Below the pieces are notes generated by a model. It ran no database searches and had not been told where the DNA came from. It worked only from the letters and a program-made list of their open reading frames with translations. From positions 127,652-191,651 of the forward strand of contig CAZFHY010000002.1 in assembly GCA_964519305.1 (NCBI GenBank): a stretch of 64,000 bases of DNA. The letters run 5' to 3'. Made by a program: the position numbers and the translations under genes. Within the stretch, counting starts at the first letter, position 1. Each line of letters begins with the position of its first letter. Positions 1-64,000 of this stretch are shown here, piece after piece. Source of the stretch: Candidatus Undinarchaeota archaeon. GTDB lineage: Archaea; SpSt-1190; JASMDC01.

Positions 1-1
1 C

Positions 2-283
2 GTGGGACGGATGGGCACAGGCCTGACGGACGAGCAGTTTTCTCATATCACCGAAGTGCTCCGACCGCTCATGGAGCGGGAGTCGGGACGGGAGGTCACC
101 TTCACTCCGCGTATCGTCGTAGAGGTCGCGTACGAGGAGCTCCAGCAGTCGCCTACGTATGATTCCGGGTATGCTCTACGTTTCCCGCGACTCGTCCGGT
201 TCCGTGACGACCTGGGTACAGAGGACGCTGACGACGTGGACCGATTACGGCGTATCTATACGATCCAGAAAGCACGGGGCTGA
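2..283 (+). CDS. lig: ATP-dependent DNA ligase, C-terminal OB-fold (5' end outside window)
   Basis: GRMGTGLTD, P.IVVEVAYEELQ.SP.Y.SGYALRFPR and RDD motifs of the archaeal ligase C-terminus. Confidence 0.95.
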   Translation: MGRMGTGLTDEQFSHITEVLRPLMERESGREVTFTPRIVVEVAYEELQQSPTYDSGYALRFPRLVRFRDDLGTEDADDVDRLRRIYTIQKARG

Positions 284-295
284 TAGCTGTTAGGC

Positions 296-574
296 TCAAC
301 CAAAGGCGTTCTCCGAGGTCCGAGCCCGACATTCCTTCTTCATATTCACGTTATTAATACGCTCACATAGTGTGGTGTTGACGGTCTCGACGAGGAGGCG
401 ATGATAGCAGGAGTCCTTCTCATCATCGAAGTCCAATGAAGCGCAGTTATCGAGCGCTTCCTGGAGCTCCTCCTCGGTAATCTCGGGTATACTTGGCTCG
501 CCTCTTGGTGTCGTACAAAGGCTCAGGACAAGGAGGGCCGTCACCATGGCACTCACGATGAGGCGCTCATCCAT
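296..574 (-). CDS. Small secreted/lipoprotein-like protein with Cys-pair repeats (C..L...EKDSCY...LCERI...KKEC)
   Basis: ATG at 574 lies ~23 nt from the TATA at 597-604. Hydrophobic N-terminus ends LSLC. Repeat resembles those in 45859-48084. The longer track ORF overlaps ogt and is not accepted. Confidence 0.7.
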   Translation of the reverse strand: MDERLIVSAMVTALLVLSLCTTPRGEPSIPEITEEELQEALDNCASLDFDDEKDSCYHRLLVETVNTTLCERINNVNMKKECRARTSENAFG

Positions 575-596
575 ATGTATCATATAGCGTTCTAGA

Positions 597-604
597 TATA
601 AATA
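597..604. promoter_or_regulatory. Bidirectional TATA box (TATAAATA) between divergent genes
   Basis: Lies ~22-23 nt from ATG 626 (+) and ATG 574 (-). Confidence 0.6.
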
Positions 605-625
605 CTTGGATGCATAATCGTGAGC

Positions 626-937
626 ATGGGCTCCATGAGTTTCCAAAAAAAAGTGCTCGAGCTCACATGCTATATCCCCCGAGGTAAGGTCACGACCTAC
701 GGAGAGCTGGCTCAGGCGTTGGGGTCTCCTCAGGCCGCACGGGCGGTTGGGAACGCCCTCCACGCGAACACCCGCCCGGTCGTGGTCCCCTGCCATCGCG
801 TGGTGCGTGCTGACGGTTCGATAGGTGGCTACGGTGGCGGTGTCCCCCGTAAGGTGGAACTCTTACAGGAAGAAGGTGTCGAAGTGAAAGAAGGACATAT
901 CGACCTGCAGCGGTTCGGATTCAAGTTCCACGTCTGA
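626..937 (+). CDS. ogt: O6-methylguanine-DNA methyltransferase, C-terminal domain only
   Basis: IPRGKVTTYGELA, ARAVGNAL, active-site PCHRV and GGYGGG..RK..LL..EG motifs. Confidence 0.93.
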   Translation: MGSMSFQKKVLELTCYIPRGKVTTYGELAQALGSPQAARAVGNALHANTRPVVVPCHRVVRADGSIGGYGGGVPRKVELLQEEGVEVKEGHIDLQRFGFKFHV

Positions 938-966
938 GCAAGCCTTATATACCATTAGACACGTTT

Positions 967-1647
967 ATGTATAAGGGGATTATCACGGGCGAGGTGCTCA
1001 CGCGCGTTGAGCGCATGCGCCTGCAGCTGCGGGCGGTGGGGTTACTCCGATACTTGAAGGAGAGCTATACCTACAGTTTTCTGGCCGATGTCACCGGACT
1101 GGACATTACCGTGCTCAACCGGTACGTCAAGGGCCGCGTGGTACCGAGCGAGGAGAAGGCATGGGCGCTCATACGCGTGCTTGGAGAACGGTTCCCTCTC
1201 GCAGAGGCCATTCGACGTCAAGTGGTACCGGAATCCGGTGATCCCGTTGACCTGTCCCTCCTTGGCGAGGATCCTGCACTGCTCGTACTTGTCGCGGACG
1301 ATGTTGCGGGACGGTTCCAGACCCATGAGGTGGACATCGTCGTGACGTGTGACAGCGCCGCGCTAGCGATCCAGATCGCTGCCCGGCTCAATGCCCGGTC
1401 GGCAATCGCAGTACCCAGCAAGAAGAGTAAGACGTTGACCCTCAGGCGTCGGCTCGTCAGACCGGACGACGCCGTCCTCATCGTTGACAATGTCACCGAT
1501 GGCGGAGCGGGTCTTCATGCACTGAAGGATGCGGTCCAGCATGCCAGGGGGCAGGTCCTGGGCGCCGTGGTGCCCGTGGCGACGACACCCTTCAAACGAA
1601 CGAAAGGAACGGACTCAATGCCCGTAAGAGTGATGGTTGAGGTGTGA
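967..1647 (+). CDS. HTH + PRTase-fold protein (PurR-like archaeal regulator)
   Basis: N-terminal HTH (YTYSFLADVTGLDITVLNRYVKG) and a degenerate PRPP-binding loop (VLIVDNVTDGG). Confidence 0.75.
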   Translation: MYKGIITGEVLTRVERMRLQLRAVGLLRYLKESYTYSFLADVTGLDITVLNRYVKGRVVPSEEKAWALIRVLGERFPLAEAIRRQVVPESGDPVDLSLLGEDPALLVLVADDVAGRFQTHEVDIVVTCDSAALAIQIAARLNARSAIAVPSKKSKTLTLRRRLVRPDDAVLIVDNVTDGGAGLHALKDAVQHARGQVLGAVVPVATTPFKRTKGTDSMPVRVMVEV

Positions 1648-1651
1648 TGAC

Positions 1652-2986
1652 ATGAAAGAGATCTATATTGGCCGCAGCGAAAAGGACGTGAAGAAGTGGG
1701 GTGATGTGGGCACAGCCTTGCTTGGAAAGCACTACGTTACCACAGGGGGCGAGGTCAACCTTTCGAACAAGGTCCATCTCGACCTGGTGAAACCCCACGT
1801 CATGTTCATCTGTGGGAAGCGAGGTACAGGTAAGTCCTACACTATGGGCACCATCGCTGAGGGTATCCAGCTCCTACCTCGAAAGGTGAAGGACAATCTC
1901 GCCTGCGTCATCGTGGACATCATGGGCATCTACTGGACCATGCGATTCCCCAACGAACGTGAGGCCGACATCGTGCGGATGTGGGACCTCGATCCCACGG
2001 GCATCGACGTCAACGTCATGGTGCCACTCGGGTGGGTGGAAAAGTTCAAGGAGATGAACATACCATTCGATGCACCCTTCTCCTTCATCCCCGGGGAACT
2101 CACTGCCAACGACTGGTGCAACACGTTCGGGCTCGAGCTATTCGGAAAGTACGGTGTAATCATAGAGCGTATCGTAAAGAAGCTCAAGAACGAGTTCGTC
2201 ACCGACTTCGGTATCGATGAGATCATCGACACGATCCGGAACGACAAGAAATCGGATGTGGCCATCAAGGAGGCGCTGGAGAACCGGTTCAGTGCTGCCG
2301 ATGACTGGGGTATATTCTCTAAGGACGGCACTGCCATCGCTGATATCGCCGCTCGCGGTAAGGTGAACGTGCTGGACACATCGACGCTGGAAGCGGCCAT
2401 CGGTGGTTTCTCCACAAAGGCACTTGTCATCGGGCTCGTGGCCCTCAAGATCCTGGAGGCCCGCATGCTCACCAGGAAGGTGGAGGAGCATGCTGGAGTG
2501 GAGTCATCGCAATCGATGTTCGGTGGAGAGGACTCGGCAGCATTGGCCAAGAAGATGATCCCGATGACATGGCTGATCATTGATGAGGCGCACCAGGCCC
2601 TGCCCCACCCCAGCGAGGGTGTGACCCCGGCATCCGTGCCTCTCATCCGGATCCTGCGAGAGGGGCGTCAGCCCGGGGTTACCCTGGTGGCCGCTACACA
2701 GCAGCCCGGTAAGATCCATACTGACGTCCACTCACAGACCGACCTGCTGTTATCCCATCGCGTTACAGCTCAGCCGGACGTCGTCTCCCTCAACTCGATC
2801 ATGGGCTCGTACATGTCGAAGTCCCTTGAGGGTTACATCCACGCTCTGCCAAAGGAGGTGGGCTCGGCGCTCATGCTCGATGACGCCAACGAGAAGGTGT
2901 ACGCCATCCGTGCCCGGCCACGGCTCAGCTGGCATGCGGGTGAGGGTGCATGCGCTCTCCAGTTGGCCAAGGACGAGGTGCTTTAG
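1652..2986 (+). CDS. HerA/FtsK-family (DUF87-type) P-loop ATPase
   Basis: H.FICGKRGTGKS (Walker A), IVDIMG, LIIDEAH (Walker B), REGRQPG and ATQQP motifs. SD-like GAGGTG precedes ATG 1652. Confidence 0.9.
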   Translation: MKEIYIGRSEKDVKKWGDVGTALLGKHYVTTGGEVNLSNKVHLDLVKPHVMFICGKRGTGKSYTMGTIAEGIQLLPRKVKDNLACVIVDIMGIYWTMRFPNEREADIVRMWDLDPTGIDVNVMVPLGWVEKFKEMNIPFDAPFSFIPGELTANDWCNTFGLELFGKYGVIIERIVKKLKNEFVTDFGIDEIIDTIRNDKKSDVAIKEALENRFSAADDWGIFSKDGTAIADIAARGKVNVLDTSTLEAAIGGFSTKALVIGLVALKILEARMLTRKVEEHAGVESSQSMFGGEDSAALAKKMIPMTWLIIDEAHQALPHPSEGVTPASVPLIRILREGRQPGVTLVAATQQPGKIHTDVHSQTDLLLSHRVTAQPDVVSLNSIMGSYMSKSLEGYIHALPKEVGSALMLDDANEKVYAIRARPRLSWHAGEGACALQLAKDEVL

Positions 2987-3104
2987 GCAGAGGCTCAGGA
3001 ACTTCGGGTGCCGGCCTTTGCATTGCATGAAATAGTGTTATAAATCGTTCCTACGTTCTGTTCTATCAGGAGCGGTTTGGTGACAGTTCTAGGTGGAAAA
3101 CTGA

Positions 3105-5588
3105 ATGGCGGGAGACAAACTCGACTCACTTGTGAAGGCTCTTGTGACCCAGCTCGGTGTGCTCGTAGTGCTGGTGCTCATTGCAGTGGTGGTACATGCG
3201 GGGCTCGGGGGTGACGCGGCGTCCTTCGGCAGACGTGGCTGGGGTAGCTTCAAGTTCCCTGCACGATATCAGCCAGTCATCGATCAGAAGGCCGTGGCCA
3301 AGGTGCCGTCCGATATCGATCCGATGAAAATGGACAAGGCACGCGTTGATGTACTTAAACGGGCCGAGTCCATCCTGAAACAGGACTCTGACAACGATGA
3401 TGTCCCTGATTTTATGGACCCTTGCCCCTCTAAGAAGGGCGATGGGGAGAACGGTTGTCCTCCGTGCAAGATCGATACTGATGGGAAGGCATTCTTTACC
3501 TGGGGCCGCGTAGGCCGCTTCACCAAGAATCCCTTGGGCGGGATGCCCAAGGGAATGAAGATGGGCAAGGACGGTATTCCTGTGAGCGGAGGCCCCACCG
3601 TACCTACCTACGAGGTCGATTTCCTCGTCGAGGACCTCTGTCTCGGTAATACCGTGCGCGATTACTACTGTGATGTCGATCCTTCAGATTGCGTGGACGA
3701 TGTAATGATATTGGGTGCTGCCAGCTACATATCGGACATGGAGGCGACTATGCTCTCATCGTCAGCATGTGTCGTTGAGCCAGCCGATACAGTTGACGGT
3801 GGAATGGTCGCGTACGAGGACGTCCCCTGTGTGTGCGGATGCTCGGGCGGCAAGTGCCTCTACGAGACCGACTCTGACAAGGACGGGACACCTGATTGTA
3901 ACGATAATGATGATGACAACGATGGTGTCAAGGACGCCGTGGACAACTGCAAGCTCATACACAATCCCACACAACAGGATACGGATAATGACGGGCAGGG
4001 CGATTCATGCGACTACGATGATGATGGTGACGGATGCATGGACACGGTGGACAAATGGCCCACTACATCGTCAACGGATTTCGATGGTGACGGGTTCGCA
4101 AATGACTGCGATATGTGCCCCCAGGACAAGGATAACGATGGTGACGGGGACGGGACCTGTGCCAACGAGGACAATTGTCCTACGGTGCCCAACGACCAGA
4201 GCGATATCGATGGTGACGGTATCGGGGATAACTGCGACTGCAAGGATGCGAAATGGAGCCCATACGAGGCCGGTGTCGATTGTGGCGGTGTTTGCCAGTT
4301 CAAGTGCCTTGAGCAGGACTGCAAGCTCGATGACGACTGGTGCGGTGATGACCTCGAACCTCTCCGCCTGAGGGGAAAGCCCGAGGACGGTTTCATCGAT
4401 GTGGTGTTCGTCCCCGACTACAGGTATGGATCACTAAACCAGTTCTACCTGGACTCGGAGGAAGCTGTGCGCGATGGTTTCTTGAAGATGAACGACATGA
4501 CCGACATCCCATTCCCGGCCAACTCCTTCAACAAGTTCAATTTCTACTATTACAAGGCCGGCCCTCTTGACGGGAAGATGCACGACTACTTGGCCAACTC
4601 CTCAGCGAGCTGTGCTGGAGAGCCGCCCGCGACCCTTGCGGGACTTGGTGGTGACGTAGCAGCGTTCCGTGATACGACCATCATCCTGTGCCCTGCTGGT
4701 ACGAAAGGGTGCTGGGGCTGCTCGTCCGGAGGACCCGGAATCAACCACGCGCTCAACGTTGAGGAGGATCTCTTCAACCTCCTTCTCCACGAGGCCGGTC
4801 ACGGGATATTCAGCCTGCAGGACGAGTACTGCGGGGACAAGACGTGGTACGACGCTGCATTCTCTCCGAATAACATCTACCTCTCCCAGGCCGCCTGTAC
4901 GAACGATGCCAATGCCAACGGATGGGTGAACGGCATCTGCACATTGATCTGTGCGGGGCACCACGCCGATCACACGATTGCCAGGAGCTCGACGGGTGTG
5001 GCCCTGTGGCGCTACGACCTCGACGTTCCTGATAACGATATCATGATCGCCTGTGGTCCGGGGTGCGGTGCGAACTACAAATATCACGAGGCCGATGCCC
5101 GCAGGGTCAACTGGGTGTTCGCCAACTGGCCGGAATCCGACACTCCGGCCATCCTCGTGCGCCTCCACATCAACGGTGACAGGATTACCGAACTGGAGCA
5201 GCAGTTGATGGGCTCGCACCCTGACCTGGGGATTGGGCCTGAGCACTTCAGGGTAGAGGTGCTAGCATCATCGGGCAAGACCGTCCTTGCGTACCCGCTC
5301 GTCGATCCGCGCATCCACTTGGGTGGAAGCGATGATAAGAATCCCGGCGAGGTCTACGAGCAGGCCGACTTCGCAATTGTAGCGCCCATAGTTGACGTGC
5401 TAGAGTCCATGCGTATAGTCGATCCTGCGACCGGTAAGGTGCTGATCAAGGTGGACCTGACCTACTCGTTCGGTGAGTTCTGTACGGGTCATACTGAGTA
5501 CCCACCATGCCAAGGGAAGCCTCTGTCCGGGGTGAGCGTACCGGGCGTTTCCGTCCCGATTACGCCACCCGGGACGACGGGACCCTAG
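3105..5588 (+). CDS. Membrane-anchored/secreted protein with thrombospondin type-3 Ca-binding repeats and an M64-like zinc metallopeptidase domain
   Basis: N-terminal TM helix; DxDxDG..D.CD repeats at ~3865-4240; IDVVFVPD; HEAGHGIFSLQDEY (HExxH at 4788-4802). Confidence 0.8.
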   Translation: MAGDKLDSLVKALVTQLGVLVVLVLIAVVVHAGLGGDAASFGRRGWGSFKFPARYQPVIDQKAVAKVPSDIDPMKMDKARVDVLKRAESILKQDSDNDDVPDFMDPCPSKKGDGENGCPPCKIDTDGKAFFTWGRVGRFTKNPLGGMPKGMKMGKDGIPVSGGPTVPTYEVDFLVEDLCLGNTVRDYYCDVDPSDCVDDVMILGAASYISDMEATMLSSSACVVEPADTVDGGMVAYEDVPCVCGCSGGKCLYETDSDKDGTPDCNDNDDDNDGVKDAVDNCKLIHNPTQQDTDNDGQGDSCDYDDDGDGCMDTVDKWPTTSSTDFDGDGFANDCDMCPQDKDNDGDGDGTCANEDNCPTVPNDQSDIDGDGIGDNCDCKDAKWSPYEAGVDCGGVCQFKCLEQDCKLDDDWCGDDLEPLRLRGKPEDGFIDVVFVPDYRYGSLNQFYLDSEEAVRDGFLKMNDMTDIPFPANSFNKFNFYYYKAGPLDGKMHDYLANSSASCAGEPPATLAGLGGDVAAFRDTTIILCPAGTKGCWGCSSGGPGINHALNVEEDLFNLLLHEAGHGIFSLQDEYCGDKTWYDAAFSPNNIYLSQAACTNDANANGWVNGICTLICAGHHADHTIARSSTGVALWRYDLDVPDNDIMIACGPGCGANYKYHEADARRVNWVFANWPESDTPAILVRLHINGDRITELEQQLMGSHPDLGIGPEHFRVEVLASSGKTVLAYPLVDPRIHLGGSDDKNPGEVYEQADFAIVAPIVDVLESMRIVDPATGKVLIKVDLTYSFGEFCTGHTEYPPCQGKPLSGVSVPGVSVPITPPGTTGP

Positions 5589-5610
5589 AGATCGGAGGGC
5601 TGTGGACAGG

Positions 5611-7935
5611 TCACTCCTCTTCATCGTCCGGCCCCTTAACGGGTCGGTCGATGATTAGGTCCCCCTCGATCATCCGGTATTTGAACCGCCTTGCGGTGCT
5701 CCTGGCCACGTCCATGATGTTGATTTCCTCGTCCTTGGTAGATATGACTATCTCCGTGAGCTCTTTCAGCATGGCAGCAGTCTCGTCGCCGCAAAGGGAG
5801 ATATCAGCGACGAGGAGCGCAGTGGCATCGTACCTGTCGCATAGTGCGGTTATGTGGTGGAGGAACTTGTAGAGCCGGGTAGTATCAGATTTAATCGCTG
5901 AGACCGGGAGCTCGATCACAACGAGGATGGAGCTTATCGGGAACGATTCCATGATCTGCCCGAGCTCGTAGGAGAGGGAGTTGAATCCCGTGTTGACCGT
6001 ACTGCAGCCTGGTGATGTGGTCTTAGTCTCTTCGATGTTGGGATCGAGGGACACGAGCATGAAGCGGCCGTCTTCAAGGAGTGAGTCCACATCGATGTCC
6101 TGGGATGATAACAGGTGGTGAGCGACAGAAGTGCGGATAGAGGATAACCAGGCGGCGTTGCGGTATGTACGCAGGTTTGCAGCAATGAATGACGAGATGA
6201 ACAGGTCCTTTGGGAACTGGCTATCGTAGGTGAGTAGGACCGAGTACTTGTTGGGGAGCTTTCCACACTCCCGCTCGATAGCATCGAAACCCCAAGCATG
6301 ATTGTCCGCAAAGAACGCGTTCATCATCACATCAGAGACACCTGCTGCCCGATAGAGCGGTCGGTTAACGACCTCACGGATGTTCTCGCGCAATGCCTTC
6401 TCCATCTTCTCTCGTGACATGAAGCTCTTGAACGGTTCCAGAGCGAGCCGGTGAGCCCGCAGGTAGAGTCGGGAGATGTACCGCACCATCTCTTTATCGG
6501 TAGAGGTCTTCTTCTTACAGAACATGAGGAATGCGTCGCCATCAAACGTGATGTTGTCATCATCCGCCCGAACGAACTCCCCCCCCCACACTCCGTCGAT
6601 GGCATTGATGACCACCGTTGAGAATCCTGCTTTCAAGGGAATGGTCGATAGGAAGGTGTTCAAGACCTCTGACACTGCCTGGGCGAGCACGAGCCCTTGC
6701 GGGAGGATGTATCCCTCAATCCCGGGCGGGGGTCGACCATCAGCGTTGGTGACATGTTTGAAGATGTCGTCCTTGAGCTCGTCCTCAGAGTACACACGGT
6801 CGATCCGCGGTGGTTCTAGCTCAAGGAGGAGGTCCACTATGGAGAAGAACAGCGCGCTCATCCCCTCCTGTACGCTCTTGTCATTGATGTCGAGGTCCTC
6901 AAGACCGAATGAACGATTCTCGGGATCGAAGGATAGCTTCTCGAGAGCATCGTTCCCCTCGCAGACCTCTGCAATCGCTTTCTCGAGCTCTTCCGCAGCG
7001 ACGAACTTAGCAGCAAGGTGATTGAGCACTTCCCCCGTCACGGGGCCGGAAGCGGTCTCACCAGCGGTCCGGACACGTACCTCGAGGACGAAGGACCTGA
7101 TGAACGAGATGAGCGCACGTAGCTTATACACGTAACCAGCGATGATGAACGTGAATCCCGCGAACGTGTAGAAGAGTATCTCCGGGAAGAAGCTCTGGAA
7201 CAGGTGGGGGGGGAACACCCAGTACTCGTACACGAGAGTGCAAAGGAACGCCGTGATGAGGACCGAGTCAACAATGATCCATTTGAACCGGTCGAACACG
7301 GGTCTTTCTCGGACAGCGAGCGCTCCGGATAAAGTGAAGTACGCATTGACCATTACGAACGCTGCAATAGCCGTGACGGGGTAGACTTGGACATAGGAGT
7401 CGAGAGGGACCGGTCGATTGTAGACGATAGGGAGCGCGGTCCCTGCCCCAGCGACAAGCAGAGAGAACACCGCATATGAGAGATTCTCTCTTGCCAGGAC
7501 GCGCGGTCTGAGATTGAACGCACTACACCAGTCAGCAAGGAACAACACCAACACCGTAGCGGTGAGGAACAGGAGTGTCAGCTTCACTTGGGGCATGAAC
7601 ACGGGCTCGTAATCCGCCGCCTCGGCAAGTAGGGCGACCGGGGACACGAGCACACTTGCCTGGAAGAGCATGAACCCGATGACGAACAGGACAAGGCTCG
7701 TGGTGAAACTGTCCCAAGCATCGGTCCGGATACTCGAGCGGATGGTCGAACCGTGAACTAGGCCCAAGTGGATGACGACAGCCCAGAGGAGGGTACCCAG
7801 AGCCACTGACAATGGGTCCATGACGTCGACGAGTCGCTCCTCAGCCCCCGGGGCCAGGGCAGTGACAGGAGTGAGCAAGAGCATTAAGGTGGTGATCGTC
7901 TTTGCTCGGTTCGTCATCAGGTCATTACCGTCCAA
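5611..7935 (-). CDS. Polytopic membrane protein with a C-terminal degenerate KaiC/RAD55 (RecA-fold) domain
   Basis: About 8 hydrophobic helices in the N-terminal ~280 aa. C-terminus (WGFDAIERECGKLPNKYSVLLTYDSQFPKDLF...TALLVAD...LTEIVI) follows the RecA/KaiC pattern but lacks GxxGxGKT. Alternative start ATG 7917. Confidence 0.65.
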   Translation of the reverse strand: MDGNDLMTNRAKTITTLMLLLTPVTALAPGAEERLVDVMDPLSVALGTLLWAVVIHLGLVHGSTIRSSIRTDAWDSFTTSLVLFVIGFMLFQASVLVSPVALLAEAADYEPVFMPQVKLTLLFLTATVLVLFLADWCSAFNLRPRVLARENLSYAVFSLLVAGAGTALPIVYNRPVPLDSYVQVYPVTAIAAFVMVNAYFTLSGALAVRERPVFDRFKWIIVDSVLITAFLCTLVYEYWVFPPHLFQSFFPEILFYTFAGFTFIIAGYVYKLRALISFIRSFVLEVRVRTAGETASGPVTGEVLNHLAAKFVAAEELEKAIAEVCEGNDALEKLSFDPENRSFGLEDLDINDKSVQEGMSALFFSIVDLLLELEPPRIDRVYSEDELKDDIFKHVTNADGRPPPGIEGYILPQGLVLAQAVSEVLNTFLSTIPLKAGFSTVVINAIDGVWGGEFVRADDDNITFDGDAFLMFCKKKTSTDKEMVRYISRLYLRAHRLALEPFKSFMSREKMEKALRENIREVVNRPLYRAAGVSDVMMNAFFADNHAWGFDAIERECGKLPNKYSVLLTYDSQFPKDLFISSFIAANLRTYRNAAWLSSIRTSVAHHLLSSQDIDVDSLLEDGRFMLVSLDPNIEETKTTSPGCSTVNTGFNSLSYELGQIMESFPISSILVVIELPVSAIKSDTTRLYKFLHHITALCDRYDATALLVADISLCGDETAAMLKELTEIVISTKDEEINIMDVARSTARRFKYRMIEGDLIIDRPVKGPDDEEE

Positions 7936-8064
7936 CCACCTTTCATCACAGGAACTGCATACCCATGGGAAGTCCTTCCTGTGTACGGTTTATCCACTTT
8001 CCTAAGTCAAATTTCAAAAGGATTCGCATTCCCAGAGGGATTCAAAGGTGAGCGGTAACCGGGG

Positions 8065-8073
8065 TTTTATATA
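8065..8073 (+). promoter_or_regulatory. TATA box (TTTTATATA) of the sucC/sucD-like operon
   Basis: Lies ~23 nt upstream of ATG 8096. Confidence 0.6.
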
Positions 8074-8095
8074 GGTTAGCGCACCTTCACGCGCC

Positions 8096-9088
8096 ATGTT
8101 CCTGCGCGAGGACGTGGTCCGCGAGCTCCTTGAATCACGATTAGTGAGAATCCCCCCGGGCGGGGTGGCCCACTCCGTGGACGAGGCCTTGGATATGGCC
8201 GAAAGCGCGGGTTATCCTATAGTACTGCGGCCGCTCGACAGGGGCTCGAAGATCGTGTGCGAGAACGCAAAGACCCTCGAGTCATCGTTCCCTTCCACGG
8301 GAGGTGTGATAGAGAAGAAGGTGCCGCTGAACAACGGTGTGCGCCTGACCATGCGCGTATGCGAGGAACGGTGCCAAGCACTCATCACCATCCAGGGGGA
8401 GGGTGACGAGCACATTGAGTACGTGGACCCCCTCCTCGGATTCGACGCGTTCCGGGCGTTGCGCCTGCTACGCACCGTCGATTGGAAGGACCAGCCTCTC
8501 CTGCGGGGATCAGCCATCATTATCGCCCTATACGAACTGTTCGAGACAACTGATGCGGAACGACTGGAGGTGGATTGCCTTGCGGTCGTGGAGGGTGACG
8601 TGTTCGTCGTTCATACTTCGCTATATGTGGATGACGAGGCACGTGCGCGTCACCCTGAACTGAAGGATGCGGAGACCGTTGCCCCGATCATCCATGGTCC
8701 GGGTTCAGTGGGATGTGTAGTCTCCGGTAAGGGTATGGCATTGGCCGCCATCGACGCTCTTGCGGCACATGACCTCGCACCATCACGAGTGATTGATATT
8801 GGCCCTGCCGTCACGAAAGAACGGATCGCTATTGCGCTCCACGAGGTGGCCGACGAGAAGGCGACTGAACTGGTGCTGATCTCCGTTGCATGCTGTATGT
8901 ACCCCTGTTCGGACCTGACGAACGAAATCGTGCTATGGCGGAAGGAGCACGAAGGGGTGCCTATAGGAGTGCACATAACAGGTGGAGGACAGGATGAGGC
9001 CTCTGCCAGCCTGAAAGAGGCCGATATCGAGATGGTCGCATCCCTTGGGAAAGCGGTCGATGCGCTCGTAGGGGGTGAAGGTGAATGA
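8096..9088 (+). CDS. Succinyl-CoA synthetase beta-subunit homologue, shortened and degenerate
   Basis: Keeps the SucC layout (M.L.E, GYPIVL, VDPLLG, DDEARARHPEL, GSVGCVV), but GGRGKAGG, NGAG, DIGGG and NIFGGI are altered or missing. Confidence 0.8.
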   Translation: MFLREDVVRELLESRLVRIPPGGVAHSVDEALDMAESAGYPIVLRPLDRGSKIVCENAKTLESSFPSTGGVIEKKVPLNNGVRLTMRVCEERCQALITIQGEGDEHIEYVDPLLGFDAFRALRLLRTVDWKDQPLLRGSAIIIALYELFETTDAERLEVDCLAVVEGDVFVVHTSLYVDDEARARHPELKDAETVAPIIHGPGSVGCVVSGKGMALAAIDALAAHDLAPSRVIDIGPAVTKERIAIALHEVADEKATELVLISVACCMYPCSDLTNEIVLWRKEHEGVPIGVHITGGGQDEASASLKEADIEMVASLGKAVDALVGGEGE

Positions 9089-9903
9089 TGTTACCCGGTG
9101 CCGGGACGAGGGTCATAATCCAAGGTATCACCGGTGAGCGGGGAGCATATCACACCGGCCGTATGATAGAGGCAGGTACGAAGGTCGTGGCAGGGGTGTC
9201 GCCAGGCAGTGGTGGTCTCGCAATCCATGGTGTGCCCGTGTACGAGACCGTATCGGACGCTCTCGATGAACACGAGGTCGACGCCTCGGTGCTCTTCACT
9301 CCTCCTTCTGAAGTGCCGCCCTCGGTGTACGAGGCGATCGAGGACGAGCTGAAGCTCGTCGTAGTGAGCGCGAAAGGGGTTCCCCTGCGCGACACTATGC
9401 GTTTCGTGCGCATGGCCAGGGAGAAGGGTACGTCGGTCATCGGGCCCGCGAGCGCGGGTATCGCACGCCCGGGAGCTTCAGTGCTCGGGTCATGGCCGTA
9501 CGAAGTCCTTTCCAAGGGCAACATAGCGATAGTGACCCGGTTCTGCACTCTCGGTGTAGCGGCGACGGCCGCCCTTACATCGGCAGGATTGGGCCAATCC
9601 CTGTGCATCGGTCTGGGCGGTGAGCATGTCGTTGGGACGGACGAGCGTGACGTGCTCCCTGTGCTCTCGGAAGACAAACGTACCAAGGCGGTGTTCTTTG
9701 TGATAGATCCTATGCGCTCCGTGGTACCGATGTGTGAGGCACTCGCGGAACTGGATCTCCCTGCTGTAGCCTACGTCCCCGGGGCTGTCGGTGCGACAGT
9801 CAAGCGCCTGGAAATGGTGAAAGGTCTGGAGAGCGCAGGCGCTCTGGTGGTGGAATCGCTGGAAGGTGCAATAGACGCCTTGGGCGAGTTCGGCGGCCAG
9901 TAG
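9085..9903 (+). CDS. Succinyl-CoA synthetase alpha-subunit homologue lacking the phospho-His loop
   Basis: CoA-binding N-terminus (TRVIIQGITG..G..H, VAGVSPG.GG, GVPVYETV) and GLGQS.CIGLGG are kept. No GHAGA motif. ATGA overlap with the beta gene. Confidence 0.85.
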   Translation: MMLPGAGTRVIIQGITGERGAYHTGRMIEAGTKVVAGVSPGSGGLAIHGVPVYETVSDALDEHEVDASVLFTPPSEVPPSVYEAIEDELKLVVVSAKGVPLRDTMRFVRMAREKGTSVIGPASAGIARPGASVLGSWPYEVLSKGNIAIVTRFCTLGVAATAALTSAGLGQSLCIGLGGEHVVGTDERDVLPVLSEDKRTKAVFFVIDPMRSVVPMCEALAELDLPAVAYVPGAVGATVKRLEMVKGLESAGALVVESLEGAIDALGEFGGQ

Positions 9904-9918
9904 CTATCGGGTTAATAA

Positions 9919-10482
9919 GTGTTCGCCGCACGGAAGGAAAGCATGCTCGCCAAGCGGGAGCTGGACCTTGGTGCGCTCATGGTCATGGTGTTCCTCATGG
10001 GCGCCGTGAACGCCGCGCTCCTCAGTGCGCTCTACCACTCCCCTGCAGCGCTCGGTATGGACGAACTGACAGAGGGCGTGCTCGGCCTGCCTGCCGTGTT
10101 CTATCTTACTTCAGCGCTCGGTCTGCCCCTGATAGTAGTACTCTCCACGCTCCAAAAGGAACAATCCCTTAAACGGGATTTCCAGGCGGTGTACCTCGGC
10201 TTCATCATGGCGCTCCTCACACTCTTTCTGTTCTATCCGGTGTTCTACCTTGGCAGTTCATCGATCACGGGTGTATTCCGGTTGTTCAGACGATTGGTGT
10301 TCTTCTTCGTCGTGTGCTTCTCATTTATCGCGTCGATGACCGACCTTTACGAGAGGACCATCCCTCGCAAGCAGGCGGCGATTATTGCAGGATTGGCCTC
10401 TTCGGTCTATCTCATCCTGACTTTCTTCCAGCTCCTACGGACGTTATGCCCGGGCCTCTATGAGGCCATGCTGGACCTCTAG
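9919..10482 (+). CDS. Hypothetical integral membrane protein (~5 TM)
   Basis: Five hydrophobic segments; starts 15 nt after the sucD-like gene. Confidence 0.7.
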   Translation: MFAARKESMLAKRELDLGALMVMVFLMGAVNAALLSALYHSPAALGMDELTEGVLGLPAVFYLTSALGLPLIVVLSTLQKEQSLKRDFQAVYLGFIMALLTLFLFYPVFYLGSSSITGVFRLFRRLVFFFVVCFSFIASMTDLYERTIPRKQAAIIAGLASSVYLILTFFQLLRTLCPGLYEAMLDL

Positions 10483-10940
10483 CGACGTCGCTTCTTGCGC
10501 CGTAGCCGTGACGCCCCACCGCACACAGGACACTCACCCGCTCGCTCCAGACGTTTGCCACAGTCACGGCATAAAAGCTCCCAACGGAAGGTACTTGTGA
10601 TCTCGTCCCGGGGCGAGACGTAAGGTATGCCCAGCTCCCTACATGTGTTCTGGATCGAGAAGTCGTTCGTGAAAAGTGGAACGCCCTCCTCCAGTGCTAG
10701 GGCGATGAGGGCCGTGTCCGTCTCGGAGAGCCTGTGAGAGTCCCCCGTACGCTCAGAAACCGCCTGGACGCGGCGCAGGGCATCCTTTCCCGGCTTTCGC
10801 ACGGTCACGTTCAGGCGCTCGAGCGCGGTCTGCGCGTCCTGACTACGTAGCTCCATCATGACGCCTGGCACCGTGAAGAGCTCGTCATCCGGATTGGGAT
10901 CACCCTCGAGCACTGCCGATGTATCCAGTACGAAGCGCAT
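10479..10940 (-). CDS. nob1: NOB1-family rRNA-processing endonuclease (PIN + Zn ribbon)
   Basis: VLDTSA, TVPGVMMEL, GD..RLSETD...IALA and TNDFSIQN motifs, followed by CxxC...CPVCG. Confidence 0.92.
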   Translation of the reverse strand: MRFVLDTSAVLEGDPNPDDELFTVPGVMMELRSQDAQTALERLNVTVRKPGKDALRRVQAVSERTGDSHRLSETDTALIALALEEGVPLFTNDFSIQNTCRELGIPYVSPRDEITSTFRWELLCRDCGKRLERAGECPVCGGASRLRRKKRRR

Positions 10941-10996
10941 ACCGGAGCCCCGCGTTCTCGGAACATATTTAAAAGATTCGATGCGCGCTCCATTTC

Positions 10997-11380
10997 ATGA
11001 TTGAGAAGGCCGCCATCAACTCCCTGAAGAAGGGTAAGTTCATCCTCCTGGACGGAGAACCCTGCCGTGTCGTCAGCACGCAATCCTCCGCGCCCGGTAA
11101 GCATGGCCATGCCAAGGTACGTATGGAGGCCGTTGGCATCTTTGATGGCCAGAAGCGGGCAATAGTCCAGCCAAGTCACAACAAGGTTTCCGTCCCCATT
11201 GTTGACAAGCGTGTGGGTCAGGTACTCTCTGTCCACGAAGGTCGAGTGCAGATCATGGACAACCAGTCCTATGAGACCTTCGAGATCCCCATCCCGGATG
11301 ACTTTGACGGGACCGTTACCGAAGGTGGCGAGGTCGCGTACTGGGACATAATGGGTCGTAAGCTCCTACGCGGTAAGTAG
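10997..11380 (+). CDS. eif5a: Translation factor aIF5A
   Basis: Hypusine-site motif S.PGKHGHAK; VPIVDKR and QIMD..SYETF. Confidence 0.97.
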   Translation: MIEKAAINSLKKGKFILLDGEPCRVVSTQSSAPGKHGHAKVRMEAVGIFDGQKRAIVQPSHNKVSVPIVDKRVGQVLSVHEGRVQIMDNQSYETFEIPIPDDFDGTVTEGGEVAYWDIMGRKLLRGK

Positions 11381-11490
11381 GCGGTCTACAGATCTTGTGA
11401 CTAGGGCAGTGATCACTACAATGTCCTAAACTCAGGGACGGTGCCGCGCTGTCCAAAAGGTAGTTAAAGCTACTCCCCTCCATCCCCGGC

Positions 11491-11742
11491 ATGGCCGAGC
11501 CATGGCGTGAATTCGCAAAAGAGACCGTGGAACTAACCGGAGCAAATTTCGTTGAGGTCAAGCTCTCCTGCCCCCCCGACGGTGATAAGCTGTTCGTGGG
11601 AATCTCAAAGGGTTGGAAGCGGGATGACGGATCTGCCCGGTACAAATCGAATGTCACGGTCCCTGTCGAGAAGGCGGAGGACATTGTCGCCGCCCTTAAG
11701 AAGATCGTGGACAAATCGAAAGAGATATCCACCGACGAGTGA
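11491..11742 (+). CDS. Small protein, possible PC4/whirly-like nucleic-acid-binding fold
   Basis: Pattern of beta strands (FVEVKL, FVGISKGW, NVTVP) plus a C-terminal helix. TTAAAG lies ~22 nt upstream of the ATG. Confidence 0.6.
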   Translation: MAEPWREFAKETVELTGANFVEVKLSCPPDGDKLFVGISKGWKRDDGSARYKSNVTVPVEKAEDIVAALKKIVDKSKEISTDE

Positions 11743-11778
11743 GACTGTCAGTTCAAGGCCCGCAGCGGGTTTTCTGCG

Positions 11779-13308
11779 TCACCACGCACCCTGACATCGT
11801 CCCCGCACCAGATAGACACATCTCTGGCATCGGGACGGCAGTTCATCTACGTTCTGAGGACGACCGGCTGCCGAGGGTACGCCCAGAGCGCGTGCATGAT
11901 CCACATCCTCTCTCGCGAGCAGGCAGGGAGGGAGCGGACGGGCCACTACAAGGTTGATGCCACGCTCACGCATTGCCAGGATACAGTCGAGCAGAGGGCG
12001 CGCGTCACCCGGCTTGGCGATGTCAGGATCAACCCGGTGCGCAAGGACCACAAGAGGCGGATCCGTGGCCAGTAGAACATCGCAGAGCCCGGCCATCTTT
12101 GGCGCCCCTATCATGGGGGAAAGTATCACCGGTCTGCCACTAGGCACTTCCAGGTCGACCACAGGGAACAACGGTACACGTCTCCCATCCTCATCCCACG
12201 CGGGCCCCTCCATGTCCAGGCTCGGAGGTGGACGGCCTTTGGTGGGACGGGCCGCAACGGCCCCTTGGGGGCACAGCTCCTGACAGCAGAGACAGTGGAT
12301 GCATCGATCCCTGTCGTACACGGGTTGTGGGTCCATGGTTATGGCCCGGACCGGACAGTTAGCAGCGCACGTACCGCAGCGGGTACATCGTTCCGGTTCG
12401 AGCTCCGGGACGACATCCCGTCCGTCCGCCTGCATGGCAACAGGCTTGCGGAAATCAGGGACCCTGAAGCGCTCCATATCGGCGCCCACTACGTCGATCC
12501 TGTCGAGGATGCCCTCGCCCAGCCCCCTTCCCGCGGCGATCCGTGTGGAGGGGATGGCCCCCGATGCGTATCCCATGAGGTGGGCGGAGACCGCGTCGAG
12601 GGCGACGGCATCAGTGGCAGCGAGCACGAGACCGATATGTCGGGGCATTCCCGCACATGGCCCTTCCCCCTCCATGGCGACCACGGCATCCATGACCGAT
12701 ATCCCGGGGCGCAGTTCTCCATAGAGCGAGGCGAGCATCTGTGAGAAGTCCTCTCTGAGTGGATTAGTGCGGTGTCCCTCGGACTTTCCCTGTCCGGGGA
12801 GGCACCCATAGAGGTTCTTCACAGCGCCCGTGAGAAGAGTCAGCGAATGGGTCTTGAGCTTGGGAAGGTTGATGATCAGGTCGGCTTCTAGCACAGGCGA
12901 GGCGACGTCCACGGTCGCTGGCCGGGCCTCAGGTAGGTTCAACCGCCGGCTTGCGCTTCGCTGGAGGTTGACTACCTCACCGCCTGCACGTCGCGTGGCC
13001 TCGGCCACCCCCGATATATCGAGGGCACGCTCGGTCATCTGAGGATCGCTCCCACCAGCACAATCCCCTACGAGCACCCGACATCCGGCGTCAGCTGCCA
13101 GACGGACGATCGCTTCCACGACCGAGGGATGGGTCGTTGCGGCCCGCCAGGGGCGGTAGGGCTCGATAAGATTGGGCTTGACCAGCACGGTCCCTCCCGC
13201 AGGGATGAGCGAAGCGAGGTCCCCGGCTTTAGTGAGTGCGGTCGACACGGCATTGGCGACCTCTTCCCGACCGTACCCGTCGCAGGGACTCACACCCACC
13301 GTCGCCAT
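11779..13308 (-). CDS. DUF362-domain protein with a 2x[4Fe-4S] ferredoxin domain and an extra Cys-containing C-terminal domain
   Basis: VLVKPNL, ATTHP, INLPKLKTH, TGAVKNLYG, MEGEGP and D.VALD motifs; two CxxCxxCxxxCP clusters. Start set at ATG 13308. Confidence 0.9.
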   Translation of the reverse strand: MATVGVSPCDGYGREEVANAVSTALTKAGDLASLIPAGGTVLVKPNLIEPYRPWRAATTHPSVVEAIVRLAADAGCRVLVGDCAGGSDPQMTERALDISGVAEATRRAGGEVVNLQRSASRRLNLPEARPATVDVASPVLEADLIINLPKLKTHSLTLLTGAVKNLYGCLPGQGKSEGHRTNPLREDFSQMLASLYGELRPGISVMDAVVAMEGEGPCAGMPRHIGLVLAATDAVALDAVSAHLMGYASGAIPSTRIAAGRGLGEGILDRIDVVGADMERFRVPDFRKPVAMQADGRDVVPELEPERCTRCGTCAANCPVRAITMDPQPVYDRDRCIHCLCCQELCPQGAVAARPTKGRPPPSLDMEGPAWDEDGRRVPLFPVVDLEVPSGRPVILSPMIGAPKMAGLCDVLLATDPPLVVLAHRVDPDIAKPGDARPLLDCILAMRERGINLVVARPLPPCLLAREDVDHARALGVPSAAGRPQNVDELPSRCQRCVYLVRGRCQGAW

Positions 13309-13366
13309 GGTCTTTACTGGCAAGGGGTCGGGAAATGTTATAAGCTTTGTCAGGAGCGTCGGTCCC

Positions 13367-14917
13367 GTGGTCTTTGCTCTGGTCAATGCACCCACCACTG
13401 CATCCCGGCCCTGGTCCGAGCCGCCACTGGAGCCTGCGTCCGTGGCCGGCCACCTCAGGGCAAAAGGCGTGAACGTGGAACTGGACGATCTGGCCGTGCG
13501 TGTGGCCACTGAGCAGCGTCAGGCGAAAAGAGTGAAGGTCGGAGTGTTCGATGATCCGGACCGTACTGTAGCACATCTTCAGGGGAAGGTGTGTATCAGG
13601 TACATGGACATAACCGCCGACCGGATGATAGGGCTGTCATCACTGGACCTCTCCTCAGCTGATCTTGTCGGTGTTTTCGCTCCGGGGATAGAGCATCTCA
13701 TGCCCGCCCTCGCCCTCGCCCGGAGCTTGGCGGATAACGGGTCGGAAGTAGTGCTGGCAGGTGCGGCAGCGGGTCCGTTCGCAGAGAAGTGCGTTTCCTC
13801 GTTCCCCTTCCTACGGGGTGTCGTGTTCGCAGGCACCGAAGAGGCGTTCCATGCACTGGCGACCGGGACCGGGACCGTGCCAGGGATGGTCGAGCGTGTG
13901 GGGAAGGAAGTGCGGACACAGCCGCCCATTGATGTGCCTTTGGACCAGCTTCCTCCACCGGACTTCACGGGGCTTCCCGAGGACCGCTACCCGGACAAGT
14001 TGGCGCGGTTGCCGTATCGTATATCTCGTGGATGCCCTGGATCGTGCGCCTACTGCGCCTACCATCTCGACCGCGTTCTGGAAGTACGCCCCCCTGAGCG
14101 GGTCGCTGCAGACCTGGCCGTACTCATGGACCGGTACGATGCCGATGAGTTCGTGTTCACTGACAACACCCTAAACATTTCTACAGGTCATATGGAGGGA
14201 CTGTGCGATGCATTGTCGCCCTTATCGGTCCGATGGTCAGGATATGCAAGGCCGACGGGCCTCGACCGTCAGCTGCTCTCACGTATGCGTGCAGCAGGGT
14301 GTATCAAGCTCAATCTCGGCCTGGAGTCGGGATCCCAGCGTCTGCTGGACAGGTTCCAGAAGGGCATACCTGCAGGCGAAGCAGAACGGATCATCCGGGA
14401 CGCCCATGAAGCAGGTATCGCGTGCGAAGTGAACTTCATGGTAGGATTCCCTGGCGAGGGCGAGGATGACCTTACAGCGACCGAGGAGCTAGCCCGTAGG
14501 TTGGCCCCTGCTATCGATACGGCGGTCGTCAATCTCCTCACTATCCCTCGCGTATCGGATATGTCGCAGCACCCCGAACTGTATAGGATCGCACGTATCC
14601 ACCGGACAACAGCCTGGGCCGATGCTGATGTGGCCTTCGATGAGGAGGATGGCCCGCCTTGGGAGGAGCGTGCACAAACACGCATCGATGCCGCTGAACG
14701 GTTGGTCGCTGTGCTCATGGACGCCGGAGTGGACGTGTCGGACCACACCATGGGTACACTTCTCCTCCTGCGTCAGGCGGAACGCCAGCGTCGGGAGGGT
14801 TATTGCCTTTACTGGAAGGAGCGACGCAGTTGCTATCGTTGTGAGCACCTGCACGGCGACCGCTGCGCGGTGAACGCACAGAAATCCATTCCTCTTCTGG
14901 ACAAGGTCGTAAAATAG
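13367..14917 (+). CDS. Cobalamin-binding radical SAM protein
   Basis: N-terminal B12-binding-type domain (LVNAP...PPL..ASVAGHLR..G); SRGCPGSCAYC, FTDN, GLESGS and FMVGFPGE motifs. GTG 13367 lies ~24 nt after TTATAA. Confidence 0.88.
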   Translation: MVFALVNAPTTASRPWSEPPLEPASVAGHLRAKGVNVELDDLAVRVATEQRQAKRVKVGVFDDPDRTVAHLQGKVCIRYMDITADRMIGLSSLDLSSADLVGVFAPGIEHLMPALALARSLADNGSEVVLAGAAAGPFAEKCVSSFPFLRGVVFAGTEEAFHALATGTGTVPGMVERVGKEVRTQPPIDVPLDQLPPPDFTGLPEDRYPDKLARLPYRISRGCPGSCAYCAYHLDRVLEVRPPERVAADLAVLMDRYDADEFVFTDNTLNISTGHMEGLCDALSPLSVRWSGYARPTGLDRQLLSRMRAAGCIKLNLGLESGSQRLLDRFQKGIPAGEAERIIRDAHEAGIACEVNFMVGFPGEGEDDLTATEELARRLAPAIDTAVVNLLTIPRVSDMSQHPELYRIARIHRTTAWADADVAFDEEDGPPWEERAQTRIDAAERLVAVLMDAGVDVSDHTMGTLLLLRQAERQRREGYCLYWKERRSCYRCEHLHGDRCAVNAQKSIPLLDKVVK

Positions 14918-14923
14918 CCGATA

Positions 14924-17900
14924 TCAGGCATACCAGAGATGGAATCGTAGCCAGGAGTACCCTACCTTTCTACCATTGGTCGTGACAACATATGCCGCCG
15001 TCCCCGTTGAGATGTGGGGGGGGACTGTCTTCTCAGGGATCGCCTCGCCCCCATGAAGCGGGATCAATCGATCGTACTCCACCTGGAAGGGATTACCTTG
15101 GAGGGAAGCTAAGCGGGGGCCCATCTCAGCAGGATCTACACTGAAGTCCATGAGGGTGCGGATGGTCGTGGCGTTGAAGGGGGTGAGCTGTGCACCCTTG
15201 ATGTCGAGGGTGATGCTGGGTTTGAGCGATGCGTCCGGCATTACTGACGCCCGGCTGACCATGTTCTTGTCCGAAAGCGCCACGGTGAATCCGCAGGCGC
15301 CCCATTTCCCGCAGGTCGCGTTCCAATACGTGATCCAGTCCTCGTTAGCGTCGAACTCGACGATCTGACCCCCTTCGATCATCCGCTCGAACACCTTGTC
15401 CATGCTGTCGGGGAAGTAGGTGACGTTGGTCCAGTCCCCGGTGAAAGCGAAGGTGATATTCCCCACGTCATGGCCCGAAGGAGCTTCGATGAGCTCGGAC
15501 GGGATGATCGTCTTGCTCATCCGCCATAGAGTCGAGGAGGGATAGAACGTATAGAGGGTGATGACCGCGCCCAGTTCGTGCCGAGCGGTCGTCTGCACGA
15601 CATTTCGGACGGGTCCTTCGACCATGACCGTGGCCGATTTACTGGTGGCAGGGATGGCTGTTTCCTCAAGTCCGGGGACCTCTAATGCGAATGATGGTCG
15701 ACCCCCTTCCATCAGGTCGGTCCCGGTGAGCGCTTGTTCCGGGATGAAGGAATTGAGCATGCACACCGCGCCGAGCCCCGTGGATGCCTGGACACCGCAG
15801 CTCACGCCCGGGCTGTAAGTGAAAGACCAGAACCCGGCATCGCTCGAGACGTTGGTCACTGAGCGCACCTCGGTCTCGTCGAGGATACCGTTGTTATTGT
15901 CATCGCGTCGGTTGGTGCACGTGCGATCGGGGCATATATCGGCGAAGCAGTCCGTGCACACGAGCTTCCTGCCCAGCGCAAGGTCTGACTCACCGGTCAC
16001 CGGTGCCTCGTTGGTACCCACTCGATAGAATGCGTAGAAGCGCTTGTCCTCTCCGGGCTGGATGCTCTCCATCCAGGAGATGTCTGCCCGAGGTGCCTTG
16101 TTCACGGAGTTCCTGACAAAGAACACGTCCCCGCGCACGCAGTAGAGCTTTTCCTCAAGGCACAGGGGCGCTTGAGGAGGTTCGGGCGGCTCCTTGTCGG
16201 TACCCATGGCATAGTAGAGGAATAGATCGCGGTGGACCTCACCAGGGTACAGGTTCGCGGGGCCCGGTGCCTCGATGAAAGGGAGATGGAAGTTGATACG
16301 TGCATAGGACGAAGGATAGGGGGCGATGAAAGGCCGGCTCATGGGCGACCAGCTGCGTGCCAGTTCCAGAGACTCGCCCGTCGGGAGCACGACCATGCGG
16401 TCTGCTGCGAGCTCGAGGTCGGTCTTGTCCTCGTACTTGTTCATACATCGTGGGAACACTGCCGTAGAATCGTGGGTCTCAAGGATGGAGAACTGGAGCC
16501 GGATGTTCTTGGGGTAGTTACGCCTGATGACCCCTGTCCGCTCATCGAACACCTTCTTTGGGACGGTGATGTTGATCGTGAAGATGTCCATGTCATCTTT
16601 GGTTGCAGGATAGATACGTGGTACGTCGAGGTCGACTGTCGTCGTGCAGAGGTAGAAGTGTTTGGAGCCAGCTTCCACCTTTAACGGCTCAGAGAGCGAG
16701 GGGAGATCGGTGTAATCGGGTTCCGTGGACTCGGTGTTCATTCCGAGCAGTTCCTCTTCATCGACCTCGCGGACCACCGTGACGCAATCGTCGATGCCGC
16801 CAGCATCGGTTATGCAGCTCCCAGGTACGATGCCCGTCACATCACCGGCGAGTTCCACGGTGTGGTTGGCCTTGTACGCCACCACGCGTACCTGCATGTT
16901 CCATGAGGGGATTCCTGAGTGGTTGACCTCCCGCACACGACGTCGTTGGAGTGTAAGACCATAGTAGATGACGTCGTCCTCGTACACACGGCCATCACGC
17001 CAGTCGACCACCTCCATGGGCACCTCCTCATAGTCCCGGTCACCGATAACCTCTACAGGTCCGTAGGTGCTCACTAGGTTGGGATGGCTGGGGATGATGT
17101 CCTTTCGGGGGCATGTGTAGCCCTCTTCAAGCGGACCGAACTCGGGGTAGGACCACTTGAGCCGGGGGTGTACCCGACAGTCACTGATGGAGCAGCGGCC
17201 ATTAGTGCATACGAAGTCGTCCTGGACATCGGTGTAGCCCGCCTTGCAGTTGCGGTACACAACCTTTACAGGATTCATATCTGGGCGACACCGGTCCACG
17301 GTTTCCTCTACATCGAACGTGTTGAAGTACAGGAAGAAGGTGCGCTTGTCACCGTAGGATACCGGGCCTGGGAATGTCCAGTTCATGAACATGGTGCAAT
17401 CGCAAGATGACTTGTAGAGACGAGGGCAGTCGAATGGACAGGAGTATGAGTCCTCGCCATCCTCACAGTCGTTGTTACCACATGTGTCAAGGCAGTCCGG
17501 ATCGCAATTGGCGTTGCTCTCCCCCACACCGCATAGCCCGTCACCGCACGTCCCCGGGCAGTCAAGATGGCAGGATACCGAGTTCTCGGTTGAGCTGCAT
17601 ACACCATCACCGCAGCAGTGTGACTCCGACGTGTAGTTCATGGGGGTCCCATAGGTATCGGCGATGAGGGTGCTGTTCATGTCCAGGCCAAGACGGCAGG
17701 GGACCCCCTGGGCGTCCATGATGTCAGCTAGCTTCACGGTAATAGACGCATTGGCCTCATTGGCCGGACCGACGGCCTTGGTGGACACGCGGAGACGGTA
17801 GTCCCATCTATCGTCGTACCAGTCGTCCATGTACAGGCGTACGGAACCGGGATCAGGATAGTCGAGGAGGTTGTCGCCATTGACATCGGCGGGCTCCAGC

Positions 17901-18601
17901 TCGACGAGGTCAGCGGGACCGGACACGGGTAGGCAGTTGACCATGTACTCCCGGTCCTCCTCTGTGATGTTGTAGAGCCCGCGAGGATCATGGTACAGGT
18001 CGCACATCCGTAATGGAAGGGTGAAATTGGGCCATGCCGAGGTCAGCTTGTGGCCGAAGTCGATGCGGTACCGGTACCACGGCCAGGCCACCTGGAGGGG
18101 CAGGATGATGTCACCGTTCCCGCTCCTCAGGTTGACCGAGCCGGGATCCACTGCCTTGGGGAGGTCTAGGGTCACTGTGACGGGCCAGTCCGTCCAAGCG
18201 TACCGTTCGGTCGGTTCCTTCAGCGTAAATGGCTGCATAAAGGATATCGAGTAGGAGAATCCAGCATGCTCTGGCAGGATGTTCTCAAGAGTCTTGTCCA
18301 AGAGGTTGAAATCCGCTGCGAACACCGCTTCTCCAAGGAAGTTCTTCGAATCCAGGCTCGAGAGGATGCCCATGATCTGATCGGACAACTCACGGGTCGC
18401 CTCCTCCTCCTGTATGACGCGGATGAACACCGGTGTGCGGAGGATCGACTGGGAGTAGAACATCAACAGGAAGATGGACAGGACCGCCTCGACAGCGTGA
18501 ATGAATCCTCTCTCGTCCTCGGCCAGTCCACGTTCAGGTCGTCCGCGCCCCCTACTTGTCAACGTCCTTCCCACGCGTTTCACCTTTACATGTACGACCA
18601 T
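14924..18601 (-). CDS. Giant type-IV minor-pilin-like surface protein B (~1220 aa)
   Basis: Class III-like signal (ERG/FIHAVEAVLSIFLLMFY); C-terminal YSWLRFHLWY strand; DUF2341-like motifs; paralogue of 18586-22218. Start may be GTG 18574. Confidence 0.75.
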   Translation of the reverse strand: MVVHVKVKRVGRTLTSRGRGRPERGLAEDERGFIHAVEAVLSIFLLMFYSQSILRTPVFIRVIQEEEATRELSDQIMGILSSLDSKNFLGEAVFAADFNLLDKTLENILPEHAGFSYSISFMQPFTLKEPTERYAWTDWPVTVTLDLPKAVDPGSVNLRSGNGDIILPLQVAWPWYRYRIDFGHKLTSAWPNFTLPLRMCDLYHDPRGLYNITEEDREYMVNCLPVSGPADLVELEPADVNGDNLLDYPDPGSVRLYMDDWYDDRWDYRLRVSTKAVGPANEANASITVKLADIMDAQGVPCRLGLDMNSTLIADTYGTPMNYTSESHCCGDGVCSSTENSVSCHLDCPGTCGDGLCGVGESNANCDPDCLDTCGNNDCEDGEDSYSCPFDCPRLYKSSCDCTMFMNWTFPGPVSYGDKRTFFLYFNTFDVEETVDRCRPDMNPVKVVYRNCKAGYTDVQDDFVCTNGRCSISDCRVHPRLKWSYPEFGPLEEGYTCPRKDIIPSHPNLVSTYGPVEVIGDRDYEEVPMEVVDWRDGRVYEDDVIYYGLTLQRRRVREVNHSGIPSWNMQVRVVAYKANHTVELAGDVTGIVPGSCITDAGGIDDCVTVVREVDEEELLGMNTESTEPDYTDLPSLSEPLKVEAGSKHFYLCTTTVDLDVPRIYPATKDDMDIFTINITVPKKVFDERTGVIRRNYPKNIRLQFSILETHDSTAVFPRCMNKYEDKTDLELAADRMVVLPTGESLELARSWSPMSRPFIAPYPSSYARINFHLPFIEAPGPANLYPGEVHRDLFLYYAMGTDKEPPEPPQAPLCLEEKLYCVRGDVFFVRNSVNKAPRADISWMESIQPGEDKRFYAFYRVGTNEAPVTGESDLALGRKLVCTDCFADICPDRTCTNRRDDNNNGILDETEVRSVTNVSSDAGFWSFTYSPGVSCGVQASTGLGAVCMLNSFIPEQALTGTDLMEGGRPSFALEVPGLEETAIPATSKSATVMVEGPVRNVVQTTARHELGAVITLYTFYPSSTLWRMSKTIIPSELIEAPSGHDVGNITFAFTGDWTNVTYFPDSMDKVFERMIEGGQIVEFDANEDWITYWNATCGKWGACGFTVALSDKNMVSRASVMPDASLKPSITLDIKGAQLTPFNATTIRTLMDFSVDPAEMGPRLASLQGNPFQVEYDRLIPLHGGEAIPEKTVPPHISTGTAAYVVTTNGRKVGYSWLRFHLWYA
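17426..17617 (-). repeat. Three tandem Cys-rich CGDGxC...E....C..DC coding repeats
   Basis: CGDGVCSSTENSVSCHLDC / CGDGLCGVGESNANCDPDC / CGNNDCEDGEDSYSCPFDC; absent from paralogue A. Confidence 0.85.
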
Positions 18602-21600
18602 ACCGACAGTTTAACCCACGCGAATCCGACCCTTCGGCTGTTAGATGTCACTGCATAGGTAGCCGTGGCCGTCGTGGTCGAGGGATTGGCCTCGCGGGAC
18701 GGGAAAGGCGTACCCCCGTCCAGTGTCACCGGCCGCTCCATCTCCACTATGAACGGTGCAGCGCGTCGGCGGAAGAAGTCGTCGCTCTCCCTGAAGTCCT
18801 CCTTGAACACGCGAACGCTCCCAAGGAACGGGTACGCTTCGAACGCTTTAGGAGAATCGGATGTAGGTGCGATCGTGATGTTCGTGCCACCGCTGCCCTC
18901 CACGCGGAGGGAGTCCACGTACAGCGAGCGTGTCCCCGTCGCTATCGAATCCAGGTCCTCGATGGTAAGGAACACGTGCTTGAAGGGCTTCTCACCCCAC
19001 AGGTCCTCCAGATCGAAGCTCATCGTCGTCCAGTCAGGGATGTCCGTGTCACCCCATCGGGCGACCGTAAATCTACCAGTGCCATCGGGAAGCATGCCCA
19101 ACTGTAGACTGGAGCGACCACCATGGGCGGTGTAGGCACGCTTGGCCCTGATGAATAGCTTCGATCCGACGGTCGAGAACTGGTGCGGCATATCGAGTCT
19201 CAGGAGCACGTCCTCACCAGTGTTCTCCGTGGCATCAGCGGTGAGGCTCATGACTCCGTCGTTAGCAGCAAGATTGTTCGTAGTACCGGCAGCGGCGATA
19301 GTGACTCCGGAGGTGTCCGCGAACTCGTCGTGCCAGCGGTCCTGGGAGAAGGTGGCCTTCTTGGCGTTCCCGGAGAGGACCGCGTAGGTGACGGTGCATA
19401 CTCCGATGTTCCCGCACGGGAAGCCCCAGTCAGCGAACCATTCGTTATGGGTCGAGAAGTCCACCTCGTCTACGTCGAAAACGGGAGCGCCGTTCGCTTT
19501 CAAGGCCGTGAAGTTATAGATCGGGATGGAGATGGAGCCCGACATGGAGGGGAGGTCGCTATCCTTGTGCGGGATGAAGTACTTCGAGTAGAGGATATAG
19601 GGCGTATCATGGTATAGCTTGATGATATCTCGTGAGTTCATCGATGAGCTGTTCGTCGTCATGCGGAGCGAAGTGAACACAGGCCCGGTCTCATCGATGA
19701 CCGCGGTCCGGTCCCCGGAGTTGGAGAATACGTGGCGTGTGATGTTCATTTTCTCGTGGGCGACCCACAAGATGTCACAATCCTCGGAGGGTGTTTCGGT
19801 GCTACAGGGACCCAGGTGGATGTCGATAGGGGTGTTGTTCAGGGCGGCGACATTTGTGACGAAGTCCTCGTCGATGATGTTGTCACCATCCCCGTCGGTG
19901 TAGTCCTTGCAGTCCTCATATGTTACGCAACGAAGGGAAAGGCAATCGTAGCACTGCTTGTCCAAGATGACCTCAAGATCCGTATCATAACCCTGATCGG
20001 ATTCATCAGTGCCCACCGAGAATGAGAGATAGTACTCCTTGGCCTGTTGTGGTCGGAAGTCGTCCAGCCATGTGACCTGTACGCGAGGAGCATGCTCAGT
20101 GGCGGTTGTTTCGAGCGTGTACCAAGATGGATCTGCCACAGTGCCTGTGGAGACAGCGTCCTTGGGCAATGTAACCGAGTTCATGCCGTAGTATAAGTAG
20201 AACCGCCGTTGGAGCCGGTAGTTACCGGCAGAATTGATGAAGGGTATCTTTGGGAGGATGCTGACATAGGATGAGGGGTAGGGAGCGACAGCAATGCCCG
20301 TTTTCACCGAGTCGATGGCCTCTGTGGTGACACCGGCCGAGGTGGTGGATGATGACGAATCCCCCCGGACGATGCCCAATGTTGTCATCTGATCGAGTGT
20401 GAGCCCTGACTCCAACGAGATGAGGGATGCCGCATCATCATTGAAGAGCGGGCTATCCCAGGTCGAGCTCGCAGAGTTGTCCGAAGCGCACCGCGGTCCG
20501 CCTTCATCATCCCGACTCTGGGGTTTGTAGATCGTGATGAACGCATTTGGTATAGCATTGCGCCAAACACGATCAGCGGAATCGACGGCCTCGTCGCGGA
20601 TGGTCACGTTCAGTTCGAAGAGGTCGTAGATATCATTGACCTCGTGGACCTCATCGCCCACCATGGTGGATGTACAGAGGTAGAAGCTCCCCTCGGCGGT
20701 CTCGTAGATATCCTTGTTGAAGTAGTAGGTGTCGTCCAACTTGCTCTGATCGGGGCGGTCACCTCCACCGATGGGCTCCAAGGTGATGCAATTGTAGCCG
20801 AGGCAAGTGCCCGGGGCACCGGAGACGAACCCACGGAACTCGACCGACCGGTTCACACGCTCCGCGCGGATATGCCATCTGAACCGCCAAGCCCGCTCAA
20901 GGCGCACGGGCTGGAACCTGATTATCGAGATACCGGTACGTGCCCTGGACTCCACGTATGTTTCGGCGTCACGCCACGCGGCAAGCGTGAACGGGATCTC
21001 CACATAATCGGAGTCACGTGTCAATTGGATCTGTGAATTAGTGGTGTCCACCTTTCCGTTGACCGTAATTGCCCCGACGCTCTTACGCGGCGTGAGGTCC
21101 CCGTCCCCATTGTTGGGTGGATTGGTCGTCCAGTCCTCGATGATGCATTTGCCTGAGCCTGAATCGGCCTTCTGGACGTCAGCCGTGAAGCTCGGGCAGT
21201 CCGCGGCAGGGAGCTCGCCGTCGAGCGTGTTGAAATAGAGCCAGTGCGTGAGTATGGTCTCACGGTCCACGGCCGTGTCAAGTTTCCAGTCCACAGTGAT
21301 AATGCACGTATCGCATGTGCAGCCGCCAGGCAAGGACACGGAGTGATCAACGGGATCGCCCAATCGGTCCGTGACTATGAACGAGTTATGGTCGATGCCC
21401 TTATTACAGCTCATTCCCGTATGGTCGATGAGCTCATGGAGCTTGATGGTGATGCGGGCGTTATCGCTCACCTTGCTCGCGTCCTTCCCACGGGAGCGGA
21501 GCTTTATGCGGAATGACCAGCGCGGATCGAACCAATCCTCCATATAGAGCGCTAACGAGTTACGGTCCGGGTAGTCCAGGAATCCGTCGTCGTTGATGTC

Positions 21601-22218
21601 GGCGGGAGGTAGCTCCACCATGGGATTGCGACAGTTGAGGCCCTTTGCGATGTCATCGTAGTAGTCGGCCTGGTCAGCGGTGCACTGGGATAAGGGAACG
21701 CTCACGTCCCGGCGCCAAAGATGATGCCAGGTGAGTGTAAAAGGGATACGCATCCAGGGTCGGCTGGTCTGGAGGGGTGCTAGGACCTTACCATTCTCGT
21801 CCCTGAGCACGAAAGACCGTGTATCGGTGGCCAATGGAACGTCCACTGATACCTCGACCGGATCACGCCTACGTGGCAGGCCTGATGTTTCCGTGACGGT
21901 CATGGGCACCATGTAGGTGACGGACGATGCGAAGCTCTCGCGTTCAGGGAACACTCCCCTGAGAGTCGTGTCGAGGCTTGCATAGTCGGCGCAGAACACC
22001 ATGTCGCCCAGCAGACCACGCCTGTCCAGACCTGCGAGCACACCGATGATCTGTTCTCTCAGCTCGTCGAGTTGCGCTCGTTTCTTGTCCTCGTGAACTC
22101 GTAGTGGCGTGTCCAGCATCCGCGATGTATAGAAGAGAAGGAGCATGATCGCCAGTACGGCCTCCACCGAGTGCACGAATCCACGCTCGTCGTGCATCAG
22201 GGAGCGTCTACGTCTCAT
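18586..22218 (-). CDS. Giant type-IV minor-pilin-like surface protein A (1210 aa)
   Basis: Signal ERG/FVHSVEAVLAIMLLLFY; C-terminal FAWVKLSVWSY; SD GAGGTGA upstream; collinear with paralogue B. Confidence 0.75.
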   Translation of the reverse strand: MRRRRSLMHDERGFVHSVEAVLAIMLLLFYTSRMLDTPLRVHEDKKRAQLDELREQIIGVLAGLDRRGLLGDMVFCADYASLDTTLRGVFPERESFASSVTYMVPMTVTETSGLPRRRDPVEVSVDVPLATDTRSFVLRDENGKVLAPLQTSRPWMRIPFTLTWHHLWRRDVSVPLSQCTADQADYYDDIAKGLNCRNPMVELPPADINDDGFLDYPDRNSLALYMEDWFDPRWSFRIKLRSRGKDASKVSDNARITIKLHELIDHTGMSCNKGIDHNSFIVTDRLGDPVDHSVSLPGGCTCDTCIITVDWKLDTAVDRETILTHWLYFNTLDGELPAADCPSFTADVQKADSGSGKCIIEDWTTNPPNNGDGDLTPRKSVGAITVNGKVDTTNSQIQLTRDSDYVEIPFTLAAWRDAETYVESRARTGISIIRFQPVRLERAWRFRWHIRAERVNRSVEFRGFVSGAPGTCLGYNCITLEPIGGGDRPDQSKLDDTYYFNKDIYETAEGSFYLCTSTMVGDEVHEVNDIYDLFELNVTIRDEAVDSADRVWRNAIPNAFITIYKPQSRDDEGGPRCASDNSASSTWDSPLFNDDAASLISLESGLTLDQMTTLGIVRGDSSSSTTSAGVTTEAIDSVKTGIAVAPYPSSYVSILPKIPFINSAGNYRLQRRFYLYYGMNSVTLPKDAVSTGTVADPSWYTLETTATEHAPRVQVTWLDDFRPQQAKEYYLSFSVGTDESDQGYDTDLEVILDKQCYDCLSLRCVTYEDCKDYTDGDGDNIIDEDFVTNVAALNNTPIDIHLGPCSTETPSEDCDILWVAHEKMNITRHVFSNSGDRTAVIDETGPVFTSLRMTTNSSSMNSRDIIKLYHDTPYILYSKYFIPHKDSDLPSMSGSISIPIYNFTALKANGAPVFDVDEVDFSTHNEWFADWGFPCGNIGVCTVTYAVLSGNAKKATFSQDRWHDEFADTSGVTIAAAGTTNNLAANDGVMSLTADATENTGEDVLLRLDMPHQFSTVGSKLFIRAKRAYTAHGGRSSLQLGMLPDGTGRFTVARWGDTDIPDWTTMSFDLEDLWGEKPFKHVFLTIEDLDSIATGTRSLYVDSLRVEGSGGTNITIAPTSDSPKAFEAYPFLGSVRVFKEDFRESDDFFRRRAAPFIVEMERPVTLDGGTPFPSREANPSTTTATATYAVTSNSRRVGFAWVKLSVWSYM

Positions 22219-22951
22219 CAGCTCTCACCTCTCCGAACTCGAGCGACACATAGTCGTCGATCTCACCGCTACCTATGGCACAACCGGAGTTGCGGATGGC
22301 GTGGAGCACACCTGACACGATATTCCGTTCCTGATCGATCCCGTCGGAGCGGAAGGCGCGGAACAGCCCTGCCTCATAAGCGACCAGTGCCACCTCGGCC
22401 GACCGGATGATCTGGACGTTCTTTGTATAATCCAAGAACTGCTGAAGGGAGTGCTCGTTGACGTAAACCTTCGCCTTTGTCCGCCGTTCGATGATGCGCT
22501 CCAGTTCCAGCGGGTCCTCGATAAGGAACCTCGTCGTCTTCTCGTCGATGAGGAGTACGTTGGCATTCATGTGACGCGTCATCGCCACGGCCTCAGCTTC
22601 GCCGAGATGGAATATCTTGGCATAGCGCCCGCTCCTTCCTTTACGGGGTCTACCGATTGCGAAGATCGAGTTCCCCCAGGAGAGCAGCTGCTCAGCGTCC
22701 ACTGCCACGTTAGTCTTCAGCTCGGGGTCCTCCGGTATGACTATGTCACCCTGCTCCAAGGCCCGCACCACGCGGATGGCCTCGAACCTGTATCTCGTGG
22801 ACTTGAGCGGCTTGTCGATTAGCTCACGACGGACCGACGGTGGGATGATGAAATCCCCTCTCATCCGCTCACGCAGTGAAGGTAGGAGCCACAGCAGGCA
22901 ATTTGTGGCGAGAGAAATGATGCTCGATGCGTCGCATACGATGTCCGTCAT
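22208..22951 (-). CDS. PIN-domain protein
   Basis: IVCDASSII, IIPPSV..EL, HLGEAEAVA and LLIDE motifs. ATG 22951 overlaps the upstream stop (ATGA) and follows GGAGG. Confidence 0.85.
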   Translation of the reverse strand: MTDIVCDASSIISLATNCLLWLLPSLRERMRGDFIIPPSVRRELIDKPLKSTRYRFEAIRVVRALEQGDIVIPEDPELKTNVAVDAEQLLSWGNSIFAIGRPRKGRSGRYAKIFHLGEAEAVAMTRHMNANVLLIDEKTTRFLIEDPLELERIIERRTKAKVYVNEHSLQQFLDYTKNVQIIRSAEVALVAYEAGLFRAFRSDGIDQERNIVSGVLHAIRNSGCAIGSGEIDDYVSLEFGEVRADET

Positions 22952-23520
22952 CGTTCCTCCACCCTGAACACCTTTCGGGCCAGTTCGAGTCTGGACGTAA
23001 CGGAACGAGTTACCTTCTCCTCGTCCACGATCTTGGTCTTGCCCGCATAGTCCATGACCTCCCACATGCTCGCGCCGGTGAGCTTGGCACTCATGCCGAT
23101 GGAGAAGCCAATAGCATAGAGCGTGCTAGCCTTCTTGATCTTGGCCTTCTCGATCACCCAGTTGACGTGGTGGCCCACTTCAGCGTCCAGTTCTACCATA
23201 GCGTTGAACACGGTCCTGAATGACTCGCGCATACCCTTGATATCGCCGCTCTGCAGTCGCTCGGATGCACGGGCTAGGTTGTCCATTACCCGACCAAGGA
23301 AGGATGGCCAGCGACGTCCTTCACGGAAATACCGCTTCTGGAGGATCTTTGAGAGACTGTAGCTGATGATTGTAAGGCTGATCAGGTCCTGGTCATGGAT
23401 GCGTGATGCCTCGCGGACCAGCCTGCTCGAGAGATCGCGCATCAACTGGTCATCGTGTTTCGCGACACCGTCGATGAGCTTGCTTAGGTCTTTCTGGAGA
23501 CCTTCGTATCTCTTCCCGAT
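22948..23520 (-). CDS. Conserved helical protein with a C-terminal HTH, partner of the PIN gene; start uncertain (ATC 23520 or TTG 23445)
   Basis: C-terminal KASTLYAIGFSIGMSAKLTGASMWEVMDY is HTH-like. The frame stays open upstream of 23445. TATA at 23542-23549. Confidence 0.7.
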   Translation of the reverse strand: MGKRYEGLQKDLSKLIDGVAKHDDQLMRDLSSRLVREASRIHDQDLISLTIISYSLSKILQKRYFREGRRWPSFLGRVMDNLARASERLQSGDIKGMRESFRTVFNAMVELDAEVGHHVNWVIEKAKIKKASTLYAIGFSIGMSAKLTGASMWEVMDYAGKTKIVDEEKVTRSVTSRLELARKVFRVEER

Positions 23521-23563
23521 GAAGAAGTTGAGAGTCCTATCATTTATATGGGTATCCCGTTTG

Positions 23564-23941
23564 CTAGAGCCGGGCCCTATAGGCCCGGTCCGCTTCGCGC
23601 ATCAGCATCACGAATGTACCGAGCAGGAGAAGGAGCACACCCCACTCGCGCGTACCCATCCTTCCCTTGAAGAGTGTGTTGAGAGCAGAGAACGCCATCC
23701 AGTAGAGGGCGAGCCAGAGCAGCGCAACGATGTGGAGGGGGGATATCCCCTCCGGGCGGGTATCGATACCGAAGAACCGGGCAGCGTCACGCATCAGCCA
23801 GATGAGGAGACCGGTCCCGAGGGCGAACCTCACGAGGTTCGATGGGAGGGGGGAGATCAGGGGGTAGGCGGAGAGCACCAGCACGAGCCACACGAGGTGG
23901 TCCCGGTTCGGGCTCGCCACGATATTCGACCCTTCATGCAT
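23564..23941 (-). CDS. Small hypothetical membrane protein (~4 TM)
   Basis: Four hydrophobic segments; overlaps the tfs stop. Confidence 0.65.
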   Translation of the reverse strand: MHEGSNIVASPNRDHLVWLVLVLSAYPLISPLPSNLVRFALGTGLLIWLMRDAARFFGIDTRPEGISPLHIVALLWLALYWMAFSALNTLFKGRMGTREWGVLLLLLGTFVMLMREADRAYRARL

Positions 23942-24287
23942 ACTCGCGCCAGGTGTGTCGGCACTTGGTACAGCGGAAGAACCGCGTCGAAGGTTCGTCC
24001 ACGCCCCGCGTCTGAACGAGCCACCATAGCGCGCGTTTGTTCCCGCACTTAGGGCATTCGGCCTCGATGCTGGCCATGTTCTTCATGGCCTCTTCCTCAT
24101 CTATGATCGCGACGTCCTCCTTCTTCGACACCTTCTTCTTCGTCTTCTTCTTCGTTTGGATCGTGAAGTCCTTCTTATCGGAGCCGACGGTGGCACCACA
24201 CTTGGTACACTCCATCACGACCGTTCCATCCTCCAGTCTTTTAGGCAGCATCATGCCGCTACAGTCCTTACAGAATTCCATGATCAT
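23934..24287 (-). CDS. tfs: Transcription elongation factor S (TFS)
   Basis: Two Zn ribbons (FCKDC...CTKC and CPKC...CTKC) and the acidic hairpin QTRGVDEP. Confidence 0.95.
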   Translation of the reverse strand: MIMEFCKDCSGMMLPKRLEDGTVVMECTKCGATVGSDKKDFTIQTKKKTKKKVSKKEDVAIIDEEEAMKNMASIEAECPKCGNKRALWWLVQTRGVDEPSTRFFRCTKCRHTWREYA

Positions 24288-24296
24288 TCTCTCCTT

Positions 24297-25298
24297 TCAC
24301 ACCCTTCCTTTACACTCGCCCTCCATTATGCAGGCAACGACACTGCAACTGGACTTGAGTAGGCATACTGGTGCTGCTTTTATAAGCCCGAGCTTAGGGA
24401 TGCGTAACACAGCCCTCCCCTCGAGCATGTCGGGGGTCACCGCCCATCTGTCAGGGCCCGCGTTATGGTCCCCACGGGTGGCTAGGGCACGCACCTTCGT
24501 ACATGGGACCTCACCCTTGTTGGCGCAAGCGACGCCAACGGCCCGGTGCACGATGGGCATCGGAACACGGCTGTGATAGTACACGATTACGTCCCCCACG
24601 CGGATGCCCTCCGCTTTGGTCCCCACGACGAGCAGCACGTCACCACCAGTGAATCCGTTGGAGATGGGGAAATCGTTCTCCTTCACCCATGCGGCATATT
24701 CCTCGTTAGTATTATCATGCTTCATGCTGTTCGATACGACCGCAACGATCGGTGTGCTCGTGGCGAGCGTAGCGTGGAGCACGAAAAGGATGGCCTTGGC
24801 GAGCACGATGGCATACACAAGGCACATGCTCGTTTCGCTGATATGCTCCTCGGGATCGATGAACTCCGTCCAAACGAACACGACGAGGGTCAAAAGACCC
24901 GTGGCGAACAGAGAGTTGAGTCCAGGGATCTCAGTGAAGATGAAGAGTAGGAGTATGAAGGTGAGAAGGTAGTGGCCGACGACATCTTCCTTGCGGATGA
25001 CTATGCACACTCCAACACCGAGCACGAGCGAGATAGCCAGTACCTGCAGCATTGGTGGGCTTGGGGTAATGAACGAGTTCGCCATCTGGGTGAATACATA
25101 GACGAGGAGAAGGAGGATAAGCAAGAGCTCGGCCGCGTCCCTCCGGTCCGCCGGGACGAATCCCGAGTCAATGGTGGACCTATCTCTTTTCTTTTCCGGT
25201 GAACTTTTAGGGACTTCTTGTGTTTTCTTCTTCTTCGGAGCCGACGAAGAACGATCATCTCGTTTCTTTTTTTTCGCGCCAGCTCGCTTCCGCGCCAT
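24297..25298 (-). CDS. sec11: Signal peptidase I (Sec11 type) with an extended Lys-rich and multi-TM N-terminus
   Basis: VVSNSM (Ser), GDVIVY, PIVHR (His) and TRGDHN..D motifs. Confidence 0.88.
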   Translation of the reverse strand: MARKRAGAKKKKRDDRSSSAPKKKKTQEVPKSSPEKKRDRSTIDSGFVPADRRDAAELLLILLLLVYVFTQMANSFITPSPPMLQVLAISLVLGVGVCIVIRKEDVVGHYLLTFILLLFIFTEIPGLNSLFATGLLTLVVFVWTEFIDPEEHISETSMCLVYAIVLAKAILFVLHATLATSTPIVAVVSNSMKHDNTNEEYAAWVKENDFPISNGFTGGDVLLVVGTKAEGIRVGDVIVYYHSRVPMPIVHRAVGVACANKGEVPCTKVRALATRGDHNAGPDRWAVTPDMLEGRAVLRIPKLGLIKAAPVCLLKSSCSVVACIMEGECKGRV

Positions 25299-25331
25299 CA
25301 GACGTTGTCCCTCGTAGTTATCATGACCATC

Positions 25332-26606
25332 TCACCAAACGACCAGCGTCATTCGCGCAATGGCCTTCTCCCCGGATGGATATTTAATCGTGATGTAGCG
25401 TTCGACGCTGGCCGATGCCGTCCCCTTGGGCGGTGGGATACCGCGTTCGATTATGAGGAACGATCCCTCTACGCTCACCTGGAACGGTGCTACGTACGGT
25501 GTGATCGAGTTGCCTCCCGCGTCCCGAGAGATTATCGTGATGTTGCCGTGATAGGTTCCCGGTTCGTTCATGAAGAACGTGGTAGAGAAGACAGCAGTAT
25601 CGCCTTTACGGAGGAAAGCGAAGTGGTCTGGATTGAGCTCGATATCGGCCTGGTACCTATTGACCGCCCTGGTCTCGGGTTCCCCCTCCGGCCGTATTAC
25701 CGTGTGCACCCGGGGTTTGAGACGGATACCTCGCATATCTGATGGAGCGGTGAGCTCTAGATTGAGGCTGCAAGTGTTTCCTCGTATCGGATAGATCGAG
25801 CAGTTGATAAGAGGTGGGAACAGGATGGCCGTGCGGGCAGGTTCATCGCCGATGACGTTCATGTCGATGGCCCGATAGCCCATCGCCTCGGTCGAGTTGA
25901 GCAGCGCCAGTATCGTGTAGGTTCCTGGTGCATCGTAATCCTCGAAGGCGTACTCCACCTCGCAGAGCCTGCGAGTTTCATGCTTCGCTTCCAGCTGGAC
26001 CACGGCCCGACCTTCCTTGAGAACGAAGGGTATGCAATTGAGATCGACGTCGCTCCGGTTGACGTAGAAGATTGCAGTGATGTTGGACCGCGTCTTGTTG
26101 ATGTTCGCACAAATGGGCATGTAGGAGTAGCAATGGAGGTAACCGTCTTGGGGAGAACCTGCGATAGCGTTGATCGAGAGAGTTGGTACCCTCTCGATGC
26201 GTAAGTGGAACGTCTTGTTGGGCATGTTCATGGCCCGGACCATCTTTGTATAGTTACGGGCAGACTTGATGGCCTCGTCGTACAGGCCGGAGAACTCGTG
26301 CAACTTCTCTATGCTCAGGACAGGTTCATCGGCGTCGGAGAACCCGATTCGGAGGTAATTATTCTTCCCCCAATGATCACAGTTCTTATTGGCGACGCAG
26401 TCGCACTCCTCGTCACAGCCCGCATCGTTCGTGAGCTGCCACACAAGTTGCTGAGCAGCGATACGGAGTGTCTCCTCGTAGGAGAAGGCCAGATAGCGGT
26501 TCACCGATTGGGTGTACTGCATGATGGTGATGCTGAATATCATGGCGAAGAGAAGGAGGCTGACCATGAATTCGAGGTTGAGCTGGCCGCGGGACCGCAC
26601 CGTCAC
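25332..26606 (-). CDS. Type-IV minor-pilin-like protein with a class III signal peptide
   Basis: RSRG/QLNLEFMVSLLLFAMIF with Glu at +5; C-terminal SVERYI...ARMTLVVW. GTG 26606 lies ~24 nt from the TATA at 26630-26635. Confidence 0.8.
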   Translation of the reverse strand: MTVRSRGQLNLEFMVSLLLFAMIFSITIMQYTQSVNRYLAFSYEETLRIAAQQLVWQLTNDAGCDEECDCVANKNCDHWGKNNYLRIGFSDADEPVLSIEKLHEFSGLYDEAIKSARNYTKMVRAMNMPNKTFHLRIERVPTLSINAIAGSPQDGYLHCYSYMPICANINKTRSNITAIFYVNRSDVDLNCIPFVLKEGRAVVQLEAKHETRRLCEVEYAFEDYDAPGTYTILALLNSTEAMGYRAIDMNVIGDEPARTAILFPPLINCSIYPIRGNTCSLNLELTAPSDMRGIRLKPRVHTVIRPEGEPETRAVNRYQADIELNPDHFAFLRKGDTAVFSTTFFMNEPGTYHGNITIISRDAGGNSITPYVAPFQVSVEGSFLIIERGIPPPKGTASASVERYITIKYPSGEKAIARMTLVVW

Positions 26607-26704
26607 TCCGAAAGATGCCCGAGCCACGCTTATATCCTTTTCTGCGGAACGGCCGGCGGCTATCCCAAAATCCTTTTAACTGATTACGGTCAAAACCAAA
26701 ACGG

Positions 26705-27010
26705 ATGATACCCACCTTCGTGCTGCAGTATGGCGGTCAGTACGGTAACTACGCCCAGCAGGGCTATGGCCAGTATGGTGCCTACGGCCAGCAGCAGTAC
26801 GGAGCGTACGGCCAGCAAGGAGCATATGGCCAGGGAGGGGGTGCCGGCGGAGCTGCTGCCGGTGGTGGCCAGGGGGGTGTCGGTCCACTCGGGCTCGTAG
26901 GAGCAGTAGTGGCCCTGATAGTCATCATCATCGCCCTCAAGCACATCCTTGGCGAGGATACGTTCTGCCCGATGTTCATCATCGAGAGCCTGTGCTACAA
27001 GCTACCTTAA
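26705..27010 (+). CDS. Small membrane protein with a G/Q/Y-rich low-complexity N-terminus
   Basis: YGQ/YGAYGQQ repeats, then a G/A linker and one TM helix. TTTTAA lies ~25 nt upstream. Confidence 0.75.
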   Translation: MIPTFVLQYGGQYGNYAQQGYGQYGAYGQQQYGAYGQQGAYGQGGGAGGAAAGGGQGGVGPLGLVGAVVALIVIIIALKHILGEDTFCPMFIIESLCYKLP

Positions 27011-27130
27011 TGGTATGCTTGGGATCCGGGATTGTTGGCCTGACCAGAACTCCTTGGTGTGTATTAATACCAGTAAATTAAAGGGTCAGTTGAGAGTAAG
27101 TACTGAACACGATGAACCCTCTCCCATATA

Positions 27131-28972
27131 CTACATCTTCCGTAGCGCTTCGATACCCAGCAGCTCCAGGGCATTGCGACAGGTTATCCGGAAAGCGTCG
27201 ACCAGGGCGAGCCGTGCGTCCAGCAAGTCCTCTTCAGCTTTTAGCACCGGTACGTCGCGGTAGAAGTCATTGAACACCGATGCCAGATGGTAGGTGTAGT
27301 TGGCCAGGGCATGAGGCTTTACCTCTTCCGCCGCTCGTCGTGCCTCGTCCGGGAACCGCGCGATGGTCTTCACAAGGGCGAGCTCGGCAGGCTCGGTGAG
27401 CTTCGACACGTCGGGGAGACCGGGAGTGGCCTTTTCCAGGATGCGGCAGGCGCGTGCGTGCGCGTATTGGATGTACGGGGCGGTCTCACCGTCGAAGTCA
27501 AGTACGTCCTCCCAGCGGAACACGATCTGCTTCTCGGGGAACGTGCGCACCAGAGCGTATCGTACCGCGCCTATTGCCACGGCCCTCGCGACTCGCTCCT
27601 TGAACAGGTCATCCTCATCCGGGTTGCGCTTCTCGACCTCTTCCATAGCACGCTTCACTGCTTCGTCGAGCACCGTATCGGCATCGAACCCGATCCATGT
27701 GCCCTCACGTCCTGAGAACTTCCCCTCGGGGAGCGTGACGTGCTCATAGGAGAGGTGATGCGAGTTGGTGAACTCCTTCTCGTGCCCCAAGGCCTTGAGC
27801 GCGTGGTACACGACCTGTTGCGGGTATTTCTGCTCCATTCCGATGACATTGACCACGATCTCGGCGTGACGTTGTTCCAATAGATCGCCCTTCATGGCAG
27901 TTGTGTGCAGGTGGCGGCCATCGGGACGGATACCGAAATCGGTGACGGGCATGCTAGCTTCCATGAGACCGAACTTCCACAACTGGAACGCGATGTCCTT
28001 GGCTGTGTACACTGCGGTGCCGTCTGAGCGCATGAGCACCTTGTCGTCCATCCCGTACTGACCGAGTCGGAGCACCCAAGTGCCCGCACGATCGCCCTCA
28101 TCATCGAGTTCGGCGGAGCCCGTCGACTTCAGTCGCTCGATGGCCTCGTCGAGAAGCTTGGCGTGTACGATGTCACTCTCGTACACCAGAAGGTCGTACA
28201 TTATACCCAGACGATAGGCCGTGATGAGCTGTGCTTTGACACAGTCGGTGCAGATCTCCCGGGCCCGGTCGAACACTCCTTCCTCACCCTCCTCGATACC
28301 CTTGATGATGGCTGCGATCTCTTTCTCGATGTCCGGGTCAAGCTCCTTGTTCACCTCGACATAGAGCTTGCCGAGGAACTGGTCGTACTTCTCGTCCCCA
28401 GCATCAACGTCCTTGTTGATGATGCCCCAGATCGTGGTGGCTACCTGCTTTCCCAGGTCATCGATGTAGTTCAGTACCTGGACGTCGTAGCCAACACCGG
28501 TCATGAGCCTGGCCACACAGTCACCCATCACGGCGTTCCGCGCATGTCCCATGTGCCATGGCTTATTGGGATTTACCGAAGTATGCTCAACGATGACCCT
28601 ACGGCCTTCGCCGATATGCCAGGTACCGTAGCCGTCGTCAGTAGCCTCGACGCGCTCGAGCGTCTCCTTTACAAAGACTTTTTCGTCCACTCGGAAGTTG
28701 ACGAATCCGGCACCTGCCACCTCGACCTTGCCCACATAATGACGTTTGGACGGGAAACGGGCAGTGATTACCTCAGCGATGGCCCGGGGGGCCTTCTTGA
28801 GGGGCTTGGCGAGCGAGAAAGCTACCGTGCATGAGAGGTCGCCGAGCTTTGGATCCGGTGGATCCTGCACCATTGTCTCCACATCAGGACGCTCCTCGAG
28901 CTCGAATCCCTCCAGTGCCTTCTCGAGCCCGCGAACGACCTCCTGCCGGAACCTGTGCCAGACGCTTCCCAT
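27131..28972 (-). CDS. argS: Arginyl-tRNA synthetase
   Basis: VEHTSVNPNKPWHMGHARN (HIGH motif), RSDGT.VY..KD, KFSGR.G, YIQYAHARA and C-terminal LGI...KM. Confidence 0.97.
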   Translation of the reverse strand: MGSVWHRFRQEVVRGLEKALEGFELEERPDVETMVQDPPDPKLGDLSCTVAFSLAKPLKKAPRAIAEVITARFPSKRHYVGKVEVAGAGFVNFRVDEKVFVKETLERVEATDDGYGTWHIGEGRRVIVEHTSVNPNKPWHMGHARNAVMGDCVARLMTGVGYDVQVLNYIDDLGKQVATTIWGIINKDVDAGDEKYDQFLGKLYVEVNKELDPDIEKEIAAIIKGIEEGEEGVFDRAREICTDCVKAQLITAYRLGIMYDLLVYESDIVHAKLLDEAIERLKSTGSAELDDEGDRAGTWVLRLGQYGMDDKVLMRSDGTAVYTAKDIAFQLWKFGLMEASMPVTDFGIRPDGRHLHTTAMKGDLLEQRHAEIVVNVIGMEQKYPQQVVYHALKALGHEKEFTNSHHLSYEHVTLPEGKFSGREGTWIGFDADTVLDEAVKRAMEEVEKRNPDEDDLFKERVARAVAIGAVRYALVRTFPEKQIVFRWEDVLDFDGETAPYIQYAHARACRILEKATPGLPDVSKLTEPAELALVKTIARFPDEARRAAEEVKPHALANYTYHLASVFNDFYRDVPVLKAEEDLLDARLALVDAFRITCRNALELLGIEALRKM

Positions 28973-29026
28973 CGCATCCGACACCCCGCGTTAATCTTTT
29001 AATGTTACCCCCATAAGCCGCATTCG

Positions 29027-29758
29027 ATGCCGGGTTTCTTCATCTCGTTCGAGGGCGCGACGGGTGTGGGAAAGACCACTATGGCCACCCGGCTATGCGA
29101 TGCTCTCAAGGAGCGCGGCCATGATGTGCTGATCGTACCTGAGTTCTCGGACTCGCTAATCGGCCGCTCGATCCACGAGAGCCTCACACGTGATCCGTTC
29201 CTTCGGCTTCCGCCCCTGTCCGAGACCCTGCTGGTCACGGCCGACCGTGCGTTCTTCACCGAGCGTGTGATCGTCCCCGCCCTAAAGCAGGGCAAGGTGG
29301 TGATCAAGGACCGGTACTACGACTCGACCTATGTATACCAGCCCTACCGGTTCATGGAGGACGGTTACCACACGAGCAAGGAGCAGGTGTTCAAGTGGCT
29401 GGACGCGTTCCATGACTACTTCGTCATCCGCCCGAACATTACCTTCCTCCTACAGGCCGGGCCCGAGGACGCTCTGAAGCGACAGGCCCTGAACAAGGGC
29501 TGGCGCATCACTAGTGAGGACGTCCGCATGGCAGAGGAGACGGCCAAGATCTATGAGGACCTGGTCTCGCGGGACCCTGCCCGATTCATCAGGATCGATT
29601 CATATGTTTCCACGATCGATGCTGTGGCCGAGAAGGTGCTCAACAAGACATTGGATGTGATGAGAAAGGACCACCACATCCACGCTCCCGACCTATTCAA
29701 GGAGGACCTCTCCCAGAAGACACTGGCCGATTTCGGGAACGGGAAACCCCAGATCTAA
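29027..29758 (+). CDS. tmk: Thymidylate kinase
   Basis: FISFEG..GVGKTT, ADR and VIKDRYYDSTYVYQ motifs. Confidence 0.93.
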   Translation: MPGFFISFEGATGVGKTTMATRLCDALKERGHDVLIVPEFSDSLIGRSIHESLTRDPFLRLPPLSETLLVTADRAFFTERVIVPALKQGKVVIKDRYYDSTYVYQPYRFMEDGYHTSKEQVFKWLDAFHDYFVIRPNITFLLQAGPEDALKRQALNKGWRITSEDVRMAEETAKIYEDLVSRDPARFIRIDSYVSTIDAVAEKVLNKTLDVMRKDHHIHAPDLFKEDLSQKTLADFGNGKPQI

Positions 29759-29854
29759 GCGACCGCCTGCTTACCAAAGTTCAACGTGCAGCTCCAGCTA
29801 TACCTTGGCGGTGACCACAAAACCGATAAATAACTGTCGGGATTCCTTATGACC

Positions 29855-30109
29855 ATGGCCGGCTGTCCGCCTATCCAGATGCCGGTGACCGGTGATCCTG
29901 AAACACTGTTCGAGCGCATCAACAAGCGTCTCGCTGATTATGGTATCGAGCTCTCGGGCGACATTGGGAGTGGTAGGTTCGATGGGAAAGGGATAACCGG
30001 TGAGTACGTAGTCGCCGATAACGTGGTCACTGTGACCGTAACCAGTAAACCGCCCTTAGTACCCTGTAGCATGGTCGAGCGTGAGCTACGGAAGCTGTTC
30101 GAGTACTGA
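29855..30109 (+). CDS. Small hypothetical alpha/beta protein
   Basis: Coding-like composition; ATAAATAA lies ~22 nt upstream; G..GEY.V....VTVTV..KP..VP pattern. Confidence 0.65.
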   Translation: MAGCPPIQMPVTGDPETLFERINKRLADYGIELSGDIGSGRFDGKGITGEYVVADNVVTVTVTSKPPLVPCSMVERELRKLFEY

Positions 30110-30167
30110 CGGCCACCGCCCGCTCCGCCGATACATTCTTAATACTTCCGCCGCCCATTCCCAAGCG

Positions 30168-30551
30168 ATGGACGAGGAGCAACCGGCGATGGACAAGGAG
30201 GCGATCATCAAGCTCACAGCTGCGGTGGTGGGCATCCTTCTCGTGCTGGTAGCTTCCGTGTGGCTCAATCCCGTTGAGGAACCGGTGATAGAGGTCGTAA
30301 ACCTAGAGCGTACCGGCTCGCAGGTGTTCTTCACGGTACGTTGGTCACAGGTCCACGCCCAGGACCACGTGCTCCAAGTAAGCGTCTTCCGGGACGGGGA
30401 GCGCCTTATCGAACCCTCGACGTTCCACATCCCGGGGAAAGCGAAGGGCGAGAAAGAGTTCTCGTTCACCGTGGACGGCGAGGCCACCTTCCGCATCGCC
30501 ATCACAGACATCGGCGGTTCACCTCTGAAAGAGGTAGTCCGGCGTAAGTGA
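30168..30551 (+). CDS. Small membrane-anchored protein with an Ig-like beta domain
   Basis: One TM helix followed by alternating beta strands; TTAATA lies ~24 nt upstream of ATG 30168. Confidence 0.65.
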   Translation: MDEEQPAMDKEAIIKLTAAVVGILLVLVASVWLNPVEEPVIEVVNLERTGSQVFFTVRWSQVHAQDHVLQVSVFRDGERLIEPSTFHIPGKAKGEKEFSFTVDGEATFRIAITDIGGSPLKEVVRRK

Positions 30552-30633
30552 TCCCGCGGGGCCTCGCGGCGGATGAATCTTTATAAACGATCATTGTATA
30601 TCTCCCAACACCACCCCCGTGGAGGCAGACATA

Positions 30634-30993
30634 ATGGAGAAGCTCTTCGATAAGATCAAGGAATTCCTCTCGAGCAAGAAAGGCAGCTTCCGGGAGGAGC
30701 TCCCCATGGACCTCCCTGAACTTCAGCTCGCAGGAGATCCGGACCACAACCGGGCCACCATGACCGTGCATTCGCTAGAGGAACTGAAGGATACCTACAA
30801 CATCCTCAACGAGTACCGCGGCGACAAGATCGTGCTCATCAAGCTCGGGAAGGATATGCGGAAGAACACCTTCGCAATGAAGAAAGCCATCGACAGCTTC
30901 AAGCTGACGTGCGGCACCCGCAACGGAAGGGTCGCTGGTCTGGACGACCGCTGGCTCATCCTCCTCCCCAACGGTATCAGCATCGAGAACTAG
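30634..30993 (+). CDS. sepF: Cell-division protein SepF
   Basis: Amphipathic N-terminal helix; L..LKD...I......KIVLI, KKAID..K..C...NG.VAG and WLILLP.GI motifs; SD GGAGG at 30621-30625. Confidence 0.82.
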   Translation: MEKLFDKIKEFLSSKKGSFREELPMDLPELQLAGDPDHNRATMTVHSLEELKDTYNILNEYRGDKIVLIKLGKDMRKNTFAMKKAIDSFKLTCGTRNGRVAGLDDRWLILLPNGISIEN

Positions 30994-30999
30994 GTGTGC

Positions 31000-31042
31000 A
31001 TGGGGGGCGCCCCGAGCGCCCCCCCATCCACGCCCGCTCGGG
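31000..31042 (+). other. GC-rich RNA structure 3' of sepF (hairpin or H-type pseudoknot)
   Basis: ATGGGGGG (31000-31007) pairs with CCCCCCAT (31020-31027); CCCGAGCG (31011-31018) pairs with CGCTCGGG (31035-31042). Confidence 0.55.
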
Positions 31043-31098
31043 CACCATATTCTTTTAAAGCCTGAACATCCTTTCCTCTCTATCTGGAGCTTCTACTC

Positions 31099-32364
31099 AT
31101 GATAGGGTTCGTGCTCGCTGCCATCGCCTTAGGTGGGTGCCTTCTCGCCACTTGGTCCGATATTAAGACCAAGGAGATCCCGAACGAGCTCAACCTGCTC
31201 CTCATCCTTGCAGGCATCTACATCCGCACCTACCACGTCATCAACACCGGGGATCATGAGTTCATAACGACACCACTCGTCGTTGCGCTCTATTATTTCA
31301 TAGGCTCGGCGGCGCTCTATTACAGCTGTCAGTGGGGAGGCGGGGATGTCAAGCTCCTAATAGCTATCGGGTGCCTGCTGGGCACTTTCCCGCAGGAGTT
31401 CTTCTATCTGGAGGACCATTTAGGGTTCGAGATAATGCCCGGTGCGGCAGCAGCAGGGATCCCCAAGGTCGCGGGCAATCCCCGATGTCTGGCACCTTGC
31501 ATTGATCCGCCTTGGCCGTTCTGGGCCACTATGGTATTCAACATAATGTTCGTTGGCGCGGTATACGGACTCATGGCCGCCCTGTACCTGGGATTGCGTA
31601 ATCCCAAGGCCATCACTGAGCTGAAGCGGACCGTGCGACGTGATGAGAAGGAGCTCGTAGTTGTGCTCCTCGGATGCGCTGTGTTCATCCTGTTGGTGGG
31701 CTACGGTCTCACGGACACGCTAGACCTGTCATACTTGATCCGCTCCTGGCCGCTGTACATTCAGTTCGCCTTCATGTGGTTCCTCATCAAGTTCGCCCAT
31801 ATTATCCAGGACGTATCCATGAAACGGGAGGTGCCTGTGGACGAGCTTCAGGAGGAGGACTGGATCGATGAGGACGTCATCGTGGACGAGCCCGTGTTCG
31901 CCTGGGAGGAGGTCCCGGGAAAGATAGCGGAGGCAGCGCTCATAGACCATCTTCGGATGCTGGAAGGAGTTGAGCTCGAGGGTAAAGCAACCGTGGAGAA
32001 GAAGGACGATATAATCACCATTAAGGGCAAGGTGCGGAAGCTAACGCTCACGTTGGAGGACAAGGACGAGAAGGTGGTACTCCGTGAGAAGGGCTCCGTG
32101 CTCGCCGAGTACGTGGTCCGCAAGGACGAGGACGATCGGTCGGTCGTTACACTTCCCGACCGGGAGGTCGCATCGACCTGGGACCCCGGTGTGTCCCAAG
32201 AGCAGATCGACGAGATCGTGCGCCTGGCCAAGGAAGGCCGGTTCAAGGACACTATCCGCATCAAGGAGGGAGTGCCGTTCGCTCCTGTATTCCCTCTGGC
32301 AGTGCTCGTGAGTTTGCTCTTCGGAGACGTTATCTTTTTGATTATACTGCGGTATTCTATCTGA
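31099..32364 (+). CDS. Prepilin/prearchaellin peptidase (A24, PibD/FlaK/EppA-like)
   Basis: Catalytic SDIKTKEIPN and GGGDVKLL (GxGD) motifs; C-terminal VPFAPVF; polytopic. Confidence 0.9.
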   Translation: MIGFVLAAIALGGCLLATWSDIKTKEIPNELNLLLILAGIYIRTYHVINTGDHEFITTPLVVALYYFIGSAALYYSCQWGGGDVKLLIAIGCLLGTFPQEFFYLEDHLGFEIMPGAAAAGIPKVAGNPRCLAPCIDPPWPFWATMVFNIMFVGAVYGLMAALYLGLRNPKAITELKRTVRRDEKELVVVLLGCAVFILLVGYGLTDTLDLSYLIRSWPLYIQFAFMWFLIKFAHIIQDVSMKREVPVDELQEEDWIDEDVIVDEPVFAWEEVPGKIAEAALIDHLRMLEGVELEGKATVEKKDDIITIKGKVRKLTLTLEDKDEKVVLREKGSVLAEYVVRKDEDDRSVVTLPDREVASTWDPGVSQEQIDEIVRLAKEGRFKDTIRIKEGVPFAPVFPLAVLVSLLFGDVIFLIILRYSI

Positions 32365-32368
32365 CGTC

Positions 32369-34075
32369 ATGGCTATCGTCGTATTCAGGCGCAGGGACGG
32401 ACTCGCCCGAGAATGCTCTCTACGCATAGCGAGCGGGGACCTGCGCACACCCACCCTCATCCCAAACGATTGTTCTCTCGTCTCGCCCCGCCCTGATGCC
32501 CGTATGCTCTCACGTGCACCGCCCGCAGAGGACGGCGCCGCCCTGACCGACGTACCATCCTTCCGGTTCACGGCCCATTCCCCCGCCGCCATTGCCCGTC
32601 CACTGGCCCAGCGCAACATTGACCTCCTGACCGCTGCCGATGGGCCGACATCACTGGGTCATTTACACCTCACACAGCACAATGACATCCTGGATCTGCA
32701 GCTGGATGCATTGTACGATAGTGGCGTGCCTGTAGCCTGGATACGGAATCCTGATGAGCTAAATGGTACCGACCTCGTCCGGAAGCTTATCGCCGTGAAG
32801 GAATCACTTCCCGATGTTGTGCTCATCGCGTCCACTAAGCACTTCGAGCTTATCCCCTTCCTAGTGATGTGCGGGGTGGACGTGTTCGATCCCGTTCCCT
32901 TGTCGCTCGAGCCCGCCCGGGGACGCATGCTCCACGACCTGGCGCCACTGACCGTGGACGAGCCCACGGACAAGCTCCGGGCCGATACCTTGACATCAAT
33001 TTCCCGTACCCTTGACCTCTTGCGTGCTGCTGTCAAAGCAGGGACGGTACGTGAGACCGTGGAGGGCTATTGTGCCCGTGATGTGGAGGCCATGCGCACG
33101 CTCAAGCTCTGGGACATGGCTGACACGGCTCGGTTCGCTGACCGGGTCAAGGCCTCGCCCCAGAGGTTCGTGCTGGCCGCTTCCTTAGGCCGTCCCGAGG
33201 TCGTGCGCTGGGAACGGGACATCCGCGAGCGCTACACACCTCCATCACTTCCTGTGCTCCTCCTTCTACCTTGCTCATTCACGAAACCCTACTCCCGCTC
33301 GCGCACTCACCAGGCCGTACGAGAGGCGATAGGACGACAAGGGAGCGTGCACGAGGTGATCGTCACCTCACCCTTGGGCGCGGTCCCCAGGGAGCTCGAA
33401 GGCGTGTACCCTGCTGCCCACTACGATATCCCTGTGACCGGTACCTGGAGCGCTGAGGAGATAGACCGCTCCGCCTCCTTGGTCCAGGACATAATCGCTA
33501 AGGGCGCTTACGAGCAAGTGATGGGGTATCTGCCCGGTTCGTACGGACTTGTCGCAGCGGAACTTGCTGCCCGTGGTGTGGACGTCGACGTGGCGACCGA
33601 GCTACAGGCCTTGGCCCGCCTACTGGCTGAGGACGCGCACGACGAGCGTCGTGCCTGGGGAAAGGAGATGTCACGGGCCGTGTTGGATATCCAGTTCGGA
33701 CCTGGAGCATGGAGCGGGCTCGAACCGTTCCACTATCGCAAGGGGACCCTTCGCCACAAGGACACTCGTGATCGCTTGTCAGCGCTCGATCCGGACACCG
33801 GTCTTTGGGCGCTAACCATCGCTGGGGCCCGCGCGATGGGCGACCGGCCCGAGCATAGAGTGGACATCGCTCCCTTCGAGTTCAAGGCCAGCATCTTCGC
33901 TCCCGGAGTGATGGCCGCCGCTGACGATATCCAGCGTGGGGACGATGTGATCGTGTTCACGGAGGGGCAGGTCGTGGCCGTGGGCATCGCAGAGATGTCC
34001 GGGCCTGAGATGGTACTATCCCGACGTGGTCTGGCCATCAACGTGCGCGAGCGCGCTGATATGGGAGGTGACTAG
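32369..34075 (+). CDS. arcS: Archaeosine synthase subunit ArcS
   Basis: Degenerate TGT-like N-terminus; PCS..KPYS.S..H, VTSPLG.VPRELE and YDIPVTG.W motifs; C-terminal PUA domain. Confidence 0.9.
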   Translation: MAIVVFRRRDGLARECSLRIASGDLRTPTLIPNDCSLVSPRPDARMLSRAPPAEDGAALTDVPSFRFTAHSPAAIARPLAQRNIDLLTAADGPTSLGHLHLTQHNDILDLQLDALYDSGVPVAWIRNPDELNGTDLVRKLIAVKESLPDVVLIASTKHFELIPFLVMCGVDVFDPVPLSLEPARGRMLHDLAPLTVDEPTDKLRADTLTSISRTLDLLRAAVKAGTVRETVEGYCARDVEAMRTLKLWDMADTARFADRVKASPQRFVLAASLGRPEVVRWERDIRERYTPPSLPVLLLLPCSFTKPYSRSRTHQAVREAIGRQGSVHEVIVTSPLGAVPRELEGVYPAAHYDIPVTGTWSAEEIDRSASLVQDIIAKGAYEQVMGYLPGSYGLVAAELAARGVDVDVATELQALARLLAEDAHDERRAWGKEMSRAVLDIQFGPGAWSGLEPFHYRKGTLRHKDTRDRLSALDPDTGLWALTIAGARAMGDRPEHRVDIAPFEFKASIFAPGVMAAADDIQRGDDVIVFTEGQVVAVGIAEMSGPEMVLSRRGLAINVRERADMGGD

Positions 34076-34077
34076 GG

Positions 34078-35004
34078 ATGACCTACTGGTTCTTCGAGAA
34101 CGACCGGGGGCCTGAGGGGCCGCTGCGCTACCTCACCCTGATCCTCACCACCCGCGGATGTTCATGGGCCCGCGGTAAAGGCCCTTGTTTGATGTGCGGC
34201 TACCAGGCCGACGCAGATCCGACCATTTCGCCCGATGCGGTCGTGGCGCAGGTAGCAGGTCTTAGCGACCAGCTCTCCCAAGCAGAGGGTGTGAAGCTCT
34301 ACACTTCAGGGAGCATACTGGATGATGACGAGCTCCCGACCGACCTCCGGCTCAAACTGCTCGCCCGCATTGCTGCTAGCCCGGCCCGCGAGGTCGTGTT
34401 GGAGACACGGGCCGATCTGGTCACCCGGGAGGGAGTGGCCAAGGTGCTGGCCGCCCTGCCGGACAAGCATGTGGAGTTCGCTATGGGACTTGAGTCGTCC
34501 AACGACGAGGTGCTCGCCCACTGTGTGCACAAACCCACCCGGTTCGCTGACGTGCGACGCGCTGCAGAGGAGATACGTGCTGCAGGCGCTGGCGTCAAGC
34601 TCTACCTCCTCCTCAAGCCACCTTTCCTAACCGAAAGCGAGGCGATCGACGACTGCCTTGCGTCATGTCGCGACGCGGCCAAGATCGCTGACACTGTGAC
34701 GATCAACCTGCTCAACGTGCAGAGAAGGACGCTCGTAGAGAAGCTATGGGGGCGGAACGAGTTCCGACCACCCTGGCTCTGGTCCGCGGTCGAGGTGGCC
34801 CGTGCCTGCCAGGACCTGCCCGTCCGTCTCCTCATGGGTCTGGCCGGGGCCGGCAGCCGGCGTGGCGCCTATAATTGTAAGCGCTGCTCCAAGCACGTAA
34901 CACGAGCTTTGCGACACGCGGCCCTGTCGGGTGACTACTCCCTGCCGGGTCTGGCTTGTGCATGCGAGAATGAATGGAGGGTATATCGTGAGCTTCGAGA
35001 TTAA
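34078..35004 (+). CDS. raSEA: Archaeosine biosynthesis radical SAM enzyme RaSEA
   Basis: TRGCSWA...CLMCGY, KLYTSGS, YLLLKPPFLTE and RPPWLWS motifs; lies between arcS and tgtA. Confidence 0.9.
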   Translation: MTYWFFENDRGPEGPLRYLTLILTTRGCSWARGKGPCLMCGYQADADPTISPDAVVAQVAGLSDQLSQAEGVKLYTSGSILDDDELPTDLRLKLLARIAASPAREVVLETRADLVTREGVAKVLAALPDKHVEFAMGLESSNDEVLAHCVHKPTRFADVRRAAEEIRAAGAGVKLYLLLKPPFLTESEAIDDCLASCRDAAKIADTVTINLLNVQRRTLVEKLWGRNEFRPPWLWSAVEVARACQDLPVRLLMGLAGAGSRRGAYNCKRCSKHVTRALRHAALSGDYSLPGLACACENEWRVYRELRD

Positions 35005-36940
35005 GCAAAAGGACGCATTGGGGCGTATCGGTGTGTTGAAGACCGCCAGCGGGAGCTTTGAGACGCCCACCATCATGCCGGTGATGAACCCGAATCCCGA
35101 GCACCAGCCCATCTCCGGTCCGGACCTCTATCGGCTCGGCGCCCGGACGGTTATCACCAACGCATACATTATCCACTCGCACGAGGACCTTCGCGCTCGT
35201 GCTCTGGACGAGGGTCTCCATGGCCTTACGAAGTTCCCGGGACCAGTGGCCACCGACTCCGGCGGGTTCCAGATATACACTTACGGCAACGTTGATGTGG
35301 ATGCCGCCGATATCGAGGCGTTCCAGGAGGACATTGGCTCCGACCTCGCGGTCATCCTCGATACTCCGCCTCCGCTTGACCTGCCCAAGGCGAAGGTACG
35401 CGCAGCCATCGATGTGACGCTGAAGCGTGCCCGCGAGAACGTTGAGCGGCGACGTAAGGATGACGTGCTGTGGTACGGCCCTGTGCACGGCCACATGTAC
35501 AAGGACCTTGTGAAGCGCTCTGCCCGTGGTATCTGCGAGCTGGATTTCCCGGTAGTGGCCATAGGCTCCTCGGTCCAGATGCTCGTGCGGTACATGTTCG
35601 CCGCTAACGCCCGTTCTGTCGCCAATGTGCGCGAGCACCTGCCTGCTGACCGGCCTGTCCATCTATTCGGTGCCGGTCACCCATTATACATGGCGGCCGC
35701 GGTGATGCTTGGTGTGGACCTATTCGACTCGGCCTTCTATGTGCTTGCGGCAAGGGATAACCGTTATATTACCCTCTCGGGCACACTCCACCTCGACCAG
35801 ATGACCGAGTTCCCCTGCTCGTGCGAGGTGTGCAGCCGCACGAGCCCTGGCGAGCTCATGAAGGCCGACCGGGCCACACGTACCAAGGCCCTGGCCACCC
35901 ACAATCTCATAGTCACCTTGGAAGAGCTCGCCCGCATCCGCGAGGCGATCAGGTCGGGCACGCTCCTTGAGCTCGCACTGCGACGGATGCGCTCACATCC
36001 CCGAATGGCAGAGATTCTCGACGACTTCAAGCGGTACGGCAAGCTCATGGAGCCCTTCGATCCCGTGTCGAAGCGCAGCGCGCTCCTCTACACAGGCCCC
36101 GAGACACGCTACCGGCCTGAAGTGGTCCGGTTTCAGCGAAGGCTATACGAGCGGTTCGACGGACCGGCACGTGACGTGCTGGCCGTGATCCCCGATCCGG
36201 GGATGACACCGTTCGCCTCGTCCGGGATTCACGTTCGGGCCCGTGCCTGGGTGCATACAGAGCACCCTGACGCCTCGGTCCAGTACTGTACGAGCTCGCA
36301 CCTGTTCGGGGTGGTCCCGGAACAGCTTGAGGAAGCGTACCCTGTGGCCCAGTGCCTCTATCCCCCCAGTTACCGGGGGCGGCCTGCTGACGTGCGCAGG
36401 TTCATCGATGCATTCGGTGAGCGCTATGGCACGGTGCTCATACTTACCGGGAAGGAACGCGTGTCGGGGAACGTGGATACTCCGCTGCCCGATCACGTAG
36501 AGACCGTGCGTGCACTCGCGGACCATCAGTTGTACAGGGGCGCTCGGGCACTGATACCCGATGGCTCTCGTGTGAAGCGATCCCGTAAGACCAAGCGATT
36601 GCGTGCTGTGTACGGTCCCGACGGTGAGCTCATCGCAGCACTAAGGGCGTCGGACCTCGCTATCATCCCCAAACTATCGATCCTGGATGCTATGCCCCCG
36701 GGTGTAAAGACCGTCGTCGTTGATGACGATGCAGCACCCTTCATACGCGAGGGTCGGAGCGCATTCTGCCGGTTCGTGGACAGCGCTGATCCGGGGATAG
36801 GGGCCCGGGACGAGGTGGCCGTGCGGGACCTGGAAGGAACGCTATTGGCCGAAGGTACTGCCCAGGTATCGGGTCGGGAGATGATCGACCTGTCGGCCGG
36901 TGTCGCTGTCAAGGTTCGGGAGTCGATCAAGGGCGAGTAG
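34988..36940 (+). CDS. tgtA: tRNA-guanine(15) transglycosylase (arcTGT)
   Basis: ETPTIMPV, ITNAY, DSGGFQ, HLFGAGHP and DLFDSA motifs; Zn site CxCxxC...H; PUA domain; GTG start after GGAGG. Confidence 0.95.
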   Translation: MSFEIKQKDALGRIGVLKTASGSFETPTIMPVMNPNPEHQPISGPDLYRLGARTVITNAYIIHSHEDLRARALDEGLHGLTKFPGPVATDSGGFQIYTYGNVDVDAADIEAFQEDIGSDLAVILDTPPPLDLPKAKVRAAIDVTLKRARENVERRRKDDVLWYGPVHGHMYKDLVKRSARGICELDFPVVAIGSSVQMLVRYMFAANARSVANVREHLPADRPVHLFGAGHPLYMAAAVMLGVDLFDSAFYVLAARDNRYITLSGTLHLDQMTEFPCSCEVCSRTSPGELMKADRATRTKALATHNLIVTLEELARIREAIRSGTLLELALRRMRSHPRMAEILDDFKRYGKLMEPFDPVSKRSALLYTGPETRYRPEVVRFQRRLYERFDGPARDVLAVIPDPGMTPFASSGIHVRARAWVHTEHPDASVQYCTSSHLFGVVPEQLEEAYPVAQCLYPPSYRGRPADVRRFIDAFGERYGTVLILTGKERVSGNVDTPLPDHVETVRALADHQLYRGARALIPDGSRVKRSRKTKRLRAVYGPDGELIAALRASDLAIIPKLSILDAMPPGVKTVVVDDDAAPFIREGRSAFCRFVDSADPGIGARDEVAVRDLEGTLLAEGTAQVSGREMIDLSAGVAVKVRESIKGE

Positions 36941-36946
36941 TGAAGC

Positions 36947-39900
36947 CTACCAGCCGCCCCCGCCGGAACCATCGTCCTCGGCACCTTCTGGAGCCTGCCA
37001 GCCGCCGCCCTCTGCACCACCTTCAGCGCCACCAGGGCCCCATCCCTGCTGCTGGTCGCCCCAGCCTCCGCCTTCTGCTCCTTCGCCGCCCATACCGGGC
37101 ATACCGCCTTCCGCTCCTTCGCCACCCATGCCGGGCATACCGCCTTCCGCTCCTTCGCCGCCCATGCCGGGCATACTGCCTTCTAATCCCTCGATGCCGC
37201 CACCTATCGTTTCCGCGCCGGGCGCCTCGCCCTCTTCGTCACCGCCCTCACCACTGACGTAGTCGGGGACCTCGGTGTCCTCAAGGTCCTCTGCAGTGGT
37301 ACCGCCACTCTGAAGACCCGAGAGAACGGCATATACACCGCCGCCCAGGATTGAGATCGACACAAGTCCAACCATGGCTATCAAGAGCCAGTTCGTGTCC
37401 TCGGCCTCCTCAAGACCGATAGGGCCAGCGACGGGGGGTGGTGTTGCCTCGACCTCCTTGGCGTCGTACAGCACGTCCTTCGATTCCTTGACATAGGAGT
37501 GCGCCACACCATCGAGGTCCACGAAGAACACATGGGTCCTTGATTCGGGGAAGTCGATGCGCCCGGTCATGCTGTTCTTGGCGCCTTTGTACGTGTAGGA
37601 ACCGAGTTCCCTGAACGTGCGAAGTATAAGGGTACCATCATCGAGGATACGCTCTTTATCTCCAGTGAAGTTCATCTCGCTCGGCGGGATGAACATGAAC
37701 ACCATCTTGGAGGTGAGGTTCGGTCGGAAGGAGCGCACGTTGTAGTTAAGAGTTTCAGAGACTTGGTTGTAACGCTGTTCTACCTGGAACGATGAAATCT
37801 CGGGGCCCGGTAGGACGAGGGGGACGTCGATAGGGAATGACCGGGCGACGTATTCGTATCCCAACTCGTCAAAGCAGCGACTAGTGAGCGTGATACGCAG
37901 GGGGGCTTCAGTCCCTGTCCGTAAGATCTGAAGTGGGACACGCATGAGGTCCCCTGCGGGGATGGAACCGGTCCCGCTGCATGCTTCGACGCACTCGAGC
38001 CCGTCTGATAGGGTGATATTGAGCTCCAAGTCTACGGCAGTACCCTCGCCGTGATTGAACACGATTGCCTCAAGATTCACTTCTTCGGTGGTGTTGTAGT
38101 CGTTCTTGTCCAGTAGCCCGATGATCTCGATCTTGGGGAAAAGACCGAAGTGGGCGGGAGCGGCGTAGAACACATCTGTGTTGTTTGCGAGGACCTTGTG
38201 GCTCTTGAGGTCCTGGTCCATGTAGGTCACCTTAGCAGGGGGAAGCTCGAAGCTACCCAGGGAGTAGGGTGTGAGAGTTAGGTTGACGCTCGTCGCCTCG
38301 CCGGCGAGGAGATCTCCGTTCCAAGTATATTCTTCCCCCCATTTCTTACCTTCGAAGAAGTCGCTGCCCACGGCGGACGTTACGGTGACGTTGTGGGCAT
38401 CGCCTTCACCGATGTTCTTCACAACGAGTGTGAAGTTCATACCGCCGAACATCGTTGTGGCGTTAGCCTTGCTCTCCAGTACCTTGAATTTAATTTCATT
38501 GGATTGGAACTCTTGGTTAAGGCCACCAACGGAGAGGAGAACCCGGGTGGGATCTATAGTGAAGTTACCGGTCCGGATCGCACGCATTTCGTAGATGTAC
38601 TCGATGGTCCGGCCTTCCTTGATTCCAGGGATGTCCCTGAACCGGGCGGTGTGGTCGAGGAACTCAAGGGTTTCGGACGTGGGCTCCACGCAGGTGATGG
38701 CGATGTCCTCGTCGAGGTTGTTTGTGACGTGCACGTATGCACGGACGATGTCACCTACAGCAGGATTGAGGTCCGATAGCGACTTGAGCACGATTACGTC
38801 GGGAGTCTCTCCCATCTCCTTCGCTATCTCACGTCGGAGAAGGGCGACCTCGCCCTTAATAATGCGCGAGAGCTTGATATCAGGATCCTTCTCGGTGAGC
38901 ACTACTTCCATACGCTTGGCCGAGGCGTTCACGAGGAACTTGTTCTGATTAGCGTCAAAGTACAGAGTGAGGAGGGGCGGGTAACTTGTTTCACCCCCGT
39001 TCTCAGGTGCCTGCATATCGTAAGTGAAGTTGGTAACTCCCTTGGCGGGGATGGTGCCTGAGAACCCCTTGTCCCCTTGGACGAAGAGAAAACCCGGTGG
39101 GAGCACCTCGTTGAAAATGACATTGTGCGCGGGAACTGAACCGACGTTCTTAACGAGGGTAGTGACATTGACGACCTCGCTGGTCATGGGGGTGGCGTCG
39201 GAGAACTCCCGTTCCACGATGATCTTGGGGCAACCGCAGTCTTCGCAGCAGTAGATCTTCCCGGGTGAGGGTGGCTGGCCAGGAACTTGTCGTTCCTCCA
39301 GTTCAGAGCAGATGTCGTCGCCGCAGAGGGGGCCGATGGGGAAGGATGGGAACCTCGCCGAATTGTGCCTTGTATCTGAGATATAGCTGCCCTCTTCATT
39401 GATCAGGGACAGATCCATAGGCCGTGATGCATTGACAAGGGTGGTGATGGTCAGGGTGTCCGCCTTCAGAAGACCTATGCGATTGTATCCTTCTTGTACG
39501 CGATCGAGCACCGTGTGGTCACCGCAGAACATGAGCCCCCCGATAGTAAGATCGTTCGCACATACTGTCTTGATCCCCAGATCAAAGATGGCCGTGCGGT
39601 TACTGACCTTGAGCGTGTACTGGTCGTCCTGCTTGGTACGGAACTCAATCCAACGAACAGATTCGTTGGATATGAGGATAGGGGGTTCTGGCTCGACCTG
39701 ACTCATCCCGAACTCGCGTATGAAAGGGACCAATGAATCGAGTTGATCTTGGAGTTTTCGCAGTGTGAGGATGGATAAAGGCCCTTTAGTGTACACTTGG
39801 GCGGTACCGTTCAAGAATGCTCGATAGTAGTACTCCTGATTGCGCCAATGGACCCATCGTCCCTTCTCAAGGCCGAGGATATCCTTCTTCTTGACCTGCT

Positions 39901-41458
39901 CGACCAGCGAAGTGAAGTTGGTATCGGTCAGGGTTACCTCTAGGCCCAAGAAGGCCGTAGGCGCCTTGGTAACGTTCGGGCTTACGCTCTGTTTTCTGAT
40001 TTTCGCTTCAATCTCAGTGATGGTAGGGGGTATGGGATTGCGACAGAGGACCAGGAACCGCGATGTACCTTCGAAATCGGTCGAGATTCGGATGTCCTGG
40101 GTTTCGATGTCCTGGGTCTCATGATGCTCGGTCTGTACGATATAATTAGTGAGGTTGAAGTAGACCTCGGAAGGTGTTGAGAACGTGACGTTCTCCAGGC
40201 TGAAGCCTGAGCCGCCGGTGTTGCCAAGTAGCTCAAGGGGATCGCATCGTGAAAGGTCCATATGGAACGAACCGTCACCTTCCACCTCGATATCGTAGAA
40301 CGTTGACTCGGTACCATTCAACGTCGCCAGATCGAACACGACTCCTTGGCGGATAGGTATGACGCGGTTAATGTCCTTCAGGTGCTCCTTGAGCTTATCG
40401 AGTAGTAACTTATACCCTAGTGAGGGTGAGGTGAAGTTGAAATTATCTGATAGCCGAATTCCTGATCCCTCGTTTTGGGCGTTTGCACTTATGATGTTGA
40501 CAAGGTCAATACGAAGATATCCATCCCGTCGATCCTCGAACAGGTAGTATCCTTCAGTGGCCGGCTGTCGCCAGACAAGCCGCTCATCGGTTCGTTCGAT
40601 GATGTCCCCCTTTGTCACGAACGCCTCCTCGAGGTCACGAGGATTAAGGGCGGTATCCGTGAAGGCCCATAGTGTATAATTGGTATCAGTAATGTTGAGA
40701 GAGCGGAGGAATACATCAACGATCGTATATCCCGGGCCGTGTTCGGTGGCGAAGAGCGAGGGATTGAGTGTTACGGCCTCACGCCATGGTGCCCATGCCA
40801 CAATCCCTGTGTTCAGACCCGTTCCGAGGTCAAGAACGGTAACTGCTTCTTTTTCTTGTACTGTTGTTAACTTGCTTCCGATGAAGCCGAGAAGGGTACC
40901 ATAACCGAACACGAATCCTTCTTCCAGTGGTTCCCGTTCCTCGTCGTAGAACCGTACAAGGAGGGTGTGGTTTGTATTAGGCCGTTCCCATTCGTCTAGC
41001 CTGACGACGTACTTATAGTCGTCGCGGCTGATCGTGGTCGGAACATCGATGGTTTCTGTGCGCTTTCTGTAATAGACACGCCAGTAGTCACCCCATGACC
41101 ATCCTCCCTTCCCGGAGCCTCTGCAAGGTTCAACGTATTCGACGACAACTCCATCGTCGTTAATCCTCGCACCTGTGCACAATGAGGAATAGACGGATAG
41201 AATGTGTTCACCCGGAGTGACGTTCACTCGGATGAGGTTGGGAACCGTACGCTTGTCGTCCAGTTCTATAGATTTATACTCCGTGCTCGATTTGACGAAC
41301 AAGTCGTCGATCTGAATAAGGACATCAGCGTTCTCGAACTCCCTGTATGAGTTGTTCACATAGCCCCAGATCTGTATAGGGAATTCTACGTGGTTATCCT
41401 CGGCCACGGCCGATGATGTAATGATTAAAAGCACCATGAAAAGGTGCAAGTACCGCAT
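36947..41458 (-). CDS. Large cell-surface protein (~1500 aa): signal peptide, Ig-like DUF11/BatD-type modules, C-terminal TM helix and low-complexity tail
   Basis: Signal MRYLHLFMVLLIITSSAVA; repeated V.N.G...A.NV modules; many NxT/S sequons; TM helix near the C-terminus. Confidence 0.8.
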   Translation of the reverse strand: MRYLHLFMVLLIITSSAVAEDNHVEFPIQIWGYVNNSYREFENADVLIQIDDLFVKSSTEYKSIELDDKRTVPNLIRVNVTPGEHILSVYSSLCTGARINDDGVVVEYVEPCRGSGKGGWSWGDYWRVYYRKRTETIDVPTTISRDDYKYVVRLDEWERPNTNHTLLVRFYDEEREPLEEGFVFGYGTLLGFIGSKLTTVQEKEAVTVLDLGTGLNTGIVAWAPWREAVTLNPSLFATEHGPGYTIVDVFLRSLNITDTNYTLWAFTDTALNPRDLEEAFVTKGDIIERTDERLVWRQPATEGYYLFEDRRDGYLRIDLVNIISANAQNEGSGIRLSDNFNFTSPSLGYKLLLDKLKEHLKDINRVIPIRQGVVFDLATLNGTESTFYDIEVEGDGSFHMDLSRCDPLELLGNTGGSGFSLENVTFSTPSEVYFNLTNYIVQTEHHETQDIETQDIRISTDFEGTSRFLVLCRNPIPPTITEIEAKIRKQSVSPNVTKAPTAFLGLEVTLTDTNFTSLVEQVKKKDILGLEKGRWVHWRNQEYYYRAFLNGTAQVYTKGPLSILTLRKLQDQLDSLVPFIREFGMSQVEPEPPILISNESVRWIEFRTKQDDQYTLKVSNRTAIFDLGIKTVCANDLTIGGLMFCGDHTVLDRVQEGYNRIGLLKADTLTITTLVNASRPMDLSLINEEGSYISDTRHNSARFPSFPIGPLCGDDICSELEERQVPGQPPSPGKIYCCEDCGCPKIIVEREFSDATPMTSEVVNVTTLVKNVGSVPAHNVIFNEVLPPGFLFVQGDKGFSGTIPAKGVTNFTYDMQAPENGGETSYPPLLTLYFDANQNKFLVNASAKRMEVVLTEKDPDIKLSRIIKGEVALLRREIAKEMGETPDVIVLKSLSDLNPAVGDIVRAYVHVTNNLDEDIAITCVEPTSETLEFLDHTARFRDIPGIKEGRTIEYIYEMRAIRTGNFTIDPTRVLLSVGGLNQEFQSNEIKFKVLESKANATTMFGGMNFTLVVKNIGEGDAHNVTVTSAVGSDFFEGKKWGEEYTWNGDLLAGEATSVNLTLTPYSLGSFELPPAKVTYMDQDLKSHKVLANNTDVFYAAPAHFGLFPKIEIIGLLDKNDYNTTEEVNLEAIVFNHGEGTAVDLELNITLSDGLECVEACSGTGSIPAGDLMRVPLQILRTGTEAPLRITLTSRCFDELGYEYVARSFPIDVPLVLPGPEISSFQVEQRYNQVSETLNYNVRSFRPNLTSKMVFMFIPPSEMNFTGDKERILDDGTLILRTFRELGSYTYKGAKNSMTGRIDFPESRTHVFFVDLDGVAHSYVKESKDVLYDAKEVEATPPPVAGPIGLEEAEDTNWLLIAMVGLVSISILGGGVYAVLSGLQSGGTTAEDLEDTEVPDYVSGEGGDEEGEAPGAETIGGGIEGLEGSMPGMGGEGAEGGMPGMGGEGAEGGMPGMGGEGAEGGGWGDQQQGWGPGGAEGGAEGGGWQAPEGAEDDGSGGGGW
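37068..37183 (-). repeat. 36-bp coding tandem repeat, ~3 copies (MPGMGGEGAEGG)
   Basis: Unit ccgccttccgctccttcgccgcccatgccgggcata with synonymous variation and no spacers. Confidence 0.9.
40091..40120 (-). repeat. 15-bp in-frame tandem duplication (ETQDI x2)
   Basis: gatgtcctgggtttc followed by gatgtcctgggtctc. Confidence 0.8.
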
Positions 41459-41481
41459 ACTATATCGAAGGACGGACAAGG

Positions 41482-41489
41482 ATATAAAT
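41482..41489. promoter_or_regulatory. Bidirectional TATA box (ATATAAAT)
   Basis: Lies ~22 nt from ATG 41511 (+) and ~24 nt from ATG 41458 (-). Confidence 0.6.
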
Positions 41490-41510
41490 GTGACTACGGA
41501 CCACAACCCC

Positions 41511-42860
41511 ATGGCCTTGTTCGGAACAGCGGGCATACGAGGTCCCCTCTCCAAAGTATCCCCTGAAGTATGTATGAACGTGGGAATGGCCCTTGCTACC
41601 TATATGGGGAACGACGGTAAGGTCGTTGTGGCTAGGGACGGTCGCATAACTGGCCAGATGCTCTTCCACGCTCTTACTTCCGGTATAATGGCCGGTGGTG
41701 TCGACGTGCTCGATGCCGGCCGCCTCCCGACTCCTCTGCTGGCATTCGCTTCCTATAATTATGTGGTGGACGGTGGAGTGATGCTCACAGCATCCCACAA
41801 TCCCGCTTCTGACAATGGGATCAAGCTGTTCACCCCTGATGGTAGCGAGTTCGAGCTCACCGCCGAACAACAGGTCGAGGAACTCGTGAGCGATGGTAGC
41901 TTCAATCTCGCCCGATGGGATGAGATCGGTACAATTGGTACCATGGATACTGTACTTGAGGAGTATATCGACTACCTGCTTGGATTTGTCGAATTGGAGC
42001 GTGAACTGCGCGTTGTAGTGGATTGTGCCAACGGCGTGGGTGCCTTGGTCGCACCACAAGTACTCCGCCGCATGGGATGTAAGGTCATTACTACTAATTC
42101 ACAGATCGACGGTTTCTTTCCCGGACGTCCCGCAGAACCAACGCCCGAGAACATCCGTGAATTCACTCAAGTGGTACGTTCGACCGGAGCGGATATCGGT
42201 TTCGCATTGGACGGCGATGCGGACCGAGTGGCAGTGGTCGACAGCGAAGGCACCATCGTGCAGGACGATGCTCTCATCAACCTCTTCTCGCGCCTAGCCA
42301 TCGAGAAACATGGTGGGGGCACCGTGGTGACGTCGATCAACACGTCACGGGCCATTCAGGAGACGGTGGAATCCGCCGGAGGCAAACTCAAGCGGGTCCG
42401 ACTGGGGGCGCTCCACGAGGGGATTAAAGATACTGGTGCCGTTTTTGGTGCCGAGCCGTGGAAGCTCATATTCCCTGAGTTCGGTGGATGGATCGATGGG
42501 ATATTCTGCGCTGCACGCATCGCAGCTCTAGTGAGCCGCGAAGGCTCGCTTGCAGATCTCGTGCCCCCGGTTCCGGCATATCCTCTTATCCGCAAGAACG
42601 TATACGTCACCCCTGGCACCCAGCCAGATATTATGTCCCACGTGCACGAGCAAATGCTCACGACGTTCTCAAATGTGGAGAGCATGCTCGATATCGATGG
42701 ATTGCGTTTGGACACTCCGGACGGATGGCTGCTGGTCCGCGCTTCTGGGACCGAACCAAAAATCCGGGTCGTGGCCGAGGGTCGAACGGATCGTATCGCG
42801 AACGATTATTTCTCGAAAGGGATGGGATTCGTCCAAGAGGCCGTAGGGAAGGCCGAGTAG
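41511..42860 (+). CDS. glmM: Phosphohexomutase (phosphoglucosamine/phosphomannomutase family)
   Basis: LFGTAGIRG, TASHNP (phospho-Ser), DGDADR and VRASGTEP motifs. Exact substrate is uncertain. Confidence 0.88.
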   Translation: MALFGTAGIRGPLSKVSPEVCMNVGMALATYMGNDGKVVVARDGRITGQMLFHALTSGIMAGGVDVLDAGRLPTPLLAFASYNYVVDGGVMLTASHNPASDNGIKLFTPDGSEFELTAEQQVEELVSDGSFNLARWDEIGTIGTMDTVLEEYIDYLLGFVELERELRVVVDCANGVGALVAPQVLRRMGCKVITTNSQIDGFFPGRPAEPTPENIREFTQVVRSTGADIGFALDGDADRVAVVDSEGTIVQDDALINLFSRLAIEKHGGGTVVTSINTSRAIQETVESAGGKLKRVRLGALHEGIKDTGAVFGAEPWKLIFPEFGGWIDGIFCAARIAALVSREGSLADLVPPVPAYPLIRKNVYVTPGTQPDIMSHVHEQMLTTFSNVESMLDIDGLRLDTPDGWLLVRASGTEPKIRVVAEGRTDRIANDYFSKGMGFVQEAVGKAE

Positions 42861-42914
42861 TCGCGCGACCACGATAGTTATATATTGCTTGACCGGCGAC
42901 ACTCATCCAAGCAC

Positions 42915-45773
42915 ATGGTGGAGCGAACGGCATTGATTCTCAGGGCACTTACGCTCGCCCTCCTCCTATCTATATCCCCATGTTTGGGGGTCATGATGGT
43001 GGACGGGGAGGGGACCCTGACCCTTGATATCGATTTCCGTTCCACTGAGGATATAATCGTCAAGGACTCCGCCACCCTTATCCTCAGGGACATGGTACTG
43101 GATATGAACCAGGCTTATGACGACGAGCTCGTCATCAGAGTGGAGGGGCAGGGCAATCTCATCGTATCCAACGCTCGGATAAGCTCTAACAAGCATCTGT
43201 TGCTCAAGGTTCTGGAAAGCGCATCTCTTGAGATCAGGAACAGTACGGTCCTAGTTGACGAGATCCGGGCCGAGACCACCGGAGCAGTGACCATTATTGA
43301 TGCATTCGTCCAATCCTTATTGTCCCTTAATGTTGAGAAGGTTACACTTGTTCGTTCTGTCCTTCCCGCTCAACGTATTGATATTATTGCCACCGGGGAG
43401 GCGAAGATCGATGGTTGTCCCGATGTCCGGAACCTTCAGAAGATGTCCGCTCCCGATATCAAGGTTCTGGACTCCGTCATTCTCACACAGGAAGTGCTTG
43501 AGCTCATCGCCACATCAACTAGCTCTGTGATAGCCAACCTTACGGCGACTGCTCCAGCCATCACACTAACGTCCAACCACGAGATGGAGGTCCGCGATTC
43601 CTCGCTCAGCGCTAAGGGAGATTCAAGGGCAACCCCGATTAACATATTGGCTCCCGTTCTCCGTGTATCAACCACGAGAATGAACGTCGCTGATGGCATG
43701 CAGGCATACATTCTACTCTCCGGTACGAGCGTCGATGCTCGGAACGTTACCATTACCGGTAGCTGTGACACCGGATGCGGTAATATCACACTCAAGGTGG
43801 ATGGTAACACGCTCATCCTATGGTCCCTCATGGCCAACCTCAGGGGAGGTTCAGGAAACACCGGGACCGCCGAGAACGGCGCCAATGCTACGATCATCAT
43901 CGATGGTACTCGGCTGACCGCTAACGATATCACCTTCACTATCGAAGGTGGGGACGGTGGGGAAGGCCTACTGGTCGGCGGAAGTGGCGGTAACGCGACC
44001 CTCCAAATACTGGTTGAAGACCTCACACTGGACGAAGCGCTAGTAACCCTCACGGGTGGCGATGGGGGTGATGGAGGCTTCGATCCCGGTACGGAGCTCA
44101 GGATCGGTGGCGATGGTGGGAACTCCACGTTGATAGTCCAAGCTGAATCATCGGACATTATGGGCCTCACATACAACGGTCTTGGCGGATATCCTGGAGT
44201 GGCCGGCAAGGGTCCGGGCGTCTGCGGGAACGATCTTTTGATGATCGATGCTGAAGATATCCATCTGTCGGATTCATCAGTCGATAGCAACGGCGGCAGA
44301 GGACGTGCTCCCAACTATATGCGTAAGGATAGTCATGGTTGCGATGCGAACTTGCTGATCACTGGTGACACGGTCATGCTCGAGCGAAGCACCCTACGGG
44401 CATCTGGTGGAGAATGTGCACCCTCTGTCGAGTGGGCTGCTCTTGGTGGGAATGGTCTCCTGACCGTCAGCGGGAAGCAAGTGAACGTTTCGGACGTCAC
44501 CGTTCGCGCTAATGGTGGTTCGGGTGATAGGGCCAAGGAAGAACCCACATTCCAGCCCAATGGGGTCGGTAACATCACGATAGACGGGTCCGTATCCTTG
44601 AACGTGAATACGATGGACGCGACCGCCAACGTCCACATAGAGTCCAAGACAGGTACCATTCGTGACATGACGGTGAAGGGTGATTCGGTCCTTGGTGGGG
44701 GCCTCTCTCTTATCAATTCCAAATTCAACAACGCGCGCTCCCCTCTATTAGGGGATATCAGCTTCACCTCGCTGGACCGGTACGTGTTCTTTTTGGAAGT
44801 GATTTACTATCTGGATGTCACTGTGAAGGATGGAGAGGGTAAGGCCTTCCCGGGAGCACGGGTGGCCCTGTACGAACCACTGGAGTCCGAACCTGTATAC
44901 TTGACCCATACCGATAATAGCGGGTTTGCCCGTGTGGAGGCCAGGGCAGAGAGGATTAACCGCAAGAAGGACAACTTCCAAGGTAACTTCCGGGTAGTCG
45001 CGACCGCCTCTGGCTCGAAGACCGAGCAGGGACTCATCCTTGACGCATCCAAGACATTGACCCTATCCCTGGAAGCGGTATATAATCCAATATCCACCCC
45101 GACCCCTGAACCGATACCTGACGGGAATGGTACGGGCCCTACCACCACACCCGTCATCGATGTCGCGATCCCATCTCCGTTCCCCACACCTTCGGCCCGT
45201 CCTGTGACTGCGATCACCGCTACACCGCCCCCCGATCCTGCTGATATGGCAGCACGTGCGCGCGCACTAGTAAAAACCCAGCCCCTGCGAGCGCTCGTTA
45301 TGGCCGATGAAGCACTGAATGCCGATCCTACGAACCGACGAGCTCAACTCCAGCGAGCAGCCGCGCTCGAAGCCCTGCAGCGATACGGGGAGGCGCAGCG
45401 TATGTATGAGATAGTCCTCATCGAGGATCCTGGTGATGCTGACGTACGCGCTCGTGTCGAAGAGACCAAGGTCAAGGCTCAGGAGGTATCAGCCATGGCT
45501 GAGGCGGGCGAGGCGCCGGAGGATGCTGCAGGTGCGGATACATGGACAATTATCATGCTCTTGGTTGGATTGCTGGTCATTGTATTCATTATCGGGGTAG
45601 TCATGGTGGTCATGTCGAACCCCGCTACGCAGGATCGCGAAACAGAAGCCATCCGCTCATTTGCACTCCAATGGGCTCAGCAAGGATACACACCTGAGCA
45701 GATCAGTGAGTACCTTCAGGGCATGGGGTATCCGGTTGAGAAGATAGATAAGGTAGCCCAAGAGATGCGTTAG
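42915..45773 (+). CDS. Surface protein: beta-helix with Gly-rich loops, Pro/Thr linker, TPR, TM helix and small cytoplasmic helical domain
   Basis: Signal peptide; repeated GGxGG-x-GGxGGN.T..I units; PTPEP/PSPFPTP linker; TPR-like helices; TM helix. Confidence 0.75.
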   Translation: MVERTALILRALTLALLLSISPCLGVMMVDGEGTLTLDIDFRSTEDIIVKDSATLILRDMVLDMNQAYDDELVIRVEGQGNLIVSNARISSNKHLLLKVLESASLEIRNSTVLVDEIRAETTGAVTIIDAFVQSLLSLNVEKVTLVRSVLPAQRIDIIATGEAKIDGCPDVRNLQKMSAPDIKVLDSVILTQEVLELIATSTSSVIANLTATAPAITLTSNHEMEVRDSSLSAKGDSRATPINILAPVLRVSTTRMNVADGMQAYILLSGTSVDARNVTITGSCDTGCGNITLKVDGNTLILWSLMANLRGGSGNTGTAENGANATIIIDGTRLTANDITFTIEGGDGGEGLLVGGSGGNATLQILVEDLTLDEALVTLTGGDGGDGGFDPGTELRIGGDGGNSTLIVQAESSDIMGLTYNGLGGYPGVAGKGPGVCGNDLLMIDAEDIHLSDSSVDSNGGRGRAPNYMRKDSHGCDANLLITGDTVMLERSTLRASGGECAPSVEWAALGGNGLLTVSGKQVNVSDVTVRANGGSGDRAKEEPTFQPNGVGNITIDGSVSLNVNTMDATANVHIESKTGTIRDMTVKGDSVLGGGLSLINSKFNNARSPLLGDISFTSLDRYVFFLEVIYYLDVTVKDGEGKAFPGARVALYEPLESEPVYLTHTDNSGFARVEARAERINRKKDNFQGNFRVVATASGSKTEQGLILDASKTLTLSLEAVYNPISTPTPEPIPDGNGTGPTTTPVIDVAIPSPFPTPSARPVTAITATPPPDPADMAARARALVKTQPLRALVMADEALNADPTNRRAQLQRAAALEALQRYGEAQRMYEIVLIEDPGDADVRARVEETKVKAQEVSAMAEAGEAPEDAAGADTWTIIMLLVGLLVIVFIIGVVMVVMSNPATQDRETEAIRSFALQWAQQGYTPEQISEYLQGMGYPVEKIDKVAQEMR

Positions 45774-45858
45774 ATCGTATCGTAATAGTAGGGCAATTCG
45801 TCGATGGATCGATCGGTCCTGAAGTCTGATCCCAGTTGGTCCCGGTAGCGTCGTTCCC

Positions 45859-48084
45859 TTAACACCATCGGTCACGGATAGTGTCATCCACGATATCACA
45901 GGCAGCGAGGTCACCTACAACGGTCGCCCTGCACCACGCACGCGCTTCACCAGCGAGGCCGTCACATAGACCGTCATCACCGACGTTCTCAGCAAGCTCT
46001 AGGAGACACGCGTACTTGGTCGAGTTTGTATCGATGTCTGCACAAGGGCTAGCGTCCTGACGGATCAGGGCACAATGATATAGGCAGAGGTCTCGGGCCC
46101 AGTCAACAGAGTTGATCGAACACGGTTCCGTGCAGTCAGGCGTGGAAATGGCCATGCACCAGTCCAGTTCCACGACACTCGTGATGTGGTCACAGATTGT
46201 CTGATCTTCAATGGTGCGGGCTACGAGTGAAAGACACCGTAGACGAGGAAGGCTGGATTCAATATCATGGCAGAGCTCGGCGTTGCGGGTTCGAATGGCG
46301 AACCTGGCGGTACATGTTCCACGCAGGAGAACGTTCGAGATTTCCTTACACGGGAACACGCTCTCGGATGCAGCGGCCACGCGTGCGTAGCAATTATCCC
46401 GAAGTGCTTGTGGGCTGATGTCCTTACACAAGGAGTCATCCTGATTACCAATGGCAAGTTCGTGGAGGCATCGAGCACGCACCATGGGCAGTTCAACGGA
46501 CTCACAGTCGTTGGGGCCGACAGACCTACTTGTCGAGAGGGCACATTCTGTTATGCACCAAGAGCGCATCCATGATAACGGTAGGTCTTCCGAGAGGCAG
46601 CGCTCACATGTACCCGAAGCCACGGCTTGACACCACGTACGCTGGGCACCCTCGGGAAGGGAGTCGCATACGGCCGGCTCAGCGGCGTTTTGGGCGACCT
46701 TGCGTACACACAACGCCCACTCATCAGGAGAAGTAGCTTTAGCACATACTTCCGTGTCGATCAGACGTCCTGCAAGGTCAATCGTACAAATCTCAGAGAC
46801 GTTCGCAGCAATGATGTCCGAAGGGCAGGCAGTGACGTTCGCTCCGGTCCGCACACCAGCTACCACGCACTGTTCTCTTAGCGTGAGGGGATAGTGATCG
46901 GTCATAGGTCCGCATAGGTTCAGAGGCGCGATATCAGGGAGCGCCTGTGACACACATACATCATGAACAGGGCCCGCTTGAAGGATGTCACATAACATGG
47001 GATTCCCTACCGCCGCAGCAACGGCTTGGATGCAGGGTCCTCGCTCTGCTTCCCCTAGGTGTTCCATGCACACGCTGGTATCCCACGATGCCACAGCCAC
47101 ATGGTAGATGCATGCTTCTTTAATCGACTGATCGGCCATAGTCTCGCATATCTCCATAGAGGGGGAGAACGGTACGATCGAGGAAAGGCACAGGTCCTTG
47201 GAGGTAGCATCTTGGATATTGGCGCAGACAGTAGTGTCCCATCCCCTAGCACCGATACCCAGGTAACAATCATCGCTGATAGCAGGATCCGTGACAAGGG
47301 AACAGAGAGATAGATCCGCTGTAGCGACCGCGATGGGGGATAGACAGGTGTCCTTGATCCCATCGTTAACGATAGAGTCACACAGAGAGGGATCGTTCAG
47401 CTCAATAGCGATGGCGCGATAGCAGCCGTCACGTTCACCCTCCATAGAGATATTCAAACACAGGGTCACATCAGATAAGGTGCGGGCTACTGAGGCGATG
47501 CACGTGCCCTTAGATCCTACCGTGGCGATCTGTTCGCAATAGGTACTATTTCCAGATAGTTCCGCAAGCGAGGAGAAGCAGTCGTCCCGCAGTCCGCCTG
47601 CGTCCAGCGCGGCGCACAGACCCTCGGTCCGCAGCTCGGGGAATCTGGCGATACACGCGTTCCGGGCGCCCGCGTCCTCGATCCACCGGCATCCGTCAGC
47701 ATCATCGATAGCTGAGGCCAGGTCCCTGTAGCAGGTACGCCGTAGTGGCTGGGCGTCGGTGTCTGTACGGATTCGTGCGCATAGCGTTATGTCGCCCTTC
47801 TCCTTCGCGGTCGCAACCATACACTTGTCACGGGAAAGGTGGACCACGCATCGTTCGCATACGCTCACGTCACCGAACGTGGGCACTGTAGCGATGTAGC
47901 AAGCATCGCGGAGCGTGGCGTCGGTGATGGCCGCGCACAGGCCAGGATCGTTATTGTTCATAGCCTTGTTCTTGATGTCCTGCGCATCGTCCACTGACTG
48001 CCCCCCGATGCATCCTGCCAGGAGCAGTGCGATAATGAGCAGCGCCGGGAGCGTACCGTCGCGGAGAGCATTCTTCCTTCCCAT
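45859..48084 (-). CDS. Lipoprotein made of ~26-aa Cys-pair helical repeats
   Basis: Lipobox LLLAGC; roughly 25 repeats of D..LC..I.....RD.CY..IA; ATG 48084. Confidence 0.82.
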   Translation of the reverse strand: MGRKNALRDGTLPALLIIALLLAGCIGGQSVDDAQDIKNKAMNNNDPGLCAAITDATLRDACYIATVPTFGDVSVCERCVVHLSRDKCMVATAKEKGDITLCARIRTDTDAQPLRRTCYRDLASAIDDADGCRWIEDAGARNACIARFPELRTEGLCAALDAGGLRDDCFSSLAELSGNSTYCEQIATVGSKGTCIASVARTLSDVTLCLNISMEGERDGCYRAIAIELNDPSLCDSIVNDGIKDTCLSPIAVATADLSLCSLVTDPAISDDCYLGIGARGWDTTVCANIQDATSKDLCLSSIVPFSPSMEICETMADQSIKEACIYHVAVASWDTSVCMEHLGEAERGPCIQAVAAAVGNPMLCDILQAGPVHDVCVSQALPDIAPLNLCGPMTDHYPLTLREQCVVAGVRTGANVTACPSDIIAANVSEICTIDLAGRLIDTEVCAKATSPDEWALCVRKVAQNAAEPAVCDSLPEGAQRTWCQAVASGTCERCLSEDLPLSWMRSWCITECALSTSRSVGPNDCESVELPMVRARCLHELAIGNQDDSLCKDISPQALRDNCYARVAAASESVFPCKEISNVLLRGTCTARFAIRTRNAELCHDIESSLPRLRCLSLVARTIEDQTICDHITSVVELDWCMAISTPDCTEPCSINSVDWARDLCLYHCALIRQDASPCADIDTNSTKYACLLELAENVGDDGLCDGLAGEARAWCRATVVGDLAACDIVDDTIRDRWC

Positions 48085-48183
48085 GTAGCGGGAACGAACA
48101 CCGCTAACCTTGATAAAACCTTGGTCGCGGGTCCGGTGTACGAACCCTATATAAGGTTGGGTGGAGAAGAAGGGACAGATCCC

Positions 48184-48342
48184 ATGGAGAAGCTGAAGCG
48201 GAGCTTGTTCTCTTGTGAGGGCTGCGAGGAGCGGGGACCGAAGAACGATAAAAGCAAGCGGGACCACGAGCAGACTGGATGCGATTCCTGTCGGCCACGC
48301 CTCGATCTATCGAAGCTCGGTCCGTCCGAAGAGAAAGAATGA
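48184..48342 (+). CDS. Putative 52-aa zinc-finger microprotein (CEGC...CDSC)
   Basis: Two CxxC motifs; TATATAA at 48148-48154; fills an otherwise empty gap. Confidence 0.5.
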   Translation: MEKLKRSLFSCEGCEERGPKNDKSKRDHEQTGCDSCRPRLDLSKLGPSEEKE

Positions 48343-48357
48343 TCACATCGGGCACAG

Positions 48358-49074
48358 CTACATGAGCCCGCCTGTGAGCTCAGATCCGAAGTCGAACCGG
48401 TAGCCTATATCTCCCTCGAAAGCCTCCTCCTCATCGAGACTCACCAGTTCGGTCGGATTGAGTTCGTCCGCGACGTCTGATGGATCGTTGGTCACGACGT
48501 CCACATAATCCTCGTCAGTATCCTCGACCTGTACATCCGGCGTGTCTTCTTTTCGCCCTGTCCGCGCTTTCTTACCCTTCTTCTGGTCCGGGGCGCGGCG
48601 GCGCTGATCGAACCGGGCGACCTTTTCGCGTACGAACGCTACCATATCGCACTCGCTGAGAGTGAAGCAGCGCTCCCCGTCGGACCCGTGGAGACACACA
48701 CGCAAGATCCCCAGGTTGGAGAGGTCCCGTGTGACCCGTGTGATCTGGGACCGGGTGGAGAAGCTGGCGTGCTCGAAGATCTCAGCAGCGGTGAGGTTCT
48801 CATTGCCGTTGCGTACAAGTGTGGCGATGACCTTCTGCTCGTTGCGCGAAAGGCGGTTCCAGAGGAACTCCATGAGGCGGTGGGCCTGCTCGTCACGTCG
48901 AGCCAGCTCGCGTGCGTGGACCTCAGCCTCACGGCGGGCTTTTTCGGCAGTCTCTCGGAGACGGTTCTCTCTCTTGCGCTGTACAGAGATTAGCTCGGTA
49001 CGGTCGGCACGCAGGGCGTCGAGCTCTGCGAACACATCGGGTGCAAGGAAGAAGGCCAGCCGTCGCAGCACCAT
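48358..49074 (-). CDS. Coiled-coil + winged-HTH protein with an acidic tail
   Basis: Charged heptads; LSRNEQKVIATL...LTAAEI...RSQITRVTRDLSNLGIL; TTTAAAAA lies ~26 nt upstream. Confidence 0.7.
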   Translation of the reverse strand: MVLRRLAFFLAPDVFAELDALRADRTELISVQRKRENRLRETAEKARREAEVHARELARRDEQAHRLMEFLWNRLSRNEQKVIATLVRNGNENLTAAEIFEHASFSTRSQITRVTRDLSNLGILRVCLHGSDGERCFTLSECDMVAFVREKVARFDQRRRAPDQKKGKKARTGRKEDTPDVQVEDTDEDYVDVVTNDPSDVADELNPTELVSLDEEEAFEGDIGYRFDFGSELTGGLM

Positions 49075-49167
49075 GCATTCTGAGTTGGCCCTTTCATCAT
49101 TTTTAAAGCTCTCAGGGGGCGGGATTCGAACGTAACTTGGATAAACATTGCCTGCAGTACAACGCCC

Positions 49168-50703
49168 GTGGGTGAGGAGGCAGAGACATTCGCTCGTGGT
49201 GAAGGGGACTTCGCTTCTGCTAAGTACCCTGAGGCGGCTGAGGCGTTCACTTCCGTTGCTGATGAGCGGCCCGACATGGCTGCTGCCTGGGTGAACAAGG
49301 GTGCGGCCCTCCTCAAGACAGGTGATGTCGAGGGGGCCCAGAAAGCACTAGAGAAGGGGCTGGAGCTCGATCAGAAGTCGTTCGAGGCCCTTTTAGATCT
49401 CGGCATAGTCTACAACCTTCGTGGCGAGTTCGCCCGTGCACGGGAGCTTCTACAGCAGGCAACGGCTCTCTCTCCCGAGGATCCCGATCCCTGGCTCGCA
49501 CTGGGGGCCAGTGCCATCATGCTCAAGGACCTCGGGCTGGCAGAGAGCAGCCTGCGCCGCGCTCTTGGGATGCGCGACGATCCGAAGGTATGGATGCGCC
49601 TCGCTTCAGTGTGCAAGCGTAAGGGGAACGCCAAGGAAACTGCCACATGCCTGACGAAGGTGCTTGCGGCCGAGCCCAAGAACACGATGGCCCTCAAGCG
49701 TCTTGGGCTGCTGGCAGCGCGATCCGGGAAGATGGAGAAAGCGGCCGAGTGCTTCTCCAAGCTCGTGGAACTGGAGCCCGAGGACGTGGACGGCTGGACC
49801 AACGGCGGACGTGCCCTGATGCAGCTGAAACGGACCGAGGAGGCCACGGTGTTCCTCACACGTTCACTCGAACTGCGACCCGAGCACGTTGCCTCGAGGA
49901 CCATTCTGGCCCGCGGGCTTATAGAGATGGAACGGTACGCCGAGGCCATCCCACACCTGGAGATAGCCGCTCAGGTCGATCCACAGAACACGGAAGTGGT
50001 CGGTGCGCTCGCCGATGCTTTCGAGCATATGGGTGATAATGCCCGGGCCATCGAGTGGCTCGGCAGGTTGTTGGCACTCAAGCCCGAGGATGCAGCGATC
50101 ATCTCCCGTATGGCGAAGGCCTACCACAGTCTGGGGCGCATTGACGAGGCCGTGCACTACTATGGACGTGCCGTGACAGCCCGTCCGGGGGACCTGAAGT
50201 CGCGAGAAGCACTAGCGGACATCGCCCTGGGACGACAGGACCAGATGACCGCAGCAGGTCATCTCAAATCCCTCCTGTCAGATGATCCTAAGCGTCCGGA
50301 CCGCTGGCGCCAGCTCGTGGCATGCTACCGGACACTTGGGGAACTGGAGAAGGCCGCTGATGCCCTTGACCAGCTCGTGGGGCTCGACGGACAGGACGCT
50401 GACTCTTGGGCCCAGCTCGCGGAGTTGCGCACGACACGACAGGAATGGGCCAAGGCCGCCAAGGCACTGGAGCGGCTCGCCGATGTAAGACCGTCCCCTG
50501 CCACGACCGCGGAACTGGGGCGGGCGCTCGCGAAGGCCGGGAACGATGAAAGGGCCTTCGAAGTACTCATCCATGCAACCAGCGGCGGAGCCAAGGACCC
50601 GCTCGCATGGCGTGCTCTTGGCGACCTCTACAAAAAGCGGGGGGACCACGACAAGGCGATGGAGTGCTTCGTCAAGGTGGTCGAACTGGACCCCGGCGCC
50701 TAG
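49168..50703 (+). CDS. Tetratricopeptide-repeat protein
   Basis: Continuous 34-aa W..LG...A...F.KA..L.P repeats. Confidence 0.92.
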   Translation: MGEEAETFARGEGDFASAKYPEAAEAFTSVADERPDMAAAWVNKGAALLKTGDVEGAQKALEKGLELDQKSFEALLDLGIVYNLRGEFARARELLQQATALSPEDPDPWLALGASAIMLKDLGLAESSLRRALGMRDDPKVWMRLASVCKRKGNAKETATCLTKVLAAEPKNTMALKRLGLLAARSGKMEKAAECFSKLVELEPEDVDGWTNGGRALMQLKRTEEATVFLTRSLELRPEHVASRTILARGLIEMERYAEAIPHLEIAAQVDPQNTEVVGALADAFEHMGDNARAIEWLGRLLALKPEDAAIISRMAKAYHSLGRIDEAVHYYGRAVTARPGDLKSREALADIALGRQDQMTAAGHLKSLLSDDPKRPDRWRQLVACYRTLGELEKAADALDQLVGLDGQDADSWAQLAELRTTRQEWAKAAKALERLADVRPSPATTAELGRALAKAGNDERAFEVLIHATSGGAKDPLAWRALGDLYKKRGDHDKAMECFVKVVELDPGA

Positions 50704-50772
50704 ATAGCTATCCTTTCCGTGATGACTGCTCACGCTGGAGATAATCCTACGTCCCGGAGATGATGGACCGCC

Positions 50773-51633
50773 TCAGATGGTGATATCGATGACTTCGATA
50801 TCCTCGTCCCTGAGGATACCTTCCACCCTGTCCTTATGCCAGAGGTGCATGACCACAATCATGTCAGCGTCCTCGTGGCGCTTCTTTAGCGTGGCCAGCT
50901 CCTTGTCGATGGACTCGGCCATCTTCTCCTCACGCTTCTTGTCGAACTTGTGGAGCACGGAGAACACGCGCTTATCATGTTCGCTGTGGAAGCGCTCGCT
51001 GAACCAGGCATAGAAGTTGTGGAAGAACCTCTCGTACTTGACACCCCAGTGACAGACACGGCAGTGGGGCGGGTGGTGGAACGGATTGTCGGCCGGCTCG
51101 TGGCCGATGACGATCTCGAACCAGTGGAACGGTTTATGGATGAGCTCGGCGAATCCCATCACATGGGATGGTACCTTCTTGGTGACCATTATGTCCTTAC
51201 CCTTGGTGATGAGATGCTCCTTGTGGTCCTGCTCGAGAGCCGTTAGCTCTTCAGCGACCTCTTCCTCGATCTCGTGGAGCGGTACGTCGATGGCAAGGAT
51301 ATCCGCGCCGACCTCCTTGGCGGCCTTGAGGATGTAGAAGAATGAACCGTCCGGTTCGAAGTCTTCTAGCTCCTCGGCATCGATCTCGTTCTCAAGGAAC
51401 TTTTGGACGAGCTTCTCGTCAAGATCGATTTCTTTCCCAACAAAGTCAAGGATGAACTCCTTGAGCTTCGCGTCCTTGAGCTTGCCCGCCTTGTATTTGT
51501 CGAGCTTCTCTTGGAACGGATCGCGGGGGAGCTCAAGTGCAACAGCCTTGGGCTTCTTGTCCATAATGTACCTCGCGGTCCATATTGCGTGGGGAGTATC
51601 ATATCTGCGTTGGCCTATGACGACGACGGTCAT
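50773..51633 (-). CDS. TraB/ChaN (TIKI/EreA fold)-like protein with a His/Cys-rich insertion
   Basis: VVVIG, I...KPKAVALELP, AAKEVGADILAIDVP, KREEKMA..I and IVVM...H...V motifs. Confidence 0.7.
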   Translation of the reverse strand: MTVVVIGQRRYDTPHAIWTARYIMDKKPKAVALELPRDPFQEKLDKYKAGKLKDAKLKEFILDFVGKEIDLDEKLVQKFLENEIDAEELEDFEPDGSFFYILKAAKEVGADILAIDVPLHEIEEEVAEELTALEQDHKEHLITKGKDIMVTKKVPSHVMGFAELIHKPFHWFEIVIGHEPADNPFHHPPHCRVCHWGVKYERFFHNFYAWFSERFHSEHDKRVFSVLHKFDKKREEKMAESIDKELATLKKRHEDADMIVVMHLWHKDRVEGILRDEDIEVIDITI

Positions 51634-51694
51634 GTAGTCACCGTGCTGTGCTGTGACTCGAAGCTTTAAAAACTTTTAGCGAACTTTCCGTCAT

Positions 51695-52903
51695 ATGCGC
51701 GAGGCGCCGTGGGTGGAAAAACACCGTCCACGCCGTCTCAAAGACGTTCTCGGGAATCCTTCTGTCGTCAAACGGATGGAAGGATGGTTGCTCAACTGGA
51801 AGGCAGAACGCCACAAGGCGCTGCTCATCCATGGCGCTGCAGGGTGTGGGAAGACCACTGCCGCTCATGCCTTGGCGGAGGAATTTGACCGGGAAGTGGT
51901 GGAGCTCAACGCTTCCGACTTCCGACGTAAGGTGGATATCAACGATATAATGGGTAATGCCGCCACCCAGCAAAGCCTCTTCCAGCGTGAGCGGATCCTC
52001 CTGCTCGATGAGGTCGATGGGATACATGGAACGGCCGACCGGGGCGGCCTCCCTTCGGTGCTCAAGATCATACGGGCCACAGCGTACCCCGTGATCCTCA
52101 CAGCGAACGATATCTATCAGCCCAAGCTCAGGGCGCTAAGAAACCTGTGCGAGGTCGTCCCGTTCCGCAAGCCCACGGTCGTTGCGGTGAAGAAGGCCCT
52201 ATGTCGCGTGGCCGAATCCGAGGGGAAGGATGTCGAGGATCACCTCCTCACCGACATCGCCAGCCGTTCTGGGGGCGATATCCGTGCCGCCATCAACGAC
52301 CTACAGACAGCTCTCGCAGGAGGTATCCCTCTCGCGGACATCGAGGCGCTTGGGGACCGGGACCAGACACGGTCGCTCACGGAGGCCGTGCGCATCGTGC
52401 TCAAGACACGGAACATCCAGCATGCACTCGAAGCGACAGACAATCTCACAGAGGACCCGGACACGGTGTTCACCTGGATAGCGCATAATGTCGCGCTCGA
52501 GTACGATGATCCTGAGGACTTGGCCCGGGCAATGGACAGGCTCTCTCGTGCCGACGTGTTCCGCGGACGGATTTTCCGGTCACAGAACTGGCGCTACCTC
52601 GTTTACATGCGAGACCTCATGACCGCCGGTGTTGCCCTAGCGAAACGCGACAAGTACCGCAAGTTCGTCAAGTACGGTTATCCCCAGCGCATCATACGGA
52701 TGGGGCGGAGCAAGGAGCTGCGTGCCACACGGGACGAGATAGCTGAGAAGGTGGCTCGGCGGTGCCATACATCGCGTCGTGTCGTCATCGACGAGTATCT
52801 CCCCGTCCTGGTCCGTGTCCTTCCCCGCTCACCTGAGCTCGCAGAAGGACTAGGGCTCACTGATTCGGACGTGACGTTCCTCGCGGAGTTCTTAGATCGC
52901 TAA
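51695..52903 (+). CDS. rfcL: Replication factor C large subunit
   Basis: PWVEKHRP, G..GCGKTT, ELNASD.R, LLDEVDG, GDIRAAINDLQ and LSRADVF.GRI motifs. Confidence 0.95.
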   Translation: MREAPWVEKHRPRRLKDVLGNPSVVKRMEGWLLNWKAERHKALLIHGAAGCGKTTAAHALAEEFDREVVELNASDFRRKVDINDIMGNAATQQSLFQRERILLLDEVDGIHGTADRGGLPSVLKIIRATAYPVILTANDIYQPKLRALRNLCEVVPFRKPTVVAVKKALCRVAESEGKDVEDHLLTDIASRSGGDIRAAINDLQTALAGGIPLADIEALGDRDQTRSLTEAVRIVLKTRNIQHALEATDNLTEDPDTVFTWIAHNVALEYDDPEDLARAMDRLSRADVFRGRIFRSQNWRYLVYMRDLMTAGVALAKRDKYRKFVKYGYPQRIIRMGRSKELRATRDEIAEKVARRCHTSRRVVIDEYLPVLVRVLPRSPELAEGLGLTDSDVTFLAEFLDR

Positions 52904-53649
52904 CCGGACGTACCGGGATCAGTCTCATTACCTGTCACGTTCACGGGCGATGTGTCCCCTGACTGTCCTGTGACGTTAGGAGGTAACGGCGTCGATGTAG
53001 AGTTGTCGACATCGGTGACGTTCACGTCTGGTAAGGGCGGTGCGTCGATAGCATTGTCGTCGGTCACGTTCATGTCCATGGTGACGTTATTGTCTAAAGG
53101 CACGACCTTCTCGCCCGGTGGAGGGCGCGGTGTGGCACCGGCATCACGCTCGCATCGCTGGCGGAGGGCGTAGGTGGCCAGAGAGGCGCACATGACGGGA
53201 TCTTGGGCGGCGCGTGCACGGCACCGGACTTGCCAGTCCTCACTGGTCATCCGGTCGCATACCTCCGCGCCGGATATCACGGCATCATAGAGGCAACGGT
53301 CGCGCATCCCAGCGGACGTACCATCACAAATGGAAGGATCACCTACAGCCTGGGCCCTGGCGATGAAACACTCGTCCCGCTCAGCTCCCCGGGAGCGGTC
53401 CATGCACGGTGCTGTGACTCCGCCGTCCCTCAAGAAACCGATATAGAGGAGCGATCCAAGCACTATGACCGTGAAGGCCAGTGCCCACAGGGGATAACGA
53501 GTAGTCTCCGGCTCGGGGGACGGTGTCCAGTGACCGGTCTGTTGCCAGGATTCATTGTACCCTTCCTGGTAAGTGTGCTCTTCCTGCGGGTCCGCGACGG
53601 GTTGCTCGTGTCCGGCAACCTCGGTACCCTCCCAGGAGCCCTGGTCCAC
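52900..53649 (-). CDS. Membrane-anchored protein with Cys-pair repeats and an NVT-rich tail
   Basis: Acidic N-terminus, one TM helix, RDECF..A...DPSIC...RDRC repeats and repeated N-glycosylation sequons. Confidence 0.72.
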   Translation of the reverse strand: MDQGSWEGTEVAGHEQPVADPQEEHTYQEGYNESWQQTGHWTPSPEPETTRYPLWALAFTVIVLGSLLYIGFLRDGGVTAPCMDRSRGAERDECFIARAQAVGDPSICDGTSAGMRDRCLYDAVISGAEVCDRMTSEDWQVRCRARAAQDPVMCASLATYALRQRCERDAGATPRPPPGEKVVPLDNNVTMDMNVTDDNAIDAPPLPDVNVTDVDNSTSTPLPPNVTGQSGDTSPVNVTGNETDPGTSG

Positions 53650-53704
53650 GATACTTGGGGGACGGACTAGCCTTATAAAGATAGAGGGGTCCTCCGCACC
53701 GCCG

Positions 53705-54550
53705 ATGACCGACCACTATCATACGGTGCTCCCTGCCGGCTATGTCGTTATCAAGGCAAAGGCGGACGGACGACGGACTCTCAGCTTCCGATATCGCGGG
53801 ATGGCCCAGTTCGTAAAGCGCCTGTTCATCGCGCTCGCGCGGCTCGAGAGCTCATACAATGTGCGGCTCCGTGACTCGCTCTCCCTCGTTCTCGAGTCGA
53901 GGAACGTACCCTCTCGGGACATACCGCGCACTGTGTTCGGTATCAAACCATCATTGGTGGCCATCGGTGTGGACGAGGAGGTGCGCGATATTTCCGCCGG
54001 ATTCGAGGTGGGTGAGTTCACCGACACCGCTCTTCTCGTGACCAACATCGCCCGGGCCCTGCGCCAGGCGACCAAGGTGACCGCGGAACAGATGCGCAAG
54101 TTCACCCGCAAACACTATGCGCCGATCGTGCGGGGGAACATCAACTATAGGCTGAGCGTCCAGGCCGGGCTCCTAGATGCGCTGGAGACCACGGGGAACG
54201 AGCTCATGGCCGCGACGATGGAGGCCTGTCGGGGACCGGGCCGTACTCTCGATGAGCTGGCTGTGGAGCTGTCCGCCCCACGCGACGATGTGGTACGTGC
54301 CGTGCTCACTATGGAGAAGTGCGGGCTCTTGGACCGGCTCGGGCGCGAGGGTGGGGGATGCTACCGGACCCCGACGGAGGAAGGGACCGAAAGCCCTGTT
54401 GACAGCAAGGACGAGTCCGAAACGAAAGCGGGGACATCCAAGATGGCATCGGACGAGCGGAATGGGTCCGGCCACGAGAATTCCGACGATGTCGGTAAGG
54501 GACCCAAAGCGTACGGTATGAACCGTGCTGATGACGAGGACCGCTCCTAG
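53705..54550 (+). CDS. Hypothetical protein with a winged HTH and acidic tail
   Basis: GRTLDELAVELSAPRDDVVRAVLTMEKCGLL; TTATAAA lies ~26 nt upstream of ATG 53705. Confidence 0.65.
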   Translation: MTDHYHTVLPAGYVVIKAKADGRRTLSFRYRGMAQFVKRLFIALARLESSYNVRLRDSLSLVLESRNVPSRDIPRTVFGIKPSLVAIGVDEEVRDISAGFEVGEFTDTALLVTNIARALRQATKVTAEQMRKFTRKHYAPIVRGNINYRLSVQAGLLDALETTGNELMAATMEACRGPGRTLDELAVELSAPRDDVVRAVLTMEKCGLLDRLGREGGGCYRTPTEEGTESPVDSKDESETKAGTSKMASDERNGSGHENSDDVGKGPKAYGMNRADDEDRS

Positions 54551-54963
54551 ATCATCCCGTCCTGAACGAAGTGGGCGATCTGTTTCTTGAACTTCTCGAA
54601 CCCGCCCAGAGTGTTGATGATACCGTCCTTGAACTCACGATAGTCGATACAGGCCATGTCGAAGTCGGTGTCGAAAGCAAGGGTGTCGCCGTGGAGGGAC
54701 GCCTTCATGAGGTTCATCTGGCCTGAAAGCTCCAACAGGCGCTGGTAGAGCATCTCACGTCGTTCCGTCGAGATCTGGTTGACGTTCCCAAGGATGAGAG
54801 AGACGCGCATGAACTTCTCACCGGGGATGATGATCATCTTTGGCTTGAGGTCGATGAGGATGACCTCCGGGTTGTCCGGGGGTGTCGAATGGGGGAGCCC
54901 GATCTTCTCGATCCACTGCTCGACCACCTTTCGGTCCACAACAGCGGGTTCGTCTCCTACCAT
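54547..54963 (-). CDS. YbjN/type III chaperone-fold protein 2
   Basis: VEQWIEKIG, RE.LYQRLLELS.QMNLMK and D..EFKDG motifs; paralogue of the adjacent gene. Confidence 0.7.
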   Translation of the reverse strand: MVGDEPAVVDRKVVEQWIEKIGLPHSTPPDNPEVILIDLKPKMIIIPGEKFMRVSLILGNVNQISTERREMLYQRLLELSGQMNLMKASLHGDTLAFDTDFDMACIDYREFKDGIINTLGGFEKFKKQIAHFVQDGMI

Positions 54964-54969
54964 GTCATC

Positions 54970-55398
54970 TCACCCGTACATGGCGTCTGCCATGTCGTCC
55001 GACTCCTGGCCCTCGATGAGCCGTTTGTACTCGTCGTGCGCTACTGCGAGCGCCTTGAACCCGTCCTTGAACTCGTCGAAGCTCAACGAGTCGAGATCGA
55101 AGTCGATCTTGATACCGATGGTCCGGAACATGATGACGAACTTCATCAGGTTCCACTCAGCATTGGTCTCAAGGAGTTGTTTGAAGAACCGCTCGCGAGA
55201 AGGTACATCGATCTTGGCCAGTGGTTTGAGAAGCGTCATGATATGGGAGTACCGCATCTCGTTGGAGAAGTAGACGATGATGCGGGGTTTGATATCGATG
55301 ACCAGGCCGTTGTAGTCCTTGAGCTCGGGATCGACGAAGTAACGGAAACCCATCCGCTTGATCCATTCCTCGATCTCGACCGGTGTGATGCGGTCCAT
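54970..55398 (-). CDS. YbjN/type III chaperone-fold protein 1
   Basis: IEEWIKRMG, RERFFKQLLETNAEWNLMKF and LDSLSFDEFKDG motifs. Confidence 0.72.
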   Translation of the reverse strand: MDRITPVEIEEWIKRMGFRYFVDPELKDYNGLVIDIKPRIIVYFSNEMRYSHIMTLLKPLAKIDVPSRERFFKQLLETNAEWNLMKFVIMFRTIGIKIDFDLDSLSFDEFKDGFKALAVAHDEYKRLIEGQESDDMADAMYG

Positions 55399-55460
55399 CT
55401 ACTACTCCACCCTCCCCTCGGGTGCGAGTTTTTATATACTTTTATTCGACCCCTGCCGGC

Positions 55461-56747
55461 ATGGAGCGACTCCAAGTTCGTGATGTGCTCGCCGGTGACG
55501 GCGCCGGTGAAAAAGCATGCATCCGGGGGTGGATCCACCGCAAGCGCCAGTCCAAAAAGATCGCTTTTCTCGTCGTCCGTGACGGAACTGACGTGATCCA
55601 GGCCACGGTCCGTGCGGGGACCGAGCCCTTCTCCGAGGCGGAAAAGGTCACGATCGAGTCATCAGTCGAGGTGGAAGGGACAGTGCACGCCGACACGCGT
55701 GCTCCAGGGGGCAAGGAACTGCGGGTGGAGAAGCTAACGATTATTGGACTCGCAGAAACCTTCCCAATCCAGAAGGATCAGAGCACCGAGCTCCTAATGG
55801 ACCTGCGTCACCTGTGGGTGCGCAGCGTTCCAATGAACCGTGTGATGCGCCTGCGTGCCGCCGTCTTCCTGGCCGCCCGCGAGTACTTCGATACAATGGG
55901 GTTCGTCGAGGTCCATCCGCCCATGTTCATCACGGCCGCCTGCGAGGGAGGATCGACCCTGTTCAAGGTGCCGTACTTCGGCAAGAAAGCCTACCTCACA
56001 CAGAGCTCGCAGTTCTACCTTGAGGCGCTCATCACAGGACTGGAGCGTGTGTACTGCGTTGCACCGTCATTCCGCGCGGAGAAGTCGCGGACAACTCGTC
56101 ATCTCACCGAGTTCTGGCACATCGAGGCCGAGGAGGCCTTCTGCGGGCTTGAGGGCACCATGCGGACCCAGGAGGACCTTGTCGCCCACATCTGCCAGAC
56201 CATTGCCGCAAGGTTCCCCGAGGAACTGAGGGCCATGGGCCGGGATCCGGACGTAATCGCTGATGTGAAAGCACCCTTCGATCGCATATCCTATGACAAG
56301 TCCATCGATATCCTCCAGGGCAGGGGCGTCGACATCCCCTGGGGCGCAGACTTGGGCACGAAGGAGGAGCGGGAGCTCACAATGGAGTTCGAACAACCGT
56401 TCTTCGTGTACCATTATCCTGCCGAGGCCAAGGCGTTCTACCATCGGCTGGATCCCAATGATACCTCCAAGGTGCTGTGCGCTGACATGCTGGCACCCGA
56501 GGGCCATGGGGAGATAGTCGGCGGTGGTGAAAGGACCTGGACCGTGGAAGAGATAATGGCCCGTATCAACGAGGAGGATCTCGATACCACCGATTATGAG
56601 TGGTACCTGGATCTGCGCAAGTATGGCGGCGTGCCACATGCCGGTTTCGGTCTGGGGGCCGCCCGGCTCATCAAATGGGTCTGTGGTATGGAGCATATCC
56701 GCGACGCTCTCCCGTTCCCGCGGACAATGAACCGCATCTATCCATGA
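55461..56747 (+). CDS. asnS: Asparaginyl-tRNA synthetase
   Basis: OB-fold GWIHR.R and FLVVRDGT; ACEGGSTLF, YLTQS.Q.YLE, FRAEKSRT.RHLTEFWH.EAE and PHAGFGLG motifs. Confidence 0.93.
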   Translation: MERLQVRDVLAGDGAGEKACIRGWIHRKRQSKKIAFLVVRDGTDVIQATVRAGTEPFSEAEKVTIESSVEVEGTVHADTRAPGGKELRVEKLTIIGLAETFPIQKDQSTELLMDLRHLWVRSVPMNRVMRLRAAVFLAAREYFDTMGFVEVHPPMFITAACEGGSTLFKVPYFGKKAYLTQSSQFYLEALITGLERVYCVAPSFRAEKSRTTRHLTEFWHIEAEEAFCGLEGTMRTQEDLVAHICQTIAARFPEELRAMGRDPDVIADVKAPFDRISYDKSIDILQGRGVDIPWGADLGTKEERELTMEFEQPFFVYHYPAEAKAFYHRLDPNDTSKVLCADMLAPEGHGEIVGGGERTWTVEEIMARINEEDLDTTDYEWYLDLRKYGGVPHAGFGLGAARLIKWVCGMEHIRDALPFPRTMNRIYP

Positions 56748-56775
56748 TCATATCATATTCACGAGGTAACTCACT

Positions 56776-56919
56776 ATGTGTGCAAAATGTTCAGTGTGCG
56801 GCTCGGACGTCGACCGCCTCCCGTTCAGGACCCAGGATGGCAAGAAGGTCTGCTCGGTCATCTGTGCCCAAGGGAAGCGGGAGGACATCAAAAAGAAACA
56901 GTCCTTCGGCGTGTACTGA
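56776..56919 (+). CDS. 47-aa TRASH/YHS-like zinc-finger microprotein (not in ORF track)
   Basis: MCAKCSVCGSDVDRLPFRTQDGKKVCSVICAQGKREDIKKKQSFGVY; SD-like GAGGT at 56763-56767. Confidence 0.7.
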   Translation: MCAKCSVCGSDVDRLPFRTQDGKKVCSVICAQGKREDIKKKQSFGVY

Positions 56920-56999
56920 GACAGGGGTCCGGAGCCGGGCCTGATGGGAAGGATATCCACGACCCCATACGGGGCGAACCGGAACGGTGCGAGAGTACC

Positions 57000-57797
57000 A
57001 TGGAGCGAGCGGTCTACGTAACCAGGGCGGGGAGCCTGCGGCTCACCGAGGGCGACTATACCCGCCTCTACTTCGGTGCTGAGTTCTGCCAAAATCTCAT
57101 CCCAACGGTGAAAGAGCTGGGCAAGGCGATCGACCATACCACGACCCATGATATGGCGTTCACCCTCATGACCCCTTACGTGACGGCGGAAGGTCTGGCG
57201 AGCCTGGAGCCGCTCCTCGACGTCCTCGCGGAACGAGTTCCAGAGGCGGAGGTGGTCATCAACGACTGGGGGACGCTCCACCTGCTTGAGGAGCGGTCAG
57301 ATAAGTTCACACCTGTCCTCGGCAGGCTGATCACAAAACAGAAGCGCGGACCGCGGGCCGTAAAGCTAATTGGGAACGTGCCCGATACGATGCTCGATCC
57401 ATTACGCTCCATAGGGGTGACCGCACCCCTCTTCAAGAGGTTCCTCGCCAATCATGGCATTTCCCGTGTCGAGCTCGACAATCCCCTGCATGGGCTCGAT
57501 GTGGACCTGACCGCCGGAGATCCGACGATGGCAGGCTCATTGTACACACCCTACGTATACATATCCACGACCCGTAAGTGCCTGACGAATGCCTGTGATC
57601 GGACCCGTGAGGCTGTCGGCATACGTCCTTGTGGGCGGGAGTGCGATCGGTTCACGTTCACTCGGACCCATCCGTCGATGCCCGTCCCGCTGATCCTGCG
57701 AGGTAACACTCACTTCGTTCTCAACGATGTCCTACCGGAGTTGCTCGAAGAACGCGGTATCGACCGCCTTGTTGTGGAGCCGGAGGTGCCGCTCTAG
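57000..57797 (+). CDS. Peptidase U32-family Fe-S protein, short (UbiV-like) subunit
   Basis: RLYFGAEFC, EVVINDWG, LGRL..KQKR.PR and RVELDN motifs; C-terminal Cys cluster RKC...C...CGREC; GNT.F. Confidence 0.82.
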   Translation: MERAVYVTRAGSLRLTEGDYTRLYFGAEFCQNLIPTVKELGKAIDHTTTHDMAFTLMTPYVTAEGLASLEPLLDVLAERVPEAEVVINDWGTLHLLEERSDKFTPVLGRLITKQKRGPRAVKLIGNVPDTMLDPLRSIGVTAPLFKRFLANHGISRVELDNPLHGLDVDLTAGDPTMAGSLYTPYVYISTTRKCLTNACDRTREAVGIRPCGRECDRFTFTRTHPSMPVPLILRGNTHFVLNDVLPELLEERGIDRLVVEPEVPL

Positions 57798-58784
57798 ATG
57801 GATCGCCGATCGATGCATGTTCTGGCACCCATCAGCTCACCCGATGAGGTCGCACCGCTAGTGGAGGCCGGTGCTGACGAGTTCTTCTGCGGCCTGCTCC
57901 CTTCCGAGTGGCTCGAACGCTATGGTCTTGTAGGCTCCATCAATCGTCGTTATGAGATGGCGGCACAGATGACCGATCCATCCGAACTGACACGTGCTGT
58001 CGAATTGGCTCATGACCGCTCAACCTCCCTCTTCGTCACGCTCAACGCCCACTACTATGTTCCCTCCCAGTATCCCTTACTCGCGCGTATCGTGGACGAC
58101 ATAATCACGGCCGGTGCTGACGGCCTGCTCGTCGCCGATCCGGCGTTCATGCTCTGGATGCGCGAGCAGGGGTACGACATCCCTCTACATCTAAGCGCCG
58201 GAGGTGCCGTGCTCAATCCGCGGGCAGCCGCGTTCATGTGGGATTCCTTCGATCTGTCCCGGATCGTCCTCCCCCGTCACCTCACCATCGGGGAGATCAG
58301 CGAGCTCGTGACATCCCTACCCGACATGACGTTCGAGGTATTCATAATCAATGAGCCGTGCATCAACGTCGACGGTCTGTGCACCTTTCAGCATGGGCTG
58401 GCGAAAATAACAGGTGACGAGCTAAACTGCTGCGACATACAGTGGGACCTGTCATCCGGATCGGACGACGCGGACCCTGTAGCCCTGCGCACTATCAGAG
58501 CGCATGTCGCTTCCGGCCGGCGGGGGAGCGGTGCGTGCGGTGCGTGCGCCCTCTTCGATCTCCAGAGGGCTGGTGTGGCTGCTGTGAAAGTGGTCGGTCG
58601 TGGGCTTCCGATAAAGGACAAGGCACGTGATGTCGCCTTCGTCGCCGGGCTGGTCCGGTTCCTTGAAGAGGAGGGTCCTGACCGAGATGCTTTCGTCGCC
58701 GAGGCCAAGCAGCGTCATGCACGTGAGTATCGCACGCTGTGCAAGCCGCGGCTCTGCTATTACCCCGAGCCCGCTACTCGCTGA
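57798..58784 (+). CDS. Peptidase U32-family Fe-S protein (UbiU/TrhP-like) subunit
   Basis: VLAP, AGADEFFCG, FVTLNA, HLS.G..V.N, RIVLPRHL, EVF....C..VDG.C, CGAC and KVVGR motifs. Confidence 0.88.
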   Translation: MDRRSMHVLAPISSPDEVAPLVEAGADEFFCGLLPSEWLERYGLVGSINRRYEMAAQMTDPSELTRAVELAHDRSTSLFVTLNAHYYVPSQYPLLARIVDDIITAGADGLLVADPAFMLWMREQGYDIPLHLSAGGAVLNPRAAAFMWDSFDLSRIVLPRHLTIGEISELVTSLPDMTFEVFIINEPCINVDGLCTFQHGLAKITGDELNCCDIQWDLSSGSDDADPVALRTIRAHVASGRRGSGACGACALFDLQRAGVAAVKVVGRGLPIKDKARDVAFVAGLVRFLEEEGPDRDAFVAEAKQRHAREYRTLCKPRLCYYPEPATR

Positions 58785-58821
58785 GGCAGACTATTTATTC
58801 ATTGGCCTCCTGACAGGGAAC

Positions 58822-59454
58822 ATGAAAGTAGTGGTCGTCAGCGGCAGTATGCGCTCTGACGACATCGTAGAGAAGCTCATCGAGAGCTGCATCATGGGCC
58901 TCAAGGCCGCGGGCGAGCCCATGGACGTGGAGCATGTCGTGCTCAGGGAGGAGGAGATAGGGTTCTGCACCGCTTGTCTCCAATGCATGGAGAAGGATGG
59001 CCTCCCCCTGGGGGTCTGTCAGCTCACCAGTGATCGGACGCACGACCTACTCATCAAGATGCGCGAGGCCGATCGTGTCGTTCTGGCCACACCCCTCATG
59101 ATGGGGACGGTGACCTCTCTGATGAAACGGTTCCTCGAGCGGTGCGCACCGCTCACCTATAATACATCGCGGGGGCGGCGGTCAAGGGTCAAGAAGCGCA
59201 AGGGGAAGATGGGGGCGATAATCCTCGTCCACTCGTTCTTCCCCGTGCTGTCCAGGATCGTGGGTAAGGACCGTGCTGCTCGGACAATGCTCAAGCTCAT
59301 ACTTCGCTCATCAGGTTGTGAAAAGGTCAAGATCCTCTCGATCCGTATCCCCCGTATAAAGTCATTCAGGGTGGACAGGGTCCGCGGCCGCGGCTTCAAC
59401 CTCGGTCTGTCTCTGGCCAAGCCTCTTGTGAAGAAGGGCCTGCGCGGCGCCTAG
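58822..59454 (+). CDS. Flavodoxin-fold iron-sulfur flavoprotein / NAD(P)H-dependent FMN reductase family protein
   Basis: VSGSMR, CTACLQC...C, AD.VVLATP and MKRFLER motifs. Confidence 0.85.
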   Translation: MKVVVVSGSMRSDDIVEKLIESCIMGLKAAGEPMDVEHVVLREEEIGFCTACLQCMEKDGLPLGVCQLTSDRTHDLLIKMREADRVVLATPLMMGTVTSLMKRFLERCAPLTYNTSRGRRSRVKKRKGKMGAIILVHSFFPVLSRIVGKDRAARTMLKLILRSSGCEKVKILSIRIPRIKSFRVDRVRGRGFNLGLSLAKPLVKKGLRGA

Positions 59455-59485
59455 CTTTTTATAATCTCATCCTCACAGGGATGCT

Positions 59486-60556
59486 ATGGACACCTTCGGA
59501 AGGTATCTGCGGGCCACGTGCGCTGGAGAGTCACACGGCCCTGCGGTCGGGGTAATCGTGGACGGGGTACTCCCTGGCCTGCCTCTCCGGACGGAGGACA
59601 TCCAGAGCGAACTGGACCGGCGACGGCCCGGGACATCCCCGTGGACCTCGCCCCGCCGTGAGCCTGATACCGTGGAGGTGCTCTCCGGCGTGCTGGAAGG
59701 GAAGACCACAGGGATGCCCGTCATGATGGTGGTCCGTAACGCCGACGCTCGCGATGAGGACTACCCCGAAGGCCCTGTGCGCCCGTCCCACGGAGATCTG
59801 GTCTACCGCCAGCGGTTCGGCGTTGTTGCTCCTGGTGGAGGCCGGTACAGTGGACGGGAGACCGTCTCGCGTGTATGCGCCGGTGCAGTGGCACGTGCAG
59901 TGCTCGCGCCCATGGACATAATCATCCGGTCGCACATCGCTGCCATCGGCACAGTGGATGATCCGCTGGACATGGACCGTCTCGACAAGCTCACAGCGTT
60001 CGGCACCCATACCGAGAAGGCCGCTAAGGCCATGCAGGCCGAGGTTATATCAGCCAAGGACGATGGCGATTCCGTGGGCGGTGTCGTCGAAGTGGTGGTC
60101 ACGAACATCCCGCCAGGGCTCGGTTCGCCCGTCGCGGGCAAGCTCGACGCCGATCTCGCATCTGCCTGCATGTCGATCGGGGGGGTCAAGGGTGTGGAAC
60201 TGGGAGCAGGATTCGCTGCCACCCGCATGCGCGGTAGCGAACACAACGATCCCTATCGCCTCATGAAAGGTAAGATGGTCCCCACTACCAATAACGCAGG
60301 TGGGGTCGTCGCAGGCATCTCCACGGGTGCGCCTCTTGTGGTCCGCCTGGCAGTTAAACCGACGGCGACCATCGCCAAACCTCAGGACACTGTCGATCTG
60401 GCGACCGGGCAGGAGACCTCCGTGACCTTCGGCGGACGTCATGATCCATGTCTGGTCCCGCGATTGCGGTACGTGGCCGAGGCCATGGTCGCGCTGGTGC
60501 TGGCCGACCACGTGCTCGACCCGGTATGGCAACGCTCCAGGTCTGGAAACGAATAA
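59486..60556 (+). CDS. aroC: Chorismate synthase
   Basis: GESHG, RRPG, GKTTG.P, RPSH.D, GGGR.SGRET, GDSVGG, GISTG, KPT.TI and GRHDPC motifs. Confidence 0.96.
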   Translation: MDTFGRYLRATCAGESHGPAVGVIVDGVLPGLPLRTEDIQSELDRRRPGTSPWTSPRREPDTVEVLSGVLEGKTTGMPVMMVVRNADARDEDYPEGPVRPSHGDLVYRQRFGVVAPGGGRYSGRETVSRVCAGAVARAVLAPMDIIIRSHIAAIGTVDDPLDMDRLDKLTAFGTHTEKAAKAMQAEVISAKDDGDSVGGVVEVVVTNIPPGLGSPVAGKLDADLASACMSIGGVKGVELGAGFAATRMRGSEHNDPYRLMKGKMVPTTNNAGGVVAGISTGAPLVVRLAVKPTATIAKPQDTVDLATGQETSVTFGGRHDPCLVPRLRYVAEAMVALVLADHVLDPVWQRSRSGNE

Positions 60557-60559
60557 TCC

Positions 60560-60712
60560 GTACAGGATTCGTATAATTGGGCGAGATTATCGATTTAAAT
60601 CGGAATAAAACGGTTAATTATTTGTTTATAACTTCTATTAAGCTATAATATTCGTTTTTAGAAACTATTAAACCGAAACCCATATAAAGGATCGAGAGAC
60701 CTTTCAATCCAG
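60560..60712 (+). promoter_or_regulatory. AT-rich intergenic control region with a palindrome and TATA box
   Basis: Perfect palindrome CGATTTAAATCG at 60591-60602; CTATTAA occurs twice; ATATAAA (60682-60688) lies ~24 nt before ATG 60713. Confidence 0.6.
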
Positions 60713-61957
60713 ATGGCCCTCCTCCAGCAGATAGCTATCCTTGAGATATCCATTCTCATAGCCATCTGTACGTTCTGGATCCTGCTCTATTTCTACCTCA
60801 AAGCAGGTTCCAAGAAGAGCCCGCTACCGCTGGACGAGCTGCCGCCCATCACGGTGGTCGTCCCGGCCCATAACGAGGAGAGTAGCATCGGGAGGACAAT
60901 CCAGCACGTTCTGGACGCGGACTATCCGGACAAACGTGTCATAGTCGTGAACGACGGCTCCACCGATGGGACGGCCGAGCAGATCGCCCTCTACGCAGAC
61001 CGTGTAACCGTCATCAAACATGAGACCAATCTCGGGAAGGCCGCAGGCCTCAACCATGCAATCGCTGACGCTACGACGGACATAATCGTCACCGTTGATG
61101 CCGACAGCCTAATCGCTCCGGACTCCCTGCGCAACATCGTCCGTCACTTCGCCGACTCCGATGTCGGTGCCGTGGCCGGGTGTGTCAAGGTCCACAATAA
61201 CGAATCCATATTCCAACGTATCCAGGACCTGGAGTACCTACAGTGCTTCTTCCAGCGCGAGATCCAGGACATGGTCAACGCCGTTACCATCACTCCGGGC
61301 CCGCTCTCCGCTTATCGTAAGGACGTGCTCACCGCCTTAGGCGGTTTCAAGAACGACACTCTCGTCGAGGACTTCGACATGTGCATCCGTATCCACCGAC
61401 TCGGGTTCCATGTGCGCTCGGACGTGGAGAGCGTCGTGCGTACCGTTGCCCCCGGTCTTTCGGGCTGGTGGCGGCAGCGGACACGGTGGTTCCGTGGTGG
61501 CATCCAGCTGCTGCGCAAGCACTCTGATATGGTGTTCAACCAGGACTACTCGTTCCTGGGTATGGTCATGTTCCCCATGGCCATCTTCTGGCTGTTCGTA
61601 CCGGTCATAGCCGTCCCTACCATAATCCTCAACTCACTCCCCGAATGGGCATTGGTTGAGGCCAACCTGGATATCCTGCTATCCCAGGGATTCATGGCGC
61701 TCCTGGCCGCTCAGGTGGCTACAGTGACCACCAGCCTCTACACGCTCGGTAAGCTCACTCTCTTCAGGGCCCTCTCGGCCCTTTCCATGGTACTCGGCTT
61801 CATCTACGTCTACCTGTCCATCCGTGTATCCCGAGAGTCGCTCGCTACCTACCTGGTCATCCTACCGCTCATTGGCCTCTATTCGTGCCTGCTCCTCACC
61901 GTGTGCCTCAAGTCCGTTGTGGAGGAGCTCTTTGTGGCCAAGGGATCCGAATGGTGA
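60713..61957 (+). CDS. Processive GT2 glycosyltransferase (PgaC/IcaA/cellulose-synthase-like)
   Basis: PAHNEE, NDGSTD, GKA..LN, DAD, VEDFD and QRTRW motifs; C-terminal TM helices. Confidence 0.92.
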   Translation: MALLQQIAILEISILIAICTFWILLYFYLKAGSKKSPLPLDELPPITVVVPAHNEESSIGRTIQHVLDADYPDKRVIVVNDGSTDGTAEQIALYADRVTVIKHETNLGKAAGLNHAIADATTDIIVTVDADSLIAPDSLRNIVRHFADSDVGAVAGCVKVHNNESIFQRIQDLEYLQCFFQREIQDMVNAVTITPGPLSAYRKDVLTALGGFKNDTLVEDFDMCIRIHRLGFHVRSDVESVVRTVAPGLSGWWRQRTRWFRGGIQLLRKHSDMVFNQDYSFLGMVMFPMAIFWLFVPVIAVPTIILNSLPEWALVEANLDILLSQGFMALLAAQVATVTTSLYTLGKLTLFRALSALSMVLGFIYVYLSIRVSRESLATYLVILPLIGLYSCLLLTVCLKSVVEELFVAKGSEW

Positions 61958-61963
61958 GCGCCG

Positions 61964-63301
61964 GTGCGGCGTGACCTCCTCGTGCTCCCGCTGCTCCTCC
62001 TGTGCGGTCTGCTACGGCTGACACCTGCGATCGGCGCCATCGCCCCGCTCGACGTTGATGGCTTCTACCACGTCCGGATGACCACGGTGGTCCAGGACGA
62101 TCTGATGTCAGGGCTCACGAGCCCATATCCGCTTTTCCATATCCTTCTGGGGCTCATGTCCCGGGTAATGGAGCTGGACGTCCTTGTGGTCGTACGCCTG
62201 ATACCTCCCCTACTGGCCTCCTTGGGCGTGATCACCCTCTACGTATGCGTCCGTGACCTCGCCTCTTTCAAGGCAGCGCTGCTGGCCGCGTTCTTCTACA
62301 CGACGACACCGCTGCTCATCCAGACCTCCTATGGGCCTTTCTCTCTGGCCCATCTGTTCCTCCCCCTGCTCGCACGCGAGCTCGTCCGGCAGCGGAGCAA
62401 TCGGGCGATAGGAGTGCTCACGTTCGCCTTGGCCTCCACTGGCGGGTTCGCAGTGTGGCTTACCGTGTTCGTGGTCTATTCGTTCACCTTCGGGTACGGT
62501 ACTCATAGGCTCAAGGCCGTGCGCCGGGCCGTGACCCTTGGGCTCGTGCCGGTCGCATTGATGGCATGGTTCGCAGGCACCCTTGTTCCCGCAGCGTCCA
62601 CGGTGGGTCCCGGGCGACCGGACATCGGTATCCCCTCGGTGGGCGTAGGTCTCCTATTCCTCCTACTGTTCCTGGAATCGTTCGAGGAGGGACCGCGCTT
62701 GGCCAGGTTCCTCATCATCCTGGCAGGCACATGCTTCTTCGGTTACCTGCTGGGACGCGCCTTCCAACTCGACTTCTTGGTCACATTTGCCGTCGCTGTT
62801 GTGATGATGGAGGCCATCGGTGCCCATTTCTTCATCGGGCGGGGCACGGCCGTCATTTACAGAGCCACTGCCATGGTGGCGATCATTGCATTTGCCCTGC
62901 TACACGCATGGAACGTGAGCGAAGCTATCCGGCCAGCCATCAACTACGAGGAGTTCACGGCCGTCAAAGACATGACCGACCTACCGGCTGACTCAGTGGT
63001 GCTCTCCGACGAGGTCAACATGGAGCTGCTGGCGACCGTGTCGTCGATTGATGTGATGTTGACCCGGGAGGTGTTCAATCGCAAGCACTGGACTGACTTC
63101 CACCTCCTAATGGCCACCAACAACATCACATGTGGTCTGGTGCGACGACATAATATCACCCATGTGTTCCTCACACCCCGGGTCCAGCGCCGGTTCCCTT
63201 ACGCGCTCAAGTACTCGGGTCTTCCCGCAGTACCTGAATACCGGATATCGGACGATCTCAAGCTCGTGGAGATCAAGGCGTACTGCCAGCACAGAGCGTG
63301 A
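61964..63301 (+). CDS. Polytopic membrane protein, GT-C-like (putative lipid-donor glycosyltransferase)
   Basis: First loop D.DGFYH and YPLFH; ~10 TM helices; C-terminal VLSD...NITHVFL domain. Confidence 0.65.
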   Translation: MRRDLLVLPLLLLCGLLRLTPAIGAIAPLDVDGFYHVRMTTVVQDDLMSGLTSPYPLFHILLGLMSRVMELDVLVVVRLIPPLLASLGVITLYVCVRDLASFKAALLAAFFYTTTPLLIQTSYGPFSLAHLFLPLLARELVRQRSNRAIGVLTFALASTGGFAVWLTVFVVYSFTFGYGTHRLKAVRRAVTLGLVPVALMAWFAGTLVPAASTVGPGRPDIGIPSVGVGLLFLLLFLESFEEGPRLARFLIILAGTCFFGYLLGRAFQLDFLVTFAVAVVMMEAIGAHFFIGRGTAVIYRATAMVAIIAFALLHAWNVSEAIRPAINYEEFTAVKDMTDLPADSVVLSDEVNMELLATVSSIDVMLTREVFNRKHWTDFHLLMATNNITCGLVRRHNITHVFLTPRVQRRFPYALKYSGLPAVPEYRISDDLKLVEIKAYCQHRA

Positions 63302-63305
63302 GATT

Positions 63306-63968
63306 ATGGAGAGCGTCGCAGCCGCAGTGAGGCAACTGCTCGCAGCTGATCCTCTCCTCACCTACTGCCTTGCATCAGGGCTGATGAACGTCCGGGCCGT
63401 GGCCCGGTCCATCCGTCCCCGCGTGGAGGCACGGACGGGATCACCAGTGCGCGATGTCGCCGCGGTCGTGAACGCCGTGCTCCGGTACCGTGACCATCCG
63501 TCCACACGTGACTCTCTGGTAGAAGTACGCGAGGGAGCAGCAGGCGCACGCATCTCCGCTACCTCGGGCGTGGTCCGTGCCACATACCCTCTGGCCGAAG
63601 GGACACTCCGTTCCCTGGACTCCCTTAGGGCCAGGGGTGAACCTAACGCTGTGTTCCAGCTGGCCTCCGCCGGGGGTGAGGCGACGGTCGTGGCCGACCG
63701 GCGGTACCTTGCGGCGTTACGCAAGCTCGAGCCCGGGGACCTGGCCGAGGGCGAGGCCCTTGTGACCATTTCCTTGGACCGCGGACCGCTCCCGTCATCC
63801 CTGGTGCCCACGGTCCTGGCGCTGTTGACGCGTATCGGCCTGTCCGTGCCCTGCTGGGCCGCAACGCCCCGCGGGCTATGGGTGTGTGTCGTCGAAGAGG
63901 ACCTCGCAGCGGCGGTGGCGGCACTACGTTCTCTGGCAGCCTCACCTGAGGGACCTACGGAAATATGA
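63306..63968 (+). CDS. HTH + ACT-domain protein (archaeal ACT regulator-like)
   Basis: SVAAAVRQLL..DP....CL..GLMN.RAVAR.I N-terminus, followed by two ACT-like beta-alpha-beta units. Confidence 0.72.
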   Translation: MESVAAAVRQLLAADPLLTYCLASGLMNVRAVARSIRPRVEARTGSPVRDVAAVVNAVLRYRDHPSTRDSLVEVREGAAGARISATSGVVRATYPLAEGTLRSLDSLRARGEPNAVFQLASAGGEATVVADRRYLAALRKLEPGDLAEGEALVTISLDRGPLPSSLVPTVLALLTRIGLSVPCWAATPRGLWVCVVEEDLAAAVAALRSLAASPEGPTEI

Positions 63969-64000
63969 ACGTGGGGCCTCTCCGGTAGAAGGGAGGATTA

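Follow-up and report, generated by a model that had tools for sequence, protein, structure and literature searches.

Two large genes lie in tandem on the minus strand of the window, the 64,000-nucleotide stretch of DNA analyzed here, which comes from a marine DPANN-type archaeon of an Undinarchaeales-type class. Gene A (18586-22218) encodes a predicted pilin-like giant surface protein of 1,210 aa and gene B (14924-18601) its paralogue of 1,225 aa, and the end of A and the start of B share 16 nt. The pair had been described in an initial annotation made from the DNA letters, and both minus-strand open reading frames were recovered exactly at these positions with their translations. The paralogy claimed there extends along the whole length of the proteins (BLASTP, 25% identity, E 8e-81), with a separate match between the C-terminal regions (39% identity, E 1e-11). 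The sister species retains both genes, the A orthologue being found in the same-genus genome G001, and its orthologues are 90 to 91% identical (91% for the B orthologue, P0003). A and B are genuine, constrained genes, each under purifying selection relative to these orthologues (dN/dS 0.11). The suggestion that they project variable tips finds no support in this conservation, and the highest dN/dS of any 60-residue window (0.43) falls in the cytoplasmic leader.

In both proteins a basic leader ending in DERG is followed by F and a hydrophobic stretch, which is the sole hydrophobic segment of each protein in hydrophobicity windows (from residue 13 in A and residue 32 in B). In B the N-part (residues 1-112; 18266-18601, minus strand) continues from this hydrophobic helix into a helical N-domain, and its counterpart in A lies at 21940-22218 (minus strand). 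A short basic leader, a small residue, and about 20 hydrophobic residues are the hallmarks of a class III signal and are present in A and B, as the initial annotation had it. The signal motif is common to all nine family sequences compared, in which V5 and E6 past the putative cut never vary. B has a long leader of 32 residues that is poorly conserved (dN/dS 0.43), and position -2 of the putative cleavage site is S, not R, in the B orthologue. An A24 prepilin-type peptidase gene (31099-32364, plus strand; Pfam Peptidase_A24 E 2e-12, with archaeal C-terminal domains) lies 9 kb from A, is the best of four A24 genes in the genome, and is a candidate for the processing enzyme. At the other end, both proteins close with a conserved two-strand motif identified by BLASTP of A versus B (B 1166-1225, 14927-15106; A equivalent, 18589-18768; both minus strand). 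Its characteristic last strand, LRFHLWYA in A and VKLSVWSYM in B, had already been singled out, and the motif is kept in 14 of 15 long or c-type family proteins examined, fused and split alike. It is not general to DUF2341 proteins: among 15 of them from other lineages, no more than 1 showed anything similar.

Each of two N-part profiles finds the family in 13 of 17 genomes of the class (14 in union); outside the class, matches are weak, confined to positions 1-124, and present in only 10 of 184 archaeal genomes. The family sits in Epd-like type IV pilus operons, i.e., those with two platform genes, and is either fused or split in two genes. At 10 loci of relatives the family gene lies inside the pilus operon. 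Its operon partners in relatives are a T2SSF/TadC-like platform gene, genes for class III-signal proteins, and the two small genes found upstream of A here (22208-23445, minus strand). Oriented like A, this directly upstream pair encodes a helical protein of 165 aa (22948-23445) and a PIN-like protein of 247 aa (22208-22951), the latter gene running 11 nt into the start of A. Homologues of both end the pilus operons at the five f2 loci examined (blastp E 1e-39 to 3e-43; tblastn E 4e-18 to 4e-24). In the window, neither a pilus ATPase nor a platform gene was found; the cognate ATPase lies with two T2SSF genes on contig C18 of this genome, and one of these T2SSF proteins is 42% identical to that of a relative (E 1e-69). 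The gene neighborhood conserved among relatives supports the proposed connection with a type IV pilus system.

A and B might nevertheless be membrane-anchored or bindosome-like surface proteins rather than pilus subunits. The class III-like N-terminus would then do no more than tether A and B to the membrane or to a short pseudopilus, and the two would be envelope adhesins or an S-layer-like coat. The location of the machinery on another contig, away from A and B, would fit this explanation, as would the poorly conserved 32-residue leader of B with S at position -2 in the orthologue; class III signals are also described as serving archaeal nonpilus systems, e.g., the bindosome of the Sulfolobales (PMC13705601). 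We regard it as unlikely, however, in view of the 10 relatives' loci with the family gene within a pilus operon, the invariance of V5 and E6 past the cut, and the conserved C-terminal strand, which fits the tip-complex logic set out for bacteria (PMC13533445).

The long middle of the proteins was scanned in an unbiased way by hhalign of the A/B alignment against half-module profiles built from other proteins. A full-module DUF2341 profile of 98 positions was made from 23 archaeal DUF2341 modules. The best scores in null scans were 10.8 to 16.1 for the reversed alignment and 7.5 to 17.2 for 10 column shuffles. Coordinates of all modules are on the minus strand. The opening of module 1 (B 113-176, 18074-18265; A 94-153, 21760-21939, E 4.9e-3) matched the M2 opening profile at B 113-170 (score 23.0, E 9e-3; nulls ≤16.0), and A/B-only opening 1 matched M2 columns 1-60 with an E of 3.2e-4. 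The opening of module 2 (B 177-261, 17819-18073; A 154-227, 21538-21759) matched at B 174-259 (score 41.2, E 5.5e-6, Prob 86%), and that of module 3 matched at B 260-327 (score 29.5, E 8e-4). Module 3 itself is DUF2341-like. It is uninterrupted in A (A 228-334, 21217-21537; DUF2341 core positions 1-98, E 4e-3), whereas in B (B 260-431, 17309-17824) its hairpin is broken by three Cys-rich repeats, which form a 65-residue gap in an alignment to all 98 profile positions (E 2e-3, Prob 13%). Closing 3 (B 400-431) is visible only through this full-module alignment, as closing-only profiles did not match it in the scan. The segment named closing 2 in the initial annotation (B 764-802, 16196-16312; A 649-682, 20173-20274) matched the DUF2341 closing profile (score 24.4, E 1.3e-3) and the M2 closing profile (E 0.045). 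The closing of module 1 (B 830-866, 16004-16114; A 704-740, 19999-20109) was matched in the scan at B 834-863 (score 24.2, E 2e-3), and a closing-1 profile matched M2 columns 64-95 (E 3.5e-5, Prob 72%). The pattern is the same in A numbering, and it reproduces both the claim of three openings before any closing and the places listed for the three closings, with several half-module matches being weak singly (E 1e-3 to 1e-2, hhalign probabilities 4 to 24%). The description as DUF2341-like was not confirmed beyond a distant likeness to our custom profile: Pfam and NCBIfam gave no match to A or B at an E of ≤1, both proteins lie below the gathering score of Pfam DUF2341 (PF10102; 23.4 bits), and a six-frame search located PF10102 in this genome on contigs C3 and C15 only.

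Several lines of comparative evidence make the sandwich modules appear nested one inside another. First, opening 1 matches M2 positions 1-60 only and closing 1 only positions 64-95, jointly covering 2-95 of 95. When joined, their columns matched the whole M2 profile with an E of 1e-6 (Prob 91%, score 38.4; A/B-only version, E 3.3e-6), versus scores of 17.3 to 21.8 for shuffles, 30 of 30 of which were lower. Second, module 2 is contiguous in 11 relatives (in P0126, at 136-228, with 24.6 bits against the DUF2341-module HMM), whereas A and B match its N-half alone (M2 N-half HMM, 20.1 bits, 3e-8, at A 201-226 and 10.1 bits, 4e-5, at B 233-259). Third, module 3 is whole in A and broken in B, and the gap in the A/B alignment falls in the same hairpin. 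Fourth, the family also occurs in naturally split form. The fused protein G005L matches, at 6-226, the n-protein of the split relative G011 (E 1e-31) and, at 257-799, its c-protein (E 2e-9), in which closing 1 (26.5 bits, E 2e-9) stands at 28-62, immediately behind a Sec-like signal; the family therefore tolerates a break exactly at the module boundary that the nested model predicts. Because profile scores are additive, they do not reveal which closing belongs to which opening. The comparative sequence evidence supports the nested insertion proposed at the outset but does not fix the pairing of closing 2 with opening 2, as B 675-803 can alternatively be aligned to a module without interruption (E 1.2e-3, Prob 19%).

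The openings and closings could instead be small independent beta units or degenerate modules, strung like beads, with no discontinuous domain. Structure prediction does not support nesting: AlphaFold2 gave a mean pLDDT of 28.4 and a pTM of 0.24 for B, with no residue above 50, and a pLDDT of 43.8 and a pTM of 0.34 for G005L, for which all Foldseek matches had a TM of ≤0.11. The N-terminal regions of both models have a pLDDT below 50 and the C-termini one below 30, and no PDB relative was found by sequence. The weakness of single half-module matches, the contiguous reading of B 675-803, and the f2 relatives point the same way. In the latter, short n-type proteins have only a rudiment of opening 1, and the C1 HMM had no significant match in five c-proteins; the partner proteins contain bona fide DUF2341 (E 3e-23 to 3e-4) and have the C-terminal strands of the A/B type. 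We consider a string of independent units quite improbable, however, given the complementary halves of module 1, the half-only module 2 that is full in 11 relatives, and the 67-residue Cys insert inside an otherwise full module alignment.

The paralogues differ in cargo, as had been noted and as their alignment confirms. B alone carries three CG(D/N)(G/N)xC repeats (B 325-398; 67 residues, 21 + 46) within module 3 (B 323-399, 17405-17635, minus strand), with no counterpart in A, and A has 135 extra residues in five blocks, seen as gaps in the A/B alignment (A 948-1151, 18766-19377, minus strand). Region Y (B 867-1165, 15107-16003, minus strand), in whose A counterpart the extra residues lie, evolves fast and gave no significant profile match between subfamilies (E ≥0.039). 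It had been called supersandwich-like, a label without sequence support in A and B that draws middling fold support from the low-confidence model of one relative. In that model, of G005L, residues ∼290-467 (pLDDT mostly 50 to 67) align to YidC P1, mutarotase, GH97, and polysaccharide-lyase domains, chains that we take to be galactose-mutarotase-like beta-supersandwiches, in 17 of 50 matches listed (Z 6.8 to 9.0 over 135 to 158 residues, where a best Z of 7 to 8 is typical without a clear match). No equivalence of this segment to A or B was found (E 0.098).

An obligate A-B heterodimer, formed, e.g., by strand exchange between paralogues, is compatible with the explanation favored below and would suit the overlapping tandem genes, the retention of both copies in the sister species, the two large DUF2341 proteins likewise reported for methanococcal pilus loci (PMC4858521), and the association in trans that halves in split relatives must achieve, but it is improbable when a single copy suffices in the fused relatives G005, G007, G009, and P0126 and neither paralogue lacks an opening or a closing.

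We favor, with a probability of about 0.55, the explanation that A and B are pilin-anchored adhesins: duplicated, enlarged, nested-module members of a lineage-specific family belonging to an Epd-like type IV pilus system. Their body would be a stack of DUF2341-like beta-sandwich modules produced by successive insertion into a loop, with module 2 inside module 1 and module 3 inside module 2; module 3 of B would additionally hold the Cys-rich repeat knot, and the remainder would be two poorly defined regions. We predict the following. (i) An A24 peptidase would cut the proteins after ERG. (ii) The N-terminal helix would be incorporated at the pilus tip, since the shaft could not accommodate so bulky a body. 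The pilus base had been suggested earlier, but the bacterial literature, where it treats bulky modular pilins, puts them at the tip (PMC8179133, PMC13533445). (iii) The C-terminal strands would come back to the N-terminal domain in cis, like those of bacterial CpaL/TadG and GspK. (iv) The nested sandwiches would make up a stalk in which outgoing segments of the chain pair with returning ones, with the innermost, paralogue-specific cargo farthest out, where it may adhere to a partner cell, a particle, or DNA.

C-terminal strand addition is described as occurring in cis in CpaL and GspK and in trans for PilY1 (PMC13533445). A tentative and rather doubtful extension of the adhesin explanation is that the family is an archaeal counterpart of bacterial tip "licensing," in which a secreted, split-off c-protein completes the n-protein at two sites. 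In the split pairs of G011 and G003, the first two strands of the c-protein (closing 1) would complete module 1 of the n-protein and its last two strands the pilin domain, so that both ends of the adhesin would be held noncovalently at the pilus tip. In A and B this arrangement would be closed covalently; it would have grown to three levels as the module was inserted recursively into its own hairpin, and duplication would have given the two cargo variants.

Judged from sequence comparison, the nested architecture appears to be an unusual form of an established design in which pilus proteins carry binding modules. If the modules are indeed nested, archaeal pili can display different binding cargos on a rigid stalk whose outgoing and returning chain segments are paired, and such a stalk can arise from repeated insertion of one module type into itself. 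Fused and split relatives would further represent a natural experiment on strand complementation at pilus tips, which to our knowledge has so far been described in bacteria only. DPANN-type archaea are believed to rely on contact with other cells, and proteins of the A/B type would be candidates for the agents of that contact. In its passages on pili and LamG proteins, the Undinarchaeota paper goes no further than to propose DNA uptake as a possible role of the former and adhesion as one of the latter (PMC7414124). The practical value at present is a defined family with clear constructs.

The initial annotation knew of no description of this architecture, which is too strong, as CpaL/GspK, Mfa5/RrgA/GBS104, and Si3 of cyanobacterial RNAP (recursive same-fold nesting) are precedents. 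CpaL/TadG of Tad pili and GspK are described as having a minor-pilin-like N-part, a large dispensable middle (∼470 residues in CpaL), and a returning extreme C-terminal beta-strand; with PilY1/PilC they represent cis and trans versions, as fused and split forms do in the A/B family (PMC13533445). In contrast, A and B are archaeal, have no detected sequence similarity to these proteins, and have a middle of ∼1,000 residues of apparently nested sandwich modules, and the return of their strand is inferred. The large DUF2341 proteins of Epd-type (system 1) loci, e.g., in Methanococcus maripaludis, are also secreted, belong to pilus operons with two platform genes, often occur two per locus, and are predicted adhesins (PMC4858521, PMC10133366, PMC13705601); a tip location is predicted for them (PMC4858521), and one such gene was recovered in a Methanococcus transformation screen (PMC10133366). 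A and B differ in scoring below the Pfam threshold, in modules that interrupt one another, and in the fused pilin-like N-part. In PilB of Streptococcus sanguinis, a functional module, one vWA module appended via a short loop, is grafted on a small pilin module, modeled at the pilus tip, and assigned a role in adhesion (PMC8179133). A and B would instead have several modules of the same type, apparently inserted in each other, on a chain that comes back to its pilin end. Nesting in RrgA goes two levels deep, whereas A and B would have three levels of one fold. In the pilus tip adhesins Mfa5, RrgA, and GBS104, a head domain sits between strands of an IgG-like stalk domain, which is therefore made from two distant segments, and the stalk projects the head, much as proposed for A and B; they belong, however, to type V or sortase pili and have other folds and isopeptide bonds (PMC7835359). 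Si3 has no relation to pili, being an insertion with another fold (SBHM) in a cytoplasmic enzyme. It is nevertheless a solved case of same-fold modules repeated otherwise than in simple tandem, with SBHM-2 to -5 built from distant chain regions into a rod of 150 Å (PMC10895346).

The window is archaeal chromosomal DNA with genes for TFS, arcTGT, ArgRS, AspRS, RFC, and an A24 prepilin peptidase (31099-32364, + strand). Genes A (18586-22218, - strand; 1210 aa) and B (14924-18601, - strand; 1225 aa) are ORFs whose ends share 16 nt, and the motifs ascribed to “B” in the initial annotation belong to the downstream gene. Aligned over their full length, the two proteins are 25% identical (E 8e-81), and the same-genus sister species G001 has an orthologue of each (90-91% identical). 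A and B each have a dN/dS of 0.11, with all 60-residue windows at ≤0.43; A and B are genuine genes under purifying selection, and this degree of conservation leaves the “variable tips” proposed earlier without support. Each protein has a single hydrophobic segment, immediately behind a basic leader ending in ERG, with 21 Cys and 7 N-glycosylation sequons in A and 38 and 14, respectively, in B. The leader is the fastest-evolving section of B (dN/dS 0.43), and the putative cleavage motif is ESG-F in the G001 orthologue of B (L007 1441-5118) versus ERG-F here. Two further large surface-type proteins are encoded in the window, one of 1535 aa with DUF11/BatD/CARDB-like domains (36947-41554, -) and one of 827 aa that contains thrombospondin type 3 repeats (3105-5588, +). 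The genome itself (G000; 3.6 Mb in 42 contigs, 99.8% complete, 4.3% contamination) is very large for a DPANN-type class; that of G001 is 3.8 Mb, and the remaining 15 genomes in the class are 0.6-1.2 Mb.

Both proteins had been described as containing three openings (N-halves) of a DUF2341-like module followed by three closings (C-halves), and an independent profile scan reproduced this list. Module profiles were drawn from proteins other than A and B, the first from DUF2341 modules of archaea (23 in all, reaching further upstream than the Pfam model) and the second (M2) from 11 uninterrupted copies of module 2 in relatives; half-profiles were then scanned along the A/B alignment. The M2 opening profile matched opening 1 (B 113-170; score 23.0, E 9e-3) and opening 2 (B 174-259; score 41.2, E 5.5e-6), and the DUF2341 opening profile matched opening 3 (B 260-327; score 29.5, E 8e-4). 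Closing 2 was matched by the DUF2341 closing profile (B 764-802; score 24.4, E 1.3e-3) and closing 1 by the M2 closing profile (B 834-863; score 24.2, E 2e-3), with the same pattern in A numbering; best control scores were 10.8-16.1 for the reversed alignment and 7.5-17.2 for ten column shuffles. Closing 3 (B 400-431) is visible only within a full-module alignment of B 260-431 (E 2e-3, Prob 13%), in which the three Cys repeats form a 65-residue gap. The half-profile scan and the full-module alignment thus recover all three openings and closings, and the sequence observation was largely right and above chance. Residues 136-228 of the 768-aa relative P0126 cover positions 6-95 of 99 in the DUF2341 profile (24.6 bits), which makes module 2 a distant member of the DUF2341 type.

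The profile scores are additive and blind to which opening pairs with which closing. For the closing of module 2, there was no significant HMM match, the best being B 793-801 (0.2-3.3 bits) and A 407-420 (-2.6 bits). The candidate from the initial annotation, B 764-802, agrees with the closing count; alternatively, a single contiguous module can be aligned to B 675-803 (E 1.2e-3, Prob 19%). A closing was sought at B 521-600 and none was found, and the head of the middle region bears, if anything, a likeness to another opening (E 0.055). Several features point to nested insertion of the modules. On the profile of a contiguous module, the match of opening 1 is limited to columns 1-60 and that of closing 1 to columns 64-95 (E 3.5e-5, Prob 72%); the two joined extend over columns 2-95 of 95 (E 1e-6, Prob 91%, score 38.4), against scores of 17.3-21.8 for 30 column shuffles. 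The joined match has an E value of 3.3e-6 with the A/B sequences alone. Module 2 is uninterrupted in 11 relatives; A and B match its N-half only (A 201-226, 20.1 bits; B 233-259, 10.1 bits), and module 3 starts immediately behind this half. Module 3 is itself uninterrupted in A, where residues 228-334 span all 98 profile positions (E 4e-3); in B, the hairpin that joins its fourth and fifth strands is enlarged by 67 residues. Nested insertion of modules is the best reading of A and B at the sequence level.

At residues 325-398 (window 17408-17629), B carries a widespread module, the CG(D/N)(G/N)xC..DC repeat, which is shared by three further large ORFs of G000. Elsewhere in the genome, locus L022 (contig C15, 6718-9837; ORF 7-2412, +) encodes an 801-aa protein whose DUF2341 module matches Pfam positions 1-41 only and runs into a Cys-rich block at the expected last-strand position, with a closing-like ..YIYLYYEN motif ∼250 residues upstream of the module. 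The L022 module, too, may be interrupted or permuted.

Neither A nor B matched Pfam or NCBIfam at E≤1, three profiles gave no meaningful match to the PDB by sequence, and ESM Atlas scores of 0.75-0.81 provide leads only. In a word-index search with B, 3 of 4308 candidates were the orthologue, the paralogue, and one Cys-repeat protein; the same search returned no protein other than itself with P0126 and three longer proteins with the N-part profile. When 1.84 billion representatives were searched exhaustively with HMMER, 311 matches reached E≤1e-3, and among the 150 matches listed, the best stretch lay in the Cys-rich repeats of B for 146, the other four being A, two fragments, and P0126, a relative of the N-part. 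Related-locus searches found no conserved stretch with the N-part alignment and the sister species only with A8. Within the class, the N-part profile detected relatives in 13 of 17 genomes, as did a second profile (union, 14 of 17), and the three genomes without an N-part match are 83-87% complete. Among 184 other archaeal genomes, weak N-part matches were found in 10 only and were confined to profile positions 1-124. In the literature, we found no nested DUF2341 or pilin architecture described for this family.

Family members occur in two forms. The fused form (768-826 aa) is found in G005, G007, and G009 and in P0126, and the split form consists of an n-protein (213-230 aa) followed by a c-protein (549-888 aa) with its own Sec-like signal, the gene ends overlapping. 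Split gene pairs are present in G002, G004, G010, G012, and G013, all of one family (f2), and in G003 and G011. Residues 6-226 of the fused relative in G005 (G005L) match the n-protein of G011 (E 1e-31), and residues 257-799 of G005L match the G011 c-protein (E 2e-9); this is a true fission or fusion inside one taxonomic family. Closing 1 lies at residues 28-62 of the G011 c-protein, immediately behind the signal peptide (26.5 bits, E 2e-9), and, more weakly, at residues 29-57 of that of G003 (E 0.015); the natural break in the G011 chain falls exactly between module 2 and the module 1 closing. The f2 c-proteins contain bona fide Pfam DUF2341 (E 3e-23 to 3e-4); opening 1 is rudimentary in f2, and no closing 1 was found in these c-proteins. 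The f2 n-proteins (L067-L071) begin M-I/L-R/K-S-T-E-A-V, with M at the position after the putative cleavage site of other forms, and are therefore without a cleavable leader. Collinearity of A and B, from module 3 on, with the f2 DUF2341-LamG proteins was not significant (E 0.082).

Of 15 fused or c-type proteins, among them the f2 DUF2341 proteins, 14 can be aligned over their final 60 residues; the exception is a truncated ORF. A C-terminal W-strand as a general archaeal DUF2341 trait was rejected, as at most 1 of 15 DUF2341 proteins of other archaeal lineages has a similar end; the C-terminal motif is therefore a family feature. The one similar protein, L100 (G056, contig C76; ORF 2507-4909, -), is an 800-aa DUF2341 protein from a genome of about 3.2 Mb. 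Its N-terminus has a hydrophobic helix, its C-terminus (..LVLPIHWRTGIA) resembles the last strand of the A/B family, and it may be a distant family member.

The AlphaFold2 model of B (5-sequence alignment) had a mean pLDDT of 28.4, a pTM of 0.24, and zero residues above 50, and was set aside. Values for G005L were 43.8 and 0.34; the stretches with pLDDT of 50-68 were chiefly 90-226 and 248-280, where opening 1, module 2, and closing 1 lie, along with portions of 300-420 and 550-700. Foldseek matches to the G005L model (TM ≤ 0.11, rmsd 16-76 Å) were discarded as meaningless. In a VIA-align comparison of this low-confidence model with 48,161 chains, 17 of 50 rows aligned residues ∼290-467 with sandwich domains of the mutarotase/YidC-P1 type (Z 6.8-9.0), and residues 520-621 were matched to jelly rolls resembling CBM35 (Z up to 8.9), all Z values being middling by the tool's own scale. 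The “supersandwich” label given to the region after closing 1 (B 867-1165) is weakly favored by this alignment, which concerns the relative only. Profile comparison of that region between subfamilies gave no significant match (E 0.039-0.4).

In relatives, the family gene or genes belong to an operon that runs as follows: a T2SSF/TadC-like platform gene, a Sec-signal protein with a terminal V-x-V-W strand, a class III-signal protein, the n + c pair or fused gene, a class III-signal protein of 390 aa, a helical protein of 165 aa, and a PIN-like protein. Upstream of A, with tight junctions, lie genes for a 247-aa PIN-like protein (22208-22951, -; directly upstream) and a 165-aa helical protein (22948-23445, -), neither with a Pfam match; this window and the 5 f2 loci inspected alike show them linked to the pilus operon (31-37% identity). 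The last two operon genes adjoin A, and the linkage is therefore conserved, though gene order is permuted. The pilus machinery of G000, a T2SSE ATPase and two T2SSF genes, is on contig C18, and one T2SSF is 42% identical to the platform gene of relatives (E 1e-69); two platform genes are described as a mark of Epd-like “system 1” (PMC13705601). The first small gene product of the operon (L067-L076) has a Sec-type rather than class III signal and a conserved terminal P-x-E/R-V-x-V/T-W-V strand, and it may be a second strand donor within the operon. The window also encodes a 431-aa protein (25332-26627, -) that starts with a class III-type signal (RGQ) and ends in a ..LVVW strand; adjoining it is an archaeal signal peptidase I gene (24297-25298, -; TIGR02228, 57.5 bits) with a long N-terminal multihelix extension. 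The 431-aa protein was considered as a fusion of the two small operon proteins of relatives and rejected, there being no BLAST similarity.

Our reading is that A and B act as pilin-anchored adhesins at the tip of an Epd-like pilus; the “pilus base” of the initial annotation is without support, and a heterodimer of A and B, also suggested there, is of low probability. The stack of nested sandwich modules would hold cargo that differs between the paralogues: a knot of Cys repeats for B and an additional 135 residues for A. In Methanococcal pilus loci, large DUF2341 proteins were predicted to be PilY1-like tip adhesins (PMC4858521), and a transformation screen picked up one gene of this kind (PMC10133366). 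Roles proposed in Undinarchaeota are DNA uptake for pili and adhesion for LamG proteins (PMC7414124).

Parallels to A and B are already known for head-in-stalk nesting, in Mfa5, RrgA, and GBS104, whose head domain is nested inside stalk domains (PMC7835359); for recursive nesting of the same fold, in RNAP Si3 (PMC10895346); and for modular pilins, in PilB (PMC8179133). In bacteria, the sheet of a PilK-type minor pilin receives the last strand of PilY1/PilC in trans, and GspK and the ∼600-residue CpaL, whose ∼470-residue middle is partly dispensable for piliation, provide the strand in cis (PMC13533445); that paper does not treat archaeal pili and names archaea in its introduction only. The archaeal family, with its fused and split members, mirrors the cis (CpaL/GspK) and trans (PilY1/PilC) versions in bacteria.

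What the first reader, a model, noticed from the sequence alone, without database searches (positions are those of the whole stretch)
56776..60556. U32-U32-Fe/S flavoprotein-chorismate synthase cluster: candidate O2-independent hydroxylation system
Seen: co-oriented, tightly spaced genes for a microprotein, two abutting U32 proteins with Cys clusters, an iron-sulfur flavoprotein and an intact aroC, with no other aro genes in the window. Established: U32 proteins (RlhA, TrhP, UbiU/UbiV) are Fe-S hydroxylases that depend on prephenate, which derives from chorismate; AroC needs reduced FMN. Inference: the cluster links oxygen-donor supply and flavin/electron supply to a UbiUV-like heterodimer acting on an unknown target (RNA, lipid/quinone or peptide), since archaea do not make ubiquinone. 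Caveat: aroC has its own TATA box (59457-59464), and no chorismate mutase is in the window.
Basis: partly seen in the sequence, partly recalled or inferred. Interest (0 to 1): 0.7.

Follow-up and report, generated by a model that had tools for sequence, protein, structure and literature searches.

The report
Cryptic two-subunit U32 iron-sulfur enzyme
Two abutting genes in this archaeon encode a matched pair of iron-sulfur proteins built like UbiU-UbiV, the enzyme that adds oxygen atoms without O2, while the neighbouring chorismate synthase gene looks like an ordinary housekeeping gene that merely lies next door.

Summary
U32-B (57798-58784) is a true Peptidase_U32 protein with a UbiU-type CX6CX16CX34C motif. 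U32-A (57000-57797) is invisible to Pfam and NCBIfam. Its model is a TIM barrel closest to the one solved U32 structure, and it carries a UbiV-type CXnCX16CX3C motif. It sits beside a U32-B gene in 53 of 80 related loci. A complex prediction supports binding (0.93; best control 0.00). So the "UbiUV-like heterodimer" reading holds, and this partner family is not recognised by Pfam or NCBIfam.

The link to aroC and the flavoprotein does not hold up:
- It occurs only in this genus: 1 of 80 U32-A loci, 0 of 15 other archaeal aroC loci, 0 of 28 other archaeal Isf-like loci.
- aroC is the genome's single copy, and the three other aromatic-pathway families I searched (chorismate mutase, EPSP synthase, prephenate dehydratase) lie on other contigs.
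- The flavoprotein and aroC each have their own TATA-like box, conserved in the congener.

The genome holds seven such pairs plus four lone U32-B genes. Most lie in glycan or envelope gene islands. The substrate is unknown. Verdict: a new variant of a known kind, of moderate interest.

The parts
56748..56759 (+). AT-rich, TATA-like stretch 17-28 nt before the microprotein ATG; likely promoter of the microprotein-U32-A-U32-B unit
   Evidence: Read from the sequence. It is conserved except for 1 nt in the congener. No TATA-like stretch lies between the microprotein and U32-A or between U32-A and U32-B. No transcript data are available.
56776..56919 (+). 47-aa Cys-rich microprotein (C2, C5, C8, C26, C30; basic C-terminal part). 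Its role is unknown: zinc-ribbon-like accessory protein or substrate peptide.
   Evidence: ORF. pN/pS is 0.18 against the congener, and 3.95 for the overlapping frame. Only weak Pfam hits below cut-off: DUF7573 at E 0.013 and an Rrn7 zinc ribbon at E 0.049. No paralogue in the genome and no similar small ORF upstream of the pairs in the 80 loci.
57000..57797 (+). U32-A: small subunit, a UbiV-like TIM-barrel Fe-S protein from a family that Pfam and NCBIfam do not recognise
   Evidence: No Pfam or NCBIfam hit. 271 homologues, with none of the 120 listed carrying a Pfam domain. C30, C194 and C215 are invariant and C211 is kept in at least 90% of 30 sequences. AlphaFold2 pLDDT 90.6. The best solved match is U32 Mk0906 (5d88): Foldseek E 6.9e-5 and VIA-align Z 13.2, rmsd 3.8 over 196 residues, with the next entry at Z 11.4.
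57798..58784 (+). U32-B: large subunit, a Peptidase_U32 Fe-S protein with a UbiU-type cysteine motif plus three further invariant cysteines
   Evidence: PF01136 at E 5.7e-26. C188, C195, C212, C247, C250, C315 and C320 are invariant in 34 sequences. hhalign against E. coli UbiU gives 99.7% probability, E 1.6e-25. The model gives Z 17.4 to 5d88.
58792..58799 (+). TATA-like box (TATTTATT) 23-30 nt before the flavoprotein ATG
   Evidence: It reads as TTTTTATT at the same place in the congener.
58822..59454 (+). Isf-like Fe-S flavoprotein (FMN_red fold, CX2CX2CX10C). It neighbours the pair; a functional tie is not shown.
   Evidence: Only distant relatives exist outside the genus: the best is 38% identical at E 2.9e-27. 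The best solved relative is 7d38 'Cd1' at E 1.4e-19, which has the same cysteine motif region.
59456..59465 (+). TATA-like box (TTTTTATAAT) 21-30 nt before the aroC ATG
   Evidence: TTTTTATA is conserved in the congener.
59486..60556 (+). aroC, chorismate synthase. It is the genome's only copy and probably an independent housekeeping gene.

Best explanation
The core of the finding is a three-gene unit: microprotein, U32-A and U32-B.

U32-A and U32-B form a heterodimeric iron-sulfur enzyme of the UbiU-UbiV type. The large subunit is a canonical U32 TIM barrel with a CX6CX16CX34C cluster site. The small subunit is a very divergent U32-like barrel with a CXnCX16CX3C site. The two cysteine regions lie at the predicted subunit interface.

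By analogy with UbiU-UbiV, TrhP and RlhA, the pair most likely carries out an O2-independent two-electron oxidation or hydroxylation. Its clusters would pass the electrons on, and prephenate would be the likely oxygen donor.

The substrate is not ubiquinone, and the pair is not an orthologue of the known RNA hydroxylases. The settings of the six sister pairs in the genome point to cell-envelope glycan or lipid-linked intermediates. The co-transcribed Cys-rich microprotein is a second candidate substrate.

The flavoprotein and aroC downstream are separate transcription units. aroC is the housekeeping chorismate synthase. Its position beside the pair is most likely a genus-specific accident of gene order. 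The Isf-like protein could serve either neighbour, as electron sink for the U32 pair or as FMN reductant for AroC. Neither role is shown.

Shown here: gene structure, family membership, conserved pairing, cysteine motifs, fold, and limits of the synteny. Inferred: binding, Fe-S content, chemistry, prephenate use and substrate.
For: Pairing
- U32-A lies within 300 nt of a U32-B gene on the same strand in 53 of 80 related loci (36 in order B-A, 17 in order A-B). Five more have U32-B further off, and 22 have none. Seven of those 22 sit within 1.1 kb of a locus end.
- In this genome all 7 U32-A paralogues abut a U32-B. All 7 have one-to-one orthologues at 84-93% identity in the congener.
- The groupings (C1b,C6) and (C13,C1a) recur in both subunit trees, so pairs duplicated as units.

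Binding
- Predicted complex score 0.93, best of 3 controls 0.00. This mark was reached by 58 of 80 solved complexes and by 2 of 110 mismatched pairs. The tool says these counts hold only roughly because my own alignments were used.
- The runs agree in at least 89% of contacts, and the partner's pLDDT is at least 91.
- No solved chain resembles either protein by sequence, so a pass from memory is unlikely.
- Interface residues include U32-B 189-198, 211, 214-222 and 320, and U32-A 187-202, 206-209 and 214. These are the cysteine regions.

Family
- PF01136 for U32-B.
- hhalign of the U32-B family against E. coli UbiU: 99.7% probability.
- U32-A ranks 5d88 first by two methods. Its margin over other TIM barrels (13.2 against 11.4) is like that of the true U32 subunit (17.4 against 15.8).
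- The nearest Atlas cluster that has a Pfam family is Peptidase_U32, a weak lead at score 0.80.

Cysteine motifs
- They match those reported for UbiU (CX6CX16CX38C) and UbiV (CXnCX12CX3C), each binding a 4Fe-4S cluster in a heterodimer (PMC6747719, passages read).
- All 7 own U32-A paralogues keep the 4 cysteines. Of the 11 own U32-B paralogues, 9 keep C212 and all 11 keep the other six cysteines.

Not UbiU or TrhP
- 88 bits against a cut-off of 440, and 66 against 534.
- In the tree, E. coli UbiU, TrhP and the RlhA N-domain group away from these proteins, together with the genome's separate 715-aa U32.

Prephenate can be made
- aroC, two CM_2 genes, EPSP synthase and prephenate dehydratase are all present.

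Independence of aroC and the flavoprotein

Glycan setting of the sister pairs
- Neighbours include PMT_2 GT-C genes, a DegT aminotransferase, a hexapeptide acyltransferase, an epimerase, GT2, AsnB-type and B12-radical-SAM genes (69 of 99 called ORFs scanned).
- All nine close PMT_2 paralogues lie in the two islands that also hold U32 pairs.
- In the window a PgaC-like GT2 gene and a multi-pass membrane protein follow aroC.
Against: - U32-A has no significant sequence likeness to UbiV (hhalign probability 0.4%). Its likeness to its own partner family is borderline (47%, E 2e-4, 79 columns). Homology to U32 therefore rests on a TIM-barrel match only about 2 Z units above unrelated barrels.
- No direct activity has been shown in vitro for any U32 protein (PMC10990095 and PMC11574389, passages read). 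'Hydroxylase' is therefore an analogy.
- The proposed prephenate mechanism needs an aromatic ring. A sugar or lipid substrate would not offer one.
- Neighbourhoods in other genomes are heterogeneous. In 71 of the 80 loci (9 dropped, see the full report) the counts were: radical SAM 17, B12-radical SAM 13, FAD_binding_4 12, Ham1 9, GT2 8, LipA 8, LplA 7, CCG 7, ETF-beta 6. No single substrate class follows from this.
- C212 is replaced in 2 of 11 own U32-B paralogues, so the true cluster ligands are uncertain.
- The window's own pair, unlike its sisters, is flanked by asnS, Isf and aroC, with the GT2 gene only beyond them. The glycan inference is therefore weakest for this copy.
- An earlier scan note (e1-2245697, unchecked) reports a U32 pair heading a complete shikimate operon in a bacterium. 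That hints that linkage to prephenate supply can be real in some lineages.
Confidence: 0.6

Rival explanations
1. The microprotein, the U32 pair, the Isf-like flavoprotein and aroC form one functional module. AroC, fed reduced FMN by the flavoprotein, raises the local supply of chorismate and hence prephenate as oxygen donor. The flavoprotein also moves electrons for the U32 heterodimer.
For: - All five genes are co-oriented, with gaps of 80, 0, 37 and 31 nt. The order is kept in the congener.
- Genetic dependence of RlhA and UbiUV on aroC and prephenate is established in E. coli (PMC5727448 and PMC10990095, passages read).
- The published mechanism needs an unidentified electron acceptor. Flavoprotein genes (ETF, FAD_binding_4/CCG) recur next to A-B pairs in other genomes: ETF-beta in 6 and FAD_binding_4 in 12 of 71 loci.
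- The exact 12-mer TCCTSACAGGGA lies just before both the flavoprotein and the aroC start codons. Only 4 copies exist in the 3.6-Mb genome.
- An unchecked scan note describes a U32 pair at the head of a shikimate operon elsewhere.
Against: - The linkage is confined to one genus: 1 of 80 U32-A loci, 0 of 15 other archaeal aroC loci and 0 of 28 other Isf-like loci.
- No chorismate mutase, EPSP synthase or prephenate dehydratase relative lies in the 80 loci.
- aroC is the only copy. The other aromatic-pathway genes I looked for are scattered, so an isolated aroC is the rule here.
- Chorismate mutase, the step that actually makes prephenate, lies on other contigs.
- Separate conserved TATA-like boxes precede the flavoprotein and aroC.
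- The shared 12-mer is not conserved in the congener.
- None of the other six pairs has a flavoprotein or aro gene among the neighbours scanned.
Confidence: 0.15
2. The flavoprotein and aroC form their own two-gene functional pair, unrelated to the U32 genes. The Isf-like protein would reduce FMN for the monofunctional chorismate synthase.
For: - Chorismate synthase needs reduced FMN (established knowledge, recalled).
- The genes are 31 nt apart.
- Both have a TATA-like box followed by the same 12-mer at the same distance from the ATG.
- The pair is kept in the congener.
Against: - No Isf-like relative lies within about 5 kb of aroC in 15 other archaeal genomes.
- No aroC lies within 1.5 kb of 28 other archaeal Isf-like genes.
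- The 12-mer is not conserved in the congener.
- This flavoprotein subfamily has no close relatives outside the genus.
Confidence: 0.2
3. The pair is not a hydroxylase. It could be a U32 'peptidase', or an Fe-S enzyme doing other redox or non-redox chemistry on sugars, lipids or peptides, such as dehydration or reduction. Alternatively U32-A could be a non-catalytic scaffold.
For: - No U32 protein has a demonstrated in vitro activity.
- Some U32 members are reported as collagenases (PMC5727448, passage read).
- Neighbourhoods are rich in radical SAM, glycosyltransferase and sugar-modifying genes, whose substrates often lack the aromatic ring that the prephenate mechanism requires.
Against: - Both subunits keep the Fe-S cysteine motifs shown to be essential in UbiU and UbiV.
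- U32-A has 31 invariant positions, many of them charged (R22, E28, E84, N88, D89, R109, K115, R116, R156, E158, D160, R192, R256). That does not fit a mere scaffold.
- All U32 members with an assigned cellular role and Fe-S motifs are linked to O2-independent hydroxylation.
Confidence: 0.2

Closest known systems
UbiU-UbiV (E. coli YhbU/YhbV), the O2-independent, prephenate-dependent ubiquinone hydroxylase heterodimer
   Same: - Two adjacent co-oriented genes, one larger U32 protein and one smaller.
- The large subunit carries CX6CX16CXnC and the small one CXnCXmCX3C.
- The U32-B family profile aligns to UbiU at 99.7% probability.
- A heterodimer is predicted.
   Different: - U32-B is far below the UbiU equivalog cut-off (88 bits against 440) and branches apart from UbiU.
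- U32-A is not detectably similar to UbiV in sequence and is not in PF01136.
- Gene order in the window is small then large, the reverse of ubiU-ubiV. Both orders occur in the family.
- U32-B has three extra invariant cysteines (C250, C315, C320).
- The host is an archaeon.
- No UbiT-like gene was sought.
TrhP (tRNA ho5U34) and RlhA (23S rRNA ho5C2501) U32 hydroxylases
   Same: Both have a U32 domain with an Fe-S cysteine motif. Their dependence on prephenate is established genetically.
   Different: - They are single-chain enzymes with extra domains.
- U32-B scores 66 bits against a TrhP cut-off of 534.
- The genome has a separate 715-aa U32 protein (G000:C1:75910-78033) whose N-domain groups with the RlhA N-domain (SH-aLRT 92). 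That protein is the better candidate for an RNA hydroxylase.
Mk0906 (PDB 5D88), the only solved U32 domain found by my searches
   Same: It is the best structural match of both subunit models: Z 13.2 for U32-A and Z 17.4 for U32-B.
   Different: Sequence identity is 13-17%. Its function is unknown and the solved protein is a single chain. The margin over unrelated TIM barrels is only about 2 Z units.
Iron-sulfur flavoproteins (Isf) of the FMN_red / flavodoxin-like family
   Same: FMN_red fold and a compact N-terminal four-cysteine motif that is invariant in the subfamily.
   Different: The last cysteine spacing is 10 residues; the Isf motif as I recall it is shorter, and I did not check it in a paper. 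No solved Isf chain appeared among the 18 profile hits at E up to 0.001. The best was 7d38 'Cd1'. The subfamily is highly divergent, at most 38% identical outside the genus.

Membership tests
Peptidase_U32 (PF01136), for U32-B | Score above the Pfam gathering cut-off | tested here: met
   91.7 bits against a cut-off of 22.4, E 5.7e-26.
Peptidase_U32 (PF01136), for U32-B | Conserved four-cysteine motif of the CX6CX15-16C...C type | tested here: met
   C188-x6-C195-x16-C212-x34-C247 is invariant in 34 sequences. The published motif was read. C212 is missing in 2 of 11 own paralogues.
Peptidase_U32 (PF01136), for U32-A | Sequence match to the family model | tested here: not met
   No Pfam hit at E up to 10 and no NCBIfam hit at E up to 0.01. 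hhalign against the U32-B family gives 47% probability, E 2e-4, over 79 columns.
Peptidase_U32 (PF01136), for U32-A | U32-type TIM-barrel fold | tested here: met
   5d88 ranks first by Foldseek (E 6.9e-5, TM 0.51/0.54) and by VIA-align (Z 13.2, rmsd 3.8, 196 residues; next entry Z 11.4). The margin is modest.
UbiU (NCBIfam NF047963 equivalog) | Score above the curated cut-off | tested here: not met
   88.4 bits against 440. U32-B branches apart from E. coli UbiU in the tree.
TrhP (NCBIfam NF011996 equivalog) | Score above the curated cut-off | tested here: not met
   66.4 bits against 534.
UbiV | Sequence similarity to UbiV | tested here: not met
   hhalign of the U32-A family against E. coli UbiV gives 0.4% probability.
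UbiV | CXnCX12CX3C-type cysteine layout: one N-terminal cysteine and three C-terminal ones ending in CX3C | tested here: met
   The layout is C30...C194-x16-C211-x3-C215. C30, C194 and C215 are invariant and C211 is kept in at least 90% of 30 sequences. It is kept in 7 of 7 own paralogues. The middle spacing is 16, not 12.
UbiU-UbiV-type heterodimeric Fe-S enzyme | The two subunits are encoded side by side and bind each other | tested here: met
   Adjacency in 53 of 80 loci and in 7 of 7 own pairs. Predicted complex 0.93 against a best control of 0.00; the mark was reached by 58 of 80 solved complexes and 2 of 110 mismatched pairs; contact agreement at least 89%; partner pLDDT at least 91. This is a prediction only.
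UbiU-UbiV-type heterodimeric Fe-S enzyme | One 4Fe-4S cluster per subunit | not testable with these tools
   Needs anaerobic purification, Fe/S analysis and EPR.
UbiU-UbiV-type heterodimeric Fe-S enzyme | Prephenate-dependent O2-independent hydroxylation | not testable with these tools
   Only the prerequisite was tested. The genome encodes aroC, two CM_2 chorismate mutases, EPSP synthase and prephenate dehydratase. 4 of 5 other genomes with A-B pairs have aroC.
UbiU-UbiV-type heterodimeric Fe-S enzyme | UbiT-like SCP2 lipid-binding accessory gene nearby | not tested
   No SCP2 search was run. None of the neighbours scanned showed an SCP2 domain.
Iron-sulfur flavoprotein (Isf) | Flavodoxin-like FMN_red fold with a compact four-cysteine cluster motif | tested here: inconclusive
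   PF03358 at E 8.6e-13. CX2CX2CX10C is invariant in 21 of 21 sequences. No solved Isf chain was among the hits. The reference motif is recalled and was not checked.
Chorismate synthase (AroC) | Score above the equivalog cut-offs over the full length | tested here: met
   NF003793 at 405.4 bits against 321 and TIGR00033 at 378.9 against 212.2. Pfam PF01264 covers 327 of 327 model positions.

The most novel reading that the evidence does not exclude
U32-A/U32-B pairs would be an unrecognised, widespread class of two-subunit O2-independent oxidases or hydroxylases, whose small subunit escapes Pfam and NCBIfam. This archaeal genus would have recruited seven of them to oxidise or hydroxylate cell-envelope glycan, lipid-linked or peptide substrates under anoxia. 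That chemistry has so far been tied only to quinones and RNA bases. At this locus the pair would act on the co-transcribed 47-aa Cys-rich microprotein or on an envelope precursor. The neighbouring Isf-like flavoprotein would be its electron sink, and the adjacent aroC would be a genuine local booster of the prephenate oxygen donor.
Probability: 0.15. Interest if true: 0.75.

Novelty: new variant of a known kind. Interest (0 to 1): 0.45.

Why it matters
U32 proteins are the only known enzymes proposed to hydroxylate substrates with an organic oxygen donor, prephenate. Only three substrates are assigned so far: ubiquinone precursors, tRNA U34 and rRNA C2501.

The published U32 classification was built from Pfam-detected motifs (PMC5727448, passage read). 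It therefore cannot contain the U32-A family. They pair with a dedicated U32-B lineage.

Recognising this pair as a two-subunit enzyme gives a defined target for finding new anaerobic oxidation chemistry, here probably in archaeal envelope biosynthesis.

The analysis also removes a tempting but unsupported inference. An aroC gene next to a U32 gene is not, by itself, evidence of a coupled oxygen-donor supply.

Tried and rejected
- Sequence searches of the PDB with U32-A (0 hits at E up to 10), U32-B (0 hits at E up to 0.1) and the U32-A profile (3 chance-level hits) gave no lead.
- BLASTP of U32-A against U32-B was not significant.
- hhalign of the U32-A family against UbiV and UbiU, and of the U32-B family against UbiV, was not significant.
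- The sigma-70 promoter and terminator scan is uninformative for an archaeon.
- Rfam scan of 55000-61000 at E up to 0.1 gave 0 matches.
- The 80-nt spacer between the microprotein and U32-A shows no significant fold (z -1.09).
- I looked for a conserved small ORF (a possible precursor peptide) upstream of the pairs in the 80 loci. None resembled the microprotein, and the clusters found were fragments of neighbouring genes.
- The word-based homologue search for the flavoprotein found only itself and its same-genus orthologue.
I used the genome search instead.
- The shared 12-mer before the flavoprotein and aroC is not conserved in the congener, so I do not rest anything on it.
- Sequencing runs: no RNA holder was listed for 56700-60600, and read laying was not used. 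Transcription units are therefore inferred from sequence only.
- Supplementary files of the papers, including the U32 subfamily tables and trees of PMC5727448 and PMC6747719, could not be seen. They might show whether U32-B falls in one of the twelve published subfamilies.
- The search of earlier findings by place and by sequence returned nothing.

Full report
**What is there**

The window is the last 64 kb of contig C2 of a 3.63-Mb genome, 99.8% complete. Archaeal genes surround the region:
- An ORF I read as an RFC-like clamp-loader subunit from its translation (not searched) at 51695-52903.
- TFIIE-alpha and family-B DNA polymerase on the same contig.

On the + strand lie the following genes:
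- asnS (55461-56747).
- A 47-aa Cys-rich ORF (56776-56919).
- U32-A (57000-57797, 265 aa).
- U32-B (57798-58784, 328 aa). Its ATG directly follows the U32-A stop codon.
- An FMN_red flavoprotein (58822-59454).
- aroC (59486-60556).
- A PgaC-like GT2 gene (60713-61957).
- A multi-pass membrane protein (61964-63301).

The U32-A start at 57000 is fixed in two ways. All 30 aligned homologues begin at that position. In the congener a 1-nt indel breaks the open upstream extension of the frame. The microprotein ORF is under purifying selection: pN/pS is 0.18, against 3.95 for the overlapping frame. The sample is small, 14 changes in all.

**The two 'U32' proteins**

U32-B is a clear member of Peptidase_U32 (E 5.7e-26).
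- Seven cysteines are invariant in 34 homologues: C188, C195, C212, C247, C250, C315 and C320.
- The first four have the spacing CX6CX16CX34C. UbiU has CX6CX16CX38C (PMC6747719, passages read).
- Its family profile aligns to E. coli UbiU with 99.7% probability.
- It is far below the curated UbiU and TrhP cut-offs.

U32-A is different.
- It has no Pfam hit even at E 10, no NCBIfam hit, and no PDB hit by sequence.
- It has 271 homologues. None of the 120 listed carries a Pfam domain, and those with a name are 'hypothetical protein'.
- Its AlphaFold2 model (pLDDT 90.6) is a TIM barrel. Its best solved match is the U32 domain Mk0906: Foldseek E 6.9e-5, and VIA-align Z 13.2 against 11.4 for the next entry.
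- As a control, the true U32 subunit gives Z 17.4 against 15.8. A margin of about 2 Z units is therefore what a real U32 protein shows against this single template.
- U32-A has the cysteine layout C30...C194-x16-C211-x3-C215. This is the UbiV layout, CXnCX12CX3C.
- Profile comparison with UbiV is not significant. With the U32-B family it is borderline.

**Are they partners?**

Among the 80 best of at least 454 confirmed U32-A loci in species-representative genomes:
- 53 have a U32-B gene within 300 nt on the same strand, in either order.
- 5 have one further away.
- 22 have none, and 7 of those sit near a locus end.

In this genome all seven U32-A paralogues abut a U32-B, and four further U32-B genes stand without a U32-A. 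All seven pairs have one-to-one orthologues in the one congener. The groupings (C1b,C6) and (C13,C1a) recur in both subunit trees.

A complex prediction supports binding:
- Score 0.93, best of 3 controls 0.00.
- The mark was reached by 58 of 80 solved complexes and by 2 of 110 mismatched pairs. These counts are only rough here because my own alignments were used.
- The runs agree in at least 89% of contacts, and the partner's pLDDT is at least 91.
- The interface includes both cysteine regions.
- No like complex was found in the PDB by sequence.

This is a model, not a measurement.

**The link to aroC and the flavoprotein**

The full arrangement (asnS, microprotein, A, B, flavoprotein, aroC) appears in one of the 80 loci (L009) and in the same-genus genome (L095). 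I count these as one lineage. Elsewhere:
- 0 of the other 79 loci has an aroC relative within 8 kb. One (L086) has a distant flavoprotein relative 6 kb away.
- None has a relative of this genome's chorismate mutases, EPSP synthase or prephenate dehydratase.
- 0 of 15 other archaeal aroC loci has a U32-A, U32-B or flavoprotein relative within about 5 kb. Two of these loci are cut by contig ends.
- 0 of 28 other archaeal Isf-like loci has U32 or aroC within 1.5 kb.

Deeper conservation inside the lineage cannot be tested. The 15 sampled class-mates have genomes of 0.6-1.2 Mb and no aroC match.

aroC is single-copy. The three other aromatic-pathway families I searched sit on four other contigs. 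An aroC without aro neighbours is therefore normal for this genome.

TATA-like boxes precede the flavoprotein and aroC and are conserved in the congener. None lies between the microprotein, U32-A and U32-B. The likely units are microprotein-A-B, flavoprotein, and aroC. No RNA data could be found.

**What the pair may do**

Established knowledge:
- UbiU-UbiV, TrhP and RlhA are tied genetically to O2-independent hydroxylation that needs prephenate.
- No in vitro activity has been shown.
- The proposed mechanism needs an aromatic substrate and an unidentified electron acceptor (PMC10990095, PMC11574389 and PMC5727448, passages read).

The genome can make prephenate. 4 of 5 other genomes with A-B pairs have aroC. 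The fifth is of unknown completeness.

Context of the sister pairs. I scanned 69 of 99 called ORFs around them, leaving out short ORFs and ORFs outside the fetched loci.
- One pair lies between a DegT aminotransferase and a hexapeptide acyltransferase, with a B12-radical SAM gene following.
- Two pairs are followed by PMT_2 GT-C genes.
- Other neighbours are GT2, epimerase, AsnB-type, methyltransferase and radical SAM genes.
- All nine close PMT_2 paralogues lie in the two islands that also hold U32 pairs.

Context in other genomes. My crude gene caller lost the U32-A ORF in 9 of the 80 loci (L025, L031, L032, L040, L048, L067, L081, L087, L088). The counts below are therefore from 71 loci.

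| Neighbour family | Loci (of 71) |
|---|---|
| Radical SAM | 17 |
| B12-radical SAM | 13 |
| FAD_binding_4 | 12 |
| Ham1 | 9 |
| GT2 | 8 |
| LipA | 8 |
| LplA | 7 |
| CCG | 7 |
| ETF-beta | 6 |

The pair therefore looks like a general module plugged into several pathways. The recurrence of flavoprotein redox partners fits an enzyme that must dispose of two electrons. That leaves room for the Isf-like protein as a local partner here. It is unproven, and none of the other six pairs has a flavoprotein among the neighbours I scanned.

**Phylogeny**

In a quick maximum-likelihood tree (SH-aLRT only):
- E. coli UbiU, TrhP and the RlhA N-domain group together with the N-domain of the genome's separate 715-aa U32 protein (support 84; RlhA N-domain with that domain, 92).
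- Ten of the eleven U32-B paralogues fall in one group (support 91).
- The window's U32-B, together with its 88%-identical relative P0122, sits on its own long branch of unresolved position.

In the U32-A tree the window copy groups with the C2b copy (95). The C4 copy groups with proteins of other archaea (96). The seven pairs therefore have mixed origins.

U32-A is rare in the archaeal sample. It was found in 3 of 301 genomes: seven copies each in G000 and G001, and one in G232, where it again follows a U32-B gene.

**Earlier scan notes**

These AI notes from other genomes are leads only.
- Several describe the same kind of pair, a divergent U32 protein plus an unnamed UbiV-like partner, in radical-SAM/RiPP clusters and in amine-dehydrogenase operons.
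- One describes such a pair at the head of a complete shikimate operon in a bacterium.

I tested the RiPP idea only to the extent of finding no conserved small ORF upstream in my 80 loci. I could not test the shikimate-operon note.

**Verdict**

The heterodimer reading is supported. The aroC and flavoprotein module is not supported.

I found no description of this partner family in the four literature searches I ran. Those searches cover the held library only, and the papers' supplements were closed.

This is a new variant of a known kind, of moderate interest.

Noticed in passing
whole genome G000; G000:C1:271298-297138 and G000:C4:167406-176421: The U32-A/U32-B family is expanded to seven pairs plus four lone U32-B genes. 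In an archaeal sample U32-A was found in only 3 of 301 genomes. Two islands combine U32 pairs with nine close PMT_2 (GT-C) paralogues (phmmer E of 1e-130 or lower), an AsnB-type gene and a methyltransferase.
   Followed up: partly
whole genome G000 versus relatives: G000 (3.6 Mb) and its single congener (3.8 Mb) are placed in a class whose other 15 sampled genomes are 0.6-1.2 Mb and gave no aroC match. They are large-genome outliers in a small-genome group.
   Followed up: no
G000:C13:1442-3083 (L090): Bacterial-type RuvB and RuvA genes lie on a contig of this otherwise archaeal genome, next to one of the U32 pairs. This could be gene transfer or a binning problem. The U32-A gene on that contig has a 93%-identical orthologue in the congener.
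   Followed up: partly
window 58808-58819 and 59470-59481: The exact 12-mer TCCTSACAGGGA lies 3-5 nt before the start codons of both the flavoprotein and aroC, each about 10 nt after a TATA-like box. Only 4 copies exist in the genome on both strands. It is not conserved in the congener.
   Followed up: yes
G000:C1:75910-78033: A separate 715-aa protein with two U32 domains. Its N-domain groups with the E. coli RlhA N-domain (SH-aLRT 92). It is a candidate rRNA or tRNA hydroxylase of the canonical kind.
   Followed up: partly
window 57798-58784 (U32-B residues C250, C315, C320): Three cysteines beyond the UbiU-type four are invariant in 34 homologues and in 11 of 11 own paralogues. The 'canonical' C212 is replaced in 2 of 11. 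A second metal site or a different ligand set is possible.
   Followed up: no
window 54547-54963 and 54970-55398 (- strand): Two adjacent ORFs of 138 and 142 aa that look like paralogues of each other, upstream of asnS. They were not searched.
   Followed up: no
window 36947-41554 (- strand); G000:C2:14170-29937 (- strand): Very long ORFs of 1535 aa and 5255 aa on the same contig. They were not examined.
   Followed up: no
L015, L018, L019, L035, L043, L052, L053 (Thermodesulfobacteriota-type loci): A recurrent order LplA-like, lipoyl synthase (NF004019, E 7e-118), U32-A, U32-B, often followed by DnaJ. A link to lipoate metabolism or plain synteny are both possible.
   Followed up: no
L016, L027, L041, L044, L046, L049, L060 (archaeal and Dehalococcoidia-type loci): A recurrent order FAD_binding_4, CCG/4Fe-4S protein, FAD_binding_4, U32-B, U32-A, often followed by ETF alpha and beta. 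This suggests flavin-based electron transfer coupled to the pair.
   Followed up: partly
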